This document shows positions 1-64,000 of a DNA stretch of 64,000 nt, one piece after another. The stretch is from IMG/VR virus record IMGVR_UViG_3300025858_001097; one strand, 5' to 3'. How positions within the stretch are numbered: the stretch's first letter is position 1; every line of letters begins with the position of its first letter. This DNA comes from a virus. Lineage: Duplodnaviria; Heunggongvirae; Uroviricota; Caudoviricetes. Made by a program: the position numbers and the translations under genes. Below the pieces are notes generated by a model. The model was not told where the DNA came from and searched no databases. It was given only the letters and a program-made list of their open reading frames with translations.

Positions 1-459
1 ATTATTTAATTTATCCATAAATGTATAAAACTTTGAGCGATATTTACCTTTAAGATCAATGAAATTAGAGGTCTCTGGTTTACTACCCGAAAAGACTTGC
101 GTGACAACATAGATATATTCTAGACCTAGTTGAAAATCTGGATTATCGACATCAAATTTAAAATCATCATTAAAACAATGTCTCTGATATTCTACAAATC
201 TATCTTTTTCTTGAGCTGGAATATCTTTTATAAATTCATGAAAATCTTTATGTTGTTTTATACATGAAAACAAATTAGAATTTAATTTATTATAATCATT
301 ATACACAACACGTTCTAAATTCTTAAATTTATCTAAATCTAAATTAAAATAAACCCAAAAAGCTCCAGAAAAATTCTCAACATATGTATTTATATCAGTT
401 GGAATATATTCTTGAATCCAACCGCCAATAGTACTCTTACCTCCAATATAAGAAAACAT
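1..459 (-). CDS. DNA N6-adenine methyltransferase (Dam/D12 class), N-terminal part; gene runs off the window start
   Basis: Manual revcomp translation from ATG at 457-459 is open to position 1: MFSYIGGKSTIGGWIQEYIP...VENFSGAFWVYFNL...YNDYNKLNSNLF. This matches the D12 N-terminal GGK motif, the FxGxG motif I and the DxN region. Not in the ORF track because it is partial. Confidence 0.55.
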   Translation of the reverse strand, partial: MFSYIGGKSTIGGWIQEYIPTDINTYVENFSGAFWVYFNLDLDKFKNLERVVYNDYNKLNSNLFSCIKQHKDFHEFIKDIPAQEKDRFVEYQRHCFNDDFKFDVDNPDFQLGLEYIYVVTQVFSGSKPETSNFIDLKGKYRSKFYTFMDKLNN

Positions 460-468
460 AATTCGTTT

Positions 469-1587
469 TTATTTTTTTAAAAAAGAGAAGTCATATCCTT
501 TATGAAGCTCTTTTAATGTGTTATATAATAAATTTATAGTATCTTCAACATCTCTTGTATGAACCATTTCTACTTTTGTATGCATATATCTCAAAGGTAT
601 TGAAACCAAAGCTGTTATAATACCATGACTCGCATAATTATCAGCATCAGTTCCAGTTGATTTTCCAAGAGCTTTTCTTTGATACTTTATCTTATTATTT
701 ATAGCAACTTTTTCTAAAAGTTCAACAAATTTTGGATGAGTTGTAGTAGCAAAAGTCAAAATCGGACCTTTACCACACACAATATTGCCACTCTTCTTTT
801 TATTCATCATTGGTGTTGATGTATCGTGAGTAACATCAATCACAATAGATAAATCCGGTTTATAGTTTTGACATATCATCGATGCTCCACGCAATCCAAC
901 TTCTTCTTGTACAACATTGGCAAACAACATAGACATGCGTGTTTTTTCTATTATTTCATCAGAAGTATCAGTAGAATTAATTTTGGATTCATCCTCTTTG
1001 ATTTTTTTGAGAACTTCCAATAAAATATATCCACCTATTTTATTATCCAGCCCTTTACCTGTGTAATAATTACCAACGATCTGAAAATTAGATGGATATG
1101 TTACAAGACATCCAGTTTTTACTCCCATTTTTGCGAGCTCTTTTCTTGATCCTACGCCACAATCAATAAATATATTTTCTATTGTAGGTTGAGTTTCTTT
1201 TGAAGCGTCGCGTGTATGAATAGCAGGCCAGCCAAATATACCATCAACCATACCTTTACCTGTATGGATTTTTACTCTACTCGATGGAGCTATTTGATGA
1301 TCGGCATTACCATTTTTAATGACATAAATTAAACCATCTTCTGTTATAAGGTTCACTCTATAAGATACCTCATCCACATGTGATTCTAACAGAACACTTC
1401 CATTAAAACCGTTTTTCTTAGCTATGACATTGCCGTAATTTTCTACAACAATTTCATTTGCATATTTTTTAACTTCATCTATCCATAGTTGCTGAGCGGG
1501 CATTTCAGCCCCACTAGGCGAATAACTATTCACATACTTTTCTAAAAATAATTCGTTCATATTAATTGCATTTACAAGGTTTAACAT
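469..1587 (-). CDS. M42-family metalloaminopeptidase (FrvX/PepA/YsdC-like)
   Basis: 372 aa. Motifs SHVDEVS (HxDE), GLDNKIGG (DD(R/K)xG-like) and VQEEVGLRGA are typical of M42 glutamyl aminopeptidases. Confidence 0.8.
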   Translation of the reverse strand: MLNLVNAINMNELFLEKYVNSYSPSGAEMPAQQLWIDEVKKYANEIVVENYGNVIAKKNGFNGSVLLESHVDEVSYRVNLITEDGLIYVIKNGNADHQIAPSSRVKIHTGKGMVDGIFGWPAIHTRDASKETQPTIENIFIDCGVGSRKELAKMGVKTGCLVTYPSNFQIVGNYYTGKGLDNKIGGYILLEVLKKIKEDESKINSTDTSDEIIEKTRMSMLFANVVQEEVGLRGASMICQNYKPDLSIVIDVTHDTSTPMMNKKKSGNIVCGKGPILTFATTTHPKFVELLEKVAINNKIKYQRKALGKSTGTDADNYASHGIITALVSIPLRYMHTKVEMVHTRDVEDTINLLYNTLKELHKGYDFSFLKK

Positions 1588-1858
1588 TAACTATAAAAAA
1601 ATCTCCAACCTCATCGTTATAATTTTTTGTGACTTGATAAAACTTTTTTTTATCCAGTAGAAATAACATGTCGTGTTTATTAGGTCTTACACTGGAAGGA
1701 AAATCTTTTCTATGAAGAAAAATGTCTATGTTGTCTCCGAGAGTTGTTCCATCAGATGAATAGGCATTCACTTTAAACTTATCCGTTATATCATATTCAT
1801 ATCCATTATTGGATTTTTTAGTAGAGTAATAATCTACCAAGAATTTATTGTCGTTCAT
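1562..1858 (-). CDS. hypothetical protein (98 aa)
   Basis: ORF track; overlaps the upstream gene end by 26 nt; no recognisable motif. Confidence 0.4.
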   Translation of the reverse strand: MNDNKFLVDYYSTKKSNNGYEYDITDKFKVNAYSSDGTTLGDNIDIFLHRKDFPSSVRPNKHDMLFLLDKKKFYQVTKNYNDEVGDFFIVNVKPCKCN

Positions 1859-2102
1859 TTTTCTTTTCGTATTTTAATTTTATATTATTCAATATTATCT
1901 GCATTTTACTTATAACTTCAACATAATCTTGAAGTAAATAATCTAAATTAGCTTCTTTATTATTTTCTATAATGAAAGTAAATGAAGCTAAAATCGCTTT
2001 ATAATGAACATATTCTATCAGTTCCTTGATATTCTCTTTTTCAAATGGAACATTTTCAAGGAACTGATAAATATCTTCGCTAAGTTCAAAATTTTTTTTC
2101 AC
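1845..2102 (-). CDS. hypothetical protein (85 aa)
   Basis: ORF track; 4-nt overlaps with neighbours suggest coupled genes. Confidence 0.4.
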   Translation of the reverse strand: MKKNFELSEDIYQFLENVPFEKENIKELIEYVHYKAILASFTFIIENNKEANLDYLLQDYVEVISKMQIILNNIKLKYEKKNERQ

Positions 2103-2443
2103 TCTTCAAAATATTTCCCAATAAATTTTTTCAATTCATTCTTAGGAAAAGCGCCAGTGTGCATAATAGGTTTTCCTTCTATTGGAATAAATAATATGGA
2201 TGGAATACTTCTTATATTAAAAGTACTCGATAAATCATATTCTTCATCTACATCTACTTTATATAAAGTAAAATTCCCCTCTCTTTCTAACTCTTCTAAA
2301 ACTGGAGCCACCATCTTACAAGGTCCACACCACTCTGCATAAAAATCTATAATAACAGGCTTATTCCCCTTAAATTTAAAATCCTTATCTTTTTCAAAAT
2401 CATAAATAATCTCTTTAAAATCTTTAGTAGTAATTTTCTTCAT
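2099..2443 (-). CDS. trx: thioredoxin
   Basis: WCGPCK active site with a preceding DFYAEW motif; 114 aa. Confidence 0.8.
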   Translation of the reverse strand: MKKITTKDFKEIIYDFEKDKDFKFKGNKPVIIDFYAEWCGPCKMVAPVLEELEREGNFTLYKVDVDEEYDLSSTFNIRSIPSILFIPIEGKPIMHTGAFPKNELKKFIGKYFEE

Positions 2444-2489
2444 AATTCAAATCATTATTTTTTTTATTGTATTAAATTTTACAATAATT

Positions 2490-2648
2490 GTTTTAAACAT
2501 TTCCAGGTTTACAATTTTGATATTCATCAAATAAAACTCCAGTTTTTGTTATTGTAATTCTATTTTCAATAATAAATGGTTCTTCAGTTTTTTCAATATA
2601 AATATCGACAATTCCGTCTTTTTCTTCGACTTTAACTATCTTATCCAT
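2490..2648 (-). CDS. possible small ORF (about 52 aa) below the ORF-track size cut-off
   Basis: Manual translation: MDKIVKVEEKDGIVDIYIEKTEEPFIIENRITITKTGVLFDEYQNCKPGNV. Its ATG overlaps the stop of the upstream gene (ATGGATAA). Confidence 0.25.
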
Positions 2649-2877
2649 TGTTTTTCTTATTTTTTTCCTTCCCTATAGAGAACAAATTTTTCCATAAAGA
2701 TTTCTTTTTTGGTGGGGGATTTGGCGTCAACCCCTTTTCAGTAACCGTCCAACTTGATGGTTTGCCTCCCTTTTCATAACCCCAAGTGCAAAAACCGCCA
2801 CATTCACATCTGTTTTTGTAAGCTGGTTCCCAAGGCTCTCCACAAATAACGCATATTAATTTTTTATCGTTTTCCAT
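2641..2877 (-). CDS. Cys-rich zinc-ribbon-like small protein
   Basis: CVICGEPW...CECGGFC...; 78 aa. Confidence 0.4.
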   Translation of the reverse strand: MENDKKLICVICGEPWEPAYKNRCECGGFCTWGYEKGGKPSSWTVTEKGLTPNPPPKKKSLWKNLFSIGKEKNKKNNG

Positions 2878-2908
2878 TACTTTTTCTCCTAAATATTTTT
2901 ATTATTTT

Positions 2909-3355
2909 TTATGAGTACATACTTAAATAATCAAATCTAACGCCTATTTCATATCTTTCAAGTAGTTCGTTTGTTCGATAAATCATCCTAGAATTATGAA
3001 AAACTAATTTTTGTATAACACATCCTTCTTTGGAAAATTTTTCTATTGTGATTGTCGGTAATTTAATCTTACTTCTTTCACACGCTTCGAATATTTTCGA
3101 CATTCTGATGTATGCTTCTTTTTCCTTAAATTTTATATTTTTTTCATAAATTTCATTTCTTACCGGAGCATATCTTGTTGAATTCTTATAAGAATATTCA
3201 ACTCTATTTATTTCAAAATGAGTATCCATTTCTATTGGATAATGTTCATATCCTAATCTTAAATATAATCCTTCAACTAATTCTTCTTTTACATCGTCTT
3301 CGACGAACTCGTCATCTTCGAATTGTCCATCGCTATACCATTTGATCTTACTCAT
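2909..3355 (-). CDS. hypothetical protein (148 aa)
   Basis: ORF track only. Confidence 0.45.
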   Translation of the reverse strand: MSKIKWYSDGQFEDDEFVEDDVKEELVEGLYLRLGYEHYPIEMDTHFEINRVEYSYKNSTRYAPVRNEIYEKNIKFKEKEAYIRMSKIFEACERSKIKLPTITIEKFSKEGCVIQKLVFHNSRMIYRTNELLERYEIGVRFDYLSMYS

Positions 3356-3361
3356 AATATT

Positions 3362-3922
3362 TTATTTTAAATTTAATTCTTTTTCTCCAAAAACTTCAGC
3401 TTCATATGTAAATATGTCAGCATCTTTCCAATCATTCCACCCAAGACCCATTTTATCTTGTGAACAATGACCTAAAAATTCCATAAGCGACCAACCAGTT
3501 TCAGTAGCCACTTGTGGTAAAAATGTTCCACTTCTACCATGTTTAGTCATAAAAATTCCATGTTTTCCAATCTCTATATCATTAACATCTGTTATTCTTC
3601 TAAACGGAGTAAGTACTGATATTTCAATATCAATTTCATTCATCTCATCTATTCTAACTGGCGGAAATCTGTCGTCTTGAAACGCAGATTGTATGGCGGT
3701 ATCATGAACTGCTTTATATAATTCATAATCTGAGTTGAATCTTCCTGTACAACCTCTTAACATACCGTTTTTATGTAAAGTTACAAAGGATCCACAATGA
3801 GCTTGTAAAATTTTTGTTTCTGATAGTGGTGAGTATTTTACATGATTTAAAGTTGCATCTATTGTTTCTCTTGCAATTTTTAATAATTCTATTCTGTCTT
3901 TATCGGTAAATCTCATAAACAA
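3362..3922 (-). CDS. AMMECR1 domain protein
   Basis: CGSFVTL...LRGCTG matches the AMMECR1 signature (CGAFVTL / LRGCIG). Confidence 0.75.
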   Translation of the reverse strand: MFMRFTDKDRIELLKIARETIDATLNHVKYSPLSETKILQAHCGSFVTLHKNGMLRGCTGRFNSDYELYKAVHDTAIQSAFQDDRFPPVRIDEMNEIDIEISVLTPFRRITDVNDIEIGKHGIFMTKHGRSGTFLPQVATETGWSLMEFLGHCSQDKMGLGWNDWKDADIFTYEAEVFGEKELNLK

Positions 3923-3932
3923 AATCCCTTTT

Positions 3933-3942
3933 TATATATTAA
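3933..3942 (-). promoter_or_regulatory. promoter-like box upstream of the AMMECR1 gene
   Basis: tatatattaa, 11 nt from the ATG. Confidence 0.4.
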
Positions 3943-4082
3943 TTTTTTTTCTTCGAAACACCCGAAAACCAATTTATTTTTTATAAAATAATATTCCCGA
4001 AATGCCCTACAACACTATCATTTACAGCAAATGATACTTCAATGATCTTTAATTATATTTTTATATAAATTGAACCTTTTTA

Positions 4083-4095
4083 TTTAATATATAAT
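4083..4095 (+). promoter_or_regulatory. promoter-like box upstream of 4121..4429
   Basis: tttaatatataat. Confidence 0.4.
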
Positions 4096-4120
4096 ATTAA
4101 ATTAGAGTTGTTTAAATAAT

Positions 4121-4429
4121 ATGGATTTCATAATATTTCTTTTAGCCACTATAGGATTTACATTAATAATAAACGTTTCTTTTTTGTTTAAGGCAATAAG
4201 AGATTGGACTAAAAATAAAAATAAGTATTTATCTAAATTAGTTACCTGTAGTCAATGTGCTGGTTTTTGGGCATCTTTAATAGTTCAATTTATAATTTTG
4301 ATACATCAAAGAATGGCATTTGCTTTCTATTGGTGTGATTTATATTATATACTTTATGGATTTATAGGTAGTTTTGTTTGTTATTTAACATATCTTTTAA
4401 TCAAACCTTTAATAGATAAATTTGATTAA
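4121..4429 (+). CDS. small membrane protein (about 3 TM helices)
   Basis: Hydrophobic segments; promoter-like box at 4083-4095. Confidence 0.45.
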   Translation: MDFIIFLLATIGFTLIINVSFLFKAIRDWTKNKNKYLSKLVTCSQCAGFWASLIVQFIILIHQRMAFAFYWCDLYYILYGFIGSFVCYLTYLLIKPLIDKFD

Positions 4430-4680
4430 CTTAACATTTTATCAATTAATTTTGTTCGTTTTCTAGCAAGCTTCTCTTCTTTTGTTATAAAAAGTATATT
4501 TTTCAGAATTCCAAACCACCCACAATCCAGGCAAACATAAGCTTTTTCACTAAACTCCTTTCTTTCCATTATCCATAAAGAAGATTTTAAACATTTATTA
4601 CCATCTCTCTCAAAATTGTCAGATAAACAATTTGGACAATACAGATGAAATTTTTGTCCTTTGAAAGGACCTAAAGGCAT
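4426..4680 (-). CDS. zinc-ribbon protein (84 aa)
   Basis: CPNC...CLDCG Cys pairs. Confidence 0.45.
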   Translation of the reverse strand: MPLGPFKGQKFHLYCPNCLSDNFERDGNKCLKSSLWIMERKEFSEKAYVCLDCGWFGILKNILFITKEEKLARKRTKLIDKMLS

Positions 4681-4879
4681 ATTAAACCTCCCAATTTTCT
4701 TTTAGATTTGAAAATTAAATATTTATAAAAATCATGCAAAATCATGATATATACTATTACTTTATTATTTATTATATTTTTTCCGGCCGGCATCCATTCG
4801 AACAATGCGCAGTTGGTCTTAAAAAATATCTTATTGTTGCTAATTCTCTCATGATTTTTCTTTTATTTTATATATTAAT

Positions 4880-5539
4880 TTAGAGTTTCAAATTTTTAGT
4901 ATTATTCTTAAATCTTTCTTCGATAAAGGAATAATTAACATCCTTTTTTTCTATATCAGAATAAGAAGCTATTTGTGTAGCTATTATCGGATTAACCAAT
5001 AAACATATATTTTTTCTTTGAAAATAACTAGCCATGAAAACATCTAGTGTGTCTTGAAATTCAATTTTTTCTAATCCATCATATTTTCTAATAAAAAAAT
5101 CGTATGTTTTATGATTATAACAAAAAGCATGACAAGCAAATGCGTTTTTAAGTAGAAGTATATTTGGTTTTGATTTTGTTATGAATTGAAGTGGTTCGTG
5201 AGTATTCGCTCCTAAATAAAACAACCACCAATCTAAATTTCCTATTTGAGATATAGATTTTTCTAAAATTTCTACGGAATTATTTATAAAATGAACGTCA
5301 TCTTCAAAAACCAGAACATTTTTTAATCCTTTTTCTTTAGCCATTTTAATAATAGCTAAATTTGATTTTACTACACCTAGACGACCATCATTTTCTTTAA
5401 TAGCTGAAAAACGTTGAACTCTTGGCAACACACCCACATTATCAAATTCTTTTTGAACTCTATCCCATCTATCAGTTCTATGATCTAAATTTATGCAATA
5501 AATTTCTTCAAAGAAATCCCAAACTTTATTATATTCCAT
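4880..5539 (-). CDS. glycosyltransferase family 25 (LPS / collagen beta-galactosyltransferase family)
   Basis: N-terminus IYCINLDHRTDRWDRVQKEF...RFSAIK matches the Glyco_transf_25 signature. It is the last gene of the fibre locus. Confidence 0.7.
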   Translation of the reverse strand: MEYNKVWDFFEEIYCINLDHRTDRWDRVQKEFDNVGVLPRVQRFSAIKENDGRLGVVKSNLAIIKMAKEKGLKNVLVFEDDVHFINNSVEILEKSISQIGNLDWWLFYLGANTHEPLQFITKSKPNILLLKNAFACHAFCYNHKTYDFFIRKYDGLEKIEFQDTLDVFMASYFQRKNICLLVNPIIATQIASYSDIEKKDVNYSFIEERFKNNTKNLKL

Positions 5540-5601
5540 GGCACAATAATTTATTTTATAATAAAATTTATATTAAAAACAATATTAAAAGTTTATTAAT
5601 G

Positions 5602-8600
5602 TTATGGTGCCTCTAAATATGTATATAAAGGTATCCAACCTTCATAATAATTTCCAAGAGCATCATCATAAACAGATATTTTAGCCATACGTTCTAATTT
5701 GTATCCAGGACTTCCTATTGTTGGGAAGTTTATAGTAGTGTCTGTTAGACCAGTGAAATTTGTCAAGTTACCAGAATCAACTAAATTCTGATTAGTTATG
5801 AAATTTCCCCTCAAAGTAGTGAAAGCTTTATCAGTATTACCACTTGTTTGTAAATGTATAACTGAAAGATTATTTGAATTTGTTGATTCATAAGCGTTTA
5901 TATTACCTTTTTTATCTATATCTGTTGTTGAATGTCCTCCATAAAAATTGGACATGCCTTCGCTATTTATATCAACTCTAGTATTTCCGCTATTTCTAAT
6001 AGATAAAAGTGTTACTCCACTATCAGTTATATCATTTTTAGTATCTAAGAAATGTATAGTGTTTCCTGTATTGGCTGGATCTAATTGATAAAAAACAGAC
6101 GCTCCGCCACCAGTTATTTTATTATTGACAAATAAATCTCCTCCAGTTACTTCTCTAAAAGATATGTCATCTATTGTAACTATACCAGTACCAGACGTGT
6201 ATGTAGAAGCCATATTTATGGTAAAATCCCCAACGGCTGTAGCTGGTGTTTTTATATAAAAAGTATATGTTTTACTTACGTCTTGGGTGAAAATTAATTC
6301 ATAGGCATATCCTAAAAATGAAGAATTTATAAATCCAGTGATAATCGTTCCAGCACTATGCACAAAACTATAATTCAATCTATACCATCTATTAGGTAAT
6401 ATTGATCTAGCAAAATTAGCTGATGTTTGTGTTATAGAACCTACTCCTGTGGAGTGTGTATATGTGCCTTTATCTCCTGTGAGTGCCATATCTCCAGTGG
6501 CTGACCAACTTGTGCCACTAGTTAAAGCTGAATTTGTAAATGAATCTAATTCCAGTGTATCGAATCTTAATACTTCTTCATTTCCTCTTATCTCTGTTTT
6601 TCTTATATCATAATTACCAACAACAACAGAATTGCTTTCCATTACTTTTGTATCATAACCTATTGCAGTAGAATTAGTTAACGCGGATGTAGAATCTTTT
6701 GAAGCTCCTCGACCCAATAGGGTTAAATAACTATCAGTTGTTAAATTAGTTCTACCAGTTACTGAATAAGAAGGCTGATATACTCCAGCGTTTTGCCCTA
6801 ATACAGTATTATAACCGCCAGTCGATCCGCCAGCAGCAGAATGACCCACTATTGTATTATCATTACCAGTAGTTATGTCAGATCCGGCGTTAGATCCTAT
6901 CGCAACATTAGCCCCACCAGTAGTAGCTAATCGTAACGACGTATATCCGATGGCTACATTATTATATGACGATAAATTATACGCAGCATTATAACCAATG
7001 AGAGTATTATTTGCAGCAGTAGATATAAGTGATCCTGCGTAAACTCCTATAATTACATTAGAAGTGCCGGTTGTTAAATTAAATCCTGATCCTAAACCAA
7101 TGCCAATATTTTCTGATCCAGTTGTTAATTTATTTAAAGCTGAATGACCAACAGCAGTATTAGAATAACCATAAGTTAAAAGTCTTAGAGCTAAAGGACC
7201 TAACGCAACGTTATAATCACCGGTGGTTGATGTGTATAAAGATTCTGTGCCTACAGCGAGATTAAATACTCCAGTCGTGATATTCTTTAAAGAATTTGTT
7301 CCAATAGCTGTGTTAGAATAACCATAAGTTAAATTTTCTAAAGCTGAAGCCCCAAATGCTGTATTGGAAGTACTCCCGGTGGCAGAAAATCTCAAACTAT
7401 TGGTTCCTACTCCCAAATTATTAGGAGTGAAAGCACTTCTAGCTTCCAGACCAATTCCTGTGACAGTTGTGTGTATCAAAGGAGCCCTTATAGCGGCTGT
7501 GGATGGATCAAGTTCTTTTATTGATATATCACTAATAGTTCCACTCGCCCCAGAAGGAACTTCTATTTGAACTGTTACTGACCCTGTAGTATTGGCTGTT
7601 AAATCGGCTGATGTGATTATTATATTTTGTTTTGGATTACTTTTGACGGTTCCAACATATGCGTAAACTTCACTTTTAAAAGTATAAGTAGACGCTCCTC
7701 CAACGGTCCAACTAATTAAATATCTTCTACCTGAAGTAGCGGTTATAGTAGTACTGATAGCACTCAACGCGCCTGCACTGTGTGTATATATACCACCTCC
7801 ACTATTTACCCAATTAGTGCCGAGTGTCCACCCGGTTGGATTTATATTTAATTCGGTTGATAAATTAGGAATATCTGATGATGTATATAGATTAACGCCC
7901 GCTGTATTTAAAACACCATCTAAAGCTATTGGATTTGTGTAACTCGGTTTTAAAGTTGTGGTATTTCCTGTTATATAAAAATAGGCATATAAAGGATCGC
8001 TCCCTTTCTTGTTAGCATAAGGTACAACAGATAAAGTACTGGCCGATATTGTTAAATCGAAAGTTCTATCCATTACGTCAGTAGAGCCTGTCATTATATT
8101 AATCCAACTGGAGTAACCATTAGCGTCGCTCTTTAAAATTTTATCCTCTCCTTCCGATCCGTTAGCATATCTTAAAGTCGAAGACATCAATGTTAATACA
8201 TTTGTATCTGGATCAAAAGTAAATCCACTATCTGTATTATAGCCATATGTAGCCCCTGTATCTCTAAATATAACTTCGAGATTATCTCCTATTAGTGGAA
8301 GAAAACCACTAGTTCCACTACTACCAGATGTACCATAACTTAAACCTGATGTTCCGCTGCTACCAATACCAGAAGTTCCACTAGTTCCAGAAGATCCAGG
8401 CGACCCCGAACCGCTAGTTCCACTTGATCCTGATCCGCTAGTCCCACTCGAGCCTAAAAAATTACCATCTTTTCCACTAGTTCCGCTAGTTCCATAAAAA
8501 TTACCATCAACGCCTGAGCTACCACTTGTTCCAGATTGTCCCTGACCTCCAGCCGGTAGAAAAGATATAATATATTGTTTTCCTTCTACTAAATTTCCAT

Positions 8601-9372
8601 TGGTGTTATATGCTGACAAATTGGATATATTATGCCAATTTCCATTAGCTATAGATGTTATTCCTGTGTATATGCCAAAAAATTCAGGATTCCCCCATTC
8701 CTCTATTTTTAATATACCACCATTCCAACTATTTAACCAGTATCCTAAATCTTGACCGTTACCGTCAACATCGTTTATTGTAAAACCTGTTATCGTTCCT
8801 AAATCTGTTATACTGGCGCTACAACATCCACTATCAGGATATGTTTCACCTGTAAAAGTCCATAATCTTGTTGCTCCACCATATCCACCATCCAATCCAG
8901 ATGTACCAGATGAACCAAAACCAGATGTACCACTTGATCCTGTTAAACCACTAGTGCCTGAAGATCCTGTTTCACCGCTACTTCCACTTGTCCCTGAAGT
9001 GCCGCTCGTACCACTAGTTCCTCTGCCGCTTGTTCCACTTGTGCCGCCAGTGCCACTTGTGCCTCCAGTTCCACTAGTTCCACCTGTTCCGTCTCTACCA
9101 CTACTTCCGTTTGTTCCGTCTCTGCCACTCGTACCGCTGGTTCCATCTGCTCCGCTTGATCCAAAGAAAACTCCATCAACACCCGATGTACCATCTTTAC
9201 CAGATGTGCCGGAAGATCCAGATGCTGAAGTTCCTCCAGTGGTTATATAATGCCACGTGCAATCTTCAAATTTTTCCCATAAACCTACTAAATCTCTACC
9301 GAGGTATATATGACCGGTATCTGGACAACCAATGTCATTAGGATTTATAAGCTGGATTTTTTTGAAACTCAT
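5602..9372 (-). CDS. collagen-like fibre protein 1
   Basis: 1256 aa. It has the conserved N-terminal MSFKKIQLI(N/D)P..IG.P..GHIYLG domain shared with the genes at 15766 and 30764, and two Gly-X-Y (G-T-S / G-S-S) blocks. The C-terminal half carries YadA-head / Hep_Hag-like 14-residue repeats (NTAIG..AL..TTG). Confidence 0.8.
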   Translation of the reverse strand: MSFKKIQLINPNDIGCPDTGHIYLGRDLVGLWEKFEDCTWHYITTGGTSASGSSGTSGKDGTSGVDGVFFGSSGADGTSGTSGRDGTNGSSGRDGTGGTSGTGGTSGTGGTSGTSGRGTSGTSGTSGTSGSSGETGSSGTSGLTGSSGTSGFGSSGTSGLDGGYGGATRLWTFTGETYPDSGCCSASITDLGTITGFTINDVDGNGQDLGYWLNSWNGGILKIEEWGNPEFFGIYTGITSIANGNWHNISNLSAYNTNGNLVEGKQYIISFLPAGGQGQSGTSGSSGVDGNFYGTSGTSGKDGNFLGSSGTSGSGSSGTSGSGSPGSSGTSGTSGIGSSGTSGLSYGTSGSSGTSGFLPLIGDNLEVIFRDTGATYGYNTDSGFTFDPDTNVLTLMSSTLRYANGSEGEDKILKSDANGYSSWINIMTGSTDVMDRTFDLTISASTLSVVPYANKKGSDPLYAYFYITGNTTTLKPSYTNPIALDGVLNTAGVNLYTSSDIPNLSTELNINPTGWTLGTNWVNSGGGIYTHSAGALSAISTTITATSGRRYLISWTVGGASTYTFKSEVYAYVGTVKSNPKQNIIITSADLTANTTGSVTVQIEVPSGASGTISDISIKELDPSTAAIRAPLIHTTVTGIGLEARSAFTPNNLGVGTNSLRFSATGSTSNTAFGASALENLTYGYSNTAIGTNSLKNITTGVFNLAVGTESLYTSTTGDYNVALGPLALRLLTYGYSNTAVGHSALNKLTTGSENIGIGLGSGFNLTTGTSNVIIGVYAGSLISTAANNTLIGYNAAYNLSSYNNVAIGYTSLRLATTGGANVAIGSNAGSDITTGNDNTIVGHSAAGGSTGGYNTVLGQNAGVYQPSYSVTGRTNLTTDSYLTLLGRGASKDSTSALTNSTAIGYDTKVMESNSVVVGNYDIRKTEIRGNEEVLRFDTLELDSFTNSALTSGTSWSATGDMALTGDKGTYTHSTGVGSITQTSANFARSILPNRWYRLNYSFVHSAGTIITGFINSSFLGYAYELIFTQDVSKTYTFYIKTPATAVGDFTINMASTYTSGTGIVTIDDISFREVTGGDLFVNNKITGGGASVFYQLDPANTGNTIHFLDTKNDITDSGVTLLSIRNSGNTRVDINSEGMSNFYGGHSTTDIDKKGNINAYESTNSNNLSVIHLQTSGNTDKAFTTLRGNFITNQNLVDSGNLTNFTGLTDTTINFPTIGSPGYKLERMAKISVYDDALGNYYEGWIPLYTYLEAP
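8322..9237 (-). repeat. Gly-X-Y collagen-like 9-bp coding repeats (two blocks) of fibre protein 1
   Basis: GGN-ACN-AGN periodicity; coordinates approximate. Confidence 0.7.
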
Positions 9373-9390
9373 TTGAAGAATTTTTATTTC

Positions 9391-9400
9391 TATATATTAA
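9391..9400 (-). promoter_or_regulatory. promoter-like box (plus-strand TATATATTAA = gene-strand TTAATATATA) 19 nt upstream of the fibre 1 ATG; a second copy lies at 9465-9480
   Basis: Recurrent motif. Confidence 0.45.
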
Positions 9401-9635
9401 ATTATAAAGACTTATTTATACATCTCCCGAGTACTTAATGTATTTATATGTGTGTAGCATATATTCTATATATTAAATTAAATTACTGATACAATTTCAG
9501 TCGGAATTATATCAGATACAATATCAGAACCAAAAATAATTGCCATTGAATAAGATATTGTGGTTGAATCTAATTGTAATTCATAATATTGTACACCTTC
9601 AAAAATTATATCATCTATCATTTTGAATATTTATT

Positions 9636-11759
9636 TTATTGTGTTAATAGTGCTCTAACAATTATTCCAGCAGGAAGTGTCGTTGCAGTATATCTAATAT
9701 AATTTCCAACATTATCTGCCGATGAACTCCAAGTATTCCAGTTAGTTCCATCTGTAGAATATTGCCAAGTACCACTACCAGATGCTACAACAGTATCATC
9801 TAAAATTAATCCATTAGTTGCCGCATTATACATTCTTATTCTTAAATTTGGTATATTTGATCCCCAAGCTGTTGATTGACGATAAGCAAATATTCTATTT
9901 GTAACACTAGATTTATTTACACTTGGCGTATAATGAGAATCTGTATTAGAATCTTCATAAACAACTGACATTGAGTATATTCTAGATGGAATGCACCAAG
10001 TTCCTAGAACCTTAAATTTTATTTTAAATTGTATTGAATCTGTTCCCCCAACACTTGTCAAATCGCCATCATTACCCAACAATGTCCATGTTCCACCACT
10101 TGATTCAAATCCTGTTGTTCTATAATAAACATCAAAATCTTCTGTAGGACAACCAAAAGTTAAGTCTCCTAATTGTCTGGTCGAGTTTACATATAATCTA
10201 TAAAATTTGACACAACCAGTCGTATTTAATATGGGTGTAGTTACAAACGAACCGAAATCATCGGCCCATCCTCTATGAGGTTTCACGGGTATCGCATATA
10301 TTTGATTCAATGCTGCGGAAGTACCATTACGACTAATATATAAATATCCAGATTCTGTATAAAGAGATACCATAGTTCCGTTTGTCGTTGGGTGTATTGG
10401 AGCACTGTTGTCAGCTGTAGATTGATCTGTTTGAAGATCATTTGCGAGGAATACGCGTTCGAACGGATCTGATGTTGTTTGATATGTTGTACAATATGAA
10501 CGACCAGCAGCCGCTCCAGATAAGAAAAGCTTATCAGTCAAATCCCCCCACTCAACTCCTGTAAAAGTTGATACAGTATATGTTGCGGTGCCTCCAGGTG
10601 GAACTTCAACCATAGAATCTGTAATAAAATTAGTTGAACCATTTGTTATTGTGCTTAAATCACTTCTATAAACCCTGGATGTTGTCACAAAATATAAAGA
10701 TTTTACACCTGATGCTACACCATGCTTTAATGTTGCTATTCTGCCATTGTTTGTAACAATAATAGTTCCAGTTAAAGCTGATGCGATCGTTCCTGTTTTA
10801 AATTGAAAAGCTGTTGTATCTTTACCTGTCGTGGGTGATAGTGACGCTCTAATATTATAAACATAATATTGATAACCGTTTGCAGAAACCGTACCGTTCA
10901 TTGCATAACAAAGATGTGTAGTATATCCACTTTTAGTATCTAATGCGCATCCCCAAGCTGTTGTCATTGTTACTGAAGCAGCATCTGCTAGCCAATACAA
11001 TGCTCGAAGATTGTCCGTATTTGCGGTGAGCGTGAATGTTAAACCTCCAGATTGAAATGTGTCTCTATTTAATCCTTTCACAAGGAATAATCCACTGTTT
11101 GTTGATGTTGCACTTGTGATTGTCATGACTACTCTTAATTCTTCCATAACATACGGGGTTCCACTTGGATAAACACCCGCACCAGTTGATAATGTTAAAC
11201 CGGTATCACTATTAATTGGTGTAGTTGTTGGATTTGACATTTCATACCAAGTTGTTATTTGTGCTGGATCAGTGCTTCCAAAACCTATACGAGCCCCAGC
11301 TGCCATTCGATCTGTAACCCATTGTGTTCCAGTTCCTTTCACAGTTGTTCCATCAACTTCAACAGTACCAGTTGTATAAGCAACATAATCCATACGAAAA
11401 CCTTTTACTGTTAAGTTACCACCAGGTCCAGTCAATGTTATAAACCCTTTATAATTAAATAAATTTTGAAATTTGTCATATTCATACATGACAACAACTC
11501 TTGTTGCTGCTGCTAATGCGATGCCTGCTAAAAATACCCAATCTATTGTATCACTCCAATGTATAACAAAGGGATATCCAACTGCGTTAGCTGTTGGAGC
11601 TTCCATTGGTCTTGCAATAGCAAGAGGAACAGTGCTCACATACCAATCGGCGGGCGTTGTGCCCGTGTTTTGTATAATTTGTGGTCCTATATAAGTCGTT
11701 GTTCCTGTATAGGTTGTTGATGTTGTACCATTAAAAATATGTTCTATTACGTTTTTCAT
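9636..11759 (-). CDS. Thr/Ser-rich beta-rich protein, putative fibre or receptor-binding component
   Basis: 707 aa. Its start codon overlaps the stop of fibre protein 2 (TAATG), suggesting translational coupling. No collagen repeat. Confidence 0.6.
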   Translation of the reverse strand: MKNVIEHIFNGTTSTTYTGTTTYIGPQIIQNTGTTPADWYVSTVPLAIARPMEAPTANAVGYPFVIHWSDTIDWVFLAGIALAAATRVVVMYEYDKFQNLFNYKGFITLTGPGGNLTVKGFRMDYVAYTTGTVEVDGTTVKGTGTQWVTDRMAAGARIGFGSTDPAQITTWYEMSNPTTTPINSDTGLTLSTGAGVYPSGTPYVMEELRVVMTITSATSTNSGLFLVKGLNRDTFQSGGLTFTLTANTDNLRALYWLADAASVTMTTAWGCALDTKSGYTTHLCYAMNGTVSANGYQYYVYNIRASLSPTTGKDTTAFQFKTGTIASALTGTIIVTNNGRIATLKHGVASGVKSLYFVTTSRVYRSDLSTITNGSTNFITDSMVEVPPGGTATYTVSTFTGVEWGDLTDKLFLSGAAAGRSYCTTYQTTSDPFERVFLANDLQTDQSTADNSAPIHPTTNGTMVSLYTESGYLYISRNGTSAALNQIYAIPVKPHRGWADDFGSFVTTPILNTTGCVKFYRLYVNSTRQLGDLTFGCPTEDFDVYYRTTGFESSGGTWTLLGNDGDLTSVGGTDSIQFKIKFKVLGTWCIPSRIYSMSVVYEDSNTDSHYTPSVNKSSVTNRIFAYRQSTAWGSNIPNLRIRMYNAATNGLILDDTVVASGSGTWQYSTDGTNWNTWSSSADNVGNYIRYTATTLPAGIIVRALLTQ

Positions 11760-14700
11760 TATATTTTTTTAATTTTTAGAAAATAATATAATTTTGTTAT
11801 ATCAGTCGCAGAATTGACATAAAATTCTATCAAATCTCCGGATGTAATGTTTGTTGACCAACTCGCGAGAGAATAATCACTATTTTTTATTTGATTCGTT
11901 AATGTTGGATAATTTCCTGCCGTTATTCCTGTAAATATCGGATAATCAGAGTAATTACTTTTTCTAATATCAACTGCGCAACTCCCAGAAATACTTGCAA
12001 ACATTGTCCAACTATACATGACACAATCATAATTCATTTGTTTAAACCCCTTTGAACCAGTTGTTATAACATTTGATCCATTATCGATTATGAAACCTAT
12101 TGTATCATATTCTGTTGAACTAACGCCTGAACTACCAGAGTTTCCACTGGAACCACTGGTGCCAGAACTACCCGGAGATCCAGTTCCTGATGTTCCACTG
12201 GTGCCAGAACTACCCGGAGATCCAGTTCCTGATGTTCCACTGGTTCCGCCAGTTCCACTAGTTCCACCACTACCTGTTAAACCACTAGTTCCTGATGTTC
12301 CACTAGTCCCGCCTACACCACTCGTGCCACTAGTACCACTGATACCTGAAGTACCTGAAGTTCCACTACTACCTTGCGCTCCACTAGTGCCGCTAGTTCC
12401 TCCTGTACCACTGGTACCACTGATACCTGAAGTACCTGAAGTTCCACTACTACCTTGCGCTCCACTAGCGCCGCTAGTTCCTCCTGTACCACTGGTCCCT
12501 GAAGTGCCTGACGTTCCCGATGTGCCTGAAGTGCCGCTTGTTCCTGATGAACCATCTCTTCCACTACTTCCACTGGTTCCTGATGTCGGTGAATTGGTTT
12601 GATAATATGTATTACCAGAACTATCTACAACTAGATATCTAGATAAACCTGAAGTTGATGTTATTCCAGATATAACTAAAGTATTTGTTACCAATTTACC
12701 ATTACCATCAACAGACATAACATTACCATCTATGCCGTTTTGAATTTCAAGTACTGTATCCGAATCTGAGTTTGAACCTCTCTTGATAGTAAGAGCCCCC
12801 AATGTTGAATTCGTCAATATTTCTGGAACACCTGTTGAATTATTATAAGCTATTTGAAGATTGACTGTTGATAATCCAATACCGCCCATACCAATCACAT
12901 CACCAAATTTTGAAACCAATAAAAATTTAGCAGTGGATGGATCTGTTAAATTTGTACAATTACTCTGAACTGTTAAAATACCTATTAATATAGCATCTGT
13001 TTGAAAATTAGAAAATGTAACAAATGATTCAGTTAACGCATTGGATAAAGCCGTTGCAAAATCAGAATATACTGTTTGACCATATTGAATTCTAAATTTT
13101 CCATTTTGAGTCAAAAATATTCTCTGATTAGTTGATTGTTTTGCTGGCGATCCTACCAAAGTAACAACACCACCGTCATCCCAATAATTGGGTATCACTT
13201 GTGTCCTATCTGTATCCGAACCGCCTAATTGTGTTCTATATTGGAAAGTTGTAGGACTTTGTGATGATATACTAATACTACTTGGATTCAATACACTATT
13301 CGAAAAACCAATACCCAAACCCCACAATTTACCACCAGTAGTATTAAATGTCAAACCAGTATTTGGTGATGGATATATTCCCTGATTAATCAAATTAATA
13401 GGTGTCCATACATCTCTAAGTTGAGATAATGGTGAAACATCTAAATCAGGTTGATCCAACGAATAAAGCAAATATGATTTAGTTGGATGGGCTAATTTGC
13501 CCAAAAATATAGATTGTCTTCTATTTGTAGGTGATAATTCTGTTGAACTTTGAGCTATAGTTCCATCAGATTGTAAATAAACCCAAGTTTCCGTTGATGT
13601 TGATATATTTGTTGCTGTTATTCCAGTCTGACCTAAAAAATGAACATATAGAGCTGTTGGATTTATTGGATCAGTTGTATTATCAATAATCCAACCTTTA
13701 ACTTCACTTACATTAAATGTAATACCAGTTGTAGTGGGTGGATTAGAATTCAATGTTAATCCTGAAAAATAAAATAATCCAGTTGAATTAACATTACCCA
13801 ATAATATGTTTCTTTCAATATCGGTTAAACTAATTTCAGTATCTTCGTTCTTAACGTTAATATATATTTTTCCCGTTGTTGGTGAATTATCAATGACTTT
13901 ACCTATATAATTACTTCTTGATGAATATTGTAAACTTGATGATCCAACTATGAATCCGCCTGCTACTGTATCAGATAAATATAAATTATCACCATTTGTA
14001 TATCCCGATAAATTAAGATCATATATTTTTCCGTTTGTAATAACAAACCCTACACCACTTAAAGATATATCTTCTGATACCATTCCTAAAACAACATCAT
14101 CTAGATTACTTGCAATAGCCTTATCAACACAAGGTATTCCATTAATAGTCGAACCTCCAGTTAATTTAACGACAGTGGATTTCGTTAATACGTAAGAATT
14201 TGGATTATAGACTTTGATTACTAATTGTCCACCAAGAAGAATTGTTGATTGTAATGTATCAGATTGAGGATAATAAACTATACCTCCTTTATTATTATCA
14301 TAAACCATCCTGCCAGTAAGACCAGTAGACGGTAAAGTAATTCCTGTCCAAAAATCAAAATATCCAACATCAGATACATTGCCATCATGTAAAGATAATG
14401 TAGTTTCTGTGAATGTCAAACCCGATTGGGATATAGCACCATCTGGCGTTCCATCCGAAGTCAGCACTCTTGTTAAAGTTGGATATTGTACTGTTGTGAA
14501 ACCGTGACCTGAACTACCCGATGTGCCTGAAGAACCTGAAGTACCTGTCGTTCCGCTTGTTCCAGAAGTTCCTGATGTGCCTGAAGTGCCACTAGTTCCA
14601 GAAGAACCTGATGTTCCGCTGGTTCCACTAGAACCTGACGTTCCACTTGTTCCTGAAGTGCCACTAGTTCCAGAAGTGCCTGATGAACCATCTTGTCCAG

Positions 14701-15766
14701 AAGTTCCGCTAGTCCCGATAGTTCCTGAAGTACCTGAAGAACTTGAAGTTCCACTAGTTCCAGAAGTACCACCAGTTCCACTAGTTCCACTACTACCTTG
14801 TTTTCCAGAAGTACCACTTGTTCCACTAGTTCCATCGGTACCACTTGTTCCACTACTACCAAGAAAACTTCCATCTTTTCCACTAGTTCCACTACTACCA
14901 AGAAAACTTCCATCTTTCCCAGATGAACCACTAGTGCCGTCAGCACCAACTCCTCCTGTTCCGAAAGGAACATATGATATTAAATAACTTTCATTATTTG
15001 TTAGACTACCATTCGAGCTAATATCTGTAACTCCACTAATTTGATAAACATATAAATATGGAGTCGTGTTTATAGTAATACCACTTATTATATTATATAA
15101 TCCAAATATTGAGGGGTTATTGTGCAATTCTATTTTTAACATGCCGCTTGTCCAAGTATCCAGCCAATTGCTTTGATCAACATTATCTGCATCAACTTGA
15201 CTTATTCTAAAATATTCTGTAGCACTAAAGTGATCATTTCCGCTGTAGAAATATTTTGAAATTGGTATTGGTTGTGTCGAATCATATACCCATCTTCTAG
15301 ATGCTCCACCATATCCTGAGAATCCACTAGTTCCGCTACTACCAAAAAAATCTCCATCTACTCCCGAAGATCCACTTGTTCCAGTAAAACCACTAGACCC
15401 ACTAGACCCACTAGTACCTTTTCCGCTAGTTCCACTGGTTCCAGTTGTACCACTGGATCCTGTTTTTCCGCTAGTTCCACTAGTTCCTTCTTTTCCACTT
15501 GTTCCGCTCGATCCATCCTTTCCGCTACTTCCCGAGAAACCACTGGTTCCACTTGATCCGAAAAAACTTCCATTCAATCCATCCTTACCAGAAGATCCAC
15601 TTGTTCCAGCCGTTCCACTTAAAGTAATACCAGATGCTATATAAGTTATAGTTCCATCGGATTCTTTTTGCCATAAACCATAGTCATCGTGACCTAGATA
15701 AATAAAACCAACCTCGGGATTACCAATAACTGTTGGATCAATTAATTGTAATTTCTTAAAACTCAC
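11759..15766 (-). CDS. collagen-like fibre protein 2
   Basis: 1335 aa. The N-terminal domain MSFKKLQLIDPTVIGNPEVGFIYLG is conserved and there are three Gly-X-Y blocks. The track start appears to be GTG, whereas its paralogues use ATG. Large beta-rich central domain. Confidence 0.8.
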   Translation of the reverse strand: MSFKKLQLIDPTVIGNPEVGFIYLGHDDYGLWQKESDGTITYIASGITLSGTAGTSGSSGKDGLNGSFFGSSGTSGFSGSSGKDGSSGTSGKEGTSGTSGKTGSSGTTGTSGTSGKGTSGSSGSSGFTGTSGSSGVDGDFFGSSGTSGFSGYGGASRRWVYDSTQPIPISKYFYSGNDHFSATEYFRISQVDADNVDQSNWLDTWTSGMLKIELHNNPSIFGLYNIISGITINTTPYLYVYQISGVTDISSNGSLTNNESYLISYVPFGTGGVGADGTSGSSGKDGSFLGSSGTSGKDGSFLGSSGTSGTDGTSGTSGTSGKQGSSGTSGTGGTSGTSGTSSSSGTSGTIGTSGTSGQDGSSGTSGTSGTSGTSGTSGSSGTSGTSGSSGTSGTSGTSGTSGTSGTTGTSGSSGTSGSSGHGFTTVQYPTLTRVLTSDGTPDGAISQSGLTFTETTLSLHDGNVSDVGYFDFWTGITLPSTGLTGRMVYDNNKGGIVYYPQSDTLQSTILLGGQLVIKVYNPNSYVLTKSTVVKLTGGSTINGIPCVDKAIASNLDDVVLGMVSEDISLSGVGFVITNGKIYDLNLSGYTNGDNLYLSDTVAGGFIVGSSSLQYSSRSNYIGKVIDNSPTTGKIYINVKNEDTEISLTDIERNILLGNVNSTGLFYFSGLTLNSNPPTTTGITFNVSEVKGWIIDNTTDPINPTALYVHFLGQTGITATNISTSTETWVYLQSDGTIAQSSTELSPTNRRQSIFLGKLAHPTKSYLLYSLDQPDLDVSPLSQLRDVWTPINLINQGIYPSPNTGLTFNTTGGKLWGLGIGFSNSVLNPSSISISSQSPTTFQYRTQLGGSDTDRTQVIPNYWDDGGVVTLVGSPAKQSTNQRIFLTQNGKFRIQYGQTVYSDFATALSNALTESFVTFSNFQTDAILIGILTVQSNCTNLTDPSTAKFLLVSKFGDVIGMGGIGLSTVNLQIAYNNSTGVPEILTNSTLGALTIKRGSNSDSDTVLEIQNGIDGNVMSVDGNGKLVTNTLVISGITSTSGLSRYLVVDSSGNTYYQTNSPTSGTSGSSGRDGSSGTSGTSGTSGTSGTSGTSGTGGTSGASGAQGSSGTSGTSGISGTSGTGGTSGTSGAQGSSGTSGTSGISGTSGTSGVGGTSGTSGTSGLTGSGGTSGTGGTSGTSGTGSPGSSGTSGTSGTGSPGSSGTSGSSGNSGSSGVSSTEYDTIGFIIDNGSNVITTGSKGFKQMNYDCVMYSWTMFASISGSCAVDIRKSNYSDYPIFTGITAGNYPTLTNQIKNSDYSLASWSTNITSGDLIEFYVNSATDITKLYYFLKIKKI
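12046..12616 (-). repeat. Gly-X-Y coding repeat block (C-terminal) of fibre protein 2
   Basis: 9-bp periodicity; approximate bounds; further blocks at about 14566-14956 and 15331-15622. Confidence 0.65.
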
Positions 15767-15785
15767 CTCGCGGAGATATTTTTAT

Positions 15786-15800
15786 TCTATATATTAAAAA
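15786..15800 (-). promoter_or_regulatory. promoter-like box upstream of the fibre 2 start
   Basis: tctatatattaaaaa. Confidence 0.45.
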
Positions 15801-15820
15801 TTAAAGGAAGAAAAATAAAA

Positions 15821-16561
15821 TTACATTGTCGATGATATTATGTTACAAACAACATCCTCGTAAACTTCATAAAATATATAAACTAGCCCGTCTCCACCAG
15901 CTCCAGGAACAGAAGCGTTTCCTGTTGTACCGTAAGCGCCACCTCCACCTCCGCCAGCTTGACGTCCATTGCCACCGAATAAAATTCCAGATGCTCCATT
16001 ACCACCATTGCCCCCATATTGATTTCCACCATTTCCACCAGCACCACCTACTACTCCGCCATTTCCACCTTTACTACCATTTTGTTCTGTTCCGGCTCCG
16101 CCTCCGCCGCCACCTCCACGAAGACTGACTCCACCAGCGCCACCATCGCCTCCATTGTAAGTAGCGTTATTTTCACCCCCTGTGCCTCCTACAGATCCAA
16201 CACCACCAGCTCCACCAGCAACAGCTCTATTAACTCCTGTACCACCTCCACCAACAACTAAATTTGATGAATAATCTCCAACTTGACTTAATGATACATA
16301 ACTATCACCTCCATTAATAACACTATTATTACCACCAGTACCAACAACTATTTTCATAGTTGTTGGAAGATTTGATGTGTAAGAGAACATGGCACTTCCG
16401 CCGCCTCCACCTCCTCCGCCTCCAGTGCTTGCTGCTCCTAAGGATCCTCTACCACCTCCCCCGATAACGTAAATGGTTAATCCCGTAGTTCCTTGAGGGA
16501 CCTGTCGATAATAAGTTCCAGGTGTATCATACGTTAAAGTATCAGCTGGGATTGAATTCAT
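15821..16561 (-). CDS. glycine-rich protein
   Basis: Long GGxGG runs. The track ORF start at 16648 overlaps the upstream gene; an internal Met at 16559-16561 (M30) sits just after the upstream stop, so the gene likely starts there. Confidence 0.55.
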   Translation of the reverse strand: MNSIPADTLTYDTPGTYYRQVPQGTTGLTIYVIGGGGRGSLGAASTGGGGGGGGGSAMFSYTSNLPTTMKIVVGTGGNNSVINGGDSYVSLSQVGDYSSNLVVGGGGTGVNRAVAGGAGGVGSVGGTGGENNATYNGGDGGAGGVSLRGGGGGGGAGTEQNGSKGGNGGVVGGAGGNGGNQYGGNGGNGASGILFGGNGRQAGGGGGGAYGTTGNASVPGAGGDGLVYIFYEVYEDVVCNIISSTM

Positions 16562-16575
16562 ATTAATTATTTTTT

Positions 16576-17415
16576 TTATGTTCCTGTCAAAGTAACGACT
16601 AATTGATTGACAGTCCCTGACGCAGAAGCTATATACAAGGCTAACCAATCCCCAGCAGAAACGCTAGATCCAGTTTTTCCGCTTGCTCCACCCGTTGTTG
16701 CTACTATATCCGATCCAAACAAACTCGATGTAGATCCAATAGCTCCATAATATATATTAAAAGTGGCACTCGTATTATTTTGAACATAAGCGTTAGCTAC
16801 AGTCGGAGCATAAGACGCATTTAATCTGGGGCCTAATATAACTCCAGGTCCCGGCGAAGACACTACCCAAGTAAAACTTCTTTCGGGGTATGTGCCAGAT
16901 GTGCCTGATGAACCAGGACTACCAACGCCAGATGTTCCTGATGAACCAGGACTACCAACGCCAGATGTGCCACTTGTTCCGCTTGTTCCAGTAGTTATAT
17001 TAGTTACTTCTTTCACAACATTTCCATCCAATACCAATTTTGTACCGTTATCAGCTACAGTATCAACATTTGTCATAGTGAGAGTCGAACCAGTCATCCA
17101 TATATTAGGAATATAAGATGTATTTGTCGCTGAATCCCAATAAAAATCTGGATCTGTAGCAAATGAATTATCTATAGTCTGCCATGTTCCAACTCCATTA
17201 GCATCTGAAGTTAAAACATATCCATTGGATTGTGATCCGTCCACTATTCTAATAGTGCCGCCAGAAACAACAATTTTTTGGTCTATCGACCAAGCAGCAG
17301 ATGTTACACCAACACCAATTCTTTTATTGGTTTTGTCAATCATAACAACATCCTCTAACATTAAAGATGTGTTACCAGTTTGAGTATATTCTGTATAAAA
17401 TTTGGTTTGTGACAT
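16576..17415 (-). CDS. small collagen-motif protein (279 aa)
   Basis: Central GTSGTSGTSGVGSPGSSGTSGVGSPGSSGTSG flanked by beta-rich domains; contains a 33-nt tandem duplication. Confidence 0.6.
   Translation of the reverse strand: MSQTKFYTEYTQTGNTSLMLEDVVMIDKTNKRIGVGVTSAAWSIDQKIVVSGGTIRIVDGSQSNGYVLTSDANGVGTWQTIDNSFATDPDFYWDSATNTSYIPNIWMTGSTLTMTNVDTVADNGTKLVLDGNVVKEVTNITTGTSGTSGTSGVGSPGSSGTSGVGSPGSSGTSGTYPERSFTWVVSSPGPGVILGPRLNASYAPTVANAYVQNNTSATFNIYYGAIGSTSSLFGSDIVATTGGASGKTGSSVSAGDWLALYIASASGTVNQLVVTLTGT
16895..16971. repeat. 33-nt tandem direct repeat (2 full units plus a partial third)
   Basis: ccagatgtNcctgatgaaccaggactaccaacg appears twice and is then restarted; it encodes VGSPGSSGTSG twice. 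Confidence 0.7.
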
Positions 17416-17453
17416 TTAAAAATTTCTATTTTTACTATATATAATTTTTTTTG

Positions 17454-18638
17454 TTATGGAAAACATACAGCAACCGGTGTGCTTTTATTTGTAACTGAAT
17501 TTATTCCTAATTCTCCAAAAGTATTTTCCCCCCAAGACCAAGCTTTATTATTTTTATCTAAAGCCAAAGTATTATAACCACCGCTTATGAAATTGAAAGT
17601 ATGATTTCCACAGACAGCGACCGGAGTTGATACACTTCCAGACGACGTGTTCGCGCCTAACTGTCCGTCGTTATTCCATCCCCAACACCACGCTTTTCCG
17701 TGATTATCTATCGCCATAGAATGATAATTACCAGCTTCTATATCGCAAAATGTATGACCTCCACAAACAGCCACCGGCGTACTTCTATTAGTTGATGTAT
17801 TATCTCCCAAAGTACCAACATTGAAATTTGACCCCCATGCCCAAGCTTTTCCATGATTGTCTATCGCTAATACGTGATGTTGTCCACAAGATATTTGACA
17901 AAATGTATGCGCTCCGCAAACAGCCACTGGTGTACTTCTATCTGTGGAAATATTATTACCTAAACATCCATACCCATTGTATCCCCATCCCCAAGCTTTG
18001 CCATGATTGTCTACGGATGACGAATGACGTTGTCCGCAATCTATTAGACAGAATGTATGAGTCCCGTAGACTGCAATTGGTGTGCTTTTACATACCACAG
18101 TGTTATCTCCCAATTGTCCATAATTATTATCCCCCCATGACCACAATTTACCATTATATCCTAATCCTAAAGTGTTATGACCTTCACTAGTATATCTTCC
18201 TCCTACTTTTATATAACAAAAAGTATGATCCCCGCAAACAGCCACTGGTATAGATTTTCCATTGGTAGTATTATCTCCCAATTGTCCATAACTATTATTC
18301 CCCCAAGTCCAAGCTTTCCCGTCGGTATCTATGGCTGCGCTGTGTATCCCAGTGTCTATGGCAATAAAATTGCGATTACCAAAAACGGCTCGTGGAATAC
18401 ATTTATCACCGTGTTCATTAATGCCTAATTGTCCATAACTATTATCTCCCCAAGTCCAAGCTTTGTTATAAACATCTAAAGCTATGCTATTAAAAGTTCT
18501 ACCAACAATACTTACAAAATAATCAGTTGATCCAGAATCTGTTAAATAAATTAAACAAGGAGACGATATTTCATACGCTATTTTACTATTTCGTAAAACT
18601 ATTCTATAAATGGCCATAAAAAACAGATTTTTTATCAT
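17454..18638 (-). CDS. RCC1-repeat beta-propeller protein
   Basis: At least six WxWGxNxYGQLG repeats. Confidence 0.7.
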   Translation of the reverse strand: MIKNLFFMAIYRIVLRNSKIAYEISSPCLIYLTDSGSTDYFVSIVGRTFNSIALDVYNKAWTWGDNSYGQLGINEHGDKCIPRAVFGNRNFIAIDTGIHSAAIDTDGKAWTWGNNSYGQLGDNTTNGKSIPVAVCGDHTFCYIKVGGRYTSEGHNTLGLGYNGKLWSWGDNNYGQLGDNTVVCKSTPIAVYGTHTFCLIDCGQRHSSSVDNHGKAWGWGYNGYGCLGNNISTDRSTPVAVCGAHTFCQISCGQHHVLAIDNHGKAWAWGSNFNVGTLGDNTSTNRSTPVAVCGGHTFCDIEAGNYHSMAIDNHGKAWCWGWNNDGQLGANTSSGSVSTPVAVCGNHTFNFISGGYNTLALDKNNKAWSWGENTFGELGINSVTNKSTPVAVCFP

Positions 18639-18662
18639 TTTTATATATAAAAAATCTGTTTT
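18620..18662 (-). terminator. A-tract/T-tract flanked hairpin between the epimerase and RCC1 genes; the loop carries TATATAT and the RCC1 start codon
   Basis: aaaaaacagatttttt / aaaaaatctgtttt form a perfect stem of about 14 bp with a 15-nt loop atcatttttatatat. It fills the whole intergenic spacer. Confidence 0.45.
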
Positions 18663-18683
18663 CTTAAAAACGAAATAATAGGA

Positions 18684-19568
18684 TTATATTAGTTTTTTAT
18701 AATATTCTGCTGTTTTTCGCAAACCTTCCTCCAAAATTGTTACGGGCGTCCAAGATAAAATGTCTGATGATTTTTTAAAATCAATATTAACAGATTCAAA
18801 ATTTTTACCGTTTTCTTTGAATATTATTTTTGAATTTGTTTTTATAACTTTCAATGTGGTATTAGCTAATTCTTTTATTGATGTAAGTGTTTGATTTCCA
18901 ATATTTAATACAGTTTCAGTAGTTTCTGTATTCATAAATTTTATAAAAACATCCAAAAAGTCGTCTATGTAACAAAAAGAATCTATTTGATTACCATCTC
19001 CAAAAATTATTAAATCCTCATTTTTTAAAGATTTCATTATAAATTGCGGTATAACTCGCGAATCTCCAACTGCCATATTCGGACCATATATACTTTTTAG
19101 TCTTGATATTTTTACTTTTGTTGAAAATTTCTTTCTATATTCACTACAAAGAGTTTCAGCTACTCTCTTTCCTTCTGTATAACAAGAATTTATGCCAGTG
19201 TGATCATATTCGAAAACTCTTACTGTTGAAGAATGCATTATTGGAATATCCAATTTTGTAGCTAATTCTAACGCATTTCTTGTTCCATAAATATTGGTTT
19301 CTAATGTTTTTAGAGGATCTTTGCGATAATGATCTGGGGCGGCAGGGCTTGCCAAATTATATATTTGATTAATATCCGATATGTTTATTTCCTTACGTAT
19401 ATCATGATTTATTAAATGAAAATTTTCATTTTTTGTGAAATTGATGACATTATTTTTGGAACTGGTTGAAAAATCATCCAAGCAATAAACCGTGTTGCCT
19501 TGATATAACAAACTCTTACAAAGATTAGAACCTATAAAACCGCTACCTCCTAAAACTAAAATTTTCAT
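18684..19568 (-). CDS. UDP-glucuronate decarboxylase (UDP-xylose synthase, UXS/ArnA-type extended SDR)
   Basis: GGSGFIGSNL Rossmann motif. IYNLASPAAPDHYRKDPLKTLETNIYGTRNALELA and YTEGKRVAETLCSEY closely match UXS1 signature segments. Confidence 0.75.
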   Translation of the reverse strand: MKILVLGGSGFIGSNLCKSLLYQGNTVYCLDDFSTSSKNNVINFTKNENFHLINHDIRKEINISDINQIYNLASPAAPDHYRKDPLKTLETNIYGTRNALELATKLDIPIMHSSTVRVFEYDHTGINSCYTEGKRVAETLCSEYRKKFSTKVKISRLKSIYGPNMAVGDSRVIPQFIMKSLKNEDLIIFGDGNQIDSFCYIDDFLDVFIKFMNTETTETVLNIGNQTLTSIKELANTTLKVIKTNSKIIFKENGKNFESVNIDFKKSSDILSWTPVTILEEGLRKTAEYYKKLI

Positions 19569-19571
19569 AAT

Positions 19572-20507
19572 TTAACAACTCATATATTTTGACAATTTTT
19601 TATCTTTGAATTTTCCATCCGGATCTTTATATAAATAAGGTGTCCAAAATCCAAATTCATTAACAATTAAAAACATACCATATCTTTTGGCTATATTATT
19701 TCTGTAACGAAAATCTTTATATGAAGCAAGACTTTCTGGATTGCCCATATAAGGCTTTCCTTCATTTAAGACGTATCTATTCATCATTATTTTTCTAGAT
19801 TTACCCTTCAATTTTTCTAAGTGATAAGAAGATATATCATCTATTTTTTCTATGCTTAATCTGCGACGGAGCGGACAAGCCATTCCGCATTTTGGGCAGA
19901 ATTGTTCCATCTGCTCACGATAATCTTTGCGTGTGCGTTTCCACCAACCATGTTCAACTTCCCAACCATCGGGTCCATCATACAACATAGCGAAAGCTGC
20001 GGCCATTTCGCAGAAATAAGCCCCCTTTGGATTAATAGAAGCACTCCAAGATTCCTGCGCCCAACAATGATCTATATAATACCACATATCATCTTTATCC
20101 TTAATCACTTCATCTATAGCCACAAGAGCTGGATGATGATATATGTCATCTCGAGTGTGATCGTTTATAAAAATATGACCGAATGTTCTTACAATAACTT
20201 CACGATAATGTTCGTATCCTTTTGGAAGAGTTGTCCAAAGACCTAATTGTTCCTTTGGAAATTTTGATGCTGCATAATCACAAAATTTTTCAAACTCTGG
20301 ATGAAGGATTGGTTCGCCTCCTTGAAAACCAACCATTTTTTTAAAACCTTCAAAAGAATCTATTGCTTCTTTGAATTTTTCAAATGAAAGATAGAAAACT
20401 TTTCCATGACCGACAAATCTTGTACAATTACTACATAAATTACGACAACAATTTGTAATTTCGATTTGAATTGTATCTTGATCCCTCAAATTTATCATAA
20501 TCCCCAA
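19572..20507 (-). CDS. radical SAM enzyme with a C-terminal Cys cluster
   Basis: CRNLCSNC (CxxxCxxC) and a GGEPILHPE motif; C-terminal CPKCGMACP cluster. Confidence 0.6.
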   Translation of the reverse strand: MGIMINLRDQDTIQIEITNCCRNLCSNCTRFVGHGKVFYLSFEKFKEAIDSFEGFKKMVGFQGGEPILHPEFEKFCDYAASKFPKEQLGLWTTLPKGYEHYREVIVRTFGHIFINDHTRDDIYHHPALVAIDEVIKDKDDMWYYIDHCWAQESWSASINPKGAYFCEMAAAFAMLYDGPDGWEVEHGWWKRTRKDYREQMEQFCPKCGMACPLRRRLSIEKIDDISSYHLEKLKGKSRKIMMNRYVLNEGKPYMGNPESLASYKDFRYRNNIAKRYGMFLIVNEFGFWTPYLYKDPDGKFKDKKLSKYMSC

Positions 20508-21181
20508 GATTTTTTTCTATCTATGAGTCTTACTACTTTTTCTTCGACTGGCATGGCATAATTATGATATAAGAAGCTGAGATAATCCATGTCATATTTA
20601 GCGAAGAAATCTTTAAACATCACGAATTTTAATCCAAATTTTGCGATGTTTCTTGACAACACATAATCGTCAATAAGACTTCTTGGAGTTACTCCATTGT
20701 CCGATTCTGATTTTGTTGGGAATATATTATTAGCTGCTTCATCGGGAGTTAGATCATCTAAAGGTCTCCATAGATCTATGCACCAATCGCTGGCTATTGT
20801 AAACCAATTGCAACTTCCGATATTCCTACCATCTCTTAGAAAATATTCATCGTAACGCCAACGAAGTGATGCCATATCCATCGCTGAGTGAGCAACCGTG
20901 TCTTTTGACATTTGTGTAGTTATATCAAATATATCTGGATGTATTAAAGCATCACAATCTACATAAATATTCCAATCATTTTTCATTTCTTTTCCGAGTT
21001 CGTATATTTGCATTTTTTCATATGTTATATACCACTCTGGAAATTTACGCTCTTTTATGACATAAAAATCAGCTCCTATTTTATGAGCGTATTTTTTTAT
21101 ATATGGATATGTAATATCTGTTATATCCTTTGAATATTCATCGTTAATATTCAAAGTGAAAATTGTTTTCTTTAATCTCAC
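20495..21181 (-). CDS. putative GT-A fold nucleotide-sugar transferase
   Basis: IYVDCDALIHPD DxD-like motif in a context resembling nucleotide-diphospho-sugar transferases; weak. Confidence 0.4.
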   Translation of the reverse strand: MRLKKTIFTLNINDEYSKDITDITYPYIKKYAHKIGADFYVIKERKFPEWYITYEKMQIYELGKEMKNDWNIYVDCDALIHPDIFDITTQMSKDTVAHSAMDMASLRWRYDEYFLRDGRNIGSCNWFTIASDWCIDLWRPLDDLTPDEAANNIFPTKSESDNGVTPRSLIDDYVLSRNIAKFGLKFVMFKDFFAKYDMDYLSFLYHNYAMPVEEKVVRLIDRKKSWGL

Positions 21182-21280
21182 TGTAAAAGATTTTTTGATT
21201 TATATAAGAAAAAAAATTGAAAAGTTTTATTTTATATTTTGATTTTTAATATAATATGATTAATTATATTAATATCGATT

Positions 21281-21652
21281 TTATGCATAAGCATCGTCGT
21301 CAACAGTTATTAGTGTATTATCTACAGTAACATAAGTAGTATCTACTAGTACATGAAAACGAGCTTCACACGCACCGCCAAGTAAATTAATAAATTTATC
21401 TGTTGCTCCGAGTAAAGTATCACCCAGAGTAGTTCCACTCAAGCTTATTATTATTGTATCTCCATACAATGTTACACCGGTGTCCCCAGCCAAATCAGAT
21501 ATGAATTTTTGACCTATTAATGTTGTTGATTTATCAGCATCTCCTATTAAGTCATCAATTTCTTTTTGACCGGAAAGAGAGCTTGTATATTTGGTACCAC
21601 CCTCAATAACAATTTTATCTGCAGTAACATCATATAAATTACAAGTAGCCAT
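21281..21652 (-). CDS. hypothetical beta-rich protein (123 aa)
   Basis: ORF track; repetitive LxGDT motifs. Confidence 0.45.
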   Translation of the reverse strand: MATCNLYDVTADKIVIEGGTKYTSSLSGQKEIDDLIGDADKSTTLIGQKFISDLAGDTGVTLYGDTIIISLSGTTLGDTLLGATDKFINLLGGACEARFHVLVDTTYVTVDNTLITVDDDAYA

Positions 21653-21669
21653 ATACTTTATATTTTATT

Positions 21670-22008
21670 TTATGATGTTAATAAAACAGGCAAAATTGTA
21701 ACCGTGCCGATAGCTGGTGTTGTTGGTTGACCAACAGTGTCAACAAGTCTTAACTCATGATAATAACTACCAGCTGTAATTCCAGTTGTATCAGCAGGTT
21801 CTAATGTCACTGTAACATTCTTACCAGACAATGTTATACCAAAGCCACCAGACGTTTTTAAAATAGCCTGTGATCCAGTAGCTTCTTCTGTAGTGGACAT
21901 AGCCCATTCGGCTGTTCCGCCAGTAACAGTAGATACATCCTCGATATAAAACACAATTTGTCTGTAGTTACCTTTCCATGTTGTAAAATCTTGATTTGTT
22001 TTTCCCAT
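21670..22008 (-). CDS. hypothetical protein (112 aa)
   Basis: ORF track; promoter-like box at 22031-22040. Confidence 0.45.
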   Translation of the reverse strand: MGKTNQDFTTWKGNYRQIVFYIEDVSTVTGGTAEWAMSTTEEATGSQAILKTSGGFGITLSGKNVTVTLEPADTTGITAGSYYHELRLVDTVGQPTTPAIGTVTILPVLLTS

Positions 22009-22067
22009 TTTATTTTTTATTTTTTATTTTTATATATTAAAAAATATATTTTTTTAATTCTATTCTA

Positions 22068-25000
22068 TTATATTTCAGTGTTGTTAGCAGAAACATAGGA
22101 GTATTCAATGACATCAACAGTATATTTCAATTGAAGTTTATAACTTGGCGATGGATCCCATCCAGTAGCACTCCTTAAATTATTTTTTAATAATAGATAC
22201 GGTTTACTGCTATATATTAGAGCTTCCGCATCTATATCATTAGGACCTATTTGTCCTTGTGTATCTATCGATGCGTGACGACCCGGAGATGGTGTTTCTG
22301 AATTATACTTAACCCAATACCCCGAATGTTGAACTGTTTTAGTATCTGTTACATAATTAGTATAGCTACCAGTTTGATCTACAAAGACGTTGAAACGATA
22401 TTCTCTCATCGCTGCCAATGAATAATCGATTGCTGTCATTTGTGAAGTAGTGCCAGTATCCATTAAGTGATCCATATAGTAGTAACAATTAACCTTAACA
22501 GAGAATCCACTAGTTCCATTTCCACCTGTAACTCCGTGTGTTGTGGATAAGTCTATTTTACTTTGTGAAGCCCAAGCTGTGGCCCAACTAAACGGAGGTA
22601 TATCATTTACATAATAATACGTTACTCCAATTCCAGAGGTTCCACTACTGCCTGTTATTCCTGATGTTCCACTAGTTCCTGAAGTGCCACTAACGCCACT
22701 AGTTCCACTGGTGCCATCATTTCCAGATGTTCCGCTTGTTCCTCTAGCTCCAGATGTTCCGCTAGTTCCACTACTGCCTTGTTTTCCAGATGTTCCACTA
22801 GTTCCACTAGTGCCACCTGTTCCACTGGTTCCTGATGTACCTCCAGTTCCACTAGTTCCACTACTACCTGTTATTCCAGCGGTTCCGCTAGTTCCTGATG
22901 TACCGCCAGTGCCGCTAGTTCCACTACTGCCTTGTTTTCCAGATGTTCCACTAGTTCCACTTGTACCGCCTGTGCCTGAAGTACCACCAGTGCCATCATG
23001 TCCAGATGTTCCGCTTGTTCCACTACTACCATCATTTCCAGATGTTCCACTTGTACCGCCAGTACCATTTGTTCCTGATGTACCTCCAGTTCCACTAGTT
23101 CCACTACTACCTTGTCTTCCAGAAGTACCACTGGTTCCACTTGTACCGCCTGTACCATTTGTTCCTGATGTACCTCCAGTTCCACTGGTTCCGCTACTAC
23201 CATCATTTCCAGATGTGCCTGAAGTACCACCTGTTCCGCTAGTTCCAGAAGTACCACTACTACCATCATTACCAGATGTTCCACTGGTTCCGCTACTACC
23301 ATCATTTCCAGATGTTCCGCTAGTTCCACTACTACCATCATGTCCGGATGTTCCACTAGTTCCACTAGTTCCACCTGTGCCATTTGTTCCTGATGTACCA
23401 CCAGTTCCACTAGTTCCACTACTGCCTTGTTTTCCAGAAGTACCACTTGTGCCACTAGTTCCACCCGTACCATTTGTTCCTGATGTACCACCAGTTCCAC
23501 TGGTTCCACTACTTCCATCATGTCCTGATGTGCCTGAAGTTCCTCCAGTACCACTAGTTCCACTACTGCCATCATGTCCAGATGTTCCTGAAGTTCCACC
23601 CGTGCCTGAAGTACCGCTTGTACCACCAGTGCCATCATGTCCAGAAGTACCACTAGTTCCACTACTGCCATCGTGACCAGACGTACCTGAAGTACCACTT
23701 GTTCCACTAGTTCCTGATGTACCACTTGTTCCTGATGTACCACTACTGCCATCGTGACCAGACGTACCTGAAGTACCACTTGTTCCGCTTGTACCACTAC
23801 TTCCATCATGTCCTGATGTACCTGAAGTTCCTCCAGTACCTGAAGTTCCACTACTTCCATCATGACCAGATGTGCCTGCTGTTCCTGAAGTACCACCAGT
23901 ACCATTGGTTCCTGAAGTTCCGCCCGTTCCTGATGTACCACTACTACCATCATTTCCAGATGTTCCACTAGTTCCACCAGTTCCGTTTGTTCCTGAAGTT
24001 CCACCAGTTCCACTAGTTCCACTACTCCCTGAAGTACCGTTTGTTCCAGAAGTGCCTGAAGTGCCTCCAGTTCCACTTGTACCACTACTACCTTGTTTTC
24101 CAGAAGTACCACTTGTACCACTACTACCAGAAGCACCTGAAGTGCCTGAAGTTCCTCCAGTTCCACTAGTTCCACCTGTTCCATTTGTTCCTGATGTCCC
24201 ACCAGTTCCACTAGTCCCACTACTTCCTGTTAAACCTGAAGTTCCGCCAGTTCCTGAAGTTCCTCCTGTTCCCGAGGTACCACTACTACCTTGTTTTCCA
24301 GAAGTTCCGCTAGTTCCTGAAGTTCCTCCTGTTCCGCTGGTACCTGAAGTTCCACCAGTGCCACTAGTTCCACTACTACCATCGTGTCCAGATGTTCCAC
24401 TTGTTCCACTAGTTCCACTACTTCCTGAAGTTCCTCCAGTTCCACTAGTTCCACTGCTTCCAGAAGTTCCACTAGTCCCAGAAGTACCACTAGTACCTCC
24501 AGTACCACTAGTTCCACTACTACCTTGTTTTCCAGAAGTTCCGCTGGTTCCTGAAGTACCGCTTGTGCCGCCTGTTCCGCTAGTACCTGAAGTACCACCT
24601 GTACCACTAGTTCCACTACTGCCATCGTGTCCCGAAGTACCACTAGTACCTCCAGTTCCGCTAGTTCCACTACTACCATCATGTCCAGATGTTCCACTAG
24701 TTCCACTGCTACCTGAAGTTCCTGAAGTACCATTTGTTCCACTTGTACCTGAAGTTCCACTTGTACCACTACTACCTTGTTTTCCAGAAGTACCATTTGT
24801 ACCACTTGTACCACTACTACCTGAAGTTCCACCAGTTCCAGAAGTACCGCCAGTTCCATTTGTTCCTGAAGTGCCTCCAGTTCCGCTAGTTCCACTAGTT
24901 CCACTAGTTCCATCATGACCCGATGTTCCCGAAGTTCCACCTGTACCAGATGTTCCTGATGTCCCGCCTGTTCCGCTTGTTCCACTACTTCCATCATGAC

Positions 25001-28000
25001 CCGATGTTCCTGAAGTGCCACCCGTGCCTGAAGTACCACCTGTACCAGATGTTCCTGATGTCCCGCCTGTTCCGCTTGTTCCACTACTTCCATCATGACC
25101 CGATGTTCCTGAAGTGCCACCCGTGCCTGAAGTACCACCTGTGCCACCAGTTCCACTAGTTCCACTACTTCCAGAAGTTCCACTAGTTCCACTACTTCCA
25201 GAAGTTCCGCTTGTTCCACTACTACCATCGTGGCCAGAAGTTCCACTAGTTCCAGCAGTTCCACTTGTGCCAGAAGTGCCACCTGTTCCGCTTGTACCAC
25301 TACTTCCATCATGTCCAGATGTACCTGATGTTCCACTTGTTCCGGAAGTACCACCTGTTCCACTTGTACCACTACTTCCATCATGTCCAGATGTACCTGA
25401 TGTTCCACTTGTTCCTGCTGTACCTGATGTTCCACTTGTACCGCCTGTACCTGAAGTTCCACTACTACCTGATGTTCCACTCGTGCCACTAGTTCCCGAA
25501 GTACCACTACTACCTTGTTTTCCAGAAGTACCACTTGTACCACTAGTTCCACTACTTCCTGAAGTTCCACCAGTTCCAGAAGTACCACCTGTTCCATTTG
25601 TACCTGATGTACCACTTGTCCCGCTAGTTCCGCTAGTCCCACTACTACCATCATGTCCAGATGTTCCAGAAGTTCCAGAAGTACCACCTGTTCCGTTAGT
25701 TCCTGAAGTACCACCTGCTCCACTAGTTCCACTACTTCCATCATGACCTGAAGTTCCAGAAGTACCACTTGTCCCGCTAGTTCCGCTAGTCCCACTACTA
25801 CCATCATGTCCAGATGTTCCTGAAGTTCCAGAAGTACCACCTGTTCCACTAGTTCCACTACTTCCATCACGACCTGAAGTTCCTGAAGTGCCGCCTGTTC
25901 CGTTAGTTCCTGAAGTACCACCTGTTCCACTAGTTCCACTAGTTCCGCTTGTTCCACTACTACCACTAGTACCGCCAGTTCCGCCTGTACCAGAAGTACC
26001 ACTTGTTCCCGATGTGCCACTGCTACCATCATGACCGGAAGTTCCACTAGTTCCACTTGTTCCACTAGTTCCACTACTACCATCATGTCCAGAAGTACCA
26101 CTAGTTCCTGAAGTACCACCTGTTCCACTAGTTCCTGAAGTGCCGCCTGTTCCACTTGTACCACTGCTACCATCAACGCCCGAAGTTCCAGAAGTTCCTC
26201 CTGTACCTGATGTTCCATTTGTCCCACTTGTGCCTCCAGTGCCTGAAGTACCACTACTACCAGATGTGCCTGAAGTTCCTCCAGTACCACTAGTTCCACT
26301 ACTACCTTGTTTTCCAGAAGTACCACTAGTTCCACTACTTCCAGAAGTTCCTGAAGTGCCAGAAGTTCCCCCAGTGCCACTTGTTCCTCCAATACCACTA
26401 GTTCCACTACTTCCAGAAGTTCCTGAAGTGCCAGAAGTTCCCCCAGTGCCACTTGTTCCTCCAATACCACTAGTTCCACTACTTCCATCATAACCACTTG
26501 TTCCCGAAGTTCCTCCCGTACCTGATGTTCCTGAAGTACCACCTGTACCACTAGTTCCACTACTTCCATCATGACCACTTGTTCCAGAAGTGCCACTGCT
26601 ACCACTTGTACCGCTTGTTCCGCCAGTACCAGAAGTGCCACCTGTTCCACTAGTTCCACTAGTACCGCTACTACCATCGTGTCCTGATGTACCACTTGTT
26701 CCTGAAGTTCCTCCAGTACCACTAGTTCCGCTAGTTCCTGAAGTTCCACTACTTCCATCGTGACCAGAAGTACCACTAGTTCCACTAGTTCCGTTTGTTC
26801 CTGAAGTTCCACCAGTTCCACTACTTCCTGTCGCACCTGATGTTCCAGAGGTTCCGCCGGCACCGCTAGTTCCTGATGTACCGCCAGTTCCACTAGTTCC
26901 ACTACTTCCTCCTGTACCTGATGTGCCACTAGTTCCAGAAGTTCCACTCGTACCACCAGTTCCACTAGTTCCACTACTACCTTGTTTACCGGAAGTACCA
27001 CTTGTACCACTACTTCCAGAAGTTCCCGAAGTGCCTGAAGTTCCTCCAGTACCACTTGTTCCTCCAGTACCACTAGTTCCACTACTTCCTGTTGCGCCAG
27101 AAGTTCCAGATGTTCCGCCTGTTCCAGATGTACCACTAGTTCCACCTGTTCCAGATGTACCGCTACTCCCATCGTGACCTGAAGTACCTGATGTACCTGA
27201 AGTACCACTTGTTCCTCCTGTTCCTGAAGTTCCTCCAGTTCCGCTAGTCCCACTACTTCCTGAAGTTCCGCTAGTCCCACTTGTTCCTGAAGTTCCACCT
27301 GTGCCATTTGTTCCACTAGTACCACTTGATCCTGATACTCCACTTGTTCCACTAGTTCCTCCAGTTCCACTAGTTCCACCTGTTCCACTAGTTCCAGAAG
27401 AACCAGACGTACCACTTGTTCCGCTAGTTCCCGAAGTACCACTACTACCTTTTGCGCCCGAAGTTCCACTAGTTCCAGATATACCACTAGTTCCACCTGT
27501 ACCTGATGTACCGCTCGTGCCGCCAGTTCCGCTAGTCCCGCTACTTCCACTTGTACCACTACTACCAGATGTTCCATTAGTTCCTGAAGTACCACCAGTG
27601 CCATTCGTGCCACTCGTACCTCCAGTTCCTGAAGTACCACTACTACCTGATGTTCCACTAGTTCCACTACTTCCAGAAGTTCCACTAGTTCCACTAGTTC
27701 CAGAAGTGCCACTGCTACCTGATGTACCGCTAGATCCAGAAGTACCACTAGTTCCTGATGTACCTGAAGTTCCACTTGTTCCTGAAGTACCGCCTGTTCC
27801 ACTAGTACCGCTACTTCCTTGGGCTCCACTAGTTCCACTGGTTCCACTTGTACCCCCAGTACCGCTTGTTCCTGATGTCCCGCCTGTTCCACTAGTTCCA
27901 CTACTACCTTGAGCCCCACTAGTTCCTGAAGTACCACTGCTACCTTGTGCTCCGCTGGTTCCACTTGTACCACCAGTTCCGCTAGTTCCACTACTACCTT

Positions 28001-30764
28001 GAGCCCCGCTTGTTCCTGAAGTACCACCAGTACCACTCGTACCACTTGTACCACTTGTTCCCCCAGTACCACTAGTTCCACTACTACCTGATGTTCCACT
28101 AGTTCCACTACTTCCAGAAGTGCCTGAAGTTCCACCAGTTCCGCTTGTTCCAGATGAACCAGAAGTACCACTACTGCCCTGAGCTCCTGAAGTTCCAGAT
28201 GTACCACCAGTCCCAGATGTTCCACTAGTTCCGCCAGTTCCGCTAGTTCCACTACTTCCTGAAGTACCTGATGTTCCACTACTACCAGATGTTCCCCCCG
28301 TACCTGAAGTTCCGCTAGATCCAGATGTTCCTCCTGACCCGCTTGTACCAGATGTTCCACTTGTACCGCCAGTTCCGCTAGTTCCACTACTACCTTGAGC
28401 TCCACTAGTTCCACTCGTGCCACTAGTTCCTGAAGTTCCACTACTACCTTGAGCTCCACTAGTTCCACTTGTTCCGCTAGATCCGCTAGTTCCACTAGTA
28501 CCGCTTGTGCCCGATGTACCTGAAGTTCCACTAGAACCACTTGTACCGCTGGTTCCACTGATACCAGTCAATCCACTAGTTCCACTTGTTCCTGAGGTGC
28601 CCCCAGTTCCGCTCGTACCGCTAGATCCAGAAGTACCACTACTACCAGAAGTACCTGAAGAACCTGATGTTCCGCTAGTTCCACTACTACCTGATGTTCC
28701 ACTTGTTCCAGACGTACCACTAGTCCCGCTAGTACCTGAAGTTCCACTAGTTCCACTGGATCCTGAAGTTCCCCCAGTGCCACTAGTTCCACTACTACCT
28801 TGAGCTCCACTAGTTCCAGAAGTCCCACTACTACCTGATGTTCCACTTGTTCCAGAAGTACCACTACTACCCGATGTTCCAGATGTACCACCAGTCCCAG
28901 ATGTTCCACTACTTCCACTAGTCCCTGAAGTTCCTGATGTTCCAGACGAACCACTCGTTCCTGATGTTCCTCCTGTACCTGATGTTCCTCCGGTTCCACT
29001 ACTTCCTTGTGCTCCACTAGTTCCACTGGTTCCTGAAGTTCCGCTACTACCTGTTAAACCACTGGTTCCACTAGAACCACTAGTACCACTACTACCACTA
29101 GTTCCTGATGTTCCGCTTGTACCACTGCTGCCAGATGTTCCACTAGTACCACTACTTCCTGAAGTTCCACTAGTACCACTAGTTCCTGATGTTCCGCTTG
29201 TACCACTGCTGCCAGATGTTCCACTAGTACCACTACTTCCTGAAGTTCCACTAGTTCCGCTACTACCACTAGTTCCAGATGTACCACTACTACCTTGTGC
29301 TCCACTAGTTCCACTACTACCAGTTTCTCCTGATGTTCCGCTGGTTCCGCTTGTACCTGAAGTTCCACTGGAACCAAAACCACTAGTACCAGATGTTCCT
29401 AAACCAGCATCAGTATAAGTAAAAACAATAGGTTCGTCTAATATAAAATTGTTATTTGAATCTATCGGTGTAACATCTAATGTCCACCAAGATCCATTAT
29501 CTGTTTTAGCATCTAAATAAAAAGTTGCAAATTTAGTAGAATCGTATTCATCGAATATTCTGATTCTAGACATTCCATTGGCATTAAGACTACTTAACCA
29601 AGAACTTATATCAACACCATCTTTACTTGTCTGACTTATGTATATTTGAGTTACTGAACCGTATACAGTATTATCAAATTTTAAATATCCAGATAGAGGA
29701 TTTGATGCTGTTGTTCCTGTTAAGAAATAATATGGTTGGCTATCACCTCCAAATATTCCAGATAAACCAGAAGATCCAGGAGAACCCATACCTGATGTTC
29801 CACTAGTTCCACTTACACCACTACTTCCATAAAACCATCCATCAACACCAGATGATCCTGAAGTCCCACTACTTCCAGTTCCACCTTGAATATAAGATAT
29901 TAAATACGATTTCCCGTTTGTAGCTGAACCTCCTCCTGATGCGTAAACTGAAAATCCAGTTATTTCATAAAAATTGCCACCTAATCCAAGATTAACACTA
30001 TTAATGGGAACATTATATATGCCTACAACTGAAAGATTTTCTCTCTCTTCTATTTTTAATACGCCTTGAATATTCCACGAACTTAACCAATTATTTACAA
30101 GATCTCCATTCGCGTCCCATTTATTTATTCTTATATTTGTTACAGCCCCTAAATTTGAATTATTTATGTAGAATTTTCCATTCCCAGGAGTTGATGTACT
30201 ATTATCATAAACCCATTTACGCGTAGCTCCACCATAACCACCATCTATACCGCTACTTCCACTAGTTCCACTACTACCTCCGAGTCCTGATGTACCACTT
30301 GATCCACTAGAGCCTGATGTACCTGAAGATCCTGCTTCGCCGCTACTTCCACTTGTTCCGGATGTACCACTTGTGCCACTTGTTCCTCTACCGCTTGTTC
30401 CGCTTGTGCCACCTGTTCCACTCGTACCTCCAGTTCCACTGGTTCCGCCAGTTCCGTCTCTGCCGCTGCTACCACTTGATCCATCTCTACCACTACTACC
30501 ACTTGTTCCATCAGCTCCGCTTGATCCAAAGAAAACACCATCAACACCCGATGTACCGTCTTTTCCAGATGTGCCACTAGTTCCACCTCCACCACTTCCT
30601 GAAGATGTCGCACCAGTACATGGCAAATAATAAATATTTCCCCACTCGTCCTTTTGCCAAAGGCCGCAAAAACCATCTATAAAATCTTGACCTAAGTATA
30701 TATGCCCCGGATCTGGATTACCAATTAGTTTCGGGTCTACTCTTTGGATTTTTTTGAAACTCAT
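22068..30764 (-). CDS. giant collagen-like fibre protein 3 (2898 aa)
   Basis: Conserved N-terminal domain MSFKKIQRVDPKLIGNPDPGHIYLG. About 2250 residues of uninterrupted Gly-X-Y (mostly GTS/GSS, punctuated by GHD/GKQ/GND/GRD triplets). C-terminal globular domain of about 185 aa. Confidence 0.85.
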   Translation of the reverse strand: MSFKKIQRVDPKLIGNPDPGHIYLGQDFIDGFCGLWQKDEWGNIYYLPCTGATSSGSGGGGTSGTSGKDGTSGVDGVFFGSSGADGTSGSSGRDGSSGSSGRDGTGGTSGTGGTSGTGGTSGTSGRGTSGTSGTSGTSGSSGEAGSSGTSGSSGSSGTSGLGGSSGTSGSSGIDGGYGGATRKWVYDNSTSTPGNGKFYINNSNLGAVTNIRINKWDANGDLVNNWLSSWNIQGVLKIEERENLSVVGIYNVPINSVNLGLGGNFYEITGFSVYASGGGSATNGKSYLISYIQGGTGSSGTSGSSGVDGWFYGSSGVSGTSGTSGMGSPGSSGLSGIFGGDSQPYYFLTGTTASNPLSGYLKFDNTVYGSVTQIYISQTSKDGVDISSWLSSLNANGMSRIRIFDEYDSTKFATFYLDAKTDNGSWWTLDVTPIDSNNNFILDEPIVFTYTDAGLGTSGTSGFGSSGTSGTSGTSGTSGETGSSGTSGAQGSSGTSGTSGSSGTSGTSGSSGTSGTSGSSGTSGTSGTSGTSGTSGSSGTSGTSGSSGTSGTSGTSGSSGTSGSSGTSGLTGSSGTSGTSGTSGAQGSSGTGGTSGTGGTSGTSGSSGTSGTSGTSGSSGTSGTGGTSGTSGSSGTSGTSGTSGSSGTSGTSGAQGSSGTSGTGGTSGSSGTSGTSGTSGTSGTSGTSGTSGSSGTSGTSGSSGTSGSSGTSGSSGTSGTGGTSGTSGTSGLTGISGTSGTSGSSGTSGTSGTSGTSGTSGSSGTSGTSGAQGSSGTSGTSGTSGTSGAQGSSGTSGTGGTSGTSGTSGSGGTSGSSGTSGTGGTSGSSGTSGTSGSSGTSGTGGTSGTSGTGGTSGTSGAQGSSGTSGSSGTSGTGGTSGTSGSSGTSGTSGSSGTSGTGGTSGTSGTSGTGGTSGTSGAQGSSGTSGTGGTSGTSGAQGSSGTSGTSGAQGSSGTSGTGGTSGTSGTGGTSGTSGTSGAQGSSGTSGTGGTSGTSGTSGTSGTSGTSGSSGTSGSSGTSGTSGTSGTSGSSGTSGTSGSSGTSGTGGTSGTNGTGGTSGTNGTSGSSGTSGSSGTSGTGGTSGTSGTGGTSGISGTSGTSGAKGSSGTSGTSGTSGTSGSSGTSGTGGTSGTGGTSGTSGVSGSSGTSGTNGTGGTSGTSGTSGTSGSSGTSGTGGTSGTGGTSGTSGTSGTSGHDGSSGTSGTGGTSGTSGTGGTSGTSGATGSSGTSGTGGTSGTGGTSGTSGTSGSSGTSGTSGKQGSSGTSGTGGTSGTSGTSGTSGTGGSSGTSGTGGTSGTSGAGGTSGTSGATGSSGTGGTSGTNGTSGTSGTSGHDGSSGTSGTSGTSGTGGTSGTSGTSGHDGSSGTSGTSGTGGTSGTGGTSGTSGSSGTSGTSGHDGSSGTSGTGGTSGTSGTGGTSGTSGYDGSSGTSGIGGTSGTGGTSGTSGTSGSSGTSGIGGTSGTGGTSGTSGTSGSSGTSGTSGKQGSSGTSGTGGTSGTSGSSGTSGTGGTSGTNGTSGTGGTSGTSGVDGSSGTSGTGGTSGTSGTGGTSGTSGTSGHDGSSGTSGTSGTSGTSGHDGSSGTSGTSGTSGTGGTGGTSGSSGTSGTSGTSGTGGTSGTNGTGGTSGTSGRDGSSGTSGTGGTSGTSGTSGHDGSSGTSGTSGTSGTSGTSGHDGSSGTSGAGGTSGTNGTGGTSGTSGTSGHDGSSGTSGTSGTSGTSGTNGTGGTSGTGGTSGSSGTSGTSGTSGKQGSSGTSGTSGTSGTSGSSGTSGTGGTSGTSGTAGTSGTSGTSGHDGSSGTSGTGGTSGTSGTSGTSGHDGSSGTSGTGGTSGTSGTAGTSGTSGHDGSSGTSGTSGSSGTSGTSGSSGTSGTGGTGGTSGTGGTSGTSGHDGSSGTSGTGGTSGTSGTGGTSGTGGTSGTSGHDGSSGTSGTGGTSGTSGTGGTSGTSGHDGTSGTSGTSGTGGTSGTNGTGGTSGTGGTSGSSGTSGTNGTSGKQGSSGTSGTSGTSGTNGTSGTSGSSGTSGTSGHDGSSGTSGTGGTSGTSGHDGSSGTSGTGGTSGTSGTGGTSGTSGTSGTSGKQGSSGTSGTGGTSGTSGTSGTSGSSGTSGTGGTSGSSGTSGTSGTSGHDGSSGTSGTGGTSGTSGTGGTSGTSGTSGKQGSSGTSGTGGTSGTGGTSGLTGSSGTSGTGGTSGTNGTGGTSGTGGTSGTSGASGSSGTSGTSGKQGSSGTSGTGGTSGTSGTNGTSGSSGTSGTGGTSGTNGTGGTSGTSGNDGSSGTSGTGGTSGTNGTGGTSGTAGTSGHDGSSGTSGTGGTSGTSGHDGSSGTSGTSGTSGTSGHDGSSGTSGTSGTSGTSGTSGTSGTSGHDGSSGTSGTSGHDGTGGTSGTSGTGGTSGTSGHDGSSGTSGTGGTSGTSGHDGSSGTSGTGGTSGTNGTGGTSGTSGTSGKQGSSGTSGTGGTSGTNGTGGTSGTSGTSGHDGSSGTSGTSGNDGSSGTSGTSGNDGSSGTSGTSGTGGTSGTSGNDGSSGTSGTGGTSGTNGTGGTSGTSGTSGRQGSSGTSGTGGTSGTNGTGGTSGTSGNDGSSGTSGTSGHDGTGGTSGTGGTSGTSGTSGKQGSSGTSGTGGTSGTSGTAGITGSSGTSGTGGTSGTSGTGGTSGTSGTSGKQGSSGTSGTSGARGTSGTSGNDGTSGTSGVSGTSGTSGTSGITGSSGTSGIGVTYYYVNDIPPFSWATAWASQSKIDLSTTHGVTGGNGTSGFSVKVNCYYYMDHLMDTGTTSQMTAIDYSLAAMREYRFNVFVDQTGSYTNYVTDTKTVQHSGYWVKYNSETPSPGRHASIDTQGQIGPNDIDAEALIYSSKPYLLLKNNLRSATGWDPSPSYKLQLKYTVDVIEYSYVSANNTEI
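22626..29400 (-). repeat. about 6.8 kb of continuous 9-bp (Gly-X-Y) coding repeat
   Basis: GGN ACN AGN periodicity throughout; approximate bounds. Confidence 0.8.
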
Positions 30765-30771
30765 TTAAAAA

Positions 30772-30813
30772 GAAAAACGGTTTTTTATACCTATATATAA
30801 AAAACCGTTTTTC
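30772..30813 (-). terminator. perfect 15-bp inverted repeat (A5-CGG-T6) with a TATATA-containing loop, between the pncA-like gene and the fibre 3 start
   Basis: gaaaaacggtttttt [atacctatatat] aaaaaaccgtttttc; T-runs on both strands; ends 9 nt before the fibre 3 ATG. Confidence 0.5.
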
Positions 30814-30841
30814 TTTTTGGTGTGGAGTTGTTATGAAGTTA

Positions 30842-31432
30842 TTATCTTTGCATATCAAAGAAAATTTTATATTTAAATATTTCATCGTCAGATAGAAAAA
30901 TATCCAGATCCATTGAATTTATAATCATAACGCCGTCTTTAGCCATATCTTCGACGATGGGAGTCATTTGATCGAAAAAACGTGTTGCATCTACAATCAA
31001 AAAAGTTTTGAAAAATACAGAGCAATCTTTGGCCGTTTCTTTTACATTGAAATCTCCTGGAAGTCCAACTACATAAACTTCTTTTACATCGTTTTTATCT
31101 AAAAAATCATAAAGATTTAAACCATCTTCATTAACTCCAACAAAACCGCTCAAATCTATGGTTTTCTCACCTTTTGTGAAAATAGTAGTTTCTTTTAAAT
31201 CTAAATCTGGATGAAAATCTGCGCCTTCAGTATTTTGAATACAATGAGGAGGAATTTCATCAGTGAAAGATTTATGATTGACTGGATGCCAATCTCTTGA
31301 TGCTACAGTTAAATCAAATTTATCTTTGATTTCGTTAATTATAGGAATAATTCTATCTCCGAAAGGAACAGGATATGTTCCACCGGGCATAAAATCCTTT
31401 TGAACATCAACAATAAATAAAGCTCTTTTCAT
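30842..31432 (-). CDS. isochorismatase-family protein, PncA (nicotinamidase)-like, with the catalytic Cys position apparently substituted
   Basis: IVDVQKDF (Asp), SRDWHP...PPHC metal-binding residues and TKGE (Lys) are present. The segment aligning to the PncA GIATDHCV reads GLPGDFNV. Confidence 0.55.
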   Translation of the reverse strand: MKRALFIVDVQKDFMPGGTYPVPFGDRIIPIINEIKDKFDLTVASRDWHPVNHKSFTDEIPPHCIQNTEGADFHPDLDLKETTIFTKGEKTIDLSGFVGVNEDGLNLYDFLDKNDVKEVYVVGLPGDFNVKETAKDCSVFFKTFLIVDATRFFDQMTPIVEDMAKDGVMIINSMDLDIFLSDDEIFKYKIFFDMQR

Positions 31433-31433
31433 A

Positions 31434-31799
31434 TTATTCTAATCTAATAACACCACTATCAACTTCAAATGTTTTCTTTTCTACCAGAGTGTCTGGCAAA
31501 ACAAAAGTTTTTCCATCCTGTAAAACCATAACAGTTCCTTTCTTTGGAAAATGAACAGGATTTTTGCATGTTTCGCTATGGAATAAAAAGGAATTAAATG
31601 CTGGTTTTAATGAAAGACGTCCATTGGTTTTCAAATAACCCATGTATTCGTGCCCTTCAATTTCATAAACATATAAGGTGATCCCATTCACGACAACATG
31701 TCTTTTAGCATTCATTTCTTTATCAATATCAACTTTCTGTTTACAACCAGTAAACAGAAAAAGACACATTATTACTAATAATCCTAAAAATTTTTTCAT
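31434..31799 (-). CDS. lipoprotein (121 aa)
   Basis: Signal peptide with lipobox LFTGC. Confidence 0.5.
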   Translation of the reverse strand: MKKFLGLLVIMCLFLFTGCKQKVDIDKEMNAKRHVVVNGITLYVYEIEGHEYMGYLKTNGRLSLKPAFNSFLFHSETCKNPVHFPKKGTVMVLQDGKTFVLPDTLVEKKTFEVDSGVIRLE

Positions 31800-31819
31800 T
31801 TTACAAATATATTAATTTT

Positions 31820-32800
31820 TTAATAGTTAAAAAAATTCTTTTTAACTATATCTATAGCTTTTTGTGTTCTTTCTTCCCAATCAGTTCCACTCACAACCTC
31901 CATTTTTAAATTTTTAGATTTAAAAAAGTTGTATTGGAAATCACCAAGATCATCTCTTTTTTCTTTTGAAAGGCGAGTTCCATCTTGTATATAAGGGGCA
32001 TCTTTATCTAAGAAAATGTATAAATCGAATTTGTTTGCTTCTTCAATCCAATTATCGAATACGGGTTCAAGATCGAAGAAAAATTTAGAATAAGATTTTG
32101 TTGTATTTAAATTTGTGTCGCTAAATAATATCCTATTAGCGTGTTTTATTTCTTCGATTATGCCACTAGCATGAGCTTTTCCAACATTCATGATATCTTT
32201 TATAGTTGTATTGTCTGAATGTTCGATTATATCTCTACCCCACTCTTTTACATAAGATGTTTGAAAAACTTTTGACAATTTTTCTGTAAGAACTGTTTTT
32301 CCAGTACTTTCTGTTCCACACAGACATATTTTCTTAACAAAATAAGGTCTTGCTACAAGTGATATATAATCCCAATACTTGAAAGGATTTTCTCTTATCT
32401 GAGTGCCACTTATTGGAACAGTTTCACGTTTTTCGTCAAATATTACATATCCACAATTCATATACTCAGCAACATACTCTGCGTAAGGTTCTGAAGCAAA
32501 CACAACATCTACATTATCTAAAGTTTTACTTATGTGATCAGCCCATAGTTTAGATACTTCCCTATCAGAAACAGAAGTATATGGAAGTTTTACATCGGTA
32601 TATCTTATAATAACTTTATAATCATCCCTATATTTATCCGTAAGCCAGTGAAGTCTCACGTAACCTGGTATGGTTTCTTTTTCGTCATTCATACATAAAA
32701 GAACATATAAGAGATCACATTTCTCTTTAGCAAAATTTATAAGTGCTTCGTGACCTAAAGAAATTGGTTCTGCTTTTAAAATTATCAGTCCTCTTATCAT
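31820..32800 (-). CDS. nadR: NadR-like bifunctional NMN adenylyltransferase / ribosylnicotinamide kinase (no HTH domain)
   Basis: N-terminal cytidylyltransferase-like PISLGHEAL (H/TxGH); central P-loop GTESTGKT of the RNK domain; 326 aa. Confidence 0.7.
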   Translation of the reverse strand: MIRGLIILKAEPISLGHEALINFAKEKCDLLYVLLCMNDEKETIPGYVRLHWLTDKYRDDYKVIIRYTDVKLPYTSVSDREVSKLWADHISKTLDNVDVVFASEPYAEYVAEYMNCGYVIFDEKRETVPISGTQIRENPFKYWDYISLVARPYFVKKICLCGTESTGKTVLTEKLSKVFQTSYVKEWGRDIIEHSDNTTIKDIMNVGKAHASGIIEEIKHANRILFSDTNLNTTKSYSKFFFDLEPVFDNWIEEANKFDLYIFLDKDAPYIQDGTRLSKEKRDDLGDFQYNFFKSKNLKMEVVSGTDWEERTQKAIDIVKKNFFNY

Positions 32801-33636
32801 TCAAATATTTTTTTTATATTTTTGAAGTTGTTATTTATAATCAGATTATAATCATAATATTTCTTGGATTCATTCATTTTAATTTCATTAATATTTCTTT
32901 TCTTATTCCACAAATAACTTGATTTTATTTCAAAGACTATGTTTGTATTTTTTATTCTATAGTCTATATAATAATTATGTTCTTTTCCGCTATCATCAAA
33001 ATAACTTATACGAGGTCCTCTTTCAATCAAATCAAATTTACCGATGGATTCAACAAATTTTAAAAATTTTAATTCATAACTGCTTTGATAATCTATGCCA
33101 TTATATTGTTTTATTCTTATTCTTCCCCATCCACTATTAGGTTTTCTTCTCCCTTCTTTAAAAGCTTTAATGGCTGCATCACTCATTCTTTTTTTAATAT
33201 CATCAGATAGTTTAGTCCCCTTTCTTTTTTCTGCCATTTTTATCCATCCTTGTTTTTCTTTTATTTTTTGTTTAGAAGATTCCCAAGTAAAAGGGTTTCC
33301 GTTCTCATTCAACCATTTTTTAAGCCCTATTTTAGCATTATTGTTTGGTTTTCCAAAATTTCCGTTTCTATCTCCTTTATTTTGACATTTGGTACAAAAA
33401 TGTTCATTTTTATCTGGTTTTAGATCTCTTATTCTTCTTTCGAATATTACACCACAATCATCACATTTTACTTTTATAAATTTTATTCTATAATCTCTTT
33501 TTGATTTTAGTAATGACCAATGAACTAAAAAAGGTTCGTTTATATTTGGTCTATAACCGAGTGTTTTTTTCCATCTGTCGGGTTGAGTGTAATGTGTTAA
33601 GACAACTTCAACGTTTTCATATTCTTTTATATACAT
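32797..33636 (-). CDS. putative homing endonuclease (zinc finger, NUMOD3-like motif and PD-(D/E)XK-like C-terminus)
   Basis: CDDCG...CTKC; KGTKLSDDIKKRMSDAAIKAFKEG resembles NUMOD3; C-terminal D...E.K pattern (IDYRI...IVFEIKS). Confidence 0.4.
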   Translation of the reverse strand: MYIKEYENVEVVLTHYTQPDRWKKTLGYRPNINEPFLVHWSLLKSKRDYRIKFIKVKCDDCGVIFERRIRDLKPDKNEHFCTKCQNKGDRNGNFGKPNNNAKIGLKKWLNENGNPFTWESSKQKIKEKQGWIKMAEKRKGTKLSDDIKKRMSDAAIKAFKEGRRKPNSGWGRIRIKQYNGIDYQSSYELKFLKFVESIGKFDLIERGPRISYFDDSGKEHNYYIDYRIKNTNIVFEIKSSYLWNKKRNINEIKMNESKKYYDYNLIINNNFKNIKKIFE

Positions 33637-33702
33637 AAGAACTTTTTATTCTTATATATTAAAAACTAAAAATCACTTTTAACCTTTTCATTGTGGTCAT
33701 TT

Positions 33703-34128
33703 TCATTCACTCCAATCTTCTTCACCATACGGATCCAAATCATTAATTATTCTTTTATTGAGTTTATATTCTCTTTTATGTTCTCTCTTTTTTTCTTTCC
33801 ATTCACTATAACTTCCACAATGATGATGTCTTATCATATTACATATATCTGGGAAACTTCTAACTACTTTAGTTGGCAAACTATATATATTTATATCTGA
33901 TGATGCACAATTATCTAATAGATGTAATATATAATCAATAACATAATCTTCATTTTGATCTTTATAATGTTTTAAAAATTTTATAATGTCATCGACATTC
34001 TTCCAGCTTAACTCGATTTTTTTTAAATCTAATATAGCTTGTGCGGCTTCTTCGCGTGTTAAATCTGTTCGATAACCATATTTATCGAAATCTTTAAAAT
34101 CTTCAAATTTAGATAAATTACTTATCAT
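33703..34128 (-). CDS. hypothetical protein with a C-terminal DPYGEEDW motif
   Basis: 141 aa. The motif is shared with 60039..60482 and with the disrupted ORF at 63661..63881. Confidence 0.5.
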   Translation of the reverse strand: MISNLSKFEDFKDFDKYGYRTDLTREEAAQAILDLKKIELSWKNVDDIIKFLKHYKDQNEDYVIDYILHLLDNCASSDINIYSLPTKVVRSFPDICNMIRHHHCGSYSEWKEKKREHKREYKLNKRIINDLDPYGEEDWSE

Positions 34129-34131
34129 ATG

Positions 34132-34452
34132 TCATTTAACTTTTTTAGTTTCATAAATATAACACTCATACCATCTTGAAGATACTCCATATTCACATAA
34201 TACATTTTCAAGAGATTGTTTGGGGAATTTAGTAAAAGATCCTTTTATTTCCAAGAACCAAGAATCTGGCACATATTTTTCTTTTATCCATTCTCTTGGA
34301 TCTTTTTCCCATCCATTTAATATATTATACCAACCTTCACTTTTATATTTATTTGTGAGTTCTCCAACGAGAATTTCTTCGCCATTATTATGTTTAAGAA
34401 TTATAATATCTTCAATTTCAATTTCGTCAAAACTTACTTTTTTCAATTTCAT
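34132..34452 (-). CDS. hypothetical protein (106 aa)
   Basis: ORF track. Confidence 0.5.
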   Translation of the reverse strand: MKLKKVSFDEIEIEDIIILKHNNGEEILVGELTNKYKSEGWYNILNGWEKDPREWIKEKYVPDSWFLEIKGSFTKFPKQSLENVLCEYGVSSRWYECYIYETKKVK

Positions 34453-35018
34453 TGTTGTTTTTTATATATTTTTGTCCAATTAATTAACCCGTAGACGGCT
34501 ACAAAAGTTATCACAATATATTCTAAAGATACTAAATATATTCCTTTTGAATAGAATAACCACACGCTTAACATATCCAATAATATCCATAGAAACCATC
34601 CATATAAATATTTTTTAGATAGAAATACCACAGCAAATATACTCATTGTTGTGACAATAGCATCTAGTAAAGCAAATTGTGGTTGAAAGAATCCCAATAC
34701 ATAACCTCCTAATAAACAAAGAATTAGTATAACAATTCCAGTTATTATTACATTTTTTAATGAAGATATTTTTATCTTTTTACCTATATCTCTTCCCCAA
34801 TATGTCCAACCGTATATTGAAACAATCGTAAAAAAGACTTGAAGCGCAACTTGTCCAAACAATTGATTTTTTAAAAAAAGTATAAAGAAAAATATCTGTC
34901 CGATTATACCAACAGGCCAATTCCAAATTTTGTTTCTAGCAGCCAAAACTACTGCAGCAAAAGAAAACAATGTTCCAAATAATTCTAAATAAGAAAGTGT
35001 ATATCCTAGTAATACCAT
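34449..35018 (-). CDS. pnuC: nicotinamide riboside / NMN transporter PnuC
   Basis: Multi-TM protein with a PnuC-like N-terminal region (FGTLFSFAAVVLAARNKIWNWPVGIIG...IYGWTYW). Confidence 0.75.
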   Translation of the reverse strand: MVLLGYTLSYLELFGTLFSFAAVVLAARNKIWNWPVGIIGQIFFFILFLKNQLFGQVALQVFFTIVSIYGWTYWGRDIGKKIKISSLKNVIITGIVILILCLLGGYVLGFFQPQFALLDAIVTTMSIFAVVFLSKKYLYGWFLWILLDMLSVWLFYSKGIYLVSLEYIVITFVAVYGLINWTKIYKKQQ

Positions 35019-35473
35019 TATTTATTTATCTTAATATACTTACCAATAATAGCTGATTTATCCAACACATGTCCATCAATTTCTTTCAAAAGTTCGGCTT
35101 TAGTATATCCTTCTTTGTTCAAAAAACAATCTAAAGCAAATATCTTAAAGAAATATCTATGAACACCATTTGGAGGGCATGGACCTTTATAATCAAATTG
35201 TTTATAGTCATTTTTTCCAAATAAAATTGGTGGTTGTGAATCTCCTTTTGTAAAGTGTTCATTAAACATAGTTGTAGTTGGTGGAATATTATATACAATC
35301 CAATGTACCCAATCTCCAACTGGAGCGTCGGGATCATCAACTAATAAAGCTAGACTAACAGTCGCTTTTGGAAAACCACTCCATTCTAGCTGAGGTGATA
35401 CATTTACTCCCTCGCAAGTAAATTTGGAAGGAATAAATTCACCATGTCTAAACGCGTTACTTCTTATTTCCAT
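35018..35473 (-). CDS. YbhB/YbcL-family phosphatidylethanolamine-binding (PEBP) protein
   Basis: LVDDPDAPVGDWVHW signature. Confidence 0.8.
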   Translation of the reverse strand: MEIRSNAFRHGEFIPSKFTCEGVNVSPQLEWSGFPKATVSLALLVDDPDAPVGDWVHWIVYNIPPTTTMFNEHFTKGDSQPPILFGKNDYKQFDYKGPCPPNGVHRYFFKIFALDCFLNKEGYTKAELLKEIDGHVLDKSAIIGKYIKINK

Positions 35474-37541
35474 CTTTTTCTTTTAACATTATTTTTAATT
35501 GAGCAAAACAATTAAATGGTACTCCTACAAAATAAAGTGGTTGATCTCCACTCCAATTTAATTGACCGCTCGCGAAATATTTTTGATTTGTTATATTATT
35601 AAAATAGATATTAAAATCTATCCAGTTCCAACTAACACCCAATTTTCCATTTAAAGTGTAATAAGAATCAATAGTTTCGGCTAAATCCGTCCCCAACCAT
35701 TTTGTATATCCGATGATACTTCCATCTTGATATCTACAAGATAAACCTACTACAAACCATTTATATTTATAATGACCTTCTATGTTACCTATCCATTTTG
35801 GAGATAATATTGGTTTATTTATTTGATTATTAGATTGTTTTATACCACAATCATTATACGAACCATTTACACCAATTCCTAAACCAAAATCCCATTTGTA
35901 TTTGAAATCTGCTTCAATTCCTCTTCTATAACTCTGTTTTACGTTATCGTGTAATGGAACTCCACTCATACCTATTTTACCATTTAAAACAATTTCATTA
36001 CTAAAATTCATATGGAAAAAATTGAAATTTATATAAAAATTTTTTTCTACTACACGAATACCAAGTTCATTATCTCGCGATTGTTCGGAATTAAGATTGT
36101 TATAAACAGCGTTACCAAGAGTATCACATGGTAAGTAGTTATACCCATTTAATACATCATTTCTTGATGGTTCACGATTATTTACACCATAACTATAATA
36201 AAACACAGTTCTATTTAAATTGTAATCTATTCCTAAATCATAATTTATAAAATTCCAATGTAAATCTGGCATAACAACATTATAATGAGGAGTAAAGTTC
36301 TCATCATAAGAAACATCGCCTTTATATTTAAAATCTGTATATCTATATTGAACATCGCCAAAAAGATTCAGATCTTTCCAAACATTATATTTAACTTTCA
36401 AATAACTACTTATTTCATTTCTATATCCAGTGTTTGTGTATTGATATCCATAAATATCATTATTCCCTATATGTTCTCTATCATATGTAAAACCGTGAGT
36501 TCCTAAATCGAAATAAAATCCTTTTATATTTTTTGAAAAATTTAAATATCCACCATACCAATTAGATTTAAAAGTATATTTGTCTATACCATAATTAATA
36601 TTATTCTGTAAGAAATTCTGTAAATCAAAAGTATAATAGCCGTGAAGATAATTATAATAAAGAGCATAATTCAATTTCGTTTCTTTATTGAAATTTATTA
36701 TGTGGTGAAATTGAACGTGTGTCTGAGCAAAATTATCTTGTTCTTTGTCTGTCGCACCGTTTGTTTTCCTATCTTCTCGAACTTTTTCCAACGGAACGCC
36801 CAACCACGCTAACTGATTATTTTGGGCTCCTATAAAAGATACTATTTTGAATGTATGTTTTTTTACATTAAAATATGAATTTAAAAATAAACTCTGTCCT
36901 TTATTACTGGAATGATATTTATATCCTTTTGTTTCTATATCTGATAATTGAAAGTAATAACCGCCACGTTTAAAATTTTGATCGACCTCTGCTCCAATAT
37001 TAAAACTATTGAAAGATCCGTATCCAAATTTAGCCGTCGCTTTATCATAAGTAGGGAAATGGGAATCAAAATTTAAACCACCTCCAAAACAAGATGATCC
37101 ATTTTTTGTTAAACTATTACCTCTTTGTATTTGAATCAAATCTAATGAATTAAAGAAATCTGGATAGTTTGAAAAATACAATCCTTGATCTTCGGGCTCA
37201 TTCATTGGCACTCCGTTTAGAGTGAAATTAATACGAGTTTGATCAATTCCTCTCATACGAATATAAGAATATCCATAGGGGCTACCAGCATCAGAATAAG
37301 ATGTGATAGAGGGTGTTGTAATAAGAATATCAGAAGGCTCTTGCCCGTGATATTTAAAATTTATTTCGTTCTTATTTAAATTTGTAAAAGTAATAGGAGT
37401 AAGATGATTCGCCTTGTATGGCGCTGTAATATTAACCTCTTTTAATTCTATCGTGTCCTTACCAATATGATAAATAGTGTCTTGACTATAACCCCCGATA
37501 GCGAAGATAAATAGAATAATAATAAATAATGTTCTTTTCAT
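35457..37541 (-). CDS. TonB-dependent outer-membrane receptor
   Basis: Signal peptide ending GGYSQD; plug-domain motifs (IQIQRGN..., RGIDQTRINFTLNGVPMN); long beta-barrel region; 694 aa. Confidence 0.7.
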   Translation of the reverse strand: MKRTLFIIILFIFAIGGYSQDTIYHIGKDTIELKEVNITAPYKANHLTPITFTNLNKNEINFKYHGQEPSDILITTPSITSYSDAGSPYGYSYIRMRGIDQTRINFTLNGVPMNEPEDQGLYFSNYPDFFNSLDLIQIQRGNSLTKNGSSCFGGGLNFDSHFPTYDKATAKFGYGSFNSFNIGAEVDQNFKRGGYYFQLSDIETKGYKYHSSNKGQSLFLNSYFNVKKHTFKIVSFIGAQNNQLAWLGVPLEKVREDRKTNGATDKEQDNFAQTHVQFHHIINFNKETKLNYALYYNYLHGYYTFDLQNFLQNNINYGIDKYTFKSNWYGGYLNFSKNIKGFYFDLGTHGFTYDREHIGNNDIYGYQYTNTGYRNEISSYLKVKYNVWKDLNLFGDVQYRYTDFKYKGDVSYDENFTPHYNVVMPDLHWNFINYDLGIDYNLNRTVFYYSYGVNNREPSRNDVLNGYNYLPCDTLGNAVYNNLNSEQSRDNELGIRVVEKNFYINFNFFHMNFSNEIVLNGKIGMSGVPLHDNVKQSYRRGIEADFKYKWDFGLGIGVNGSYNDCGIKQSNNQINKPILSPKWIGNIEGHYKYKWFVVGLSCRYQDGSIIGYTKWLGTDLAETIDSYYTLNGKLGVSWNWIDFNIYFNNITNQKYFASGQLNWSGDQPLYFVGVPFNCFAQLKIMLKEKDGNKK

Positions 37542-38056
37542 TTGTGATATTTTTCGTTAAATTTAAAACTCCATTCTGGATTTGGCCTGTATTTAGTGTT
37601 TAGAAAATATTTATATACATATTTCCAATCCTTTTTTGGATTAAATCCAGCCTTGTCTTCCCAAAGAGAATTGAAATATGGTTTTTTGTCATAAAATCCA
37701 AAACTTCCTTTAGCGTCAGAAATTTCTGGATTATCATTCACGTACTTAAAATATATACCATCTTCTTCGAATTGTTTCATATACTTTTCAATCTCGTTTT
37801 TATAAGAAGATGTGAATATAAACAATATCATATCACGGCGGTTCTTTGTAAGATATTGTAAAGTTTCTTTGGCATAAGGATAGTAATTTATTCTAAATTC
37901 ACCTTCACCTTTTTCAGATTTACGATAATCTGGCTCGGATATAACTCCATGAATATCAAAGCAATGATAGGTTTCATACCACTGCCTTTCTTTGGCGTGT
38001 TTAAACATTTTATCCATCCAAACAAGTAAAGATGGTTTATAGCAAGGATTTAGCAT
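37538..38056 (-). CDS. hypothetical protein, weakly HAD / 5'(3')-nucleotidase-like
   Basis: CFDIHGVI resembles HAD motif I (DxDGV) but with His at the second Asp position. Confidence 0.35.
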   Translation of the reverse strand: MLNPCYKPSLLVWMDKMFKHAKERQWYETYHCFDIHGVISEPDYRKSEKGEGEFRINYYPYAKETLQYLTKNRRDMILFIFTSSYKNEIEKYMKQFEEDGIYFKYVNDNPEISDAKGSFGFYDKKPYFNSLWEDKAGFNPKKDWKYVYKYFLNTKYRPNPEWSFKFNEKYHK

Positions 38057-38193
38057 ATAAATATTTTTTTATATAACTTTTTTATTTTTAAGCCATATAA
38101 TTCGAACAAAATTAAATATTTTTTTATTAATAAAAAAATTTTGTAACCGATAAGAAAAATTAGCGTCTAATCTAGAAAATAAAAACATAAAAT

Positions 38194-38487
38194 ATGAACA
38201 GATTGTATAGAGCATCTAAAGATCGCATTTTCGGTGGAGTTTGCGGAGGAATTGGGAAGTATTTCGATATTGATCCAGTTATTATAAGACTTATTTGGCT
38301 ATTGTTTGCCCTTTGTGCTGGCTTTGCTATTTTCATTTATATTATAGCATGGATAATAATTCCAAATGAACCTTTGGAAATAAAACCAGAAAAACCTATT
38401 AAAGAAAAGGAAGTTAAAGAAGACCCAATAGAAGAGCAGACCTTTGAAAAGCCAAGAGCTAGAAAAAAGGGAAATAATACAAAATAA
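38194..38487 (+). CDS. PspC-domain membrane protein
   Basis: LYRASKDRIFGGVCGGIGKYFDIDPVIIRL followed by a TM helix is the classic PspC domain. Confidence 0.7.
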   Translation: MNRLYRASKDRIFGGVCGGIGKYFDIDPVIIRLIWLLFALCAGFAIFIYIIAWIIIPNEPLEIKPEKPIKEKEVKEDPIEEQTFEKPRARKKGNNTK

Positions 38488-38496
38488 TTCTTCTGT

Positions 38497-39951
38497 TTAA
38501 GCTGCAGGCGTAGCTGGTGCTGGAGGTTGATCTTCTTTAAATCCGTAAGTCACCTCAGTCTTCGTTTTACCAGGAGTTTTACCTGGCACTTTCTTAGAAT
38601 CTATAGCATATAAAAGATCTATGTCATAGTAATCCTCACCAACTTTACCTATAGTTTTATTTAACTCAAATCTGTGTGTGACATCAGGAGGTGTTCGTTT
38701 ATTCTTATCGTGATAAACATCAACAGCATATTTTTTCCAAATCCATGTATTTAAAGGTTTTGAGAAAACCGAATCTTCTTTAGCATACCATTTCTTTGTA
38801 TATTCACACCAAACGATGTGTGGGGATCGTGGGAAAGCATATTCATTATTGTAAGAAAGTCTTATCACGTCTTCTGTGGCACAATAAGCATTATCATACC
38901 TACACCAAGTAGCTCTACTTTCGGGAATATCTTCATCGTTATAACCATCGTGAACAATTGGATCATAATCATCGTCGTCTCTCCATTGTTCATAATGCCC
39001 TTCGGTGTCAGTTAAAGTATAATATTCTCCCTCAAGATCATCGACACTCGATAGTTTCTTTTGTTCATGATAAAAATATCTTAAAGTATCCACATAAGGA
39101 AATAAATCAAAGTTCGTATTTTCTAAAATAACTTCCATCTCAATATCCTGAGATCCTTTACCAGGAACAATTATATAAGTTCCACCATATTTTTGTTCGT
39201 CTTTACAATACCATCCTTCACGTTTAGCATAATTGGTGAATAATATTTCATCTTCGTCTTTATTAGTATAAACTCTATCCATAAAAATAGCTCCTTCCGG
39301 TTTTGATAATTTCCAAACTAACGCTCTTCCTCTAATCTTATTACCATCGCTATTTTTAAGTATGAACAATTTACATTGTTTTGGATTGTTTCTATAGATG
39401 TTTAAAAATCTTCCACAATCCTCGTGTGACATACAAGAAGCTCCCATAGTACCGCGTAGACTATCATAATTTCTTGCATCATACCAATAAACAATGTTGT
39501 CTCCATCAACCAATTCAAAATTACCAGATTCTTCAGTTTCTTTTACTATGGTTTTAAACTTCTTCACGAACTTTTGGACAGAATCCTCACTAAATTTTGG
39601 AAGATTTTGAATGATGAATCTTCCAATTTTTTGAGTAGTTCTCATTTTAGAAGTCCAAAATTCTTCCTTGGGCTTACCTTCTTTTTTGAGTCTTTCTATT
39701 CTAGAAGATTGTAAAAAAGAAACACTCTCACCGTCATCTTCTACATCAACGTAAGAGAAATCAAAGAGACGATCGACTTCTTCGAGTTCTAAAATACGTT
39801 TTGATATATTACTTTGTTTTATGTTCTGAATAGAAATTAAAACATCTTTAAATCTATCAGATAATATCATTTTTTGATCGGGCTGCTTTACTTTTTTCTC
39901 TCCTTTTTCGGCAGCTTCTTTCAAATAATCAAAATATTTATTAATACTCAT
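38497..39951 (-). CDS. paralogous family member A (uncharacterised; SCM(R/S), NPK/NPDK, GRAL.W, FMDRVY and YPYVDTL motifs)
   Basis: Conserved blocks shared with 41792, 43036, 44038, 55024 and 56098. Confidence 0.6.
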   Translation of the reverse strand: MSINKYFDYLKEAAEKGEKKVKQPDQKMILSDRFKDVLISIQNIKQSNISKRILELEEVDRLFDFSYVDVEDDGESVSFLQSSRIERLKKEGKPKEEFWTSKMRTTQKIGRFIIQNLPKFSEDSVQKFVKKFKTIVKETEESGNFELVDGDNIVYWYDARNYDSLRGTMGASCMSHEDCGRFLNIYRNNPKQCKLFILKNSDGNKIRGRALVWKLSKPEGAIFMDRVYTNKDEDEILFTNYAKREGWYCKDEQKYGGTYIIVPGKGSQDIEMEVILENTNFDLFPYVDTLRYFYHEQKKLSSVDDLEGEYYTLTDTEGHYEQWRDDDDYDPIVHDGYNDEDIPESRATWCRYDNAYCATEDVIRLSYNNEYAFPRSPHIVWCEYTKKWYAKEDSVFSKPLNTWIWKKYAVDVYHDKNKRTPPDVTHRFELNKTIGKVGEDYYDIDLLYAIDSKKVPGKTPGKTKTEVTYGFKEDQPPAPATPAA

Positions 39952-39970
39952 TTTCTATACAAAATATTTT

Positions 39971-41467
39971 TTAGAATTTCATGTCACCGACATCAACTCT
40001 TATGTCTTTTTCTCCTTTATTCTTAAATGAAATTTTAATGATCAGTTTGTCTGGTCGAATTCCAATAATTTTTCCTTCACCAAAAATGGGGTGGAAAATT
40101 ACTAATCCTTCTTTCAAATCTTTTTCTGTGAGTTTCCTACTACCACCGGATTCAGATTTTTTCTTAAAATCGTACTTTGAGAATTTATCTGGTGGAAGAA
40201 TGAATTTGCTATTCATAGTGGTTGTTATAATCACTTTTGGATGAGGTCCTTCATTATCCACTTCTGTTATTGTTCCAAAAAGTTCACCTGTTTTACTATA
40301 AATTTCCATATCCTTTTTGGCTTCATCGAAAGTAACAGGACTCATTCCCTTACTATCAACAACTTCTTCTCTCTTAACTTTCGTAGGATCAAAATCTGGT
40401 GTTGTGTAGAATCCTACGTAATCAACCCAAATAGCGTCTTTCTTTAGACACCATTGTTTGTCGTGTTCGCACCATTGAGCATCGGCCACCTTAACGGTAT
40501 TTCCGAGATAGTCTTTGACCTCTGTTTGACCCGGTGCTAATTGTCCTGGTCCTGTTGTTGTAGATCTTGCGGATGTAGTTTGTCCGTAACCTCCGCCTTC
40601 CCACCAACGATCATCACGTTCCCAATCTGAATAATATTTACCACGACGTGAGTAAGAATATTGATGCTCAACTTTAGTTGGATCTCTTTTCACTGGAAGA
40701 GTTTCCCAATCTACTTTACAACAAGCTTCTGCTAACTTTTCCAAAAAAACTATATTTTGTTTTTCGCGAACTGAGTGTTGATCATCATAACCAACACTAA
40801 GATTTGTACACTCGGGGAATTTTTCAGCAACTTGATGTGAATCTGTTACAGCTCCTGTTGGATCTTGTTTATATTTAAATCCACCAGCTTCATTTAACCT
40901 TTTAGCTAATTCATCTGCAAATTCAGCCGAACAACATCTTTCACCCATTTGGAAAGTAATAACACTATCATAATCTCTACGGTCTAATGAAATTACTTTA
41001 TTTATTTTTTTATATAATTCGTCATCTTTATTGCTACCCAAATATGTATTTAGAGCTCTAGATCCAACGCAACCATGTTCTTCACCATGAAAGAAATAAT
41101 AAAGACCTTGAATACCTTTCCCTATCATATATATCATAATAGTAGCGCCAGCTTTATCGTCCGCACCAAGTAGGGTTTTTCCGTCTGTTTCGATGTAATC
41201 TCCTTTGATGACATGCTTAACTTCTTTTGGTTGTCCGCTGTCTGCTGTATCCATATGGCAAGCAAACATAACGGTAGGATCTCCAATTTTGAAATAATAA
41301 TTTCCATTGGCATCCTTTTTCCACCCGCTAGGCAAATAAGGTTCTATCAACTTTTCGTTGCCTCCTGGCATTGTGGTACTTGTTAATTTTAAAAATAGGT
41401 CTTTGATTGTGGACATTTTATTTATGCTTATTTTTTTATCTTCTTTATTTTCAACAAAATCTTTCAT
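39971..41467 (-). CDS. M20-like (peptidase T-like) zinc metallopeptidase / amidohydrolase, paralogue 1, with a C-terminal extension
   Basis: FACHMDTA (HxD), LGADDKAG and HGEEHG (EE) motifs of M20/M28 dizinc hydrolases; about 50% identity with 45585..46733 over the catalytic region. Confidence 0.55.
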   Translation of the reverse strand: MKDFVENKEDKKISINKMSTIKDLFLKLTSTTMPGGNEKLIEPYLPSGWKKDANGNYYFKIGDPTVMFACHMDTADSGQPKEVKHVIKGDYIETDGKTLLGADDKAGATIMIYMIGKGIQGLYYFFHGEEHGCVGSRALNTYLGSNKDDELYKKINKVISLDRRDYDSVITFQMGERCCSAEFADELAKRLNEAGGFKYKQDPTGAVTDSHQVAEKFPECTNLSVGYDDQHSVREKQNIVFLEKLAEACCKVDWETLPVKRDPTKVEHQYSYSRRGKYYSDWERDDRWWEGGGYGQTTSARSTTTGPGQLAPGQTEVKDYLGNTVKVADAQWCEHDKQWCLKKDAIWVDYVGFYTTPDFDPTKVKREEVVDSKGMSPVTFDEAKKDMEIYSKTGELFGTITEVDNEGPHPKVIITTTMNSKFILPPDKFSKYDFKKKSESGGSRKLTEKDLKEGLVIFHPIFGEGKIIGIRPDKLIIKISFKNKGEKDIRVDVGDMKF

Positions 41468-41531
41468 TTTAGTAGATAATTTTGTTGTTGGTTCTTTCTT
41501 TTTATATCGCGTTTCCTTTTCCTCTTCTTCT

Positions 41532-41762
41532 TCAATTTCTTTGGTACATTTGATTTCTATACGGCGTGAAATCTTTATCTGATAAAAAATTTTCTACTCT
41601 TTTGTTCGATTCACTTTTACCGCCTAATTTATATTCGTCATCTAAAACTCTGCTTAAAAATTTAGCAACTTCTTTTGCACTGGAATTTAACAATTGTTTT
41701 TTGAGTTCCCCCAATTCACTTTCAGATAGATCTCCTACTTTAGTTTTTGACAAATCGAACAT
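41532..41762 (-). CDS. hypothetical protein (76 aa)
   Basis: ORF track; promoter-like box at 41785-41796 overlapping the stop of the upstream gene. Confidence 0.45.
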   Translation of the reverse strand: MFDLSKTKVGDLSESELGELKKQLLNSSAKEVAKFLSRVLDDEYKLGGKSESNKRVENFLSDKDFTPYRNQMYQRN

Positions 41763-41791
41763 TTATATTCTATTATTTTTTATTCTATATA

Positions 41792-43009
41792 TTAAAAATT
41801 TTTTTTGAGTATGTACTCACCAGTTTCTTCGTCTTTCATCATATCGTCTTTCAAATATATTTTTGAACCCAATCTGACAAATTCGTGTTCGGGTGTTACA
41901 TAATCATCTCTATATTTTAATGGAACAGCATCATTTTTGTGTACATAGACATTATCATATTCCGACCAAATCAGAAAATCACGATAAACCATTCTACCCA
42001 AATAATCTATTCCGAAATTATAATTACTATCTACTAGTGGTTCTCCGTTAGCCATAACCAAAGCTAACCAACCAGTTTTATTAAATTTTTCAACGTCACT
42101 TGTAAGAATCGCTTCTTCTGGATTATAAAATTGTAAAGTATCTACATATGGATAATGTTCGTGATTAATTTTATTCAGATTTACTGTCATTATAATTTTT
42201 TCTTCTTTCCCTTTATTCACAACTGGAATAACACTTCCTCCATACATTTGTTTACTTTTATAAATATAATCATTTCTTATTGCATAATCTATAAAAAGTT
42301 TAATTTGCCAATCATAAGTGGTGTATATCCTATCCATAAAAATTCTTCCAGCCGGCTCATCCAGATACCATAAATTGGCTCTTCCGTATATCTTATCTTC
42401 ATTTGGATCTTTCAGTATTAACATTTTCATTTTATCGGGATTCTTCTCGTATAAAGAAAAGAATATTTTAGAATCATCATATCTCATACAAGATCTCTGT
42501 AGTTGACCCGTGGCTTCCCCACTATACATTCTCCCACTATAATATTTAATAATTTCTTTTCCTTCAATTACAGAAAAATTTTCTACCTCACCTTTTAAAG
42601 CTACTTTATAATTCTTTATAAATTCTTCTATTTGCTGTTGAGTGAATTTATTTCCAAAAATTCTAGTTATAAACCTAGACAATCTCTGTTTTTGACGATA
42701 ATGCACCCAGCAATAATTTATACCTTCTTGATCTTTTCCTATAGATTTATATTTATCTAATATTTGTTTTGCTTTATTTGATGCTGTATAAGAAACAAAA
42801 TCATCCTTTTCTTCTTCCACATCCACAAAAGAAATATCATATTTTTTATTATCATATTGAATATTCATTAGTTCATCTAGAATGGGATCTTCTGGCATAT
42901 CGGCCAAAACTTCCTTAAAAGTGTGAGAAAAAATCATGGGTAGATTATTCTCATCTTTCGATTCATTCAAAAATGATTTAAAACCGTATAATATCATTAA
43001 TAAAATCAA
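41792..43009 (-). CDS. paralogous family member B
   Basis: RSCMRY, NPDKMKMLIL, YGRANLWYLDEP, FMDRIY and YPYVDTL blocks. Confidence 0.6.
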   Translation of the reverse strand: MILLMILYGFKSFLNESKDENNLPMIFSHTFKEVLADMPEDPILDELMNIQYDNKKYDISFVDVEEEKDDFVSYTASNKAKQILDKYKSIGKDQEGINYCWVHYRQKQRLSRFITRIFGNKFTQQQIEEFIKNYKVALKGEVENFSVIEGKEIIKYYSGRMYSGEATGQLQRSCMRYDDSKIFFSLYEKNPDKMKMLILKDPNEDKIYGRANLWYLDEPAGRIFMDRIYTTYDWQIKLFIDYAIRNDYIYKSKQMYGGSVIPVVNKGKEEKIIMTVNLNKINHEHYPYVDTLQFYNPEEAILTSDVEKFNKTGWLALVMANGEPLVDSNYNFGIDYLGRMVYRDFLIWSEYDNVYVHKNDAVPLKYRDDYVTPEHEFVRLGSKIYLKDDMMKDEETGEYILKKNF

Positions 43010-43021
43010 TTATTTTCTGTT

Positions 43022-43037
43022 TCTATATATAAAATTT
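43022..43037 (-). promoter_or_regulatory. promoter-like box upstream of family member B, overlapping the stop of member C
   Basis: tctatatataaaattt. Confidence 0.4.
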
Positions 43038-43992
43038 AAAATTCAAAATCACTTCTTAATTCATAACTGCCTGTATGATCACAAAGATCGTAAAATTGTT
43101 TACATCCTATGCTTTTTAAGAATCTCGGATCGTTTGTCAAACTGCCACTTTTTGGATCATAGAAACCTAGATTGTCAACAAAAGGATAAAATTCATAATC
43201 TTTTGGGTTTATTTTTACAACCATAGTTTCTTTGATAATTTTATTATTAGATACAACTTGCAATACGTTATCCATACTCTCGAGTTTATACAGCCAATTA
43301 TTTTTTATTGCGAAATTTATAAACATATTTAGTATGAAGTCATCAGAGAAATATACTCTATCCATGAATGTTTTGTCGGGTCGATCCAAATTCCATAATA
43401 AAGCTCTACCAAGAATTTTCTGTTTATCATCATCCAATAAAATTAATAATTTGATTTTATCTGGATTTTCTGCGTAGATATTTAAAAAAGCTTGACAAAA
43501 TCTATATCTCATACAAGAATTTTTGAGATTTCCACCACCAACAGCATAATTTTCTTGACGATACCAATTCTTTATTTCATCTCCGATTACAGTTTTAAAA
43601 TTTCTGTTTAAATGTTTTGCTTTTATAATAGATTTATATTTATTTATAAAATTCTCTATTTCTTGCGGTTGAACTTTATCACCAACCAATCTAACAATCA
43701 ATCTTCCGATTCTTATTTCAATTCTTTGGGGATTGGACCAGCATTCTGATTCAATATCAGTCACTTTATCTTCTATCATTTTATTTACTTTATCGCCAGT
43801 GATAAAAGTGACAGTATCTTCTTTTTCTGTTCTATCTATGAATGTTTCTTTTGATAAAAATCTTTGAGTCGCCAATTTAAATAGTTCTCTTGATACATTA
43901 TCGTCTATTCTATTTAAAATTTTAGAAATTCTCTTAGACAAAACGAGTGGAAACAAGTCTGGATTTGAGATGTTGTACTTATCAAAGTTCAT
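43036..43992 (-). CDS. paralogous family member C
   Basis: NSCMRY, NPDKIKLLIL, GRALLWNL, FMDRVY and YPFVDNL blocks. Confidence 0.6.
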   Translation of the reverse strand: MNFDKYNISNPDLFPLVLSKRISKILNRIDDNVSRELFKLATQRFLSKETFIDRTEKEDTVTFITGDKVNKMIEDKVTDIESECWSNPQRIEIRIGRLIVRLVGDKVQPQEIENFINKYKSIIKAKHLNRNFKTVIGDEIKNWYRQENYAVGGGNLKNSCMRYRFCQAFLNIYAENPDKIKLLILLDDDKQKILGRALLWNLDRPDKTFMDRVYFSDDFILNMFINFAIKNNWLYKLESMDNVLQVVSNNKIIKETMVVKINPKDYEFYPFVDNLGFYDPKSGSLTNDPRFLKSIGCKQFYDLCDHTGSYELRSDFEF

Positions 43993-44037
43993 TTCAAATA
44001 ATCATTTTCGCGTATATATTTTATTTTGTATCTGGTT

Positions 44038-45456
44038 TTATATTGACTTTCTTTTTTTCTTTTTTTCTTTATTACTTCCCATCATTTCTCTTACGAAGCT
44101 ATTCTTTTTTATCAGTTCTTCTAACGCTTTTTTGTCATTGTTATTGATTTCAATTATTTTATTTTCATCATATTCATCTTTAAAATAGTATTCATCATCG
44201 ATTCCTTTTATTAGAAGATCCATTATATAAAATTTACCATCAACATATTCATATTCTTTATTTATATCGTTTCTTAAAAGATAATCAAAGGTTTTCCTAT
44301 CCTTGTCAAAATAAACTCTATACACATCGCCTTCCATCATAAAAGAACCAATCTTTTTAGAATAAACACTAGATTGTGAGGTTAGAAACCTTTTATGATG
44401 AGTAGAATATCTTAATTCTGATGGATAAGAATATTCGTCAAATTCTTTTATAAAGAAAGCGTTGTTTTTATGCGTATAACCATCACCATAATAACAGAAT
44501 ATAGAATCTTCTATGTTGATAAATTCTTTATTTAAAACATCGTAAACAAAATTTTCGTTTCCAGAATCCGCTCCGTTTGTTTCACGAAGCTTTACAATAT
44601 TAGAAATCTCTTCATATTCCTTATCTATATTTGTTAGATATTTTTCTTTCGCGTTATAATAAAATAAAGTATCCATATAAGGAAAGTATTTAAAATCTCC
44701 CTTAACATGAACTTTCATATCAATATTGATTTCAAAACCATCTTTTACGACTTTTACGGCATCAAATGTCTGGGCTGCTTTATACAACCATCCTTGTTTT
44801 TCAGCGTGTTTCTTGAAAAGAATAGCGTCAGAATCTTCCTTAACGTATATTCTATCTAAAAGCCAAGTATCACTTGGTTCGTCTAATTTCCAAAGAATGG
44901 CTCTTCCACCAATAAGATCTCTACTTTCCTGAAGAATTAACATTTTTATTTTATCTGGATTCTTTGTATATAAATCCATATATTGCTCACATTGATCGTA
45001 ACGCATGCAAGACTTATTCAGTGAACCATTGCCTCTTGAATATCTTTTACCGTTATAGTATTTTGCAATTTCACAGCCTTCAACAATCTTAAATTTAATA
45101 TTTTTTAAAGCATTCTTATATTCAGCTTTAAATGAATTTACCCATCTTTCAATTTCTGATGGTGTATAAAAAGGAGCAATTTTGTTTATTAATCTACCAA
45201 CTCGAATTTCGTTTCTAGAACCGCACGACCATACCATATCACCGTTTCCTCTCACTTGAGGAATTTCTTGGTATTTATTAGCTTGAATAAAAGATACTGT
45301 AGATTCATCATCCGTTATATCGAAAAAAGAATACTGGAAAGCGTAGTCTTGATTGTTCTCCATAGAAAGAATGAAAATAGATATATTGTCATTGATTCTC
45401 GTGAGAATATCTCTAAATCTTGATGATAAAATTACTGGTAAATATACATTTTCCAT
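44038..45456 (-). CDS. paralogous family member D
   Basis: KSCMRY, NPDKIKMLIL, GRAILWKL, LDRIY and FPYMDTL blocks. Confidence 0.6.
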   Translation of the reverse strand: MENVYLPVILSSRFRDILTRINDNISIFILSMENNQDYAFQYSFFDITDDESTVSFIQANKYQEIPQVRGNGDMVWSCGSRNEIRVGRLINKIAPFYTPSEIERWVNSFKAEYKNALKNIKFKIVEGCEIAKYYNGKRYSRGNGSLNKSCMRYDQCEQYMDLYTKNPDKIKMLILQESRDLIGGRAILWKLDEPSDTWLLDRIYVKEDSDAILFKKHAEKQGWLYKAAQTFDAVKVVKDGFEINIDMKVHVKGDFKYFPYMDTLFYYNAKEKYLTNIDKEYEEISNIVKLRETNGADSGNENFVYDVLNKEFINIEDSIFCYYGDGYTHKNNAFFIKEFDEYSYPSELRYSTHHKRFLTSQSSVYSKKIGSFMMEGDVYRVYFDKDRKTFDYLLRNDINKEYEYVDGKFYIMDLLIKGIDDEYYFKDEYDENKIIEINNNDKKALEELIKKNSFVREMMGSNKEKKKKRKSI

Positions 45457-45584
45457 AAATGAAAATTAATTTTTAATATATAATGCAAATTGCGGATTAT
45501 AAATTGTTTTACAAAATTAATAAATTTAATTTAGATATTAAAAAATTTTATTAATTTTGTAAAAATAAAAGAATAAAAATATTT

Positions 45585-46733
45585 ATGGACATTAGAGCGA
45601 AGTTTTTAGAATTGACATCAAAAACATATCCTATGGGGAAAGAAAAGGAAGTATATAAATTTTTACCAGACGATTTTATTAAGGACCCATTTGATAATTT
45701 ATATTGGATAATAGGACATCCAGACACTTTATTCTGTGCTCATCTTGATACTGTCGGCGAGTCATCTGAAGTTGTACATGTTTTTGATGGAAATGTGGTC
45801 AAAACAAATGGGAAAACCGTTCTTGGAGCAGATGATAAAGCGGGAGTTGTTATTATGCTAAATATGATAGAAAAAAACATCCCTGGTTTTTATTTATTCA
45901 CTGTGGGCGAAGAAAAGGGGTGTCAAGGTTCGGCTAAATTATCTCAAAAATTACAGACAAAAGGAGACGATAAATTCAAAGGTATCAAAAAAATAATAGC
46001 CTTCGATAGAAGTGGATATAGTAGTATTATTACACACCAAATGGAACAAAGATGTTGTAGTGATGAATTTGCAAATGCCTTAATTAGAGAATTTGGAAAA
46101 GTAGGTCTCCAATACACATTAGACACGGGTGGTGTATATTGTGATTCTGCTGAGTTTGCGGATCTAATTCCCGAATGCACTAATATTTCTGTTGGTTATT
46201 TCGATCAACACAACGTAGTGGAAAAACAAGACATGGCTTTTTTGGAAAGGTTATCAGATGCTTGTTGTAAAGTAGATTGGAAATCATTACCAGTAAAAAG
46301 AGATCCTAAAAAAGTAGAATATATTGATAGTTATTATACTAGTAGAAAGAAAAGAACTATTGTAGGTGAAGATGAATCCGAATTTGATGATTATGATTTT
46401 CATCCAATGGCAGTTGAAGATAATAAAGATGTGGAAGTTTTCTATTTCGAAGATAAAAGATATAATTATATATCTGATATATCTTATCTAAATGGTGAAA
46501 TTGTAGATATTACTTTAAGTCAAAAACGCATTGAGCATGAATTAGAGGCAATAACAAAATATATAGAAGATAGTGGAATAATATATGATTTCGCTGTTTG
46601 GGATGGACTCATTTTGGTCGTCGAACACGACAAACACGAAACAAAAATATCAAGAAACGATCTCATCAAATACGTACCAATTCTCGATATAGAATTTATC
46701 AAGAAAGAGGTAAGACCAATTAGAAAATTTTAA
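45585..46733 (+). CDS. M20-like (peptidase T-like) zinc metallopeptidase / amidohydrolase, paralogue 2
   Basis: CAHLDTV, LGADDKAG and VGEEKG motifs; no TATATA box upstream, unlike most genes. Confidence 0.55.
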   Translation: MDIRAKFLELTSKTYPMGKEKEVYKFLPDDFIKDPFDNLYWIIGHPDTLFCAHLDTVGESSEVVHVFDGNVVKTNGKTVLGADDKAGVVIMLNMIEKNIPGFYLFTVGEEKGCQGSAKLSQKLQTKGDDKFKGIKKIIAFDRSGYSSIITHQMEQRCCSDEFANALIREFGKVGLQYTLDTGGVYCDSAEFADLIPECTNISVGYFDQHNVVEKQDMAFLERLSDACCKVDWKSLPVKRDPKKVEYIDSYYTSRKKRTIVGEDESEFDDYDFHPMAVEDNKDVEVFYFEDKRYNYISDISYLNGEIVDITLSQKRIEHELEAITKYIEDSGIIYDFAVWDGLILVVEHDKHETKISRNDLIKYVPILDIEFIKKEVRPIRKF

Positions 46734-46777
46734 ACAAGACTGACCTTCTTTAATATATAAAGAAAAAAGGAAGTGTT

Positions 46778-47239
46778 ATGTTTGTGTATCAACTAGTAAA
46801 CGCTAAAAAAGCGTTAGATAATGTATCTCATTATCAAGGTTTAGAATTTGCTTATGCTGTATTTAAGAATAAACAATTAATTGATAATAAATTAATGGAA
46901 GTTGATTTCATTAAAAATGTATCACCTGAAGTTGTTGAATATGAAAATCAAAGAATAAAACTCTGTGAAGATTATTCTAAGAAGAATAATGAAGGCGTGC
47001 CTATAATAGAGAACGATCTTTATCTCATTGAAAATCAAGATGAATTTAAAGAAAAAATGAAAGATTTAGTGGAAAAATATAAACCTTTCGTTGAAGAAAG
47101 ACAAAAACAAATTGAAATTTTTAATGAAAAAATGAATAATCAAGCTAATATTGATTGGATAAAGATTAAAAAAGATCAAATTCCGCCAGATATTAAAACA
47201 GCGAACGAACTTCAAGAAATATCATTTATGATAGACTAA
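46778..47239 (+). CDS. hypothetical protein (153 aa)
   Basis: Promoter-like box at 46749-46761; an AAGGAAG Shine-Dalgarno-like sequence 6 nt before the ATG, which is rare in this window. Confidence 0.5.
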   Translation: MFVYQLVNAKKALDNVSHYQGLEFAYAVFKNKQLIDNKLMEVDFIKNVSPEVVEYENQRIKLCEDYSKKNNEGVPIIENDLYLIENQDEFKEKMKDLVEKYKPFVEERQKQIEIFNEKMNNQANIDWIKIKKDQIPPDIKTANELQEISFMID

Positions 47240-47252
47240 TTTTCATTAGTGA

Positions 47253-47921
47253 TTAATTCATATTTAATTCTTTTAACAGATTGTCTATGTTATACTGAGC
47301 TTCTTCTAAAAGTTTGACCTCCGGTATAATGATATTATTACCAACTTTTCTTACGCTATCAAATAAGATTTTTTCCTGATTGGTATAAATGGAAGCTGAC
47401 GCTGTATATAAAACAGCTGATATTTCAGGATTAGATTTTTCTACTTGACTGGCTAAAAAATTTAACTTCTCAATCAACTTGTCCTTCTTCATATTTATCT
47501 GCTTTTTAGTGTTGCAATTATAACAAAGAGTTTGATAATTATCAATATTATTTTCTCCGCCCTTACTTTTTGGTTTTACATGATCTTTTGTGAGCATTAC
47601 TTCATCTCCGTTCTCATTGTATCCATATAAATTAAAGTGCCATTTGTAATTTTCTTTTACTTCGTTGGCGTGTCTTTCCAAAGCGAAGAATTTTCCTTCT
47701 AGACCACATTCAACGCAGGATACACCACTTTTTTTAAATGTTTGATATCTGTGAGATGCCAAACTAACTAAATTACCCAAATATTCTTTTACTGTTTTGG
47801 GCACTCTTTCTTTTCCTTTTTGATTTCCTTTTTTAATCACAATAGGATCTGGAACAAAATCCAAAACTTCATTTATGGAAAAAGTTCCAATTCTTATATA
47901 CCGGTTGTTTTTATTTTTCAT
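47253..47921 (-). CDS. HNH endonuclease
   Basis: HVKPKSKGGENNIDNYQTLCYNCN matches the HNH motif. Confidence 0.65.
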   Translation of the reverse strand: MKNKNNRYIRIGTFSINEVLDFVPDPIVIKKGNQKGKERVPKTVKEYLGNLVSLASHRYQTFKKSGVSCVECGLEGKFFALERHANEVKENYKWHFNLYGYNENGDEVMLTKDHVKPKSKGGENNIDNYQTLCYNCNTKKQINMKKDKLIEKLNFLASQVEKSNPEISAVLYTASASIYTNQEKILFDSVRKVGNNIIIPEVKLLEEAQYNIDNLLKELNMN

Positions 47922-48550
47922 TAATAACTATAATTTTTTGTTGACTTGCGAACCTTGAGTTGTGAGTGGGTGTTATTTTTTTCAGTAAGTCCAGGCTCCA
48001 ATCCAGCTTCTTTTCTTTTTAAGACTAATCCTTCAATCATATCAATCTTAGTAAGACTATCCCAAATTTCTCCAAATCCTTTGTAAAAAGTTTTTGTCAT
48101 GTATATATTATCAGTTATTTTATAAGAATATTCATTTTCATCGACGAATTTAAACATATCTGTTAAAATATCCAATCTTTGCTGAAAAGTTTTTCCAATA
48201 AGATGATCATTATCTAATACAAGAATATCAAAGATAACAAGTTTGTGATTAAAAATTTTTCCAAACTCATCTTTCTTCGATTTATTCATATATTCACCAA
48301 CTATGAGATTTGAGCCGGTGTTTGGAATTAACTTTTTAATTTCTTCCCTAGAAATTTTAAAACCGCTAAGTTCGGCTTTGTGACGATTCATCACTCTCCA
48401 AAGATCATTTCCGATGTAAACTTCTGCGCACGAACCATTAAATTTAGGTTGTGCTAAAAAAGTTCCATCATCAAATTTATCCATTCCAGATCTTGGAAAG
48501 GTGTTCTCTGGGCGAGGAGGATAAACGTATTTTGAATCTTTATAAATCAT
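47921..48550 (-). CDS. minimal ATP-dependent polynucleotide ligase-like nucleotidyltransferase
   Basis: Motif I KFNGS (KxNG); III IVGEYM; IIIa VIFDIL; IV EGLVLKRK; V LKVRK. The track ORF (to 48664) has a 38-aa N-terminal extension that overlaps the TM ORF 48540..48725 and reads like an off-frame artefact. The likely start is M39 at about 48548-48550. Confidence 0.5.
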   Translation of the reverse strand: MIYKDSKYVYPPRPENTFPRSGMDKFDDGTFLAQPKFNGSCAEVYIGNDLWRVMNRHKAELSGFKISREEIKKLIPNTGSNLIVGEYMNKSKKDEFGKIFNHKLVIFDILVLDNDHLIGKTFQQRLDILTDMFKFVDENEYSYKITDNIYMTKTFYKGFGEIWDSLTKIDMIEGLVLKRKEAGLEPGLTEKNNTHSQLKVRKSTKNYSY

Positions 48551-48725
48551 TAGAATCTTTACTGTTATTTTTGTTCTTTTTTGAGGTTTGAGATGAAGGT
48601 ACAACAGTGGTAATGACAGCAGCAAATACAACCCAACCCCAACCTGGTTTTCCCCAATAAGCAAGCAATCCAGCTAAAACTACAAAACTTATTGATACAA
48701 TATTGTAAAATAAATATCTAAACAT
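48540..48725 (-). CDS. small two-TM membrane protein (61 aa)
   Basis: Two hydrophobic helices and a basic C-terminal tail. Confidence 0.4.
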   Translation of the reverse strand: MFRYLFYNIVSISFVVLAGLLAYWGKPGWGWVVFAAVITTVVPSSQTSKKNKNNSKDSNDL

Positions 48726-48739
48726 TTTTCTTATTTTTT

Positions 48740-48780
48740 TAAAAAAGTCCCTCAGTGTTTTCTGAGGGACTTTTGGTTAA
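48740..48780 (-). terminator. intrinsic terminator downstream of gene 48786..49400
   Basis: aaaagtccctcag-tgtttt-ctgagggactttt: a 13-bp GC-cored stem with A/T tracts on both sides (T-run on the minus-strand transcript); coordinates +/-1. Confidence 0.6.
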
Positions 48781-48785
48781 ATTTA

Positions 48786-49400
48786 TTACTTAACTTTAGC
48801 GCCCTTAGTCGCGAAGATGGGCTGAATATCCCTGATAAAGTCAGCGACTTTACCCTTACCCCAAGTGAAAGCCTTTTCAATTGCTCCCTTGCTTACAGAG
48901 TAAGCGACCCTTGCCTGAATGAGTTCACCTTTATCGTCGTCGGTGATATCGGGGCAATTTTCAATCATTGTGGAAAGAACTTCACCGTATTTGTCAACCA
49001 ATGCTGCATTGAGAACAAACTCAGTCTTTTCGGTAACAACATCATCACCATAAGTATCTTTGAGTTCGTTGAAGCGATTTTCATCACACTTGATATATCG
49101 ATCGGATGGCACGAACATGACGGAAGAGTTGGTATCAGAAGTGAGAATGAAAGAACCAGGATATCCACCAGTCTTGGTATAGACATCTTCGAAAGCCTTG
49201 ATGCCCATATCCTTCACTACGCCTTTAGCCATTTCAAGTTCAGCGGTGAGCTGATCAATCTGAGCTTCGAGCTGAGCCATTTTGGTAAGATTCTGATCGA
49301 ATTCTTTACCAGCAATGTTGATGCTAAGCTTGTCATTCTTTTTGTCAGCTTTTGCAGCCCCTTTTTCTTTTGCTTTGTTGAAAAGATTACCTTTTGTCAT
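48786..49400 (-). CDS. Lys/Ala-rich N-terminus plus coiled-coil, acidic small protein (204 aa) with GC-enriched, strongly biased codon usage
   Basis: GC visibly higher (about 40-45%) than its surroundings, with G/C-ending codons; strong terminator downstream; long 5' spacer lacking the usual TATATA box. Confidence 0.6.
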   Translation of the reverse strand: MTKGNLFNKAKEKGAAKADKKNDKLSINIAGKEFDQNLTKMAQLEAQIDQLTAELEMAKGVVKDMGIKAFEDVYTKTGGYPGSFILTSDTNSSVMFVPSDRYIKCDENRFNELKDTYGDDVVTEKTEFVLNAALVDKYGEVLSTMIENCPDITDDDKGELIQARVAYSVSKGAIEKAFTWGKGKVADFIRDIQPIFATKGAKVK

Positions 49401-49579
49401 TTTCTTTAAATATTAGGTTGTTTGACTTCGATTTTGATAATACGAAGATACGCCAATGTCCCGACATAAAAAAATCATACCGAAAATTTTTTTACCAATA
49501 AAATCAATATTTTCAGAATTATTTTTCAGTATAAAAGGAACTTGGAAGTATCTTTTATACTTATTTCTTAAATACCCCG

Positions 49580-50008
49580 TTATAAATTGGGTTCATCATA
49601 TATTATTTTAGCCTTGACATTTTGTTTCTTACCATTCTTGAAGTAAAATCTACTACAATTAGGATCTCCATCGCCATCACTAAAACCACTATCCCAGTCT
49701 ATGTCAAGTCTAAAAACAAGTTCTGGAAACTTTTTAGAGAATTTTTGTATGTCGTTTTCGATATCATATCCACTACAACCTTCATTAGCTTTTCCACTAT
49801 CTTTCAAAGCAACATAACAATCTTCACTTTCCTGTCTTAATTGTTTTATGATTTCTTCACTTTTAAATGGAACTTGTTCCACAACTAGTTTTGTACCACA
49901 ATCAGCACAGAAATTCCCAATTCTTTCTTCGTTACATGTTTTACAAAACATTACGGGTTTTGTCATCTCGCCAGCTATTTTCAAACTAAATGTATTATCG
50001 TACCCCAT
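49580..50008 (-). CDS. zinc-ribbon protein (142 aa)
   Basis: CKTC...CADCG. Confidence 0.5.
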   Translation of the reverse strand: MGYDNTFSLKIAGEMTKPVMFCKTCNEERIGNFCADCGTKLVVEQVPFKSEEIIKQLRQESEDCYVALKDSGKANEGCSGYDIENDIQKFSKKFPELVFRLDIDWDSGFSDGDGDPNCSRFYFKNGKKQNVKAKIIYDEPNL

Positions 50009-50146
50009 GGCTTTTTATTTTAGTTCATTATCTAATCTTTCTTTCAATTCACTTAATGCCTTTGTGGTAGTATGTCCTTAACATACTTAGCGTCACCTGT
50101 TCGATTAGTTAATATCGCTCTTAATCTGATTTCTTCTCTGTCCATA

Positions 50147-50497
50147 TTATTCTAATTTTCCTTTATTATACCATTTAACTATCGTTTTTTCTTCTTCAAC
50201 TTGTTTGTATCCCATTCTTCGCTTAAAATCCTCATGCCATATTTCACAATATTCATCAAGAGTTACTTCTTTTCCTCTATAATACCATTTAGTATTAATA
50301 AGATCATTATTATCAAGATCTTTATAATATTCTTCTAATTTTTTCAATCTACTCAAATCTTTTACAAAAACTTTACGCCATTGGGGATCGCTTACAATAA
50401 CCGCAGATCCTGGTCCTTTTGATGTTACAACTCCAGGAAAAGATATGGTTACTCCTTTATAAAATACTTTATCTCCTATTTCAAAATTACTTTTCAT
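50147..50497 (-). CDS. hypothetical protein (116 aa)
   Basis: ORF track. Confidence 0.5.
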   Translation of the reverse strand: MKSNFEIGDKVFYKGVTISFPGVVTSKGPGSAVIVSDPQWRKVFVKDLSRLKKLEEYYKDLDNNDLINTKWYYRGKEVTLDEYCEIWHEDFKRRMGYKQVEEEKTIVKWYNKGKLE

Positions 50498-51347
50498 TAA
50501 TTAATTGATGTTTGTAAGTTAATAACATATCTTCCTTTTCTTTTGGAAGAACTGGATAAGCTAAATCCAATGCTTTCATTCTTTCAATCAAAATCTTAGA
50601 AACCAAAAGACGAGACAGTTTCTTTTTGTCAGCTGGAATAACATACCAGGGACTCTTTTCAGTTGAAGTATTGTTGATCATATCTTCATATGCTTCCATA
50701 TAATCATTCCAATAACAACGCTCTTTTAAATCCGCTTCTGAAAATTTCCAATTTTTAGCTTCATCTTCAATTCTTTCAAGAAGACGATTCTTCTGCTCTT
50801 CTTTTGAAATATTTAAAAATATTTTAACTACTTCAATTCCATTACGATTTAAATGTTTTTCAAAGTTACGAATATCATCATAACGCTCTTCCCAAACTTT
50901 ATCTGTGATAAGATCTGATGGTATCTTCTGTTTAGTTAATAAATTGTGAACTTTTACCACTAAAACCTCTTCATAATAAGAGCGATTGAATATTGCAATA
51001 TTTCCTTTATTTGGAGCAAAAACTTGAGCCTTCCAAAGCCATGTGTGATCAAGTTGCTCGGGCCCGGGTTGTTTAAAACTCATAACTTGTGTAGCTTGCG
51101 GATTCAATCCGCTCATAACATGCTTTATGATTCCATCTTTACCGCACGTATCCATCCCCTGAATTATCATCAGCATACCATATTTATCTTGTGCATAAAG
51201 CATGTCCTGCATAAGAGCAAGTTCTTTAATATGATCTACAAGATTTTGCTCAATATCTTCTTTGCTAAGATCAGATTTAATGGAAGTATCAAAATTTTTA
51301 ATTTTGAATTTATCTCTACCGTCAACAGTGTAATCTTTGATTTTCAT
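50487..51347 (-). CDS. ppk2: polyphosphate kinase 2 (PPK2) family
   Basis: Walker A GMDTCGKDG, followed by FNRSYYE-type motifs. Confidence 0.8.
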   Translation of the reverse strand: MKIKDYTVDGRDKFKIKNFDTSIKSDLSKEDIEQNLVDHIKELALMQDMLYAQDKYGMLMIIQGMDTCGKDGIIKHVMSGLNPQATQVMSFKQPGPEQLDHTWLWKAQVFAPNKGNIAIFNRSYYEEVLVVKVHNLLTKQKIPSDLITDKVWEERYDDIRNFEKHLNRNGIEVVKIFLNISKEEQKNRLLERIEDEAKNWKFSEADLKERCYWNDYMEAYEDMINNTSTEKSPWYVIPADKKKLSRLLVSKILIERMKALDLAYPVLPKEKEDMLLTYKHQLINEK

Positions 51348-51349
51348 TA

Positions 51350-52291
51350 TTATTTGTTGTTAATGAATAACTTACTCAATGATTTATGATTTACTATGTT
51401 GCGAATAGCTCTTGATAAAAGAGTTGATGCAGAAACCACCGTAATCTTACTGCTATTCTCTTTTAACGGAACGGTATCTGTTACAACTAGCTCGGTTAAA
51501 GCTGATTTATTTACGTTATCATAAGCGTCTCCACTTAAAATAGGATGAGTAACAACCGCTCTTACGCTGTTTGCTCCTCTTTCCATCATCAATTTGGCTG
51601 ATCTACAGAGAGTTCCACCTGTATCTATAATATCATCAACAATCACAACATCCTTGCCTTTGACATCACCTATGAGAATCATTTCATCTATTTTATTTTC
51701 TTTTGGTCTGTGTTTGTAACAAAGAACCATTTCGCATCCAAGACTTTCTGATAAATATTTTGCCTTTTTTGTTCCACCAGTATCAGGAGCTGCTACTACA
51801 AGATTTTGAAGACCCAATTCTTTTAGATAAGGAACAAACATATAAGAAGCTAGGAGCATATCTACAGGAATGTTGAAGAATCCACCAATTTGATCGGCGT
51901 GAAGGTCAATAGTAACGATTCTAGTCGCGCCGGCGGTTTCTAAAAAGTTGGCAACTAATTTAGCTCCAATGCCGCATCTTGGTTTATCTTTTCTATCCTG
52001 TCTTCCATAACCGAAGTATGGAACAACAGCAATGATTCTTGCAGCGGACGCTTTCTTTGCAGCATCAATCATCTGGAACAACTCCCAATAATTATCAATA
52101 GGAGCATATCCCGACTGAATGATGAACACTGAACGTCCTCTAATATTTTCTTTGAAAACTGGTTGGAATTCGCCGTCAGAAAACTTTGTAAGTTCTACCT
52201 GACCCAATCCCATTTTAAGATTTTTGGCTACATTTTCAGCAAGCGCTTTACTAGCTGAGCCAGCGAAGATCTTTACTTCACTTTTATCCAT
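51350..52291 (-). CDS. prs: ribose-phosphate pyrophosphokinase (PRPP synthetase) homologue
   Basis: DLHADQIGGFF and VVIVDDIIDTGGTL PRPP-binding loop; 313 aa. Confidence 0.85.
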   Translation of the reverse strand: MDKSEVKIFAGSASKALAENVAKNLKMGLGQVELTKFSDGEFQPVFKENIRGRSVFIIQSGYAPIDNYWELFQMIDAAKKASAARIIAVVPYFGYGRQDRKDKPRCGIGAKLVANFLETAGATRIVTIDLHADQIGGFFNIPVDMLLASYMFVPYLKELGLQNLVVAAPDTGGTKKAKYLSESLGCEMVLCYKHRPKENKIDEMILIGDVKGKDVVIVDDIIDTGGTLCRSAKLMMERGANSVRAVVTHPILSGDAYDNVNKSALTELVVTDTVPLKENSSKITVVSASTLLSRAIRNIVNHKSLSKLFINNK

Positions 52292-52394
52292 AATGAGTTT
52301 TTTTGAGTTATATTAAAAAAACGTATTCTTGTTTTCTTTTACAAAATTAAAAAATATTTCATTAAATAAAAAATTTAATTAAGCTTATATTATT

Positions 52395-52410
52395 TTAATA
52401 TATAAATAGA
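52395..52410 (+). promoter_or_regulatory. promoter-like box upstream of 52426..53574
   Basis: ttaatatataaataga. Confidence 0.4.
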
Positions 52411-52425
52411 AACAACATTTCATCA

Positions 52426-53574
52426 ATGGGACAAGTTGAAACATTAATAAAAAACATAGATTCATTAACAGCTACTATTTACAAATTAAAAGAAAAGACT
52501 TTTCTAACTCCTTCTATTCCACAAATAGATATTACTAGTATGGTTATGACTCCGCGTCAAATAGCAAAAAGAGTTTTATTAGTTGGAAGTGGTGTTGTGA
52601 ACACATCGGGTCAAATTGTTGAAACACTAACGTCAACGGGAATATATACCGCGCAATCATTGGGGGCTGATACAACTTTAGCCCAAGAGGCTTTGAACTC
52701 ACCCGAGGCTCTTACAGCACTAACAGCGATTAAAATATCAGGTATGGTCACGACAGAAGAAGAAGCTCATTTGATAGTCTATGGAAAAATAATGAGAGAC
52801 GCCAACGGAAAAATAATAGACAATGAAAAATTATATCCCGAATGTGTTGATGATCGTTTAGGAATGCCTAAAATTCATCCAACATTGACCGAAGTTAAAA
52901 AATATGTAACTTTAGCCACAAAAGCCGTTAAAATGATAGGAATTAAAGAACAGGATTTATTAGATGATATAATGCAAGCTGCAATTTCAATACCGGCAAA
53001 CATAACAGCGATGGTTTCTGCGACAGCTATAATGCCACCGGGCTCAGGTCTTCCAGTCGCTTTCGCGGCTTTTCAATCTATGGTCGCTACAATAATGGGG
53101 TTAACGTCTAAAATAGCCGACATTACAGGAATATTACCAGACCTAGAATATGTTCCTTTAATACTACCGAAAGAAATGGTTGATGCCGTACTTATTCCAG
53201 TAAATGCTATTCTTACAGCATTGATTACTGTTATGGGTACAATAGAAGGTATAACGAGTCTTATTCCAAGCACGTCATCATTATCGTCAATGTCTGGTGG
53301 AGCCGTAATACCCCCAGCGGCTTATGTTGGCGGAACAGTCACTGGGACAGTTAAAAGAAGTTCGGATAATGTTTCTATACCTAACGCTACTGTAACTGTT
53401 GGAAATAAACCAGAAGTAAAGACAGACGCAGCTGGAAAATATACAGTTGAAAAAGTAGATACAGGAAAACAAAATATAACAGTATATCACGCCTCTTTCC
53501 AAGGATATACTAGTTCGGTGGATGTTCAAAACGATCAAACAATAACAGTAGATGTTCTGTTACTTCCTTTATGA
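52426..53574 (+). CDS. putative structural protein with a C-terminal carboxypeptidase-regulatory-like (CarboxypepD_reg) beta-sandwich
   Basis: C-terminal GTVTGTV...ATVTVGN...TDAAGKYTV...GYTSSV pattern; the promoter box at 52395-52410 is 16 nt before the ATG. Confidence 0.5.
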   Translation: MGQVETLIKNIDSLTATIYKLKEKTFLTPSIPQIDITSMVMTPRQIAKRVLLVGSGVVNTSGQIVETLTSTGIYTAQSLGADTTLAQEALNSPEALTALTAIKISGMVTTEEEAHLIVYGKIMRDANGKIIDNEKLYPECVDDRLGMPKIHPTLTEVKKYVTLATKAVKMIGIKEQDLLDDIMQAAISIPANITAMVSATAIMPPGSGLPVAFAAFQSMVATIMGLTSKIADITGILPDLEYVPLILPKEMVDAVLIPVNAILTALITVMGTIEGITSLIPSTSSLSSMSGGAVIPPAAYVGGTVTGTVKRSSDNVSIPNATVTVGNKPEVKTDAAGKYTVEKVDTGKQNITVYHASFQGYTSSVDVQNDQTITVDVLLLPL

Positions 53575-53628
53575 AAACAACCAGAAATAGGACCTCATCA
53601 AATTAATTTATATTAATAAAAAAATAAT

Positions 53629-54198
53629 ATGAAATATAATAACGAAGAGGACGAATTTCTAATAAAGAATTATGAAAATAAAGGACTTTCTTGGTGTTCT
53701 AAAGAATTAAATAGAACAAAATATTCAATCAAAAACAGAGCTAAAATTCTTAAATTGAAAGTCGATAGAAGAGTCGCCAATTCGAATTTTACAAAAGAAG
53801 ATATAGATTTTTTATGCAATAATTATTCTACTATGGGAACTGAAATCATTTCGGTAAAATTAAATAAATCTAAAAGACAAATTAGAAGGAAAATCAATGA
53901 ATTAAAACTAAGAGTAAACAAAGATTATATTAGTGAAATTCATAGAAAAGTAACGCAAAATTATTGGAATAATTTTGAAAAACCATTTAATAAATTTAAA
54001 GTCAACCCTGAAAATTTCATGAAACCATCAACACCAGAAGTATCCTATATACTAGGAATTTTATGGGCGGACGGTTTTATTAAAAACAGCGGGAAAGGAA
54101 AGGAGAATTCAGTCGGAATTGAAAATTTAACTGACGATGTACTCGATATTAAATGGATTTTTGATAAAACCGGAATTATCTTTTACTGGAAATTATGA
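53629..54198 (+). CDS. LAGLIDADG-type homing endonuclease remnant with two N-terminal HTH (NUMOD1-like) motifs
   Basis: ILGILWADGF (LAGLIDADG-like) about 40 aa from the C-terminus; only 189 aa, so probably truncated. Confidence 0.45.
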   Translation: MKYNNEEDEFLIKNYENKGLSWCSKELNRTKYSIKNRAKILKLKVDRRVANSNFTKEDIDFLCNNYSTMGTEIISVKLNKSKRQIRRKINELKLRVNKDYISEIHRKVTQNYWNNFEKPFNKFKVNPENFMKPSTPEVSYILGILWADGFIKNSGKGKENSVGIENLTDDVLDIKWIFDKTGIIFYWKL

Positions 54199-54224
54199 GC
54201 AAGATTGGAAATGAAATTTTATAA

Positions 54225-54974
54225 TTATATGTCCATTTTATGAAATTCCGTTTTCACACCTAAACAATCGCAAAAAGTCAATTTGGTTAAATCATGAAAA
54301 TCGTATGTTTTTATTTCAGGTACAGGGTTGTGACCTATTAGCTGATGATAACCAGGTAAAGGCTTTGTATAGATTTCTTGTTTACCAGCCCAAAGTGGTC
54401 CTCCAACTTTATCATGTCCTCCGCGTAAATGACCTACCATAAAAATAGGATCATAATTAAATTCAAACATCAAATTTAAAATATCAGCGATGTTCTTACA
54501 ATCATCTAAATATGGAGTAAAACGATTGTTAGTTTTTCTGTCTAAAACAGGTTGAACAAAATATTGCCACCAACCACGATGAATTCCAGCGTGAGTCCAG
54601 ATATTATATCCTTCTTGATAAGCTAACTGAAATAAATTACGATTTTCACGAAATAATTCATTTAAGTCGTGATACATCTCGGGGCGAAATCCGCTAATAT
54701 TTTCATTTCTTACATAAGCTATTTCATGATTTCCCCACAGCAAAACAACATTATCTGGATAATCTTTTTTTAATTGAATGATTTCCAATAAATTATCTAA
54801 AATTTGATCGTTTGTTCTCTCATAAGCATCAACATAATCACCCAAGAAAACAACTTTATCTATAGCCATTCCTAGACGGCAATACATGATTTCATCAGTA
54901 TCTTCATTGATACGATAAACCGCGTTTTTCCATCTATCGCGACCATGAACGTCACCTATTGTAACAATTCGCAT
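54225..54974 (-). CDS. calcineurin-like metallophosphoesterase (Ser/Thr phosphatase-like)
   Basis: GDVHG, GDYVD and GNHE motifs. Confidence 0.75.
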   Translation of the reverse strand: MRIVTIGDVHGRDRWKNAVYRINEDTDEIMYCRLGMAIDKVVFLGDYVDAYERTNDQILDNLLEIIQLKKDYPDNVVLLWGNHEIAYVRNENISGFRPEMYHDLNELFRENRNLFQLAYQEGYNIWTHAGIHRGWWQYFVQPVLDRKTNNRFTPYLDDCKNIADILNLMFEFNYDPIFMVGHLRGGHDKVGGPLWAGKQEIYTKPLPGYHQLIGHNPVPEIKTYDFHDLTKLTFCDCLGVKTEFHKMDI

Positions 54975-55023
54975 ATTATTAGAGATTTAAGCAAATTTAA
55001 GAAAAATATTGAAATCTAAAAAA

Positions 55024-56079
55024 TTATTCTTGTTTTATTTCCACTTCTTTAGATTCAGCTTTAGTTTTTTCTTCGTCTTCTCTTTCTGTAACATATTTTC
55101 TGGGGCATTCTGCATGATAGGTATTATTCCATTGATAATTTCTATAAGGCTGTGGTAATCTTGTATAGTTGTCTGTTAATAAATTATGCTCGAAATTAAC
55201 ATACATCGAATCAAACGGACAATAATTCAGGAATCTGGTTTCTAATGATATTAAGAGGGTAGAGTAGTTTGGAGCGGTTGATTTTTCAATAGCGTTATAT
55301 TTATTTCTTAAATATTCTCTTATCATAATATCATATTTTCCCCCCACTCCATAAGCATTACCCCACACTGTATGAACTTCGCCCTTTTTCCAATCTCCAA
55401 CGGTTTCTACTTGTGGACCTTGTTGGAACGATCTACGTGCTACTATAACATCATTATCCCAAACAACAGCGACTCCACAATTATCTGGATTTTTTGTATA
55501 AATGTGAAATTGTGCTAAAGTTGGTTCTGGATAATTTCCAAACGCATTCTCGGCTTGTTTGAAATTAGCACAACTATAACCAAAATTTTTTATAAGTTCG
55601 TTGTTGTAATTGTAACCTCTGAGAAGTTCTTCGCCTCTATATTCTACAACTCGAGCGGATTTGTTTTTTATTTCAATGTTCCATTTATTTATAAAAGACT
55701 CTAAATCAACTGGTTTAATATAACTGTTTAAATAAGCTTCATTATACACTTCACGTAAAACTTTTGTTGATTTCATTTTAACTCTGCGCGGTGATGTCCA
55801 TAAATTTCCTTCGCTGAAAAAACGCGGTTTAATAAAAGAGATATTTCCTTCAGCGTCAACATCAAAATAATCTGGAGGTTCTTTTGTTGAATATTTTCTT
55901 TCAATACCTTCTTTTAATCTCAAATAAAATTCAGCCACTTTATATTCGTTTTTCATTGGCATTAAAATTTTCAAAAGTTTATTGGATATTTGAAAGAATA
56001 TCTTTTCATCTGGATCTTTTGGAGGAAGATCAGATTGAATTTGCTCATTAAGAAAATCTAAATAGTGTTTTATTATCAT
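55024..56079 (-). CDS. paralogous family member E (divergent)
   Basis: FGYSCANF, KNPDNCGV, ARR..QQG, YCPFD blocks; aligns with 56098 and more distantly with members A-D. Confidence 0.55.
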   Translation of the reverse strand: MIIKHYLDFLNEQIQSDLPPKDPDEKIFFQISNKLLKILMPMKNEYKVAEFYLRLKEGIERKYSTKEPPDYFDVDAEGNISFIKPRFFSEGNLWTSPRRVKMKSTKVLREVYNEAYLNSYIKPVDLESFINKWNIEIKNKSARVVEYRGEELLRGYNYNNELIKNFGYSCANFKQAENAFGNYPEPTLAQFHIYTKNPDNCGVAVVWDNDVIVARRSFQQGPQVETVGDWKKGEVHTVWGNAYGVGGKYDIMIREYLRNKYNAIEKSTAPNYSTLLISLETRFLNYCPFDSMYVNFEHNLLTDNYTRLPQPYRNYQWNNTYHAECPRKYVTEREDEEKTKAESKEVEIKQE

Positions 56080-56097
56080 TTCATTATTATTGTTTTT

Positions 56098-57126
56098 TTA
56101 CCCCATACTTAATCCTCTTGTAAAATAATATGGATCTCTTTCAAAATTTAAATCTGGTTCTGGTTTTGGTTCGTTTAGATGTTTTTCTTCTTCTATTCTT
56201 TTTTTAACAAGTTTTGTAGGACAACTTGCTCCATAAGCTCTTGTCCATTTATGATTTCCTCCTCCACCATCGGATAATAAATTATCTTCAAAACACACTT
56301 CCATTCCATCGAAAGGAGGGTATGTAAGAAATCTGGTTTCAAATTTAATAATAAAAGATCCATCTTTTGTATGCATTCCATTGGCGTTGTATTCTTCCCT
56401 TAAATAATCTCTTATCATAACGTCATACACACCACCACATCCATAATGATTTCCATAAACAGTATAATATTGTCCTTTTTTATAATATCCTCTATTTTCA
56501 ACTTGAATTCCTTGTTGATAAGTTCTTCTTCCCATTATTTTTCCTTTATCGACAACTACCACAACTCCACAATTATCTGGATTTTTAACATAAACATCAT
56601 AAATATTGGTGTTTCTACCTTTATACCAATTAGCGCAAGAAAGACCGAAATTAGAAGATAACTCTCCTGTTACACCATAAGCTCTAAGAACATCTTCACC
56701 TCTTAGATCTTCTATGTGAGGTTTGTTATCTTCTTTTCTGTGTAATATCGACCACTTATTTACAAAAGCTTCGATATCAGTTTGCTTTATCTGACTATTT
56801 ATATAAGACTCGTTGTATATGTCGCGTAATATTTTTGAAGCTTTAGATTTTTGTCTTCTTTGTGAAGAAAATTCATTTCCTTTAAATTCTTCAAAATATC
56901 TAGATTTTAAAAAACTTATATTTCCTTCTGTGTCAACATCTAAAAAATCAACTGGATCTGTCACCAAATATTTCCTATCTACTCCTTCTTTCAAGCTAAT
57001 AAGAAGCATGGCTACTTTATATTCATCCATCATTTTTGTGAGATCTTTCACTAAATTTTGAGATAAATTAAAGACTCTTCTATCTTCAACTTGCTCATTT
57101 ATAAATCTATCAAATCTAGTTATCAT
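56098..57126 (-). CDS. paralogous family member F (divergent)
   Basis: FGLSCANW, KNPDNCGV, GRR..QQG, YPPFD. Confidence 0.55.
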   Translation of the reverse strand: MITRFDRFINEQVEDRRVFNLSQNLVKDLTKMMDEYKVAMLLISLKEGVDRKYLVTDPVDFLDVDTEGNISFLKSRYFEEFKGNEFSSQRRQKSKASKILRDIYNESYINSQIKQTDIEAFVNKWSILHRKEDNKPHIEDLRGEDVLRAYGVTGELSSNFGLSCANWYKGRNTNIYDVYVKNPDNCGVVVVVDKGKIMGRRTYQQGIQVENRGYYKKGQYYTVYGNHYGCGGVYDVMIRDYLREEYNANGMHTKDGSFIIKFETRFLTYPPFDGMEVCFEDNLLSDGGGGNHKWTRAYGASCPTKLVKKRIEEEKHLNEPKPEPDLNFERDPYYFTRGLSMG

Positions 57127-57135
57127 ATTTAATTC

Positions 57136-57375
57136 TTATCTTTTTGCTAGTCCATACAAATATCCATTAACAAAAGTACTGATTATTAATGGAGATTCAC
57201 TTCCCCTGGTCGTAAATACGACTTTTCCCTCAATAGACACACTTCCGTTGGGACCATTCACATTCACGTTAAAACTTGGAACTCTTCTTTGTATCAATCT
57301 ACACATCAGAGTTAAATTTTCAGTGTCTTGTTGAGACCATTCTTCATTTACTTTAAAATCTTCAAAATTTTTCAT
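57136..57375 (-). CDS. hypothetical protein (about 79 aa from the internal ATG)
   Basis: The track ORF starts at a GTG (57420) inside the promoter-like box at 57394-57411, so the real start is probably the ATG at 57373-57375 (M16). Confidence 0.45.
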   Translation of the reverse strand: MKNFEDFKVNEEWSQQDTENLTLMCRLIQRRVPSFNVNVNGPNGSVSIEGKVVFTTRGSESPLIISTFVNGYLYGLAKR

Positions 57376-57475
57376 TAGTTCTTTTATTTTCTTAGTATAT
57401 ATATTAAAAAAATTAAACACATTTTATAAAAGGTAATATAAATAAGAAAATTATGATTTTTATAAAATAATATAT

Positions 57476-57619
57476 ATGAATATGATAAACAAAGAAAAAA
57501 TAACTATTTCCTTAGATAAAGAAATTATAGAAAAATTGGAAAAAATATCTGATGAACAATGCGTTAATAAAAGCAAATTCATAAATAAAATATTAAAAGA
57601 ACATTTTAAAAAATTATGA
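57476..57619 (+). CDS. ribbon-helix-helix (CopG/Arc-like) small DNA-binding protein, 47 aa
   Basis: Manual translation: MNMINKEKITISLDKEIIEKLEKISDEQCVNKSKFINKILKEHFKKL. A beta-strand plus two helices. Its stop overlaps the ATG of 57616 (ATGA). Confidence 0.45.
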   Translation: MNMINKEKITISLDKEIIEKLEKISDEQCVNKSKFINKILKEHFKKL

Positions 57620-59268
57620 TATTGTCAGAAAAAATTGATATAACGATATCAGCCAATAATAAAAAACATTATTTACAATGGTTTGATGATATCAAAGTAG
57701 GTGATAAGAAACAAGTATCTATCGAAATGATTCCTACGGGAAGTCATAAAATAATTACTTGTAAATGTGATATTTGTGGCGATGAAAAAAATATTCCATA
57801 TCGAGATTACATTAAGAGTTTAAATAATGGTAATATTTTTACATGCAATAAATGTAAAGATTTTAAAGTCAAAAAAACTAATCTGGAAAAATATGGAGCA
57901 AAAAATTATTATAACAAAGAAAAAAGTAAAAGAACATGTTTAGAAAAATATGGTGTCGAAAACGTTTTTCAAAATGAGGGCATAAAGAAAAGAATAAAGG
58001 AAAATAATTTGGAAAAATATGGAGTTGAATATACTTCACAAACAGAACATAATAAAAAGAAGTCGAAAGAAACTTGTATAGAGAAATATGGCGTAGAGCA
58101 TCATTTAAAAAACAAAGATATTTTAGATAAGCAACATCAAACTAATTTGGAGAGATATGGAGTCGAACACACTTCTCAAAATAAAGAGGTGATGAAAAAA
58201 ATAATAGAAAATTCAAAAAAGACAAGAAAAGAAACATTTTTAAATAAATATAAAAATAATCCAAATATTTTAGAAATAGATTACGAGAATAAAATTTTTA
58301 AAATGACATGTAACAAAGGTCATGTCTTTGAAATAAATTTTGGTCTATTTCATAATAGAAAAGTCTTGAAAAACGAATTTTGTGTCGTTTGTAATCCAAT
58401 AGATTCATCAACGAGTGATCTAGAAAATCAATTATTAAAATTCATCGGAGAAAATTATAATGGAACAATTAAAAAAAATAAAAAAATTCTAGAAGATTTC
58501 GAAATAGATATTTATCTGCCAGATTTAAAACTTGGATTTGAATTTAACGGATTATACTGGCATAGCGAATTGTTCAAAGATAAAAAATATCATCTAAATA
58601 AAACCGAAGAATCTGAAAGAAACGGAATAAAATTGATTCACATTTATGAGGACGACTGGTTATATAAACAAGAAATAGTAAAATCTAGAATATTAAATCT
58701 TTTGGGCAAATCCGAAAAAATTCACGCTAGAAAATGTGAAATTAAAGAAATAGAAAACAATGATTTGATTAGAGAATTTCTCAATAAGAATCATTTACAA
58801 GGATTCGTTGGGTCAAAAGTAAAAATAGGACTATTTTATAACGATGAGTTAGTTTCTTTGATGACGTTTGGTGCTCTTAGAAAATCCTTGGGACAATCAA
58901 AAGTAAAAGATGTTTATGAAATGATAAGATTTTGTAATAAATTAAATACCAATGTAATAGGAGGGGCTGGTCGCATGTTTAAATATTTTATAGAAAAATA
59001 TAATCCCAAAGAAATTATAAGTTATGCAGATAGAAGTTGGTCATCCGGTGGTTTATATGAGAAACTAGAATTTAAATTGGTGCATAAAACGAGGCCAAAT
59101 TATTATTATTTTAAAAATAAAAACAAATATCATAGATTTAACTTTAGAAAAGATATTTTAATAAAAAACGGAGCTGATCCAAATAAAACAGAGTACGATA
59201 TAATTGTTGAGAAAGGATATTATAGAATATATGACTCTGGAAATCTAAAATTTATCTGGACATCTTAA
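57616..59268 (+). CDS. homing-endonuclease-like protein: Zn-finger N-terminus, KYG(V)E tandem repeats, DUF559/Vsr-like nuclease core (EFNGLYWH) and a C-terminal domain
   Basis: Five or more repeats of about 22 aa containing LEKYGVE; IDIYLPDLKLGFEFNGLYWHSE; paralogous at its N-terminus and repeats to 61385..62275. Confidence 0.55.
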   Translation: MILSEKIDITISANNKKHYLQWFDDIKVGDKKQVSIEMIPTGSHKIITCKCDICGDEKNIPYRDYIKSLNNGNIFTCNKCKDFKVKKTNLEKYGAKNYYNKEKSKRTCLEKYGVENVFQNEGIKKRIKENNLEKYGVEYTSQTEHNKKKSKETCIEKYGVEHHLKNKDILDKQHQTNLERYGVEHTSQNKEVMKKIIENSKKTRKETFLNKYKNNPNILEIDYENKIFKMTCNKGHVFEINFGLFHNRKVLKNEFCVVCNPIDSSTSDLENQLLKFIGENYNGTIKKNKKILEDFEIDIYLPDLKLGFEFNGLYWHSELFKDKKYHLNKTEESERNGIKLIHIYEDDWLYKQEIVKSRILNLLGKSEKIHARKCEIKEIENNDLIREFLNKNHLQGFVGSKVKIGLFYNDELVSLMTFGALRKSLGQSKVKDVYEMIRFCNKLNTNVIGGAGRMFKYFIEKYNPKEIISYADRSWSSGGLYEKLEFKLVHKTRPNYYYFKNKNKYHRFNFRKDILIKNGADPNKTEYDIIVEKGYYRIYDSGNLKFIWTS

Positions 59269-60013
59269 ACCAAGATACGGTGCTTTGTTCCTTTATATAA
59301 GTTTTTACTTCTTCTACCATTTCTTTTCCTTGTGTGATAATATCATTAGCGTTATAAGTAAAGTTACCTGGCATGTTGAAATTAAAACGACCAATCAATT
59401 CGCCCATTCTGCTTCTACACATTCCAATAACAAATCTTTTAAACATTTCAAAATCAAATAATTCTTCTTCTTGAATTCTTACCCAGCATTCCAACATTAA
59501 ATTGGATTGATCTTTAATTTCTGATAAAAAGTGCAATCTTTTGTTTATGTGATTGTAGTTATGAGCTATGGTGTTTTTTGTAAGTTTATTAATTTCATCA
59601 GCAAAATAACTAATAGTAGATCTATAAAGCGCCAAATCACCAGCTGTAGTTACAAAAGAAGTCAAGAATGGTTGATTGGTTACACCAAGATTGATGGATA
59701 GATTTGGCGCTTGAATACCTAATCTGAACAAAGATGTATCTTCCATTTTCACTATCTTTGTTATATTTTCAACTTCCTCGGGTAATTGAAAATATTGAAA
59801 CATCGCATATGTTTCTCTCGCCAGTTTGTCATATTTTAGAAAATAATAAAATTTTTGAACTGCGTATTGATAATTCTTATAAAACCACTCCAGAGCAATT
59901 TCTTTAATAACACGTCTAACTTCTTGATCGGGAAGAACTTTTGGAAGTGATCCAGAGAATGTTAAATCCTGTTGTACAATATCTATTAACTGCTCAAATG
60001 TTATTGAAGCCAT
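59252..60013 (-). CDS. hypothetical protein (253 aa)
   Basis: ORF track; promoter box 60031-60047. Confidence 0.5.
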   Translation of the reverse strand: MASITFEQLIDIVQQDLTFSGSLPKVLPDQEVRRVIKEIALEWFYKNYQYAVQKFYYFLKYDKLARETYAMFQYFQLPEEVENITKIVKMEDTSLFRLGIQAPNLSINLGVTNQPFLTSFVTTAGDLALYRSTISYFADEINKLTKNTIAHNYNHINKRLHFLSEIKDQSNLMLECWVRIQEEELFDFEMFKRFVIGMCRSRMGELIGRFNFNMPGNFTYNANDIITQGKEMVEEVKTYIKEQSTVSWFKMSR

Positions 60014-60030
60014 GTAATAATGTCTTTTTT

Positions 60031-60047
60031 TCTATATATTAATTTTT
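60031..60047 (-). promoter_or_regulatory. promoter-like box upstream of 59252..60013
   Basis: tctatatattaattttt. Confidence 0.4.
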
Positions 60048-60482
60048 ATTATCTAAATATTTTTTAATTACAAAATCAAATAAATCTTTGTGTTTATTAA
60101 AATAATCATGTATTGGAATTAATAGAATATCTAGAACAATACGATATATATTGTCATCGTCTATTTTTTTAATGTTACCTTTTTTTATATTATAAGAAGG
60201 TCTGAATTCGAAATCCGATATCATATCCCACTCTCCGATTGTTCCAAAATAAACATATTCATTATCTCGTATTTTTAAATAAATTTCAAAAGATGCTGAT
60301 GTTAGAACAATTCGCGTTTTAGAAGTTTTTTTTACATATAAAGAGTTATCTAATTCTTTAAAATCAATTTCATCCCAGTCTTCCTCGCCATAAGGATCTA
60401 ATGGATTATATGCGATAATTCGTTTTTTATTTCCAATAAATTTCAATTCTTCTGATATAACAAATTCTTCAAAAGTTACCAT
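60039..60482 (-). CDS. hypothetical protein with an N-terminal DPYGEEDW motif
   Basis: AYNPLDPYGEEDWDEIDF. Confidence 0.5.
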   Translation of the reverse strand: MVTFEEFVISEELKFIGNKKRIIAYNPLDPYGEEDWDEIDFKELDNSLYVKKTSKTRIVLTSASFEIYLKIRDNEYVYFGTIGEWDMISDFEFRPSYNIKKGNIKKIDDDNIYRIVLDILLIPIHDYFNKHKDLFDFVIKKYLDNKN

Positions 60483-60498
60483 TTCTTCTAATTTGCCT

Positions 60499-60747
60499 TT
60501 ATTCCACCATCTTATTTTGGGAGTAAAAAATTCTTTTTTTTAATTCAAAATGACCGAGAGTCATTCTCATGTCTTTTTGTACATCATTTTCAAATTTTAT
60601 CGTAGCAATATGTCCACCTGGACGAATTTTTACTATTTCCCCTATTCCAGGATCATCTTGATATCCTACAAGACCCGTGTATCTTACAATATCCCCAACT
60701 TGTAATAAATCGACATTATCTACTGTTATTCTAATCCATCTTTTCAT
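60499..60747 (-). CDS. hypothetical small beta-rich protein
   Basis: The track start at 60750 is a TTG; an ATG lies at 60745-60747; promoter-like box at 60751-60768. Confidence 0.5.
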   Translation of the reverse strand: MKRWIRITVDNVDLLQVGDIVRYTGLVGYQDDPGIGEIVKIRPGGHIATIKFENDVQKDMRMTLGHFELKKRIFYSQNKMVE

Positions 60748-60780
60748 CAACTTTATATATTAAATTTTGAAAAATTTTTT

Positions 60781-60794
60781 TTAATATATAAAAC
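60781..60794 (+). promoter_or_regulatory. promoter-like box upstream of 60807..61406 (its divergent partner box is at 60751-60768)
   Basis: ttaatatataaaac. Confidence 0.4.
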
Positions 60795-60806
60795 TAAAAC
60801 TCGTAA

Positions 60807-61406
60807 ATGAAAATGATAAGATTTTCTGACTACATAAAAGAAGCAGCAAACATAAAAAGCAACGACGGGATACTTGTTATAGTTGATGTTCAAAAACAAT
60901 TTGATAAGTTTACTCCACAGAATTTTGAAGGAAATATTTCAAAATATTGCAAAGAATTTCCAAAAGATGATAACTCGGGCAAAGGAGTCTATCAAATATG
61001 GGACGCTAACAAAGCTCAAAATTTTAGTTACAACTTCCCAAACACTTTACAAGTTATTAAAAAAAATTATGGAACTAAATTTGATAATAGAATAAGGAAA
61101 ATAGCAGAAAATTTATCCAAAAAATATCCAAATGCTAAAGAAGGACAACAATTCAAATTAAAAGATAGCAATTCATTTTTGGTTAGAGTTAACAACAATC
61201 ACAAATGGTTTTATGTCAACGAAGATTTATATAATCTTTATTTGAAATTAAAAGGAAAAACTATTATATTGGTTGGTGGAGCCTCGGAAGAATGTCTCTC
61301 AGATTTATATGTCTCCATGAAATCCTTCGGGATTAATCCAATCTACAACCACGATTATATTTATAGTGCTCAAACCAACGATAATCAGGTAGCTGCCCCC
61401 AAATAA
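60807..61406 (+). CDS. hypothetical protein (199 aa)
   Basis: Promoter-like box TTAATATATAAAAC at 60781-60794. Confidence 0.5.
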   Translation: MKMIRFSDYIKEAANIKSNDGILVIVDVQKQFDKFTPQNFEGNISKYCKEFPKDDNSGKGVYQIWDANKAQNFSYNFPNTLQVIKKNYGTKFDNRIRKIAENLSKKYPNAKEGQQFKLKDSNSFLVRVNNNHKWFYVNEDLYNLYLKLKGKTIILVGGASEECLSDLYVSMKSFGINPIYNHDYIYSAQTNDNQVAAPK

Positions 61407-62275
61407 TCTTCATAATTTCTATTATATTTCTTAGAATTAATACGTCTCTTTGTTAAACACAAATTTTTAATGTCTGCTATATCTTCAGCATTAATTTTAT
61501 TTTTAAATCCCTCAAAAATTGTTATTTTATGATCGATCGTTGGATAATTCCCATCGTGATATGGTAAACTAAAATTATCTCTTATATATTCACCGTCATA
61601 ATAATCTAATCCGTTCCAATTTTCTAATAATTTATTTTTGACTTTTTTTGTCAACGAATAAACTTTACTTTTATATAAATCGAACTCGTTTGTTAAAATA
61701 TTATATCCCATTTTTTTGTGATATTCAAGTCTTTTCTCCGCCATTTCTTTCGACATTTGCGGATGTGGAACACCATAATTTTTCATACTAGTTTCTTCAC
61801 TTTTTCCTTTAAAATCTTTATTTAACACATAATATTCAACACCATGTTTCTCCAACATCGTTTTCTTTCTCTTCTTTTTAATATTTTCACATTTAGAAGG
61901 ATTATCCACTCCATAGTTTTTGATATTAGTTTCTTTGACTCTTTTTTTAGATTCTTCTGTTTTAGAATAATATTCCACTCCAAATTTATTCAAAGAGGTC
62001 AATTTAGCTTTCATTCTACCACATTTTGATCCACAAACATAAATGTTGTGTTTATTGAAACTTTTTAGGTAGTGTCTATACATCAAATCTTTTTCTTTTC
62101 CACAGACATCACATTTAACTTTAACTATACTATGACTTCCTTTGTTTAAATGCTCTACCGGAACTATCAATTTTTCTCCCTTTTTTAGATTTGAATATCC
62201 AAGTGATATAAAATGTTTAAAATTGGCTGAATTTAAAGTCACCTCAGCTTCTTTACTTATTATCATTTTTATCAT
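61385..62275 (-). CDS. HNH homing endonuclease with a Zn-finger N-terminus and KYG(V)E repeats
   Basis: Repeats FGVEYY / NYGVDNP / KHGVEYY / NYGVPHP; C-terminal YHDGNYPTIDHKI...N HNH motif. Confidence 0.6.
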   Translation of the reverse strand: MIKMIISKEAEVTLNSANFKHFISLGYSNLKKGEKLIVPVEHLNKGSHSIVKVKCDVCGKEKDLMYRHYLKSFNKHNIYVCGSKCGRMKAKLTSLNKFGVEYYSKTEESKKRVKETNIKNYGVDNPSKCENIKKKRKKTMLEKHGVEYYVLNKDFKGKSEETSMKNYGVPHPQMSKEMAEKRLEYHKKMGYNILTNEFDLYKSKVYSLTKKVKNKLLENWNGLDYYDGEYIRDNFSLPYHDGNYPTIDHKITIFEGFKNKINAEDIADIKNLCLTKRRINSKKYNRNYEDYLGAAT

Positions 62276-62396
62276 TTTTATTTTTTAAAAATTCTTTTAT
62301 CAATATTTCTGTTAATTTATTAATTTGATATCCATTTTCTTTACAAAAGATTTTGAATTCTTCGTGGGTTTCATTTTCAATGTGTAGAGTTTTCAT
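62253..62396 (-). CDS. ribbon-helix-helix-like small protein, 47 aa, overlapping the start of the HNH gene
   Basis: Manual translation: MKTLHIENETHEEFKIFCKENGYQINKLTEILIKEFLKNKNDKNDNK; promoter-like box at 62412-62429. Confidence 0.4.
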   Translation of the reverse strand: MKTLHIENETHEEFKIFCKENGYQINKLTEILIKEFLKNKNDKNDNK

Positions 62397-62460
62397 ATGA
62401 CGATATTTTATTATTATATATTAAAATAAAAAGTCAAAAAATACCAATTTTGATAGCATA

Positions 62461-62492
62461 AAAAAGGGAACCAAAATTTGGTTCCCTTTTTA
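62461..62492 (-). terminator. intrinsic terminator downstream of the SPFH gene
   Basis: aaaaagggaacc-aaaattt-ggttcccttttt. Confidence 0.6.
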
Positions 62493-62510
62493 ATTGAGGA
62501 CTTCTAATTA

Positions 62511-63545
62511 TTACTGGATTGGCATCATCATTGTCATGTTTGTTCCCTGCCCCATCATATAATTTGGAAGCTGTCCATCCCATTTATTAATCCATTCGAG
62601 AGTAATAATCTTTGGATTTTTATTAATAGCATCTCCCTTGATCTGAAGAGCTTTAGCTTCACCTTCGGCTGTCTGAATGACAATTTCCTTATCAATCTTA
62701 GCCTGAATTAGGAGTTCCGACTTTTGTTTGGTCACTTCAATAAGAGTGAGAGCTTTCTGTTCCTGAACCTTTTTATTCTTGATTTCCTCTTCGTATTTTG
62801 GATCGTAATAAACTTCACGAATGTCTATCTGTTCAAGAATGATACGCCAAGATGCCAATTCTTGCTTCATTTTGGCAAGAACCTTATCCTGAATTTCCTT
62901 ACGTTTCATAGAATAAGTTTGAATAGGAGTATACTCAGAAACAGTCAAAGCGAGACAAGATTTCAGTTTAGCTCTAATAACATTCTCTTCCAACCAAAGA
63001 TAACGACTCGATTCATTTCCATCTTGGGGAGTTACGTTCTGATAAATCCAGGGAGCTTGATTAGCATCGATCTTCCATGATGCAGAAATGTCAAATCCCA
63101 TTTTAATACCTTCTGATGTTGGAGCCCAAATAGCATCGTCATTCTTATCCTGTCCATCTTTTGCCTGTTGAGCGCAGGTGTAAACCCACACAGTCTTATC
63201 CATAATGTGAACATCCCACCAAGGCATTACAACACGCCAACCCGTGTGAAGAGGTTCTTGTTTAACTCCAGTTGGAGTTGTTACAACACCAACACTCTGA
63301 CCATCAATTTTTACAATGAAAATCCAAAAAAGAATTAAAAGAATAAAAGATATTCCTGATATCCATGCAACGGGCACAGTAAAAGGCAAATTAAAAGCCG
63401 GTGGTGCCTGTCTTCCACGATTTCCACCAGCCTCTTGTACCCTCAAGAAATCCTCACGATTCATTTTTGAAACTTTATTGGCGATTCCTCCGCCAATACC
63501 ATAAATTAGCCCAAGAAGAGCTAAAATAACTAATAATGCCATCAT
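62511..63545 (-). CDS. SPFH / band-7 (stomatin/HflKC-like) membrane protein
   Basis: N-terminal TM helix; SPFH core; C-terminal coiled-coil EAKALQIKGDAI. Confidence 0.7.
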   Translation of the reverse strand: MMALLVILALLGLIYGIGGGIANKVSKMNREDFLRVQEAGGNRGRQAPPAFNLPFTVPVAWISGISFILLILFWIFIVKIDGQSVGVVTTPTGVKQEPLHTGWRVVMPWWDVHIMDKTVWVYTCAQQAKDGQDKNDDAIWAPTSEGIKMGFDISASWKIDANQAPWIYQNVTPQDGNESSRYLWLEENVIRAKLKSCLALTVSEYTPIQTYSMKRKEIQDKVLAKMKQELASWRIILEQIDIREVYYDPKYEEEIKNKKVQEQKALTLIEVTKQKSELLIQAKIDKEIVIQTAEGEAKALQIKGDAINKNPKIITLEWINKWDGQLPNYMMGQGTNMTMMMPIQ

Positions 63546-63660
63546 TTTTTATAAAATATTAGAAACGCCTACTCTATTCAACCATTTTCGGCATCCTGGT
63601 TAGAATACAAATGTAAAAAGAAATAAAATATCTGCAAAATAATTTTAAGAAAAAAATTTA

Positions 63661-63881
63661 TTATTCTTCTCCCCAATCCTCCTCACCATAAGGATCATCT
63701 GCGGAAATAACTATTTTTGGAGGTTTTTCTTTTTTTAAATGTTCCATAGAACACCAATATGATTTATATTCAGGATCTATCCCATCACCGCCATGCAAAC
63801 CACCTGACCACCTGTTATCAAATAAGATACTCTATCGCCTACTTTAAAGGCTTCATTGATGAAATCTGAATAACTTTTCAT
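63661..63881 (-). pseudogene. disrupted (frameshifted) small gene ending in a DPYGEEDW motif
   Basis: ATG at 63879-63881 gives MKSYSDFINEAFKVGDRVSYLITGGQVVCMAVMG then TAG. A different frame continues ...GIDPEYKSYWCSMEHLKKEKPPKIVISADDPYGEEDWGEE* to a stop at 63661. Confidence 0.35.
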
Positions 63882-64000
63882 TGTGAATAAATTTTGTCAT
63901 AAAATCTTGTTATAATATCAATCAATTTTTTAATTTTTCCTTCTTTTCTTAATTTCTTAAAAACAAGATTTTCTATTGAAAATTCTCCTTCCTCGGTAAG
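63878..64000 (-). CDS. 3' end of a gene extending beyond the window (C-terminal ...RFYDKIYSQ*)
   Basis: Open frame from the window end; its TGA overlaps the next ATG (ATGA). Confidence 0.3.
   Translation of the reverse strand, partial: LTEEGEFSIENLVFKKLRKEGKIKKLIDIITRFYDKIYSQ

Follow-up and report, generated by a model that had tools for sequence, protein, structure and literature searches.

A Cys-less nicotinamidase homologue in the NAD-precursor island of a huge phage is probably a pseudoenzyme kept for a non-catalytic role

In nicotinamidases (PncA, EC 3.5.1.19), a thioester forms on the cysteine of the catalytic triad, with the pyridine nitrogen coordinated by the metal. Together with PncB and NadE, PncA makes up the Preiss-Handler module, the deamidated route to NAD. 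The supply of NAD is a central battleground between phages and the defences that deplete it, on which NARP1, NARP2 and, in 2026, NARP3 have been described. NARP3, from phages of Enterobacteriaceae, consists of two genes, whose products PnuC and NadR form an NAD-restoring pair (PMC13464706); the paper that describes it mentions neither PncA nor PncB nor a TonB receptor, and a survey of viral NAD-ADPr metabolism does not mention PncA. TonB-dependent receptors have already been reported in megaphages (PMC9723777). Phage PncA genes and phage pairs of PnuC and NadR are likewise already reported. In the literature we found no description of Cys-less nicotinamidases or pseudo-nicotinamidases, or of a link between such proteins and the absence of PncB, and the set of Cys-less PncA-like proteins considered here appears to be undescribed.

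Here we analyse an NAD-precursor island in a stretch of phage DNA of 64,000 nucleotides, which we call the window; its features are collected in Table 1. As in NARP3, a PnuC transporter and a bifunctional NadR-like enzyme are encoded together; unlike in NARP3, the pair sits in a larger island, to which the megaphage adds an outer-membrane receptor and a PncA-like gene that is probably dead, and the NadR-like enzyme has an atypical NMNAT signature. In the PDB the NadR-like protein matches 8x7f (1.6e-36) and 9x6f (1.9e-31), and its Walker A motif, GTESTGKT, is present. Its N-terminal signature reads LKAEPISLGH, against GKFDPLHIGH or GKYEPLTVGH in relatives; measured against the pattern GxFxPx(H/T)xGH, Gly has become Leu, Phe has become Ala and His/Thr has become Ser. 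The depositors of 9x6f named that entry only ‘nicotinamide-nucleotide adenylyltransferase’.

The PncA-like gene is the last of a minus-strand block that ends in a terminator-like hairpin. Downstream of the gene and the hairpin lies a gene for a 2898-aa protein of Gly-X-Y repeats. Immediately upstream, the stop codon of a 121-aa ORF with a lipoprotein-like signal abuts the PncA-like start codon (TAA-T-ATG), and this stop-start arrangement is conserved; the ORF itself has no match in Pfam, NCBIfam or PHROG. For the conserved 172-aa protein at the other end of the island, the PDB and Pfam gave nothing convincing, the sole match being a weak one to a PHROG ‘phosphoheptose isomerase’. Past the PspC-domain gene come two proteins of about 490 aa (p498 and p484). 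A scan for promoters was uninformative, with 54 sites against 50 expected.

Table 1. Coordinates of the island and of key residues of the PncA-like protein in the window (Mtb, M. tuberculosis PncA)
Feature	Position	Strand	Basis or remark
Terminator-like hairpin, 20-bp stem, just downstream of the PncA-like ORF	30771..30814	-	end of transcription unit
PncA-like ORF (P0001, 196 aa, isochorismatase-like fold, Cys-less)	30842..31432	-	ATG 31430-31432, TAA 30842-30844
Asn129, catalytic Cys column (Mtb C138), codon AAT	31046..31048	-	phmmer, MAFFT and HMM alignments
Pro125 at the cis-peptide/oxyanion Ala position (GLAGD to GLPGD)	31058..31060	-	alignment
Lys87, triad Lys, kept	31172..31174	-	alignment to Mtb K96
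Metal-ligand segment with Asp47, His49, His53 and His63 kept	31244..31294	-	sequence alignment
Ile60, replacing the pocket Trp (Mtb W68) that precedes PPHC	31253-31255	-	alignment
Asp9, triad Asp, kept	31406..31408	-	alignment to Mtb D8
121-aa ORF, lipoprotein-like signal (…LFTGC)	31434..31799	-	syntenic in L004, L006, L007
NadR-like NMN adenylyltransferase/ribosylnicotinamide kinase	31820..32800	-	profile and PDB matches
Endonuclease-like ORF, an insert separating NadR from PnuC	32797..33636	-	
Two small ORFs	33703-34452		between endonuclease-like ORF and PnuC
PnuC-type nicotinamide riboside/NMN transporter	34449..35018	-	PF04973, E 1.1e-44
PEBP-family protein	35018..35473	-	absent from all related loci compared
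TonB-dependent outer-membrane receptor (Plug and beta-barrel)	35457..37541	-	
Conserved 172-aa protein, overlaps receptor gene	37538..38056	-	in relatives between PncB and NadE
137-bp intergenic gap at the PncB (NAPRTase) slot of Cys-intact relatives	38057..38193		
PspC-domain gene	38194..38487	+	synteny anchor on far side of missing PncB

The PncA-like protein matches PF00857 in Pfam with an E-value of 3.1e-11 and a score of 44.1 bits, where the cut-off is 27. With phmmer its PDB matches are P. horikoshii PncA (1ilw, 1.8e-30), a nicotinamidase (29iv, 4.4e-27), the A. baumannii enzyme (2wt9, 1.5e-24) and M. tuberculosis PncA (3pl1, 1.3e-23). In the alignments to all four solved nicotinamidases, GLPGDFNV pairs without a gap with GVATEYCV, GLALDFCV, GIATDFCV and GIATDHCV. 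The column of the nucleophile is Cys in 323 of 347 homologues in an HMM alignment, while a MAFFT alignment of 121 homologues has Cys in 118, Asn in two and Ser in one. A preliminary description, made from the letters of the DNA alone, had read Asn in place of the catalytic Cys, and the four structure-anchored and two multiple alignments bear this out; it had also allowed that a proper alignment might move the nearby DCS into the catalytic position, but the HMM alignment of homologues confirms the Cys column at Asn129 and places DCS (C137) elsewhere. The window protein falls below the curated cut-off of the NCBIfam equivalog NF008623 (90.6 bits against 174). This cut-off does not discriminate here, because the Cys-intact megaphage protein P0005 is likewise under it, at 134.8 bits.

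Only two cysteines are present in the whole protein, C64 in PPHC and C137 in KDCS. A relocated nucleophile at either of them was ruled out: neither is a substitute, because the Cys-bearing homologues have both too, equally conserved.

That the asparagine is an artefact of sequencing or assembly, or a rare strain polymorphism, is exceedingly improbable. The catalytic codon is TGT or TGC in relatives and AAT in the window, a difference of two bases that is accompanied by several further changes and a deletion. Assemblies from ENA, JGI and Logan, three independent sources from which 10 contigs were read, show not a single base of difference across the 591-nt gene. Because of the two base changes and the identity across these sources, Asn129 is no sequencing error, and we found nothing in favour of one. 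The DNA of the gene is also identical in L001 and L002, which are the same phage as the window from other samples, and in L003; it hence holds no within-population signal for selection tests.

The residues of the triad other than the nucleophile, and the metal ligands, are retained. Asp9 and Lys87 of the triad are kept, and Asp47, His49, His53 and His63, which correspond to the metal cluster D49, H51, H57 and H71 of M. tuberculosis PncA, are kept at the level of sequence; the conserved Asp, Lys and metal-binding His cluster noted in the preliminary description thus stand. Since Asn129 takes the place of the cysteine on which the thioester forms, the protein is predicted not to deamidate nicotinamide. 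The retained residues invite the reading that the protein is a hydrolase of altered chemistry or substrate, which would depend on Asp, Lys and the metal and would need no thiol, by analogy with EntB and PhzD. These true isochorismatases are Cys-less yet active, which gives the superfamily working members of this kind, and the several pocket residues that have changed together in the window protein could reflect re-specialisation. The best sequence and structure matches, however, are all nicotinamidases, and only a single sequence has the window protein's combination of residues. In the Cys-less proteins closest to it the site has broken down in various ways (Asn, Gly, Ser or Glu at the nucleophile column, with loss of the metal ligands), which looks like decay rather than the conservation of a novel active site, and the evolutionary rate is accelerated. 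We consider altered chemistry very unlikely.

An AlphaFold2 (AF2) model from 16 sequences reaches a pLDDT of 82 and a pTM of 0.82, with a confident alpha/beta core and low confidence in the pocket-forming loops (residues 15-21, residues 57-60 and the block 50-70). The best Foldseek matches of this model are 3pl1 (E 1.3e-15), 2wt9 and 1ilw, with E of about 1e-15 and TM of 0.73-0.80; all top matches are nicotinamidases, and isochorismatase-like entries in Foldseek and the PDB start only at rank 12, with 20-23% identity. An isochorismatase identity of the EntB/PhzD type was ruled out on these PDB and Foldseek matches. With PncA of known structure (3pl1, 1ilw, 2wt9) the protein shares the fold, 35-39% identity and the placing of Asp, Lys and the metal ligands; it differs from them in four replacements (Cys by Asn, Trp by Ile, Tyr/Phe by Leu and Ala by Pro) and in the absence of PncB from the window.

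These replacements bear on what the site could still bind. Phe14, equivalent to F13 of the M. tuberculosis pyridine pocket, is kept, but the Trp, Tyr/Phe and Ala that make up the aromatic pocket and the cis-peptide position of PncA are all replaced: besides Pro125 and Ile60, the latter in place of the Trp that stacks on the pyridine ring, Leu94 stands at the Phe/Tyr103-equivalent position (Mtb Y103). Compared with the megaphage clade, the window protein has Phe128 in place of Tyr and lacks a 19-residue insertion before PPHC. The change from Ala to Pro at the position of the strained cis-peptide recurs in other Cys-less relatives, as would be expected if fold stability were selected over catalysis.

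The preliminary description had read the protein as one that binds nicotinamide without hydrolysing it. Part of this reading stands, in that the thiol nucleophile is gone while Asp, Lys and metal ligands are kept; the binding itself is unsupported, with the pocket residues changed. In a wider form, such a binder of nicotinamide or nicotinate would hold its ligand through the metal and Asp/Lys and would buffer or sense nicotinamide released by NADase defence systems. It would suit the six ligand and catalytic residues kept at about 58% identity to the clade, the persisting purifying selection and the position of the gene in an NAD-precursor island. Against it stand the three pocket replacements together with the deleted 19-residue segment, the low confidence of the AF2 model at exactly the pocket loops, and the fact that the metal segment is gone from P0031 (encoded by the related locus L004) and from most of the other Cys-less proteins, which are nevertheless kept. 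Because P0031 and others lack this segment, the conserved feature of the Cys-less proteins is not the nicotinamide site. For one protein to sequester a millimolar metabolite stoichiometrically would also be quantitatively implausible. We regard a binder as unlikely, and its extension, that nicotinamide is sequestered as a counter-defence, finds no support given the altered pocket and the sister proteins that have lost the metal site.

The neighbouring genes suggest something else. The closest relatives of the window protein (P0002-P0030, 50-60% identity) come from huge phages and include P0005 of the 735-kb genome LR756503. In the loci of this megaphage clade, too, PncA closes an island of TonB receptor, PnuC, NadR and a small ORF, directly upstream of giant structural genes; these loci differ in that their PncA keeps the Cys, the Trp and the 19-residue insertion, and in that they co-encode PncB and, with one exception, NadE. 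Seven Cys-intact loci reach far enough upstream for this comparison: L006 (LR756503), L007/L013, L017, L093, L095, L096 and L098. PncB is present in all seven; it is flanked on one side by the PspC gene, or by the genes of about 490 aa in loci that have no PspC gene, and on the other by the 172-aa gene or a counterpart of it. NadE is present in six, and in the seventh (L017) an HD-domain protein and a methyltransferase are found instead.

In the 64-kb window, in L001, L002 and L004, tblastn with three queries each found no match to PncB or NadE, although synteny holds for p498, p484, the PspC gene, the 172-aa gene, the TonB receptor and PnuC. In the window the 172-aa gene overlaps the receptor gene, which leaves the NadE slot empty. 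Two further Cys-less proteins share this context. P0031 in L004 is 158 aa long, has the same AAT codon for Asn and has lost the whole DWH...PPHC metal segment, and NadR has been deleted from the locus except for a 20-residue remnant. P0206 in L099 has Gly at the nucleophile position, Pro at the cis-peptide position and no Asp, Lys or metal ligands; the receptor, PnuC and NadR are present in L099, and PncB and NadE were not found by tblastn in the fetched locus. Thus among ten loci, which are not phylogenetically independent, a Cys-bearing PncA goes with PncB in 7/7 and a Cys-less PncA-like protein goes without PncB in 3/3; the three Cys-less loci may stand for one or two inactivation events. 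PncB and NadE could be encoded elsewhere in the phage genome or be supplied by the host, the visible part being 64 kb here and contigs of up to 97 kb elsewhere. Since PncB and NadE are both missing, the context points to the loss of a pathway step rather than to the gain of a new function.

The evolutionary rates show that the PncA-like gene is still constrained. Between the window and L004, amino-acid identity is 83% for p498, 84% for p484, 87% for the 172-aa protein, 72% for the TonB-dependent receptor and 76% for PnuC; for the PncA-like protein it is 49% overall and 58% over aligned residues, the lowest of any gene common to both loci, the small lipoprotein-like ORF excepted. With NG86, which was chosen over YN00 on account of saturation on most pairs, every gene compared between the window and L004 has a dS of about 1.0, and omega, whose values are rough because dS is at or near saturation, is 0.27 for the PncA-like gene; most neighbours lie at 0.07-0.17 and the lipoprotein-like ORF at 0.375. 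Three pairs of Cys-intact loci give 0.62-0.75 for the ratio of dN(PncA) to dN(PnuC), and the window and L004 give 2.1; dS of all pairs other than window-L004 and L095-L098 is well above 1, and such pairs were taken for relative dN alone. The PncA-like gene has accelerated roughly three-fold against the expectation from its neighbours, in an Asn lineage that is defined by two sequences for these estimates. Because the Asn codon is common to both, their divergence would have arisen after the nucleophile was lost.

A functionless remnant on its way to deletion, with an ORF that is open by chance, would account for the missing partner enzymes PncB and NadE, for the fastest rate among the larger genes of the island, for the progressive erosion in L004 (a 158-aa protein, no metal site, no NadR) and for the degraded NMNAT motif of NadR in the window itself. 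Yet omega is about 0.27 and not 1. In a neutral simulation with the base composition of the window, 0.5% of the runs ended with an open ORF when each lineage took 0.25 substitutions per site, and 0.04% did so when it took 0.5; since neutral runs so rarely stay open and the ORF is open in both the window and the L004 lineages (two to three lineages keep it in all), the gene is not drifting neutrally. The confident core of the AF2 model and the conserved stop-start arrangement with the upstream ORF also tell against a mere remnant, which we judge quite unlikely. To judge from these rates, the gene is still under purifying selection.

The best explanation, to which we give a probability of roughly 0.6, is that the window protein is a catalytically dead derivative of a megaphage nicotinamidase, a pseudoenzyme kept for some non-catalytic role. 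Such a role is suggested by the combination of a confident core, retained metal ligands, acceleration and persisting purifying selection. Most likely the gene is a relic that has lost its activity while remaining conserved, and no new weapon; both the direction of events and the loss of activity are what we infer from the comparison. The ancestral island may have taken up precursors through the TonB-dependent receptor and PnuC and fed them into two routes: an amidated one, in which the NadR-like enzyme would turn NR into NMN and NMN into NAD, and the deamidated Preiss-Handler route from PncA through PncB to NadE. Once PncB and NadE were absent, PncA, the former enzyme of this route, could have turned into a pseudoenzyme, and with the loss of the Cys nicotinamide would no longer be converted to nicotinate in the window phage. 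What remains would be a NARP3-like route of PnuC and NadR, for uptake and for making NAD from NR. Even this may be eroding together with the whole island in the window lineage, since the NMNAT signature of NadR is atypical and L004 has lost NadR.

The compared loci amount to a natural experiment, in which the catalytic Cys occurs only with a co-encoded PncB, and without PncB and NadE the protein is Cys-less but constrained. They offer a testable case of how a pseudoenzyme forms within a viral metabolic island. A simple rule for the annotation of phage ‘PncA’ genes also follows: the Cys column and the PncB partner should be checked.

The window protein is one of a wider set. Cys-less proteins of the megaphage type were found by an exhaustive search of 1.84-billion representatives and by a profile search. 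At the nucleophile column P0139 has Asn, P0123 and P0273 have Gly, and P0240, P0242, P0274, P0277 and P0272 have Ser; P0122 (Gly) and P0246 (Glu) are Cys-less with the metal site kept. Like the window protein, these metagenomic proteins appear to derive from PncA of the megaphage type and have lost the nucleophile while the core strands and the C-terminal half are conserved. Most of them are also without metal ligands, and often without the Asp; the window protein has degraded least. P0031 and P0206 are encoded in the same kind of island as in the window, without PncB or NadE, whereas the phage surroundings of P0242 and P0277 are different and contain no NAD genes close by. Further members of the Asn lineage were sought with little return: a scan of IMG/VR proteins gave six relatives and a metagenome scan 80 loci, none of them with Asn, a degenerate DNA pattern for GDxNVKET(A/S)KDC had 0 matches in IMG/VR, and the search of the 1.84-billion representatives added only P0139.

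In neighbour-joining trees (NJ), P0001 of the window and P0031 are sisters in 100/100 bootstraps in a set of 45 sequences, and their pairing falls to 40% once all degenerate long-branch variants are added. The strongly degraded proteins cluster, and the window protein branches between this cluster and the Cys-bearing clade. Because of this fall in bootstrap support, the tree is compatible both with a single old dead clade and with several independent inactivations. What is conserved across the Cys-less proteins is the core of strands and helices (ALF.V, VGL.GD..VK.TA, T..I.DA, IIN) and not the ligand site.

A bolder reading is that the Cys-less PncA-like proteins of huge phages (the window protein, P0031, P0139, P0123, P0206, P0240, P0242 and P0277) form a long-lived family of pseudoenzymes with a selected non-catalytic function, which we think possible, though doubtful. 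Such a function could be, for instance, the sensing or binding of a pyridine metabolite, or partnership with a phage protein in the contest over host NAD, and the window protein, whose metal site is still present, would then represent an early stage of the transition.

Among the Cys-less relatives, P0124 is distinct in its architecture, with 964 aa and four degenerate tandem domains. For the window protein, the retention of all six catalytic and metal residues other than the Cys is a hint that the site may still do something.

Among the genes around the PncA-like gene, one encodes a TonB-dependent outer-membrane receptor and lies beside PnuC. Adjacency of these two genes is kept in at least seven megaphage loci, among them the sister locus L004, which shares the Asn codon, the Cys-to-Gly locus L099, where the receptor is broken into two ORFs, and the Cys-intact loci L006, L007, L017, L093 and L096. 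Because the receptor is conserved beside PnuC across megaphage loci, we suggest that a phage-encoded receptor takes up an NAD precursor, rather than a carbohydrate, across the outer membrane. Our reading thus differs from that of the megaphage 'SusC', for which carbohydrate uptake was proposed (PMC9723777). The PEBP-family gene lying between receptor and PnuC in the window was absent from all the related loci that were compared.

Coordinates of the features discussed, in the window unless another locus is named
Feature	Position	Strand	Remark
M42 aminopeptidase	469-1587
AMMECR1	3362-3922
RCC1-repeat protein	17454-18638
NAD-dependent epimerase	18684-19568
Radical-SAM-like protein	19572-20507
2898-aa ORF	22068-30764	-	collagen-like
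121-aa ORF	31434-31799	-	lipoprotein-like signal peptide (…LFLFTGC)
NadR-like protein	31820-32800	-	N-terminal NMN-adenylyltransferase signature LKAEPISLGH
Endonuclease-like ORF	32797-33636	-	phrog_15137, weak DUF7487; inserted between PnuC and NadR
PEBP-family (phosphatidylethanolamine-binding protein) gene	35018-35473	-	between receptor and PnuC
TonB-dependent outer-membrane receptor	35457-37541	-	beside PnuC
172-aa protein	37538-38056	-	island's best-conserved gene
ATP-dependent DNA ligase	47921-48664
Polyphosphate kinase 2	50487-51347	-
PRPP synthetase (Prs)	51350-52291	-	adjoins polyphosphate kinase 2
DUF7487 ORF	57616-59268	+
DUF7487 ORF	61385-62275	-
SPFH/Band-7 protein	62511-63545
PncB, one group	L093 2269-3456; L098 3940-5139
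PncB, other group	L006 2247-3422; L096 3332-4516

The adenylyltransferase signature of the NadR-like protein departs from the GKFDPLHIGH or GKYEPLTVGH of its relatives by Gly to Leu, Phe to Ala and His/Thr to Ser. The Walker A sequence of its kinase, GTESTGKT, is complete. L004 has lost NadR by deletion and is left with an 85-aa fusion ORF. The 121-aa ORF, for which no family match was found, ends immediately before the PncA-like gene starts (junction TAA-T-ATG), is syntenic in L004, L006 and L007, and evolves fast (omega ~0.375).

The 172-aa protein is 87% identical to its counterpart in L004 and ~70% identical to those of distant megaphages, and its sole match is a weak one to the PHROG 'phosphoheptose isomerase'. 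In Cys-intact loci its gene is flanked by PncB and NadE, a slot in which a NaMN adenylyltransferase would be expected. PncB itself seems to have been swapped for a different type at least once, since the same-slot proteins of L093 and L098 share only 38-40% identity with those of L006 and L096, whereas the flanking genes share ~70%. Within the window no phosphoribosyltransferase of the PncB or NAMPT type was found, despite the presence of Prs. The auxiliary genes at 469-20507, from the M42 aminopeptidase to the radical-SAM-like protein, make up an unusual set for a phage; the DNA ligase and the SPFH/Band-7 protein follow at a distance.

Two large proteins from the database searches matched the PncA-like query more than once: P0121 (798 aa) in four separate stretches and P0124 (964 aa) in seven. 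The alignment of P0124 gives four PncA-like domains, none of which has Cys at the catalytic position; Phe, Ile, Val and Ile stand there instead.

The endonuclease-like insert looks mobile because its distribution is patchy: among the related loci it is present only in L007, with a 66-residue remnant in L004. The collagen-like ORF has globular ends, and Gly-X-Y triplets (GTS, GSS, GTG) account for nearly all of its sequence. Its length varies between samples of an otherwise near-identical phage, as the version in L001, the window phage from another sample, has 2964 aa and aligns to that of the window at only ~89%, with many indels.

Follow-up and report, generated by a model that had tools for sequence, protein, structure and literature searches.

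A TonB-dependent transporter of a huge phage lies in an NAD+ salvage gene cluster and may import nicotinamide riboside or a related precursor

INTRODUCTION

What could a tailed phage gain from encoding a TonB-dependent transporter (TBDT), a protein destined for the outer membrane of a bacterium? The question is raised by a gene at positions 35457..37541 (minus strand) of a 64,000-nucleotide stretch of the viral record IMGVR_UViG_3300025858_001097, hereafter the window. An initial annotation had regarded this gene as an unusual outer-membrane moron, serving perhaps nutrient or vitamin uptake, perhaps superinfection exclusion. That megaphages can carry a TBDT has already been reported, as Michniewski et al. 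(2021) described a ‘SusC-like TonB-dependent receptor’ in Mar_Mega_1 and LR745206 and proposed a function in carbohydrate uptake (PMC9723777). Phages are also known to carry genes of NAD+ metabolism. NAD-jumbo phages are large, harbor clusters of genes for NAD+ synthesis (among them pnuC, nadR, pncB and nadE), and often have Bacteroidota hosts (PMC11662467), and an NAD+ salvage pathway of vibriophage KVP40 is attributed to Lee et al. 2017 in the citing text of PMC9723777. In the NARP3 pathway of Escherichia phage Bas30, genes 86/87 encode a PnuC-like transporter and a NadR without a helix-turn-helix (HTH) domain, and with only these two proteins nicotinamide riboside (NR) was experimentally shown to be imported, and NAD+ restored against Sir2-HerA, in E. 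coli (PMC13464706, Sci Adv 2026).

RESULTS

The window derives from a huge phage whose relatives include the 735-kb phage LR756501; about 13 genes around the TBDT gene are collinear with the latter. This relationship is detectable at the protein level only: when 25 kb of the window were compared with the phage collection by megablast, no match resulted. The virus-like context assumed earlier is further confirmed by genes for a giant collagen-like tail fibre, a tail-spike PHROG match, a head-tail adaptor match and several homing endonucleases; within the 64 kb neither a terminase nor a major capsid gene was recognized, and the window contains no tRNA or rRNA genes. Neither of the two settings that the initial annotation had weighed against a phage, a bacterial chromosome and an affinity with eukaryotic giant viruses, was encountered. 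A Bacteroidota-like diderm host had also been proposed, partly from the lack of Shine–Dalgarno sequences and from a CarboxypepD_reg-like domain in the product of 52426..53574, and both observations hold: GGAG/GAGG was found upstream of 1 of 50 window genes (background 4.6%), and the C-terminus of that product does carry the domain. The best 80 cellular homologs of the TBDT, with the exception of a few unusual MAG labels, all lie on Bacteroidota-labelled contigs, and phages >634 kb related to the window phage, as well as the Lak phages, are predicted to be Bacteroidetes phages (PMC7162821), which together uphold the proposed host.

The TBDT gene is an uninterrupted ORF with an ATG start, encoding 694 aa. 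Its reading as a full-length plug and barrel with a signal peptide was corroborated by the profile check suggested at the time, since both Pfam models scored above their gathering cutoffs: Plug (PF07715) at residues 49-154 (E 4.9e-9) and TonB_dep_Rec_b-barrel (PF00593) at residues 258-650 (E 5.5e-20). By direct reading, the N-terminus MKRTLFIIILFIFAIGGYSQ/D (signal peptide 1-20) reads as a type-I signal peptide, with a basic n-region, a 14-residue hydrophobic core and no lipobox Cys. A TonB-box-like motif, DTIELKEVNITA (residues 29-40), precedes the plug (~49-154) and the barrel (~155-688); it is conserved in an alignment of 30 TBDT homologs, with D29, L33 and E35 nearly invariant, and resembles the DTxxVTA boxes of E. 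coli. With about 2000 database homologs, the TBDT is not a chance ORF.

An AlphaFold2 model of the protein reached a pTM of 0.79, with pLDDT values of 85-92 in the barrel and low confidence in the plug. In Foldseek comparisons it superposed over its full length (~700 columns) on the 22-strand PqqU and YncD with TM-scores of 0.76-0.81, consistent with a full-length barrel of the 22-strand type; siderophore receptors are also among the nearest solved folds. At the C-terminus (...FAQLKIML-KEKDGNKK) a Leu and an 8-residue hydrophilic tail (KEKDGNKK) stand in place of a terminal aromatic. A terminal F, W or Y is present in 59 of 80 bacterial homologs and absent from the other 21 (ORFs having been extended to their stops), hence a C-terminal aromatic is not strict in the family, and loss of the terminal Phe was rejected as a phage-specific hallmark. 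What is special to the lineage of the window and LR756501 is the hydrophilic tail of 7-8 residues, which, by replacing the terminal aromatic, might lower BAM-dependent assembly of the protein.

In phages the TBDT is under purifying selection, with dN/dS values of 0.08-0.30 between phage pairs, and ~130 columns of the alignment do not vary between the TBDT proteins of phages and those of bacteria. Between two close relatives, dN was 0.20 for the TBDT versus 0.07 for PnuC and 0.03 for NadR, that is, the TBDT protein evolves 3-6 times faster (PnuC dN/dS values from pairs with L105 were left out because of HSP frame artefacts).

The TBDT gene belongs to a same-strand cluster in which, in order, genes for a HAD-like protein, the TBDT, a PEBP-family protein, PnuC, three small proteins, an HTH-less NadR, a lipoprotein and a PncA-like protein are followed by a candidate hairpin terminator; the stops and starts of neighbouring genes overlap. 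The first gene (37538..38056, minus strand, 172 aa), the stop of which overlaps the TBDT start, encodes a protein with a weakly supported HAD/NIF-like phosphatase fold that gave no informative PDB match and is 71% identical in relatives. A PEBP/YbhB-family protein without a signal peptide (35018..35473, minus, 151 aa) lies between the TBDT and PnuC genes and overlaps both; in relatives two unrelated small genes occupy its place. Between PnuC and an endonuclease-like gene there are two small genes of unassigned function (33703..34452, minus; 141 and 106 aa), and the endonuclease-like gene itself (32797..33636, minus) is inserted beside NadR, which it also adjoins in other viral contigs. A small predicted lipoprotein of 121 aa with the lipobox LFTGC (31434..31799, minus) is conserved in the two closest relatives, again with NadR on one side and PncA on the other. 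Directly after the PncA-like gene, a 20-bp perfect hairpin with T-runs on both strands (30770..30815, not assigned to either strand) is a candidate terminator closing the cluster. Upstream, an AT-rich intergenic region (38057..38193, minus) is a candidate promoter, containing the Bacteroidota -7-like element TAATTTTG at 38107..38114. This assignment is weak, given that TAnnTTTG, the -7 motif of Bacteroidota, shows no more than a modest excess in the window (119 occurrences vs 92 expected); a sigma-70 promoter scan was uninformative, with 54 sites vs 50 expected.

Three products of the cluster point to NAD+ salvage. The PnuC-family protein (34449..35018, minus, 189 aa) is a predicted inner-membrane NR facilitator, matching Pfam NMN_transporter (PF04973, 1e-44), TIGR01528 (91.9 bits, cutoff 42.45) and phrog_1880. 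Aligned to the PnuC structure 4QTN, it keeps the WxxW motif, and three of the four NR-contact residues differ from the Neisseria PnuC reference. Located 1.6 kb away on the same strand, with three genes between, the NadR-like protein (31820..32800, minus, 326 aa) is predicted to be a bifunctional NMN adenylyltransferase (NMNAT) and ribosylnicotinamide kinase (RNK). Its alignment to the NadR model (411 positions) starts at residue 4 and covers model positions 67-406; the N-terminal HTH region is therefore missing. Its Walker A motif GTESTGKT and the ISGTQIR motif are intact; the first of the NMNAT motifs departs from the usual form (LKAEPISLGH, with SLGH instead of H/TxGH). Among PDB entries it matches NadR proteins best (E 1.6e-36), and phrog_3462 matched at 4.5e-74. 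Also among the best PDB matches (E 1.9e-31) are 9x6f and 9x6h, deposited as nicotinamide-nucleotide adenylyltransferase, of which the former may be the NARP3 enzyme (Bas30_86).

The third protein, of isochorismatase fold and PncA-like (30842..31432, minus, 196 aa), scores below the NF008623 cutoff. Of its catalytic triad the Asp and Lys are aligned and the Cys is replaced by Asn (GDFNV, compared with GDYCV in relatives and ATEYCV in 1ILW), which is why it is probably not an active nicotinamidase. Genes for NAPRT and NadE are absent from the NAD island of this genome. Taken with the lost PncA Cys and the atypical NadR motif, this makes the island look partly decayed, and its Preiss–Handler branch decayed.

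The initial annotation, which called such a gene unusual for a phage, needs correction in one respect: the TBDT is no isolated oddity but recurs in huge phages as one component of an NAD+ salvage island, a context that the annotation had missed. Homologous TBDTs adjoin PnuC and/or NadR in LR756501, LR756502, LR745206 and Lak megaphages. In LR756501 and two metagenome contigs the order is NAPRT-HAD-x-NadE-TBDT-x-x-PnuC-NadR-lipoprotein-PncA, with an endonuclease-like gene between PnuC and NadR in the two contigs; in LR756502 and LR745206 the TBDT, PnuC and NadR genes are directly adjacent, and in Lak-C1 all three lie within 7 kb. Among 31 IMG/VR viral contigs with a TBDT homolog, NadR lies within 6 kb in 28 and a PnuC is detectable in 19. 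An intact TBDT ORF occurs in >30 viral contigs and in 20 megaphage reference genomes (27-66% identity), and the TBDTs closest to that of the window all come from phage or IMG/VR contigs. In a neighbour-joining tree (midpoint-rooted, no bootstraps) viral TBDTs fall into at least two large virus-only groups, suggesting long retention in viruses.

The same association exists in bacteria. In 80 Bacteroidota loci picked by TBDT similarity alone, the TBDT is followed immediately downstream by NadR in 74 and by PnuC in 60. These bacterial TBDTs are 37-45% identical to the window protein over 94-99% of its length, and the family motifs P[LM]NEPEDQ and YFSNYPD are present. NrtR, NAMPT or Prs (ribose-phosphate pyrophosphokinase) is encoded nearby in 19 of the 80 loci, and a Mucilaginibacter operon has the order NrtR-NUDIX-NAMPT-TBDT-PnuC-NadR-Prs. 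No riboswitch of any Rfam family, TPP included, was found in eight bacterial loci or in the window. In the open-access literature that was searched, we found no description of an NR-specific TBDT or of a TBDT-PnuC-NadR operon, and none of an outer-membrane step for the uptake of vitamin B3 or NR.

DISCUSSION

We consider it likely, with a probability of roughly 0.6, that the window TBDT is a functional transporter of a Bacteroidota-specific family for NR or a close NAD+ precursor (NMN, NAD+), and that it was captured by huge phages with the host TBDT-PnuC-NadR operon. The NR-type substrate is suggested by guilt by association, and the vitamin-uptake variant of the moron idea thereby survives, narrowed to NR salvage by the operonic PnuC and NadR. 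A bolder extension, to which we would give somewhat less than even odds, is that this is the first family of outer-membrane transporters dedicated to NR or NMN/NAD+, placed on the host surface by Bacteroidota megaphages and feeding a NARP3-type NAD+ restoration against NAD-depleting immunity.

What the analysis shows are domain architectures, a modelled fold, a gene linkage conserved across phages and bacteria, and purifying selection. The course of events proposed next, from expression, outer-membrane insertion and TonB dependence to the substrate and a benefit in counter-defence, is inferred. The cluster (38056 down to 30842) would be transcribed during infection, the TBDT precursor exported by the host Sec system with removal of its signal peptide, and the protein inserted into the outer membrane by the host BAM complex. 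Energized through its TonB box by host TonB-ExbBD, it would capture a scarce extracellular precursor and hand it to the periplasm; PnuC would let NR cross the inner membrane, and the kinase domain of NadR would trap it as NMN, from which the adenylyltransferase domain or a host enzyme would make NAD+. The phage thus probably installs an import route through two membranes that keeps the host supplied with NAD+, and the resulting phage-controlled supply could serve phage metabolism and could offset NAD+-depleting host defences. Two points count against NR as such. NR is small (~255 Da) and crosses other outer membranes via porins, so that the real ligand of the TBDT could be a larger or different molecule, and three of the four Neisseria NR-contact residues are not kept in the phage PnuC. 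Against the scheme as a whole speak the partly decayed island, the missing terminal aromatic of the TBDT and the low confidence of the plug model, and also that infection would have to last long for a new outer-membrane protein to be built in the course of a lytic cycle.

The cluster could then be seen as an outer-membrane-extended, envelope-spanning form of the NARP3 pathway. It has both core genes of the latter, a PnuC-family transporter and an HTH-less NadR with NMNAT and RNK domains, with the expected function of converting NR to NMN and NAD+. However, it adds an outer-membrane TBDT, whereas the NARP3 paper names neither TonB nor the outer membrane (PMC13464706); its hosts are predicted to be Bacteroidota rather than Enterobacteriaceae; extra genes part PnuC and NadR, and relatives add NAPRT, NadE and PncA; and the activity of Bas30_86/87 is experimental, while the window cluster is known from its genes. 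The surveys of NAD-jumbo phages and KVP40 likewise mention no outer-membrane component, the text of PMC11662467 containing neither ‘TonB’ nor ‘outer membrane’. The operons of Bacteroidota such as Mucilaginibacter phyllosphaerae share full-length TBDT homology and the order TBDT-PnuC-NadR, but the phage copies are without NrtR and NAMPT, and instead have the PEBP, lipoprotein and endonuclease-like inserts and the C-terminal tail. PqqU and YncD (for PQQ), closest in fold although just 15-16% identical, BtuB (for B12) and the thiamine-linked TBDT of Bacteroides follow the same logic, in which an outer-membrane TBDT passes a scarce cofactor to a dedicated inner-membrane transporter; their substrates differ from the one predicted here, and to our knowledge none of them is phage-encoded.

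If the NAD+ precursor reading is right, phages can give their host a complete two-membrane uptake system, beyond cytoplasmic enzymes, and NARP3 counter-defence extends from phages of Enterobacteria to the largest known phages. An orphan TBDT family widespread in gut, soil and marine Bacteroidota, communities which are shaped by vitamin exchange, would obtain a concrete substrate prediction. The TBDT-PnuC-NadR module may also serve as a phylum-level Bacteroidota host marker for otherwise host-less megaphage contigs.

The best surviving alternative, though an unlikely one, is that the TBDT imports a ligand unrelated to NAD, that is, an iron-siderophore, a carbohydrate in SusC-like manner, or thiamine with a PnuT-type partner. 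Many homologs are labelled ‘iron complex outermembrane receptor protein’ by JGI and siderophore receptors are near in fold, but the loci that were inspected showed no genes for iron uptake, and the closest folds, PqqU and YncD, carry a cofactor and not iron. The carbohydrate reading of Michniewski et al. (PMC9723777) concerns a gene, that of LR745206, which is homologous to the window TBDT (35% identity) and directly precedes PnuC and NadR. The window protein matches no NCBIfam family, including SusC/RagA TIGR04056; with 694 aa, as against ~1000 aa in the SusC/RagA type, it has no N-terminal CarboxypepD_reg extension, and its neighbours are HAD-like and PEBP genes instead of a SusD-like one. 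We therefore reject a SusC-like identity, which corrects the earlier reading of the megaphage gene. The divergence of the PnuC binding site from the NR-bound Neisseria structure speaks for a ligand unrelated to NAD; thiamine is improbable in view of the lack of TPP or other riboswitches in the window and eight bacterial loci and of the NadR-like partner enzyme. For all non-NAD ligands it is difficult to accommodate that the partner of the transporter is an NR kinase/NMNAT of the NadR type in 74 of the 80 bacterial loci and in 28 of the 31 viral ones.

It is slightly less probable still that the barrel, perhaps together with the small lipoprotein, acts by remodelling the cell surface, blocking or replacing host receptors so as to exclude superinfecting phages or acting as a decoy, with transport being secondary. 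A precedent exists in phage T5, the small lipoprotein Llp of which blocks the TBDT FhuA, and a small lipoprotein is conserved in the present cluster. The higher dN of the TBDT relative to PnuC and NadR would fit exposed loops under conflict, and Al-Shayeb et al. (PMC7162821) remark that proteins which huge phages direct to the cell surface may change how susceptible the cell is to further phages. Yet dN/dS, taken overall, stays far below 1, those residues of the plug and TonB box on which transport depends are nearly invariant, and in phages the TBDT is inherited together with PnuC and NadR. Moreover, uninfected bacteria possess the same operon, and exclusion would be pointless there. The other role considered in the initial annotation, exclusion of superinfecting phages or remodelling of receptors, finds no support among the present findings, although it is possible that the fast-evolving exposed loops and the small lipoprotein also alter the susceptibility of the cell to other phages.

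To a similarly small degree one may suspect that the TBDT is a passenger, dragged in with an operon captured for PnuC and NadR and unused or misassembled during infection. NARP3 functions in E. coli with PnuC and NadR only (PMC13464706), other parts of the island are decaying (the PncA catalytic Cys, NAPRT and NadE being lost), and the TBDT ends in a hydrophilic tail and not in an aromatic. An unused gene would not, however, be expected to stay intact across the viral contigs and megaphage genomes surveyed, to show dN/dS values of 0.08-0.30 within phage lineages, to share ~130 invariant columns with bacterial TBDTs, or to form large virus-only clades, even in a tree without bootstraps. That the window is instead a bacterial chromosome or a prophage flank, with the TBDT as an ordinary host gene, is very improbable. 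The operon is indeed common in Bacteroidota chromosomes and terminase and major capsid genes were not identified in the 64 kb, but the collinearity is with a curated phage genome, tail and head-tail adaptor genes and homing endonucleases are present, tRNA and rRNA genes are not, and the closest TBDT relatives are all viral.

Outside the cluster, at a distance of 13 kb, the window carries a gene pair for PPK2 and Prs (50487..52291, minus); genes for NAD salvage are often accompanied by Prs.

The TonB-dependent transporter

The gene at 35457..37541 (−) is an unbroken frame of 694 codons with an ATG start, and its product is confirmed as a TonB-dependent transporter (TBDT), full-length and by all appearances intact. 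Pfam matches above the curated cutoffs place a Plug domain at residues 49-154 and the barrel of a TonB-dependent receptor at residues 258-650, and direct inspection of the N-terminus, MKRTLFIIILFIFAIGGYSQ/D, indicates a type-I signal peptide that is cleavable and has no lipobox; these features uphold the initial annotation's description of a full-length plug and barrel with a cleavable signal peptide. After the signal peptide, DTIELKEVNITA (residues 29-40) resembles a TonB box, and its key positions hardly vary in an alignment of 30 homologs that has about 130 invariant columns. An AlphaFold2 model computed from this alignment (pTM 0.79) is confident in the barrel (pLDDT 85-92) and of poor quality in the plug and N-terminus. 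By structure superposition it matches 22-strand transporters along its entire length, the closest folds being the PQQ transporter PqqU (9c4o) and YncD (6v81), with TM 0.76-0.81 at 15-16% identity; by sequence, it is only distantly similar to solved TBDTs (best E 1e-16, covering part of the barrel). None of the NCBIfam models searched, SusC/RagA among them, matches the protein. The C-terminus ends in LKIML followed by an eight-residue hydrophilic tail, KEKDGNKK (35457..35480), with no terminal aromatic residue. Non-aromatic C-termini also occur in 21 of 80 bacterial homologs, which carry at most one residue beyond the last strand, and the hydrophilic tail is specific to the phage lineage of the window (NYGKNNK in its closest phage relatives). 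We regard it as nearly certain that the phage genuinely encodes this TBDT.

The NAD gene cluster

The TBDT gene is the second of a compact same-strand cluster running from 38056 down to 30842 with several stop/start overlaps. Whereas the initial annotation had correctly found the TBDT, it had overlooked this NAD-salvage context, in which PnuC, NadR and a PncA-like protein are encoded on the same strand. The cluster opens with a HAD/NIF-like protein (37538..38056, −), and the TBDT is followed by a PEBP/YbhB protein (35018..35473, −), a transporter of the PnuC family (34449..35018, −; PF04973, 1e-44, and, above cutoff, TIGR01528 'nicotinamide riboside transporter PnuC'), a pair of small unknown genes (−), an endonuclease-like gene (32797..33636, −; phrog_15137, with weak DUF7487/DUF7836 matches), a NadR-like protein that lacks an HTH and combines an NMN adenylyltransferase domain with a ribosylnicotinamide kinase domain (31820..32800, −), a small predicted lipoprotein (31434..31799, −; MKKFLGLLVIMCLFLFTGC..., lipobox LFTGC) and, at the end, a PncA-like isochorismatase-fold protein (30842..31432, −), after which lies a 20-bp perfect hairpin with flanking T-runs (30770..30815). 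A Bacteroidota −7-like TAATTTTG, 51 nt upstream of the first cluster gene, is tentatively put forward as a candidate promoter element.

The endonuclease-like gene lies directly upstream of NadR, and homologs are found beside NadR in L002 (a close viral relative of the 735-kb phage LR756501) and in the viral contigs L091, L093, L098 and L101, suggesting a mobile endonuclease tied to NadR. The lipoprotein has no Pfam or PHROG match and no counterpart in the bacterial operons; it is kept between NadR and PncA in LR756501 and a 172-kb contig, at 55-57% identity, and may either act with the TBDT as a partner or block it. Divergent from the cluster is a PspC-domain membrane protein (38194..38487, +) with a likewise placed homolog in the same two genomes. 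PPK2 (7e-65) and an adjacent Prs (ribose-phosphate pyrophosphokinase; PRPP synthetase) lie 13 kb off the cluster (50487..52291, −), and Prs is also a member of a bacterial NAD locus in Mucilaginibacter.

Linkage in Bacteroidota and phages

One genome from each of 185,579 species was scanned, with peptide motifs of the TBDT as the only query. The best 80 loci are nearly all labelled Bacteroidota (37-45% identity); a NadR homolog directly follows the TBDT in 74 of them, and a PnuC homolog stands between the two in 60, with gaps of about 50 bp. NrtR, NAMPT or Prs occurs within 8 kb in 19. In Mucilaginibacter phyllosphaerae, precomputed Pfam annotation gives the order NrtR (NUDIX+WHD_NrtR)-NUDIX-NAMPT-TBDT-PnuC-AAA_28 (the NadR homolog)-Prs, which is a classical NAD-salvage locus with a TBDT in its midst. 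The TBDT-PnuC-NadR linkage is thus ancestral in Bacteroidota. A neighbour-joining tree (no bootstraps) contains at least two large virus-only groups and one viral singleton among bacteria, which fits a few ancient captures and later retention in phages. The closest 'bacterial' TBDT (45% identity; its NadR 46%) is on CAYZNC010000209.1, an 11-kb contig binned as Bacteroidales, which the tree places with the viral clade and which may be a piece of a phage genome that was binned wrongly.

Among phages, a tblastn search with the proteins of the window recovered the order NAPRT(PncB)-HAD-x-NadE-TBDT-x-x-PnuC-NadR-lipoprotein-PncA in LR756501 and the two closest contigs, the endonuclease-like gene preceding NadR in the latter two. 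TBDT, PnuC and NadR are immediately adjacent in LR756502 (642 kb) and LR745206 (635 kb), whose TBDTs are 35% identical to that of the window, and lie inside 7 kb in Lak-C1; all 15 Lak genomes of the phage collection encode the TBDT. Our scan of IMG/VR yielded 31 viral contigs (13-483 kb; GC 26-38% in the sampled loci) with a TBDT relative, with NadR within 6 kb in 28, a detectable PnuC in 19, and NAPRT, NadE and PncA in 8, 7 and 6, respectively.

Proposed function and alternatives

On the most parsimonious reading, salvage of nicotinamide riboside (NR), or of NMN/NAD+, in Bacteroidota has this TBDT family as its outer-membrane step, and the phage carries the entire route. For the window TBDT, we put the probability that it is an outer-membrane gate for an NAD precursor at roughly 0.6. 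The analysis itself shows its architecture, fold, synteny and selection; we infer expression, localisation, TonB dependence, substrate and benefit to the phage, as follows: host Sec and BAM would put the barrel into the outer membrane, host TonB-ExbBD would power it, PnuC would move NR over the inner membrane, and NadR would trap it as NMN and then make NAD+. Vitamin uptake, suggested by the initial annotation, is borne out as far as linkage to PnuC/NadR NR-salvage genes in phages and Bacteroidota goes, NR itself being the predicted substrate.

Phage PnuC-NadR and phage NAD islands are already known. The inner two steps have been demonstrated in Escherichia phage Bas30 and named NARP3, which restores NAD+ depleted by Sir2-HerA defence (PMC13464706); that paper makes no mention of TonB or an outer membrane, whereas the window operon adds a TBDT. 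'NAD-jumbo phages', many of them infecting Bacteroidota, were surveyed in 2024 (PMC11662467); the genes reported there include pnuC and nadR but, unlike those of the window, no outer-membrane component. A megaphage TBDT is mentioned once in passing, for Mar_Mega_1 and LR745206, labelled SusC and tied to carbohydrate uptake (PMC9723777); a SusC identity was tried for the window TBDT and rejected on membership. Searches of open-access papers turned up neither a TBDT-PnuC-NadR operon nor an NR-specific TBDT. What appears to be new is the recognition of the TBDT as an integral, conserved member of NR-salvage operons in Bacteroidota and their huge phages, the substrate prediction that follows from operon membership, and the concept that a virus can encode an import route across both membranes.

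Between L002 and LR756501 the TBDT evolves faster than its partners (dN 0.20, versus 0.07 for PnuC and 0.03 for NadR), with only about 70% identity compared with 88-97% for the flanking NAD genes; it is conserved at both termini and divergent in mid-barrel, which could reflect fast-evolving exposed loops or recombination. Fast-evolving loops, and the co-encoded lipoprotein, would also suit a role in superinfection exclusion, which could coexist with transport but leaves the bacterial operon unexplained. The gene context speaks against a substrate unrelated to NAD (iron, glycans or thiamine), as do the lack of SusC/SusD features in the TBDT and the lack of a TPP riboswitch, an Rfam search of eight bacterial TBDT loci having found no family at all. 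With dN/dS of 0.08-0.30 between phage pairs, the TBDT is retained in phages under purifying selection, and this long-term constraint contradicts the notion of a passenger gene.

Losses and atypical residues

The window lacks NAPRT and NadE, whose genes flank the TBDT gene in its closest relatives, and in the PncA-like protein (30842..31432) the catalytic Cys is replaced by Asn (GDFNV; nine related phage copies have GDYCV, and the solved nicotinamidase 1ILW has ATEYCV). Because of these changes the Preiss-Handler branch (nicotinamide to nicotinate to NAD) appears, judging from sequence, to have decayed in this phage, with TBDT, PnuC and the NadR kinase retained. In NadR (31820..32800) the kinase Walker A GTESTGKT and the second NMNAT signature ISGTQIR are both intact, and the first NMNAT motif (residues 4-14) reads LKAEPISLGH versus GKFxPxHxGH in over 100 homologs from bacteria and viruses. 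Since the NARP3 enzyme has T where the window NadR has Ser, the Ser may perhaps be tolerated. The window PnuC has the WxxW motif, and three of the four NR-contact residues of Neisseria PnuC (residue list: PMC13464706) differ.

Viral nature and host

Around the TBDT, about 13 genes in a row are collinear, at 55-73% protein identity, with 'uncultured phage' LR756501 (735 kb) and with metagenome contigs of 172 kb and 55 kb. This synteny with curated megaphages contradicts a bacterial origin of the window, and the contig is not the bacterial chromosome that the initial annotation had considered. Genomes above 634 kb and Lak phages form one clade, 'Mahaphage', with Bacteroidetes as predicted hosts (Al-Shayeb et al., PMC7162821). 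GGAG/GAGG precedes 1 of 50 window genes against a background of 4.6%, which fits Bacteroidota-style translation initiation; the earlier proposals of missing Shine-Dalgarno sequences and a Bacteroidota-like host both stand on this scarcity, the latter also on the Mahaphage host prediction. Giant collagen-like (Gly-X-Y) ORFs of 2898 (22068..30764, −), 1335 (11759..15766) and 1256 aa (5602..9372) match tail-fibre, tail-spike and collagen-like tail PHROGs, and a head-tail adaptor match and several homing/HNH endonucleases are also present. We conclude that the window comes from a huge phage infecting Bacteroidota. Megablast against 50,697 phage records gave no match, and its genome is therefore absent from that collection. 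GC is mostly 26-33%, with 36-41% over 6-18 kb; the largest collagen-like ORF reaches 44-50% locally versus about 29% on both sides and has many spurious overlapping ORFs. No tRNA genes were found in the window.

Downstream of the tail-fibre genes, an RCC1-repeat-like protein (17454..19568, −; phrog_4219, 6e-32) adjoins a nucleotide-sugar epimerase-like gene (phrog_540, 3e-52). A paralog array at 38497..46733, in an arrangement shared with LR756501, comprises four copies of an unknown protein of about 400-480 aa (38497..39951, 41792..43009, 43036..43992 and 44038..45456; 29-31% identity) and two M28-peptidase-like genes (39971..41467 and 45585..46733; 50% identity). The CarboxypepD_reg domain noted earlier in the 382-aa product of 52426..53574 (+) is real (residues 304-379, 3.8e-11), with no family match outside it. 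The only Rfam match in the window is a DUF805b RNA (63566..63601, −; 41.8 bits versus a gathering score of 35.6), immediately upstream of an SPFH/Band_7 gene (62511..63545).

Follow-up and report, generated by a model that had tools for sequence, protein, structure and literature searches.

An unnamed phage protein family with a predicted GNAT-like core, encoded beside M28-type peptidase genes in a huge Bacteroidota phage

What do six paralogous genes of a tailed phage encode, and why do peptidase genes stand among them? The genes lie in two tandem arrays within a 64,000-nucleotide stretch of viral DNA (Caudoviricetes; IMG/VR record IMGVR_UViG_3300025858_001097), which was analyzed as a whole and is called the window here. 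All six open reading frames described in the original prediction are present in the ORF list, on the minus strand. The two hydrolase genes that it took to bracket the first array are arranged differently: M1 is itself part of the array, with B and A on either side, and M2 is divergent from D. The M42 aminopeptidase that it noted near position 469 is a real gene, for which no connection to the six-member family was found.

469-1587: M42 aminopeptidase, 37 kb from the array
38497-39951, minus strand: member A, 484 aa, made up of an N-terminal domain, a predicted GNAT-like core and aromatic repeats as a C-terminal extension
39971-41467, minus strand: peptidase M1, 498 aa
41792-43009, minus strand: member B, 405 aa, TTG start
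43036-43992, minus strand: member C, 318 aa, the minimal form
44038-45456, minus strand: member D, 472 aa, first in the array
45457-45584: intergenic region separating the divergent genes D and M2, with a palindrome of 21-nt arms (45507-45527 and 45544-45564)
45585-46733, plus strand: peptidase M2, 382 aa, predicted to be M28-like and lid-less
55024-56079, minus strand: member E, 351 aa, divergent subfamily
56098-57126, minus strand: member F, 342 aa, paralogue of E

The palindrome between D and M2 is an inverted repeat with arms that are 95% complementary, and both arms contain TAATTTTG when read in the direction of their own gene. By comparison with the Bacteroidota TAnnTTTG consensus, these arms are putative promoters.

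Members A to D share 29-37% identity with one another (blastp E 1e-35 to 1e-55, database size 1e8), and E and F are 45% identical (blastp E 2e-92). No link between the two groups was visible by blastp (best E 0.07). Comparison of their profiles with hhalign (60 and 39 sequences, respectively) gave a probability of 99.7% and an E-value of 3.3e-25 over 265 columns; in addition the main-family HMM matches F at 8.3e-22, and the family HMM matches A at 3.9e-171. Judged by these comparisons, A to F belong to a single superfamily that divides into two subfamilies, A-D and E/F. None of the six members was matched in Pfam, PHROGs, NCBIfam or PADLOC and no source gives a name to any of them, in agreement with their first description as uncharacterized. 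A representative search of metagenomes led to 6,095 clusters at 50% identity with E <= 1e-3, and to 3,108 with E <= 1e-30. The family is large, phage-restricted and unnamed; since Pfam, PHROGs and NCBIfam have no entry for its >6,000 clusters (50% identity), it represents a sizeable piece of phage 'dark matter'.

These proteins had been considered to lack any assignable fold. Two independent structural models place their core in the GNAT superfamily: the top structural neighbours of both are all GNATs, and the order of elements read from the DSSP strings, b1-a1-a2-b2-b3-b4-a3-b5, is the same in both models and follows that of GNATs. Helix a4 was not evident in the DSSP strings and is apparently missing. 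According to these models the core is a divergent member of the superfamily at the level of fold. It is accompanied in each protein by a novel alpha/beta N-terminal domain of ~130 residues, as in the minimal form:

43600-43992, minus strand: N-terminal domain of member C, aa 1-131
43123-43599, minus strand: predicted GNAT-like core of member C, aa 132 to about 290

The long forms carry a C-terminal extension made of aromatic beta-hairpin-like repeats, and some family members have Zn-finger (DnaJ CXXCXGXG) extensions at the C-terminus.

The family departs from typical GNATs in several respects. GNAT Pfam models matched none of the six members and none of 60 diverse homologues at E <= 0.05-0.1. 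The motif A loop Q/R-x-x-G-x-G/A between b4 and a3 is absent from A-D and from the main family of 6,000 clusters, which have an acidic, glycine-free loop (Y214-[TF]-x-x-D-x-D) at the place where GNATs bind the CoA pyrophosphate. E and F carry a Gly-rich loop at this position, N-A-Y-G-V-G-G, which matches motif A partially, the leading Q/R being missing; in member E it corresponds to Y243-G-V-G-G between beta4 and alpha3. Because of the acidic loop, canonical use of acetyl-CoA by the main subfamily is doubtful, and its donor may therefore be another molecule.

Across 182 homologues that are pairwise less than 60% identical, ~20 positions are conserved at >=95%. The near-invariant residues (C numbering) are Y144, Y149, S159-C160-M161, Y173 and N176-P177 in the first half and G195-R196-A197, W200, D211-R212-x-Y214 and P270-Y271-x-D273 in the second. 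The motif blocks initially described as common to all six members coincide with these positions in A-D; E and F keep only S-C, Y, N-P, R, Y214 and F/Y-x-D, and W200 and D211-R212 belong to the invariant constellation of the main subfamily. Transposed onto GNAT topology, the conserved positions would fall on the a1-a2 loop, which harbours the invariant S-C-M peculiar to this family, on b3, on b4 and on the loop preceding b6. These elements frame the active-site cleft of GNATs. So many invariant polar residues agree with the earlier view that the proteins are enzymes rather than structural repeats.

Synteny links the window to LR756503, a Mahaphage of 735 kb (amino-acid identity 58-75%), and shows that it derives from a very large phage, in keeping with the comparison to large phages made at the outset; its source is a huge Bacteroidota phage. 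In LR756503 a 1:1 orthologue exists for every paralogue; that of A is 75% identical and that of B is likewise 405 aa long, and in all six orthologue pairs pN is 0.15-0.26 against a pS of 0.60-0.85. It follows that the duplications happened long ago and that purifying selection acts on every copy, contrary to the proposal that the genes evolve rapidly. This bears directly on the idea of a rapidly diversifying anti-defence or host-interaction array of unknown fold. Its tandem paralogy is real, related megaphages carry 7-15 family copies per genome, the C-termini vary and the family is unannotated; however, 1:1 orthologues at 58-75% identity, a pN far below pS and a fold assignable to GNAT make this explanation very improbable. 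PADLOC models had no match among the eight proteins, although that library consists of defence and not anti-defence proteins, and no link was found between A-F and giant viruses of eukaryotes or known defence or anti-defence families.

M1 and M2, which are 51% identical, belong to the MH clan and their best Pfam match is Peptidase_M28 (1.7e-5 for M1 and 2.1e-5 for M2; PF04389, 24.8 and 25.1 bits with a cutoff of 21.3). They also match phrog_4191 (1.4e-61 and 1.1e-64, respectively). The label of M20 peptidase-T-like enzymes that they had received is imprecise: the M20 model PF01546 scored 15.1 bits (cutoff 24.6) and the PepT-like model TIGR01883 46-52 bits (cutoff 274). The best PDB match of M2 is PepT (3gb0), over residues 47-122 only. 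The putative metal ligands of M2 (H53, D55, D84, E109/E110, D141 and H209) do not vary across 118 homologues, and an M20 lid domain is excluded because the 68 residues from D141 to H209 leave no room for it. By sequence, both proteins are thus lid-less M28-type di-zinc peptidases with intact metal ligands. They share the H-x-D, D, E-E, D, H ligands and M28-like spacing with the Vibrio and Streptomyces aminopeptidases of this family, a pattern that includes the catalytic Glu of M28 enzymes next to the co-catalytic di-zinc ligands, but the match is very distant (25 bits) and the proteins are cytoplasmic and phage-encoded. They also differ by their C-terminal parts: M2 has a conserved region of ~130 residues, and in M1 the M28-like di-zinc domain (~aa 40-290) is followed by a low-complexity linker, a repeat module and small beta-rich tail domains.

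This C-terminal module of ~45 residues is common to M1 and to members A, B and D:

38743-38931, minus strand: module in A, aa 341-403 (module HMM 2.8e-19 and 3e-4)
40361-40495, minus strand: module in M1, aa 325-369 (module HMM 1.8e-23)
41852-41992, minus strand: module in B, aa 340-386
44383-44523, minus strand: module in D, aa 312-358

Its motif in A reads W-C-x-Y-D-x-x-Y-x-x-x-E-D-V, and positions 321-384 of the family HMM align to residues 316-372 of M1 (i-E 5.9e-9).

The association with hydrolases signalled by the original prediction holds beyond the window. At 12 of 23 non-redundant loci a family member has a peptidase gene no more than 8-12 kb away, usually as its direct neighbour; no such gene is present at the other 11, indicating that adjacency depends on the lineage, and the peptidase also occurs in genomic settings without the family. 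The gene layout of the window is repeated in LR756503 and in L029, a locus retrieved separately via its peptidase homologue. In the Cellulophaga phages phi38:1 and Calle_1 the family gene adjoins the peptidase gene, with a tRNA and RtcB near the pair in phi38:1; at another locus, L028, aminoacyl-tRNA synthetase genes adjoin the peptidase homologue. In Autographiviridae, a protein of 544-712 aa is encoded directly upstream of a homologous peptidase in 10 out of 10 genomes inspected (as two pieces in CB5); the pair lies ahead of the primase, among early genes. With hhalign, a profile of 10 such proteins aligned with the family profile (E 1.3e-4; 258 collinear columns), the invariant motifs being in register. 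The upstream proteins are probable remote homologues of the family, on the basis of a P of ~1e-4 plus gene context, which is below database-wide significance.

Taken with the conserved residues, this pairing leads us to favour, with a probability of about 0.4, a reading in which the family members are group-transfer enzymes, acyl- or aminoacyl-transferase-like, partnered with an M28-type peptidase, the two probably forming a two-enzyme module that modifies proteins during infection. Inside the infected cell, the family members would transfer acyl or aminoacyl groups to amino groups on peptides or proteins, and each paralogue, old and conserved in its own right, would be specialized for its own target or donor. 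The adjacent lid-less di-zinc peptidase would act on these substrates too, by trimming or cleaving them, and the C-terminal module common to M1 and A, B and D could bring it to the same place. Catalysis, donor, target, cooperation with the peptidase and early timing are all inferred here.

A specific sub-case of this transferase-peptidase explanation would be an aminoacyl-tRNA-dependent enzyme, similar to Fem proteins or L/F-transferase, adding residues to protein N-termini or side chains, while an M28-type aminopeptidase exposes or removes N-terminal residues, so that the phage would edit N-termini in an N-degron-like manner. The CoA pyrophosphate loop is absent from GNAT-fold enzymes that use aminoacyl-tRNA, as it is from the main subfamily; M28 enzymes are typically aminopeptidases, and genomes bearing the family are rich in translation genes, such as those of phi38:1 and L028. 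We nevertheless regard this sub-case as quite unlikely since ordinary acetyltransferases lead the structural matches, Fem enzymes consist of two tandem GNAT domains where the family proteins have one, and the Gly-rich loop of E and F is typical of CoA binders.

Data from purified virions bear on another possibility, that of non-catalytic GNAT-fold pseudo-enzymes that are virion-associated or ejected, or that bind or inhibit host factors, the peptidase serving maturation or being co-packaged. Analysis of purified particles of the Klebsiella phage fHe-Kpn01 detected g12 (the probable family homologue), g13 (the peptidase) and g14, but not the flanking early genes (PMC7291057 Table S2), a result that fits a structural or ejected role equally well. 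Loss of the cofactor loop in the main subfamily points the same way, and the C-terminal repeat and Zn-finger extensions suggest protein-protein binding. We consider this possibility unlikely: the ~20 near-invariant polar or aromatic residues persist despite divergence to ~25% identity, which would be unusual if the protein were purely structural, no structural annotation is given to phi38:1 gp037 and gp038 in the record from a virion-proteomics study, and 7-15 copies per megaphage genome would be odd for a virion component.

The substrates could also be small molecules or nucleic acids, with N-acylation of amino acids, polyamines or nucleotides coupled to an ArgE/DapE-like deacylase, or with a modifier of DNA bases resembling Mom, a DNA-modifying enzyme with a GNAT fold (PMC7824862). 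Auxiliary metabolic genes are plentiful around the array in the window and in LR756503, the fHe-Kpn01 peptidase matched DapE by HHpred (PMC7291057), and the NAGGN pathway has operons combining a GNAT and an MH-clan peptidase (NCBIfam TIGR03106 description). On the other hand, many paralogues with variable, protein-interaction-like C-termini are more easily explained by macromolecular targets than by a single metabolite, the M20 lid/dimerization domain of ArgE and DapE is missing from the peptidase, and the Autographiviridae pair is located among early genes and not among nucleotide-metabolism genes. Such a metabolic or nucleic-acid role therefore appears rather improbable.

The transferase-peptidase reading has parallels in known phage systems. 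Rac (gp28) of LUZ19/phiKMV is a GNAT-fold protein of the early region that triggers cleavage of the alpha subunit of the host RNA polymerase, its outcome being tied to target proteolysis (PMC7552054); it is however a small canonical GNAT that uses a host protease, whereas here a phage peptidase gene adjoins the family gene. T4 Alt, ModA and ModB are likewise paralogous phage transferases, each retained for different host targets, and Alt is packaged in the virion, recalling the presence of g12 and g13 in fHe-Kpn01 particles, but they have the fold and chemistry of ADP-ribosyltransferases with NAD+ as donor.

In its widest form, which we advance as a speculative and unlikely extension, the pair would be a new protein-modifying module in which non-CoA transfer of acyl or aminoacyl groups is coupled with N-terminal trimming or cleavage, and it would extend over very different phages: Klebsiella, Pectobacterium, Dickeya, Pseudomonas and Vibrio Autographiviridae, Cellulophaga Callevirus and 600-735 kb Bacteroidota megaphages. 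It would be built on a GNAT-derived fold with an invariant Cys, Arg, Asp, Tyr site, expanded to 7-15 paralogues in megaphages; its targets would belong to the host or the phage and might be reached after delivery from the virion. The fold assignment and the conserved enzymatic partner make the family a testable hypothesis. If the Autographiviridae homology is true, hundreds of sequenced Klebsiella and Pectobacterium phages that are therapeutic candidates contain the module; the cultivable Cellulophaga phage phi38:1 also carries it, so that genetics and biochemistry would be feasible. A GNAT-derived enzyme without a CoA loop and with a dedicated M28 peptidase could reveal new host-takeover chemistry, and from the paralogue expansion one could learn how a single enzymatic scaffold becomes diversified in huge phages.

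Of note, the metabolic neighbours found in the window comprise PRPP synthetase, PPK2, a NadR-like protein and a TonB-dependent receptor, and those in LR756503 NAPRTase and NAD synthase.

The six-member paralogous family of the original prediction was found in the window as six minus-strand ORFs, A to F, together with two related hydrolase genes, M1 and M2; the observation itself was thus confirmed, and the interpretation placed on it was partly supported. The ORF listing gave the following features:

38497-39951, minus strand: family member A
39971-41467, minus strand: hydrolase gene M1
41792-43009, minus strand: family member B
43036-43992, minus strand: family member C
44038-45456, minus strand: family member D
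45585-46733, plus strand: hydrolase gene M2, related to M1
55024-56079, minus strand: family member E
56098-57126, minus strand: family member F

The two hydrolase genes had been described as bracketing the first array. The minus-strand order is in fact D, C, B, M1, A, and M1 therefore lies inside the array, with M2 divergent from D across a spacer of 128 bp. In an all-against-all blastp comparison A-D share 29-37% identity (E 1e-35 to 1e-55 at a database of 1e8), E and F 45%, and M1 and M2 51%; this comparison found no link between A-D and E/F. Comparison of profiles by hhalign (60- versus 39-sequence alignments) did link them, with a probability of 99.7% and an E-value of 3.3e-25 over 265 columns, and the main-family HMM matches F at 8e-22. 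Because the profiles join A-D to E/F, the six genes are, on sequence comparison, one superfamily with two subfamilies.

None of A-F has a match in Pfam, PHROGs, NCBIfam or PADLOC, the sole Pfam hit (Phage_TAC_19 on B, E 0.019) being dismissed as chance. A sequence-profile search of the PDB returned only spurious antibody light-chain matches, megablast found no DNA-level similarity to deposited phages, and when 5.8 billion proteins were searched with a profile every match was unnamed or "hypothetical". Exhaustive HMMER searches of 1.84 billion 50%-identity representatives nevertheless recovered 6,095 family proteins at E <= 1e-3, of which 3,108 also pass E <= 1e-30; for the small E/F subfamily there were 40 database matches. 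When 50,697 deposited phage genomes were searched by tblastn, only 12 records contained the family: five megaphage records (634-735 kb), each with 7-15 places, and seven Cellulophaga Callevirus records, each with a single copy. A pattern scan of limited sensitivity found no relative in 185,579 bacterial and archaeal genomes. No informative fused domain was found in three long family proteins (P0121, P0122 and P0220), and 4 of the 60 homologues in the alignment carry a DnaJ-type zinc finger.

For C, AlphaFold2 with 60 diverse homologues as input gave a very confident model (pLDDT 95.3, pTM 0.89). Foldseek of this model against the PDB gave nothing at E <= 1e-3, and all of its top 50 matches are GNAT acetyltransferases. 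The order b1-a1-a2-b2-b3-b4-a3-b5 can be read in the DSSP strings of this model (residues 132 to ~250 of C) and of a second, independent one. Among 182 homologues with less than 60% mutual identity about 20 positions are conserved at >=95%, including Y144, R196, Y214, P270 and D273 (100%), S159, C160, W200, D211 and R212 (99%) and Y173 and N176 (98%; numbering of C). By analogy with GNAT topology, the conserved positions would fall on the a1-a2 loop, b3, b4 and the loop before b6, which are the elements that frame the GNAT substrate cleft. Common to both subfamilies are S19, R90, E113, F115, G137, Y144, S159-C160, Y173, N176-P177, R196, Y214 and F/Y271-x-D273.

The partner hydrolases had been labelled M20-like or peptidase-T-like, a label that is imprecise; their PepT/M20 matches are limited to the ligand region and lie far under the family cutoffs. 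The PHROGs family phrog_4191 ("peptidase") matches M1 at 1e-61 and M2 at 1e-64, and Pfam Peptidase_M28 matches both just over its cutoff. H53, D55, D84, E109, E110, D141 and H209 (numbering of M2) are invariant in 118 peptidase homologues, and the last two ligands are only 68 residues apart, so that the M20 lid domain is absent. An M28 type fits best, and by their sequences M1 and M2 are probably active, lid-less, di-zinc peptidases. The tail domains of M1 gave a weak PRC-barrel match only (Pfam, E 0.042, aa 386-431); its end, VIFHPIFGEGKIIGI... (39971-40105, aa ~455-498), presumably resembles the PcrA/UvrD C-terminal Tudor/SH3-like motif.

The association of family and hydrolases, on which the original prediction had remarked, recurs elsewhere. 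When six-frame ORFs of all fetched loci were scanned with the family and peptidase HMMs, 12 of 23 non-redundant loci proved to have a peptidase no more than 8-12 kb from a family member, mostly adjoining it, upstream and on the same strand. In the Cellulophaga phages phi38:1 and Calle_1 a "peptidase" is immediately followed by a family member, and the exact layout of the window is repeated in a contig (L029) reached independently from the peptidase side. Each partner is also found without the other, hence the link is frequent and not obligate. A test of whether a 760-aa protein divergent from peptidase homologues (L026, L028) is a hidden family member led to its rejection. M1 further contains a module of ~45 residues, W-C-x-x-D-x-x-W-C-x-K-x-D-A..., which in A, B and D, as in their orthologues, comes after the core; in the syntenic megaphage LR756503 a stand-alone 131-aa ORF (1869-2264) is essentially this module alone (module HMM 9e-19).

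The family is a new branch, very large and divergent, of an already known fold superfamily, and its enzymatic partner is conserved. The best-supported reading, to which we give a probability of roughly 0.4, is that its members are group-transfer enzymes of GNAT descent which carry a new N-terminal domain and are paired with an M28-type peptidase. They would be old, specialised paralogues arisen by family expansion, and in the infected cell the transferases and their dedicated peptidase would act on proteins or peptides; the catalytic activity, its substrate, its timing and a physical partnership with the peptidase are inferred here. A-D do not contain the canonical CoA pyrophosphate loop between b4 and a3 and have Y-[TF]-x-x-D-x-D instead, while E/F have a Gly-rich N-A-Y-G-V-G-G in its place. 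The acidic b4-a3 loop disfavours canonical acetyl-CoA binding in the main subfamily and so keeps an aminoacyl-tRNA-type mechanism alive. Possible alternatives for the activity are that the family acylates small molecules or that it modifies DNA.

The pairing of family and peptidase could extend beyond these phages. The catalytic domain of M2 was matched by tblastn in 368 phage records, of which, by the first word of the organism name, 231 are Klebsiella, 51 Pectobacterium, 42 Vibrio and 10 Thermus. The peptidase-bearing records inspected belong to Drulisvirus (Klebsiella), Phimunavirus and Kotilavirus (Pectobacterium), Maculvirus (Vibrio) and Oshimavirus (Thermus P23-45/P74-26). In all ten Autographiviridae inspected (F19, fHe-Kpn01, CB5, Ep4, OWB, M3, C171, BF25/12, PPWS1 and PP16) a hypothetical protein of 544-712 aa, split in two in CB5, directly precedes the peptidase, and the pair is located before the primase. 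In the CB5 paper the pre-primase region is termed the early region, and the peptidase is listed among six ORFs conserved there (PMC6115819).

These upstream proteins have the ordered motifs W/Y..Y..SCM, P-V..Y, D-N-x-L, G-R-[AG], R-x-Y-G and P-Y-[VL]-D; after these come C-terminal repeats rich in Cys and aromatic residues. With single sequences, hhalign against F19_09 and CB5 gp14 missed the core and aligned the C-terminal repeats only. A profile built from ten of these sequences matched that of the family over 258 collinear columns with E 1.3e-4, and the core by itself gave E 6.7e-4. An ordered-motif regular expression, designed after both groups had been seen, was tried on 545 real ORF segments, where it matched only family members and the upstream proteins, and on 10,900 shuffles, where it matched nothing. 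The upstream proteins are, as far as sequence can tell, probable remote homologues of the family.

In fHe-Kpn01 (MN380459, 713-3899) the probable remote homologue g12, the peptidase g13 (38% identity to M2, E 2e-39) and g14 are annotated as virion-associated, an annotation that the neighbouring early and replication genes do not have. All three were detected in purified particles by LC-MS/MS, in which the flanking g10, g11, g16 and g17 were undetected (PMC7291057 Table S2). It is accordingly possible that family proteins are non-catalytic, and are virion-associated or bind host factors. The toxic Gp10 of this phage was rejected as a member of the module, being a 69-aa protein from a different gene.

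The family had also been likened to rapidly evolving gene families, which the comparison with LR756503/LR756501, a 735,411-bp "uncultured phage" syntenic with the window, contradicts. Window genes and their counterparts in that phage are 1:1 orthologues of 58-75% amino-acid identity, with pN of 0.15-0.26 against pS of 0.60-0.85; synonymous sites are saturated, dN/dS is unusable, and only "pN far below pS" holds. Given the 1:1 orthologues and pN far below pS, the paralogues are, judged by sequence divergence, old and individually maintained. The shared stretch comprises a PRPP synthetase, PPK2, a DNA ligase, the divergent peptidase, the array including the peptidase inside it, and a TonB-dependent receptor (Plug domain and beta-barrel; window 35457-37541, minus strand) at the syntenic position. 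Genomes >634 kb were assigned to the Mahaphage clade, with predicted Bacteroidetes hosts (PMC7162821).

Beside PPK2 lies a PRPP-synthetase-like gene, and there is a NadR-like gene (cytidylyltransferase and AAA_28); the set is at 50487-52291 and 31820-32800, both minus strand, in the window and at 17903-20796 in LR756503, which additionally has NAPRTase, NAD synthase and ADP-ribosylglycohydrolase genes. Together they resemble a set of phage genes for salvaging or reconstituting NAD+. The M42 aminopeptidase of the original prediction is a real gene (469-1587, minus strand; NCBIfam lysyl aminopeptidase, 4.7e-51), but the array is 37 kb away and nothing was found to connect this gene with the family. 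The window is AT-rich (~29% GC) apart from an island of 0.45-0.50 at 22-30 kb, which is due to a 2,898-aa ORF of collagen triple-helix repeats (22068-30764, minus strand; Pfam Collagen, 2.7e-187). Two more giant collagen-like ORFs lie upstream (11759-15766 and 5602-9372, both minus strand), and an RCC1-repeat beta-propeller protein is encoded at 17454-18638 (minus strand; Pfam RCC1, 1.2e-56). A calcineurin-like metallophosphoesterase (54225-54974, minus strand) is directly downstream of E on the same strand. Two DUF7487 proteins are encoded at 57616-59268 (plus strand) and 61385-62275 (minus strand), and such genes recur close to family members in two unrelated contigs (L023 and L025).

A sigma-70 promoter scan, a model not suited to Bacteroidota promoters, gave no enrichment over shuffles. 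The divergent D/M2 intergenic region holds a near-perfect palindrome (45507-45564) with 21-nt arms, 95% complementary, and a 16-nt spacer. Each arm, read toward its own gene, contains TAATTTTG. The Bacteroidota -7 promoter consensus is TAnnTTTG, which we take TAATTTTG to fit, and the palindrome may be a symmetric divergent promoter pair or a shared operator.
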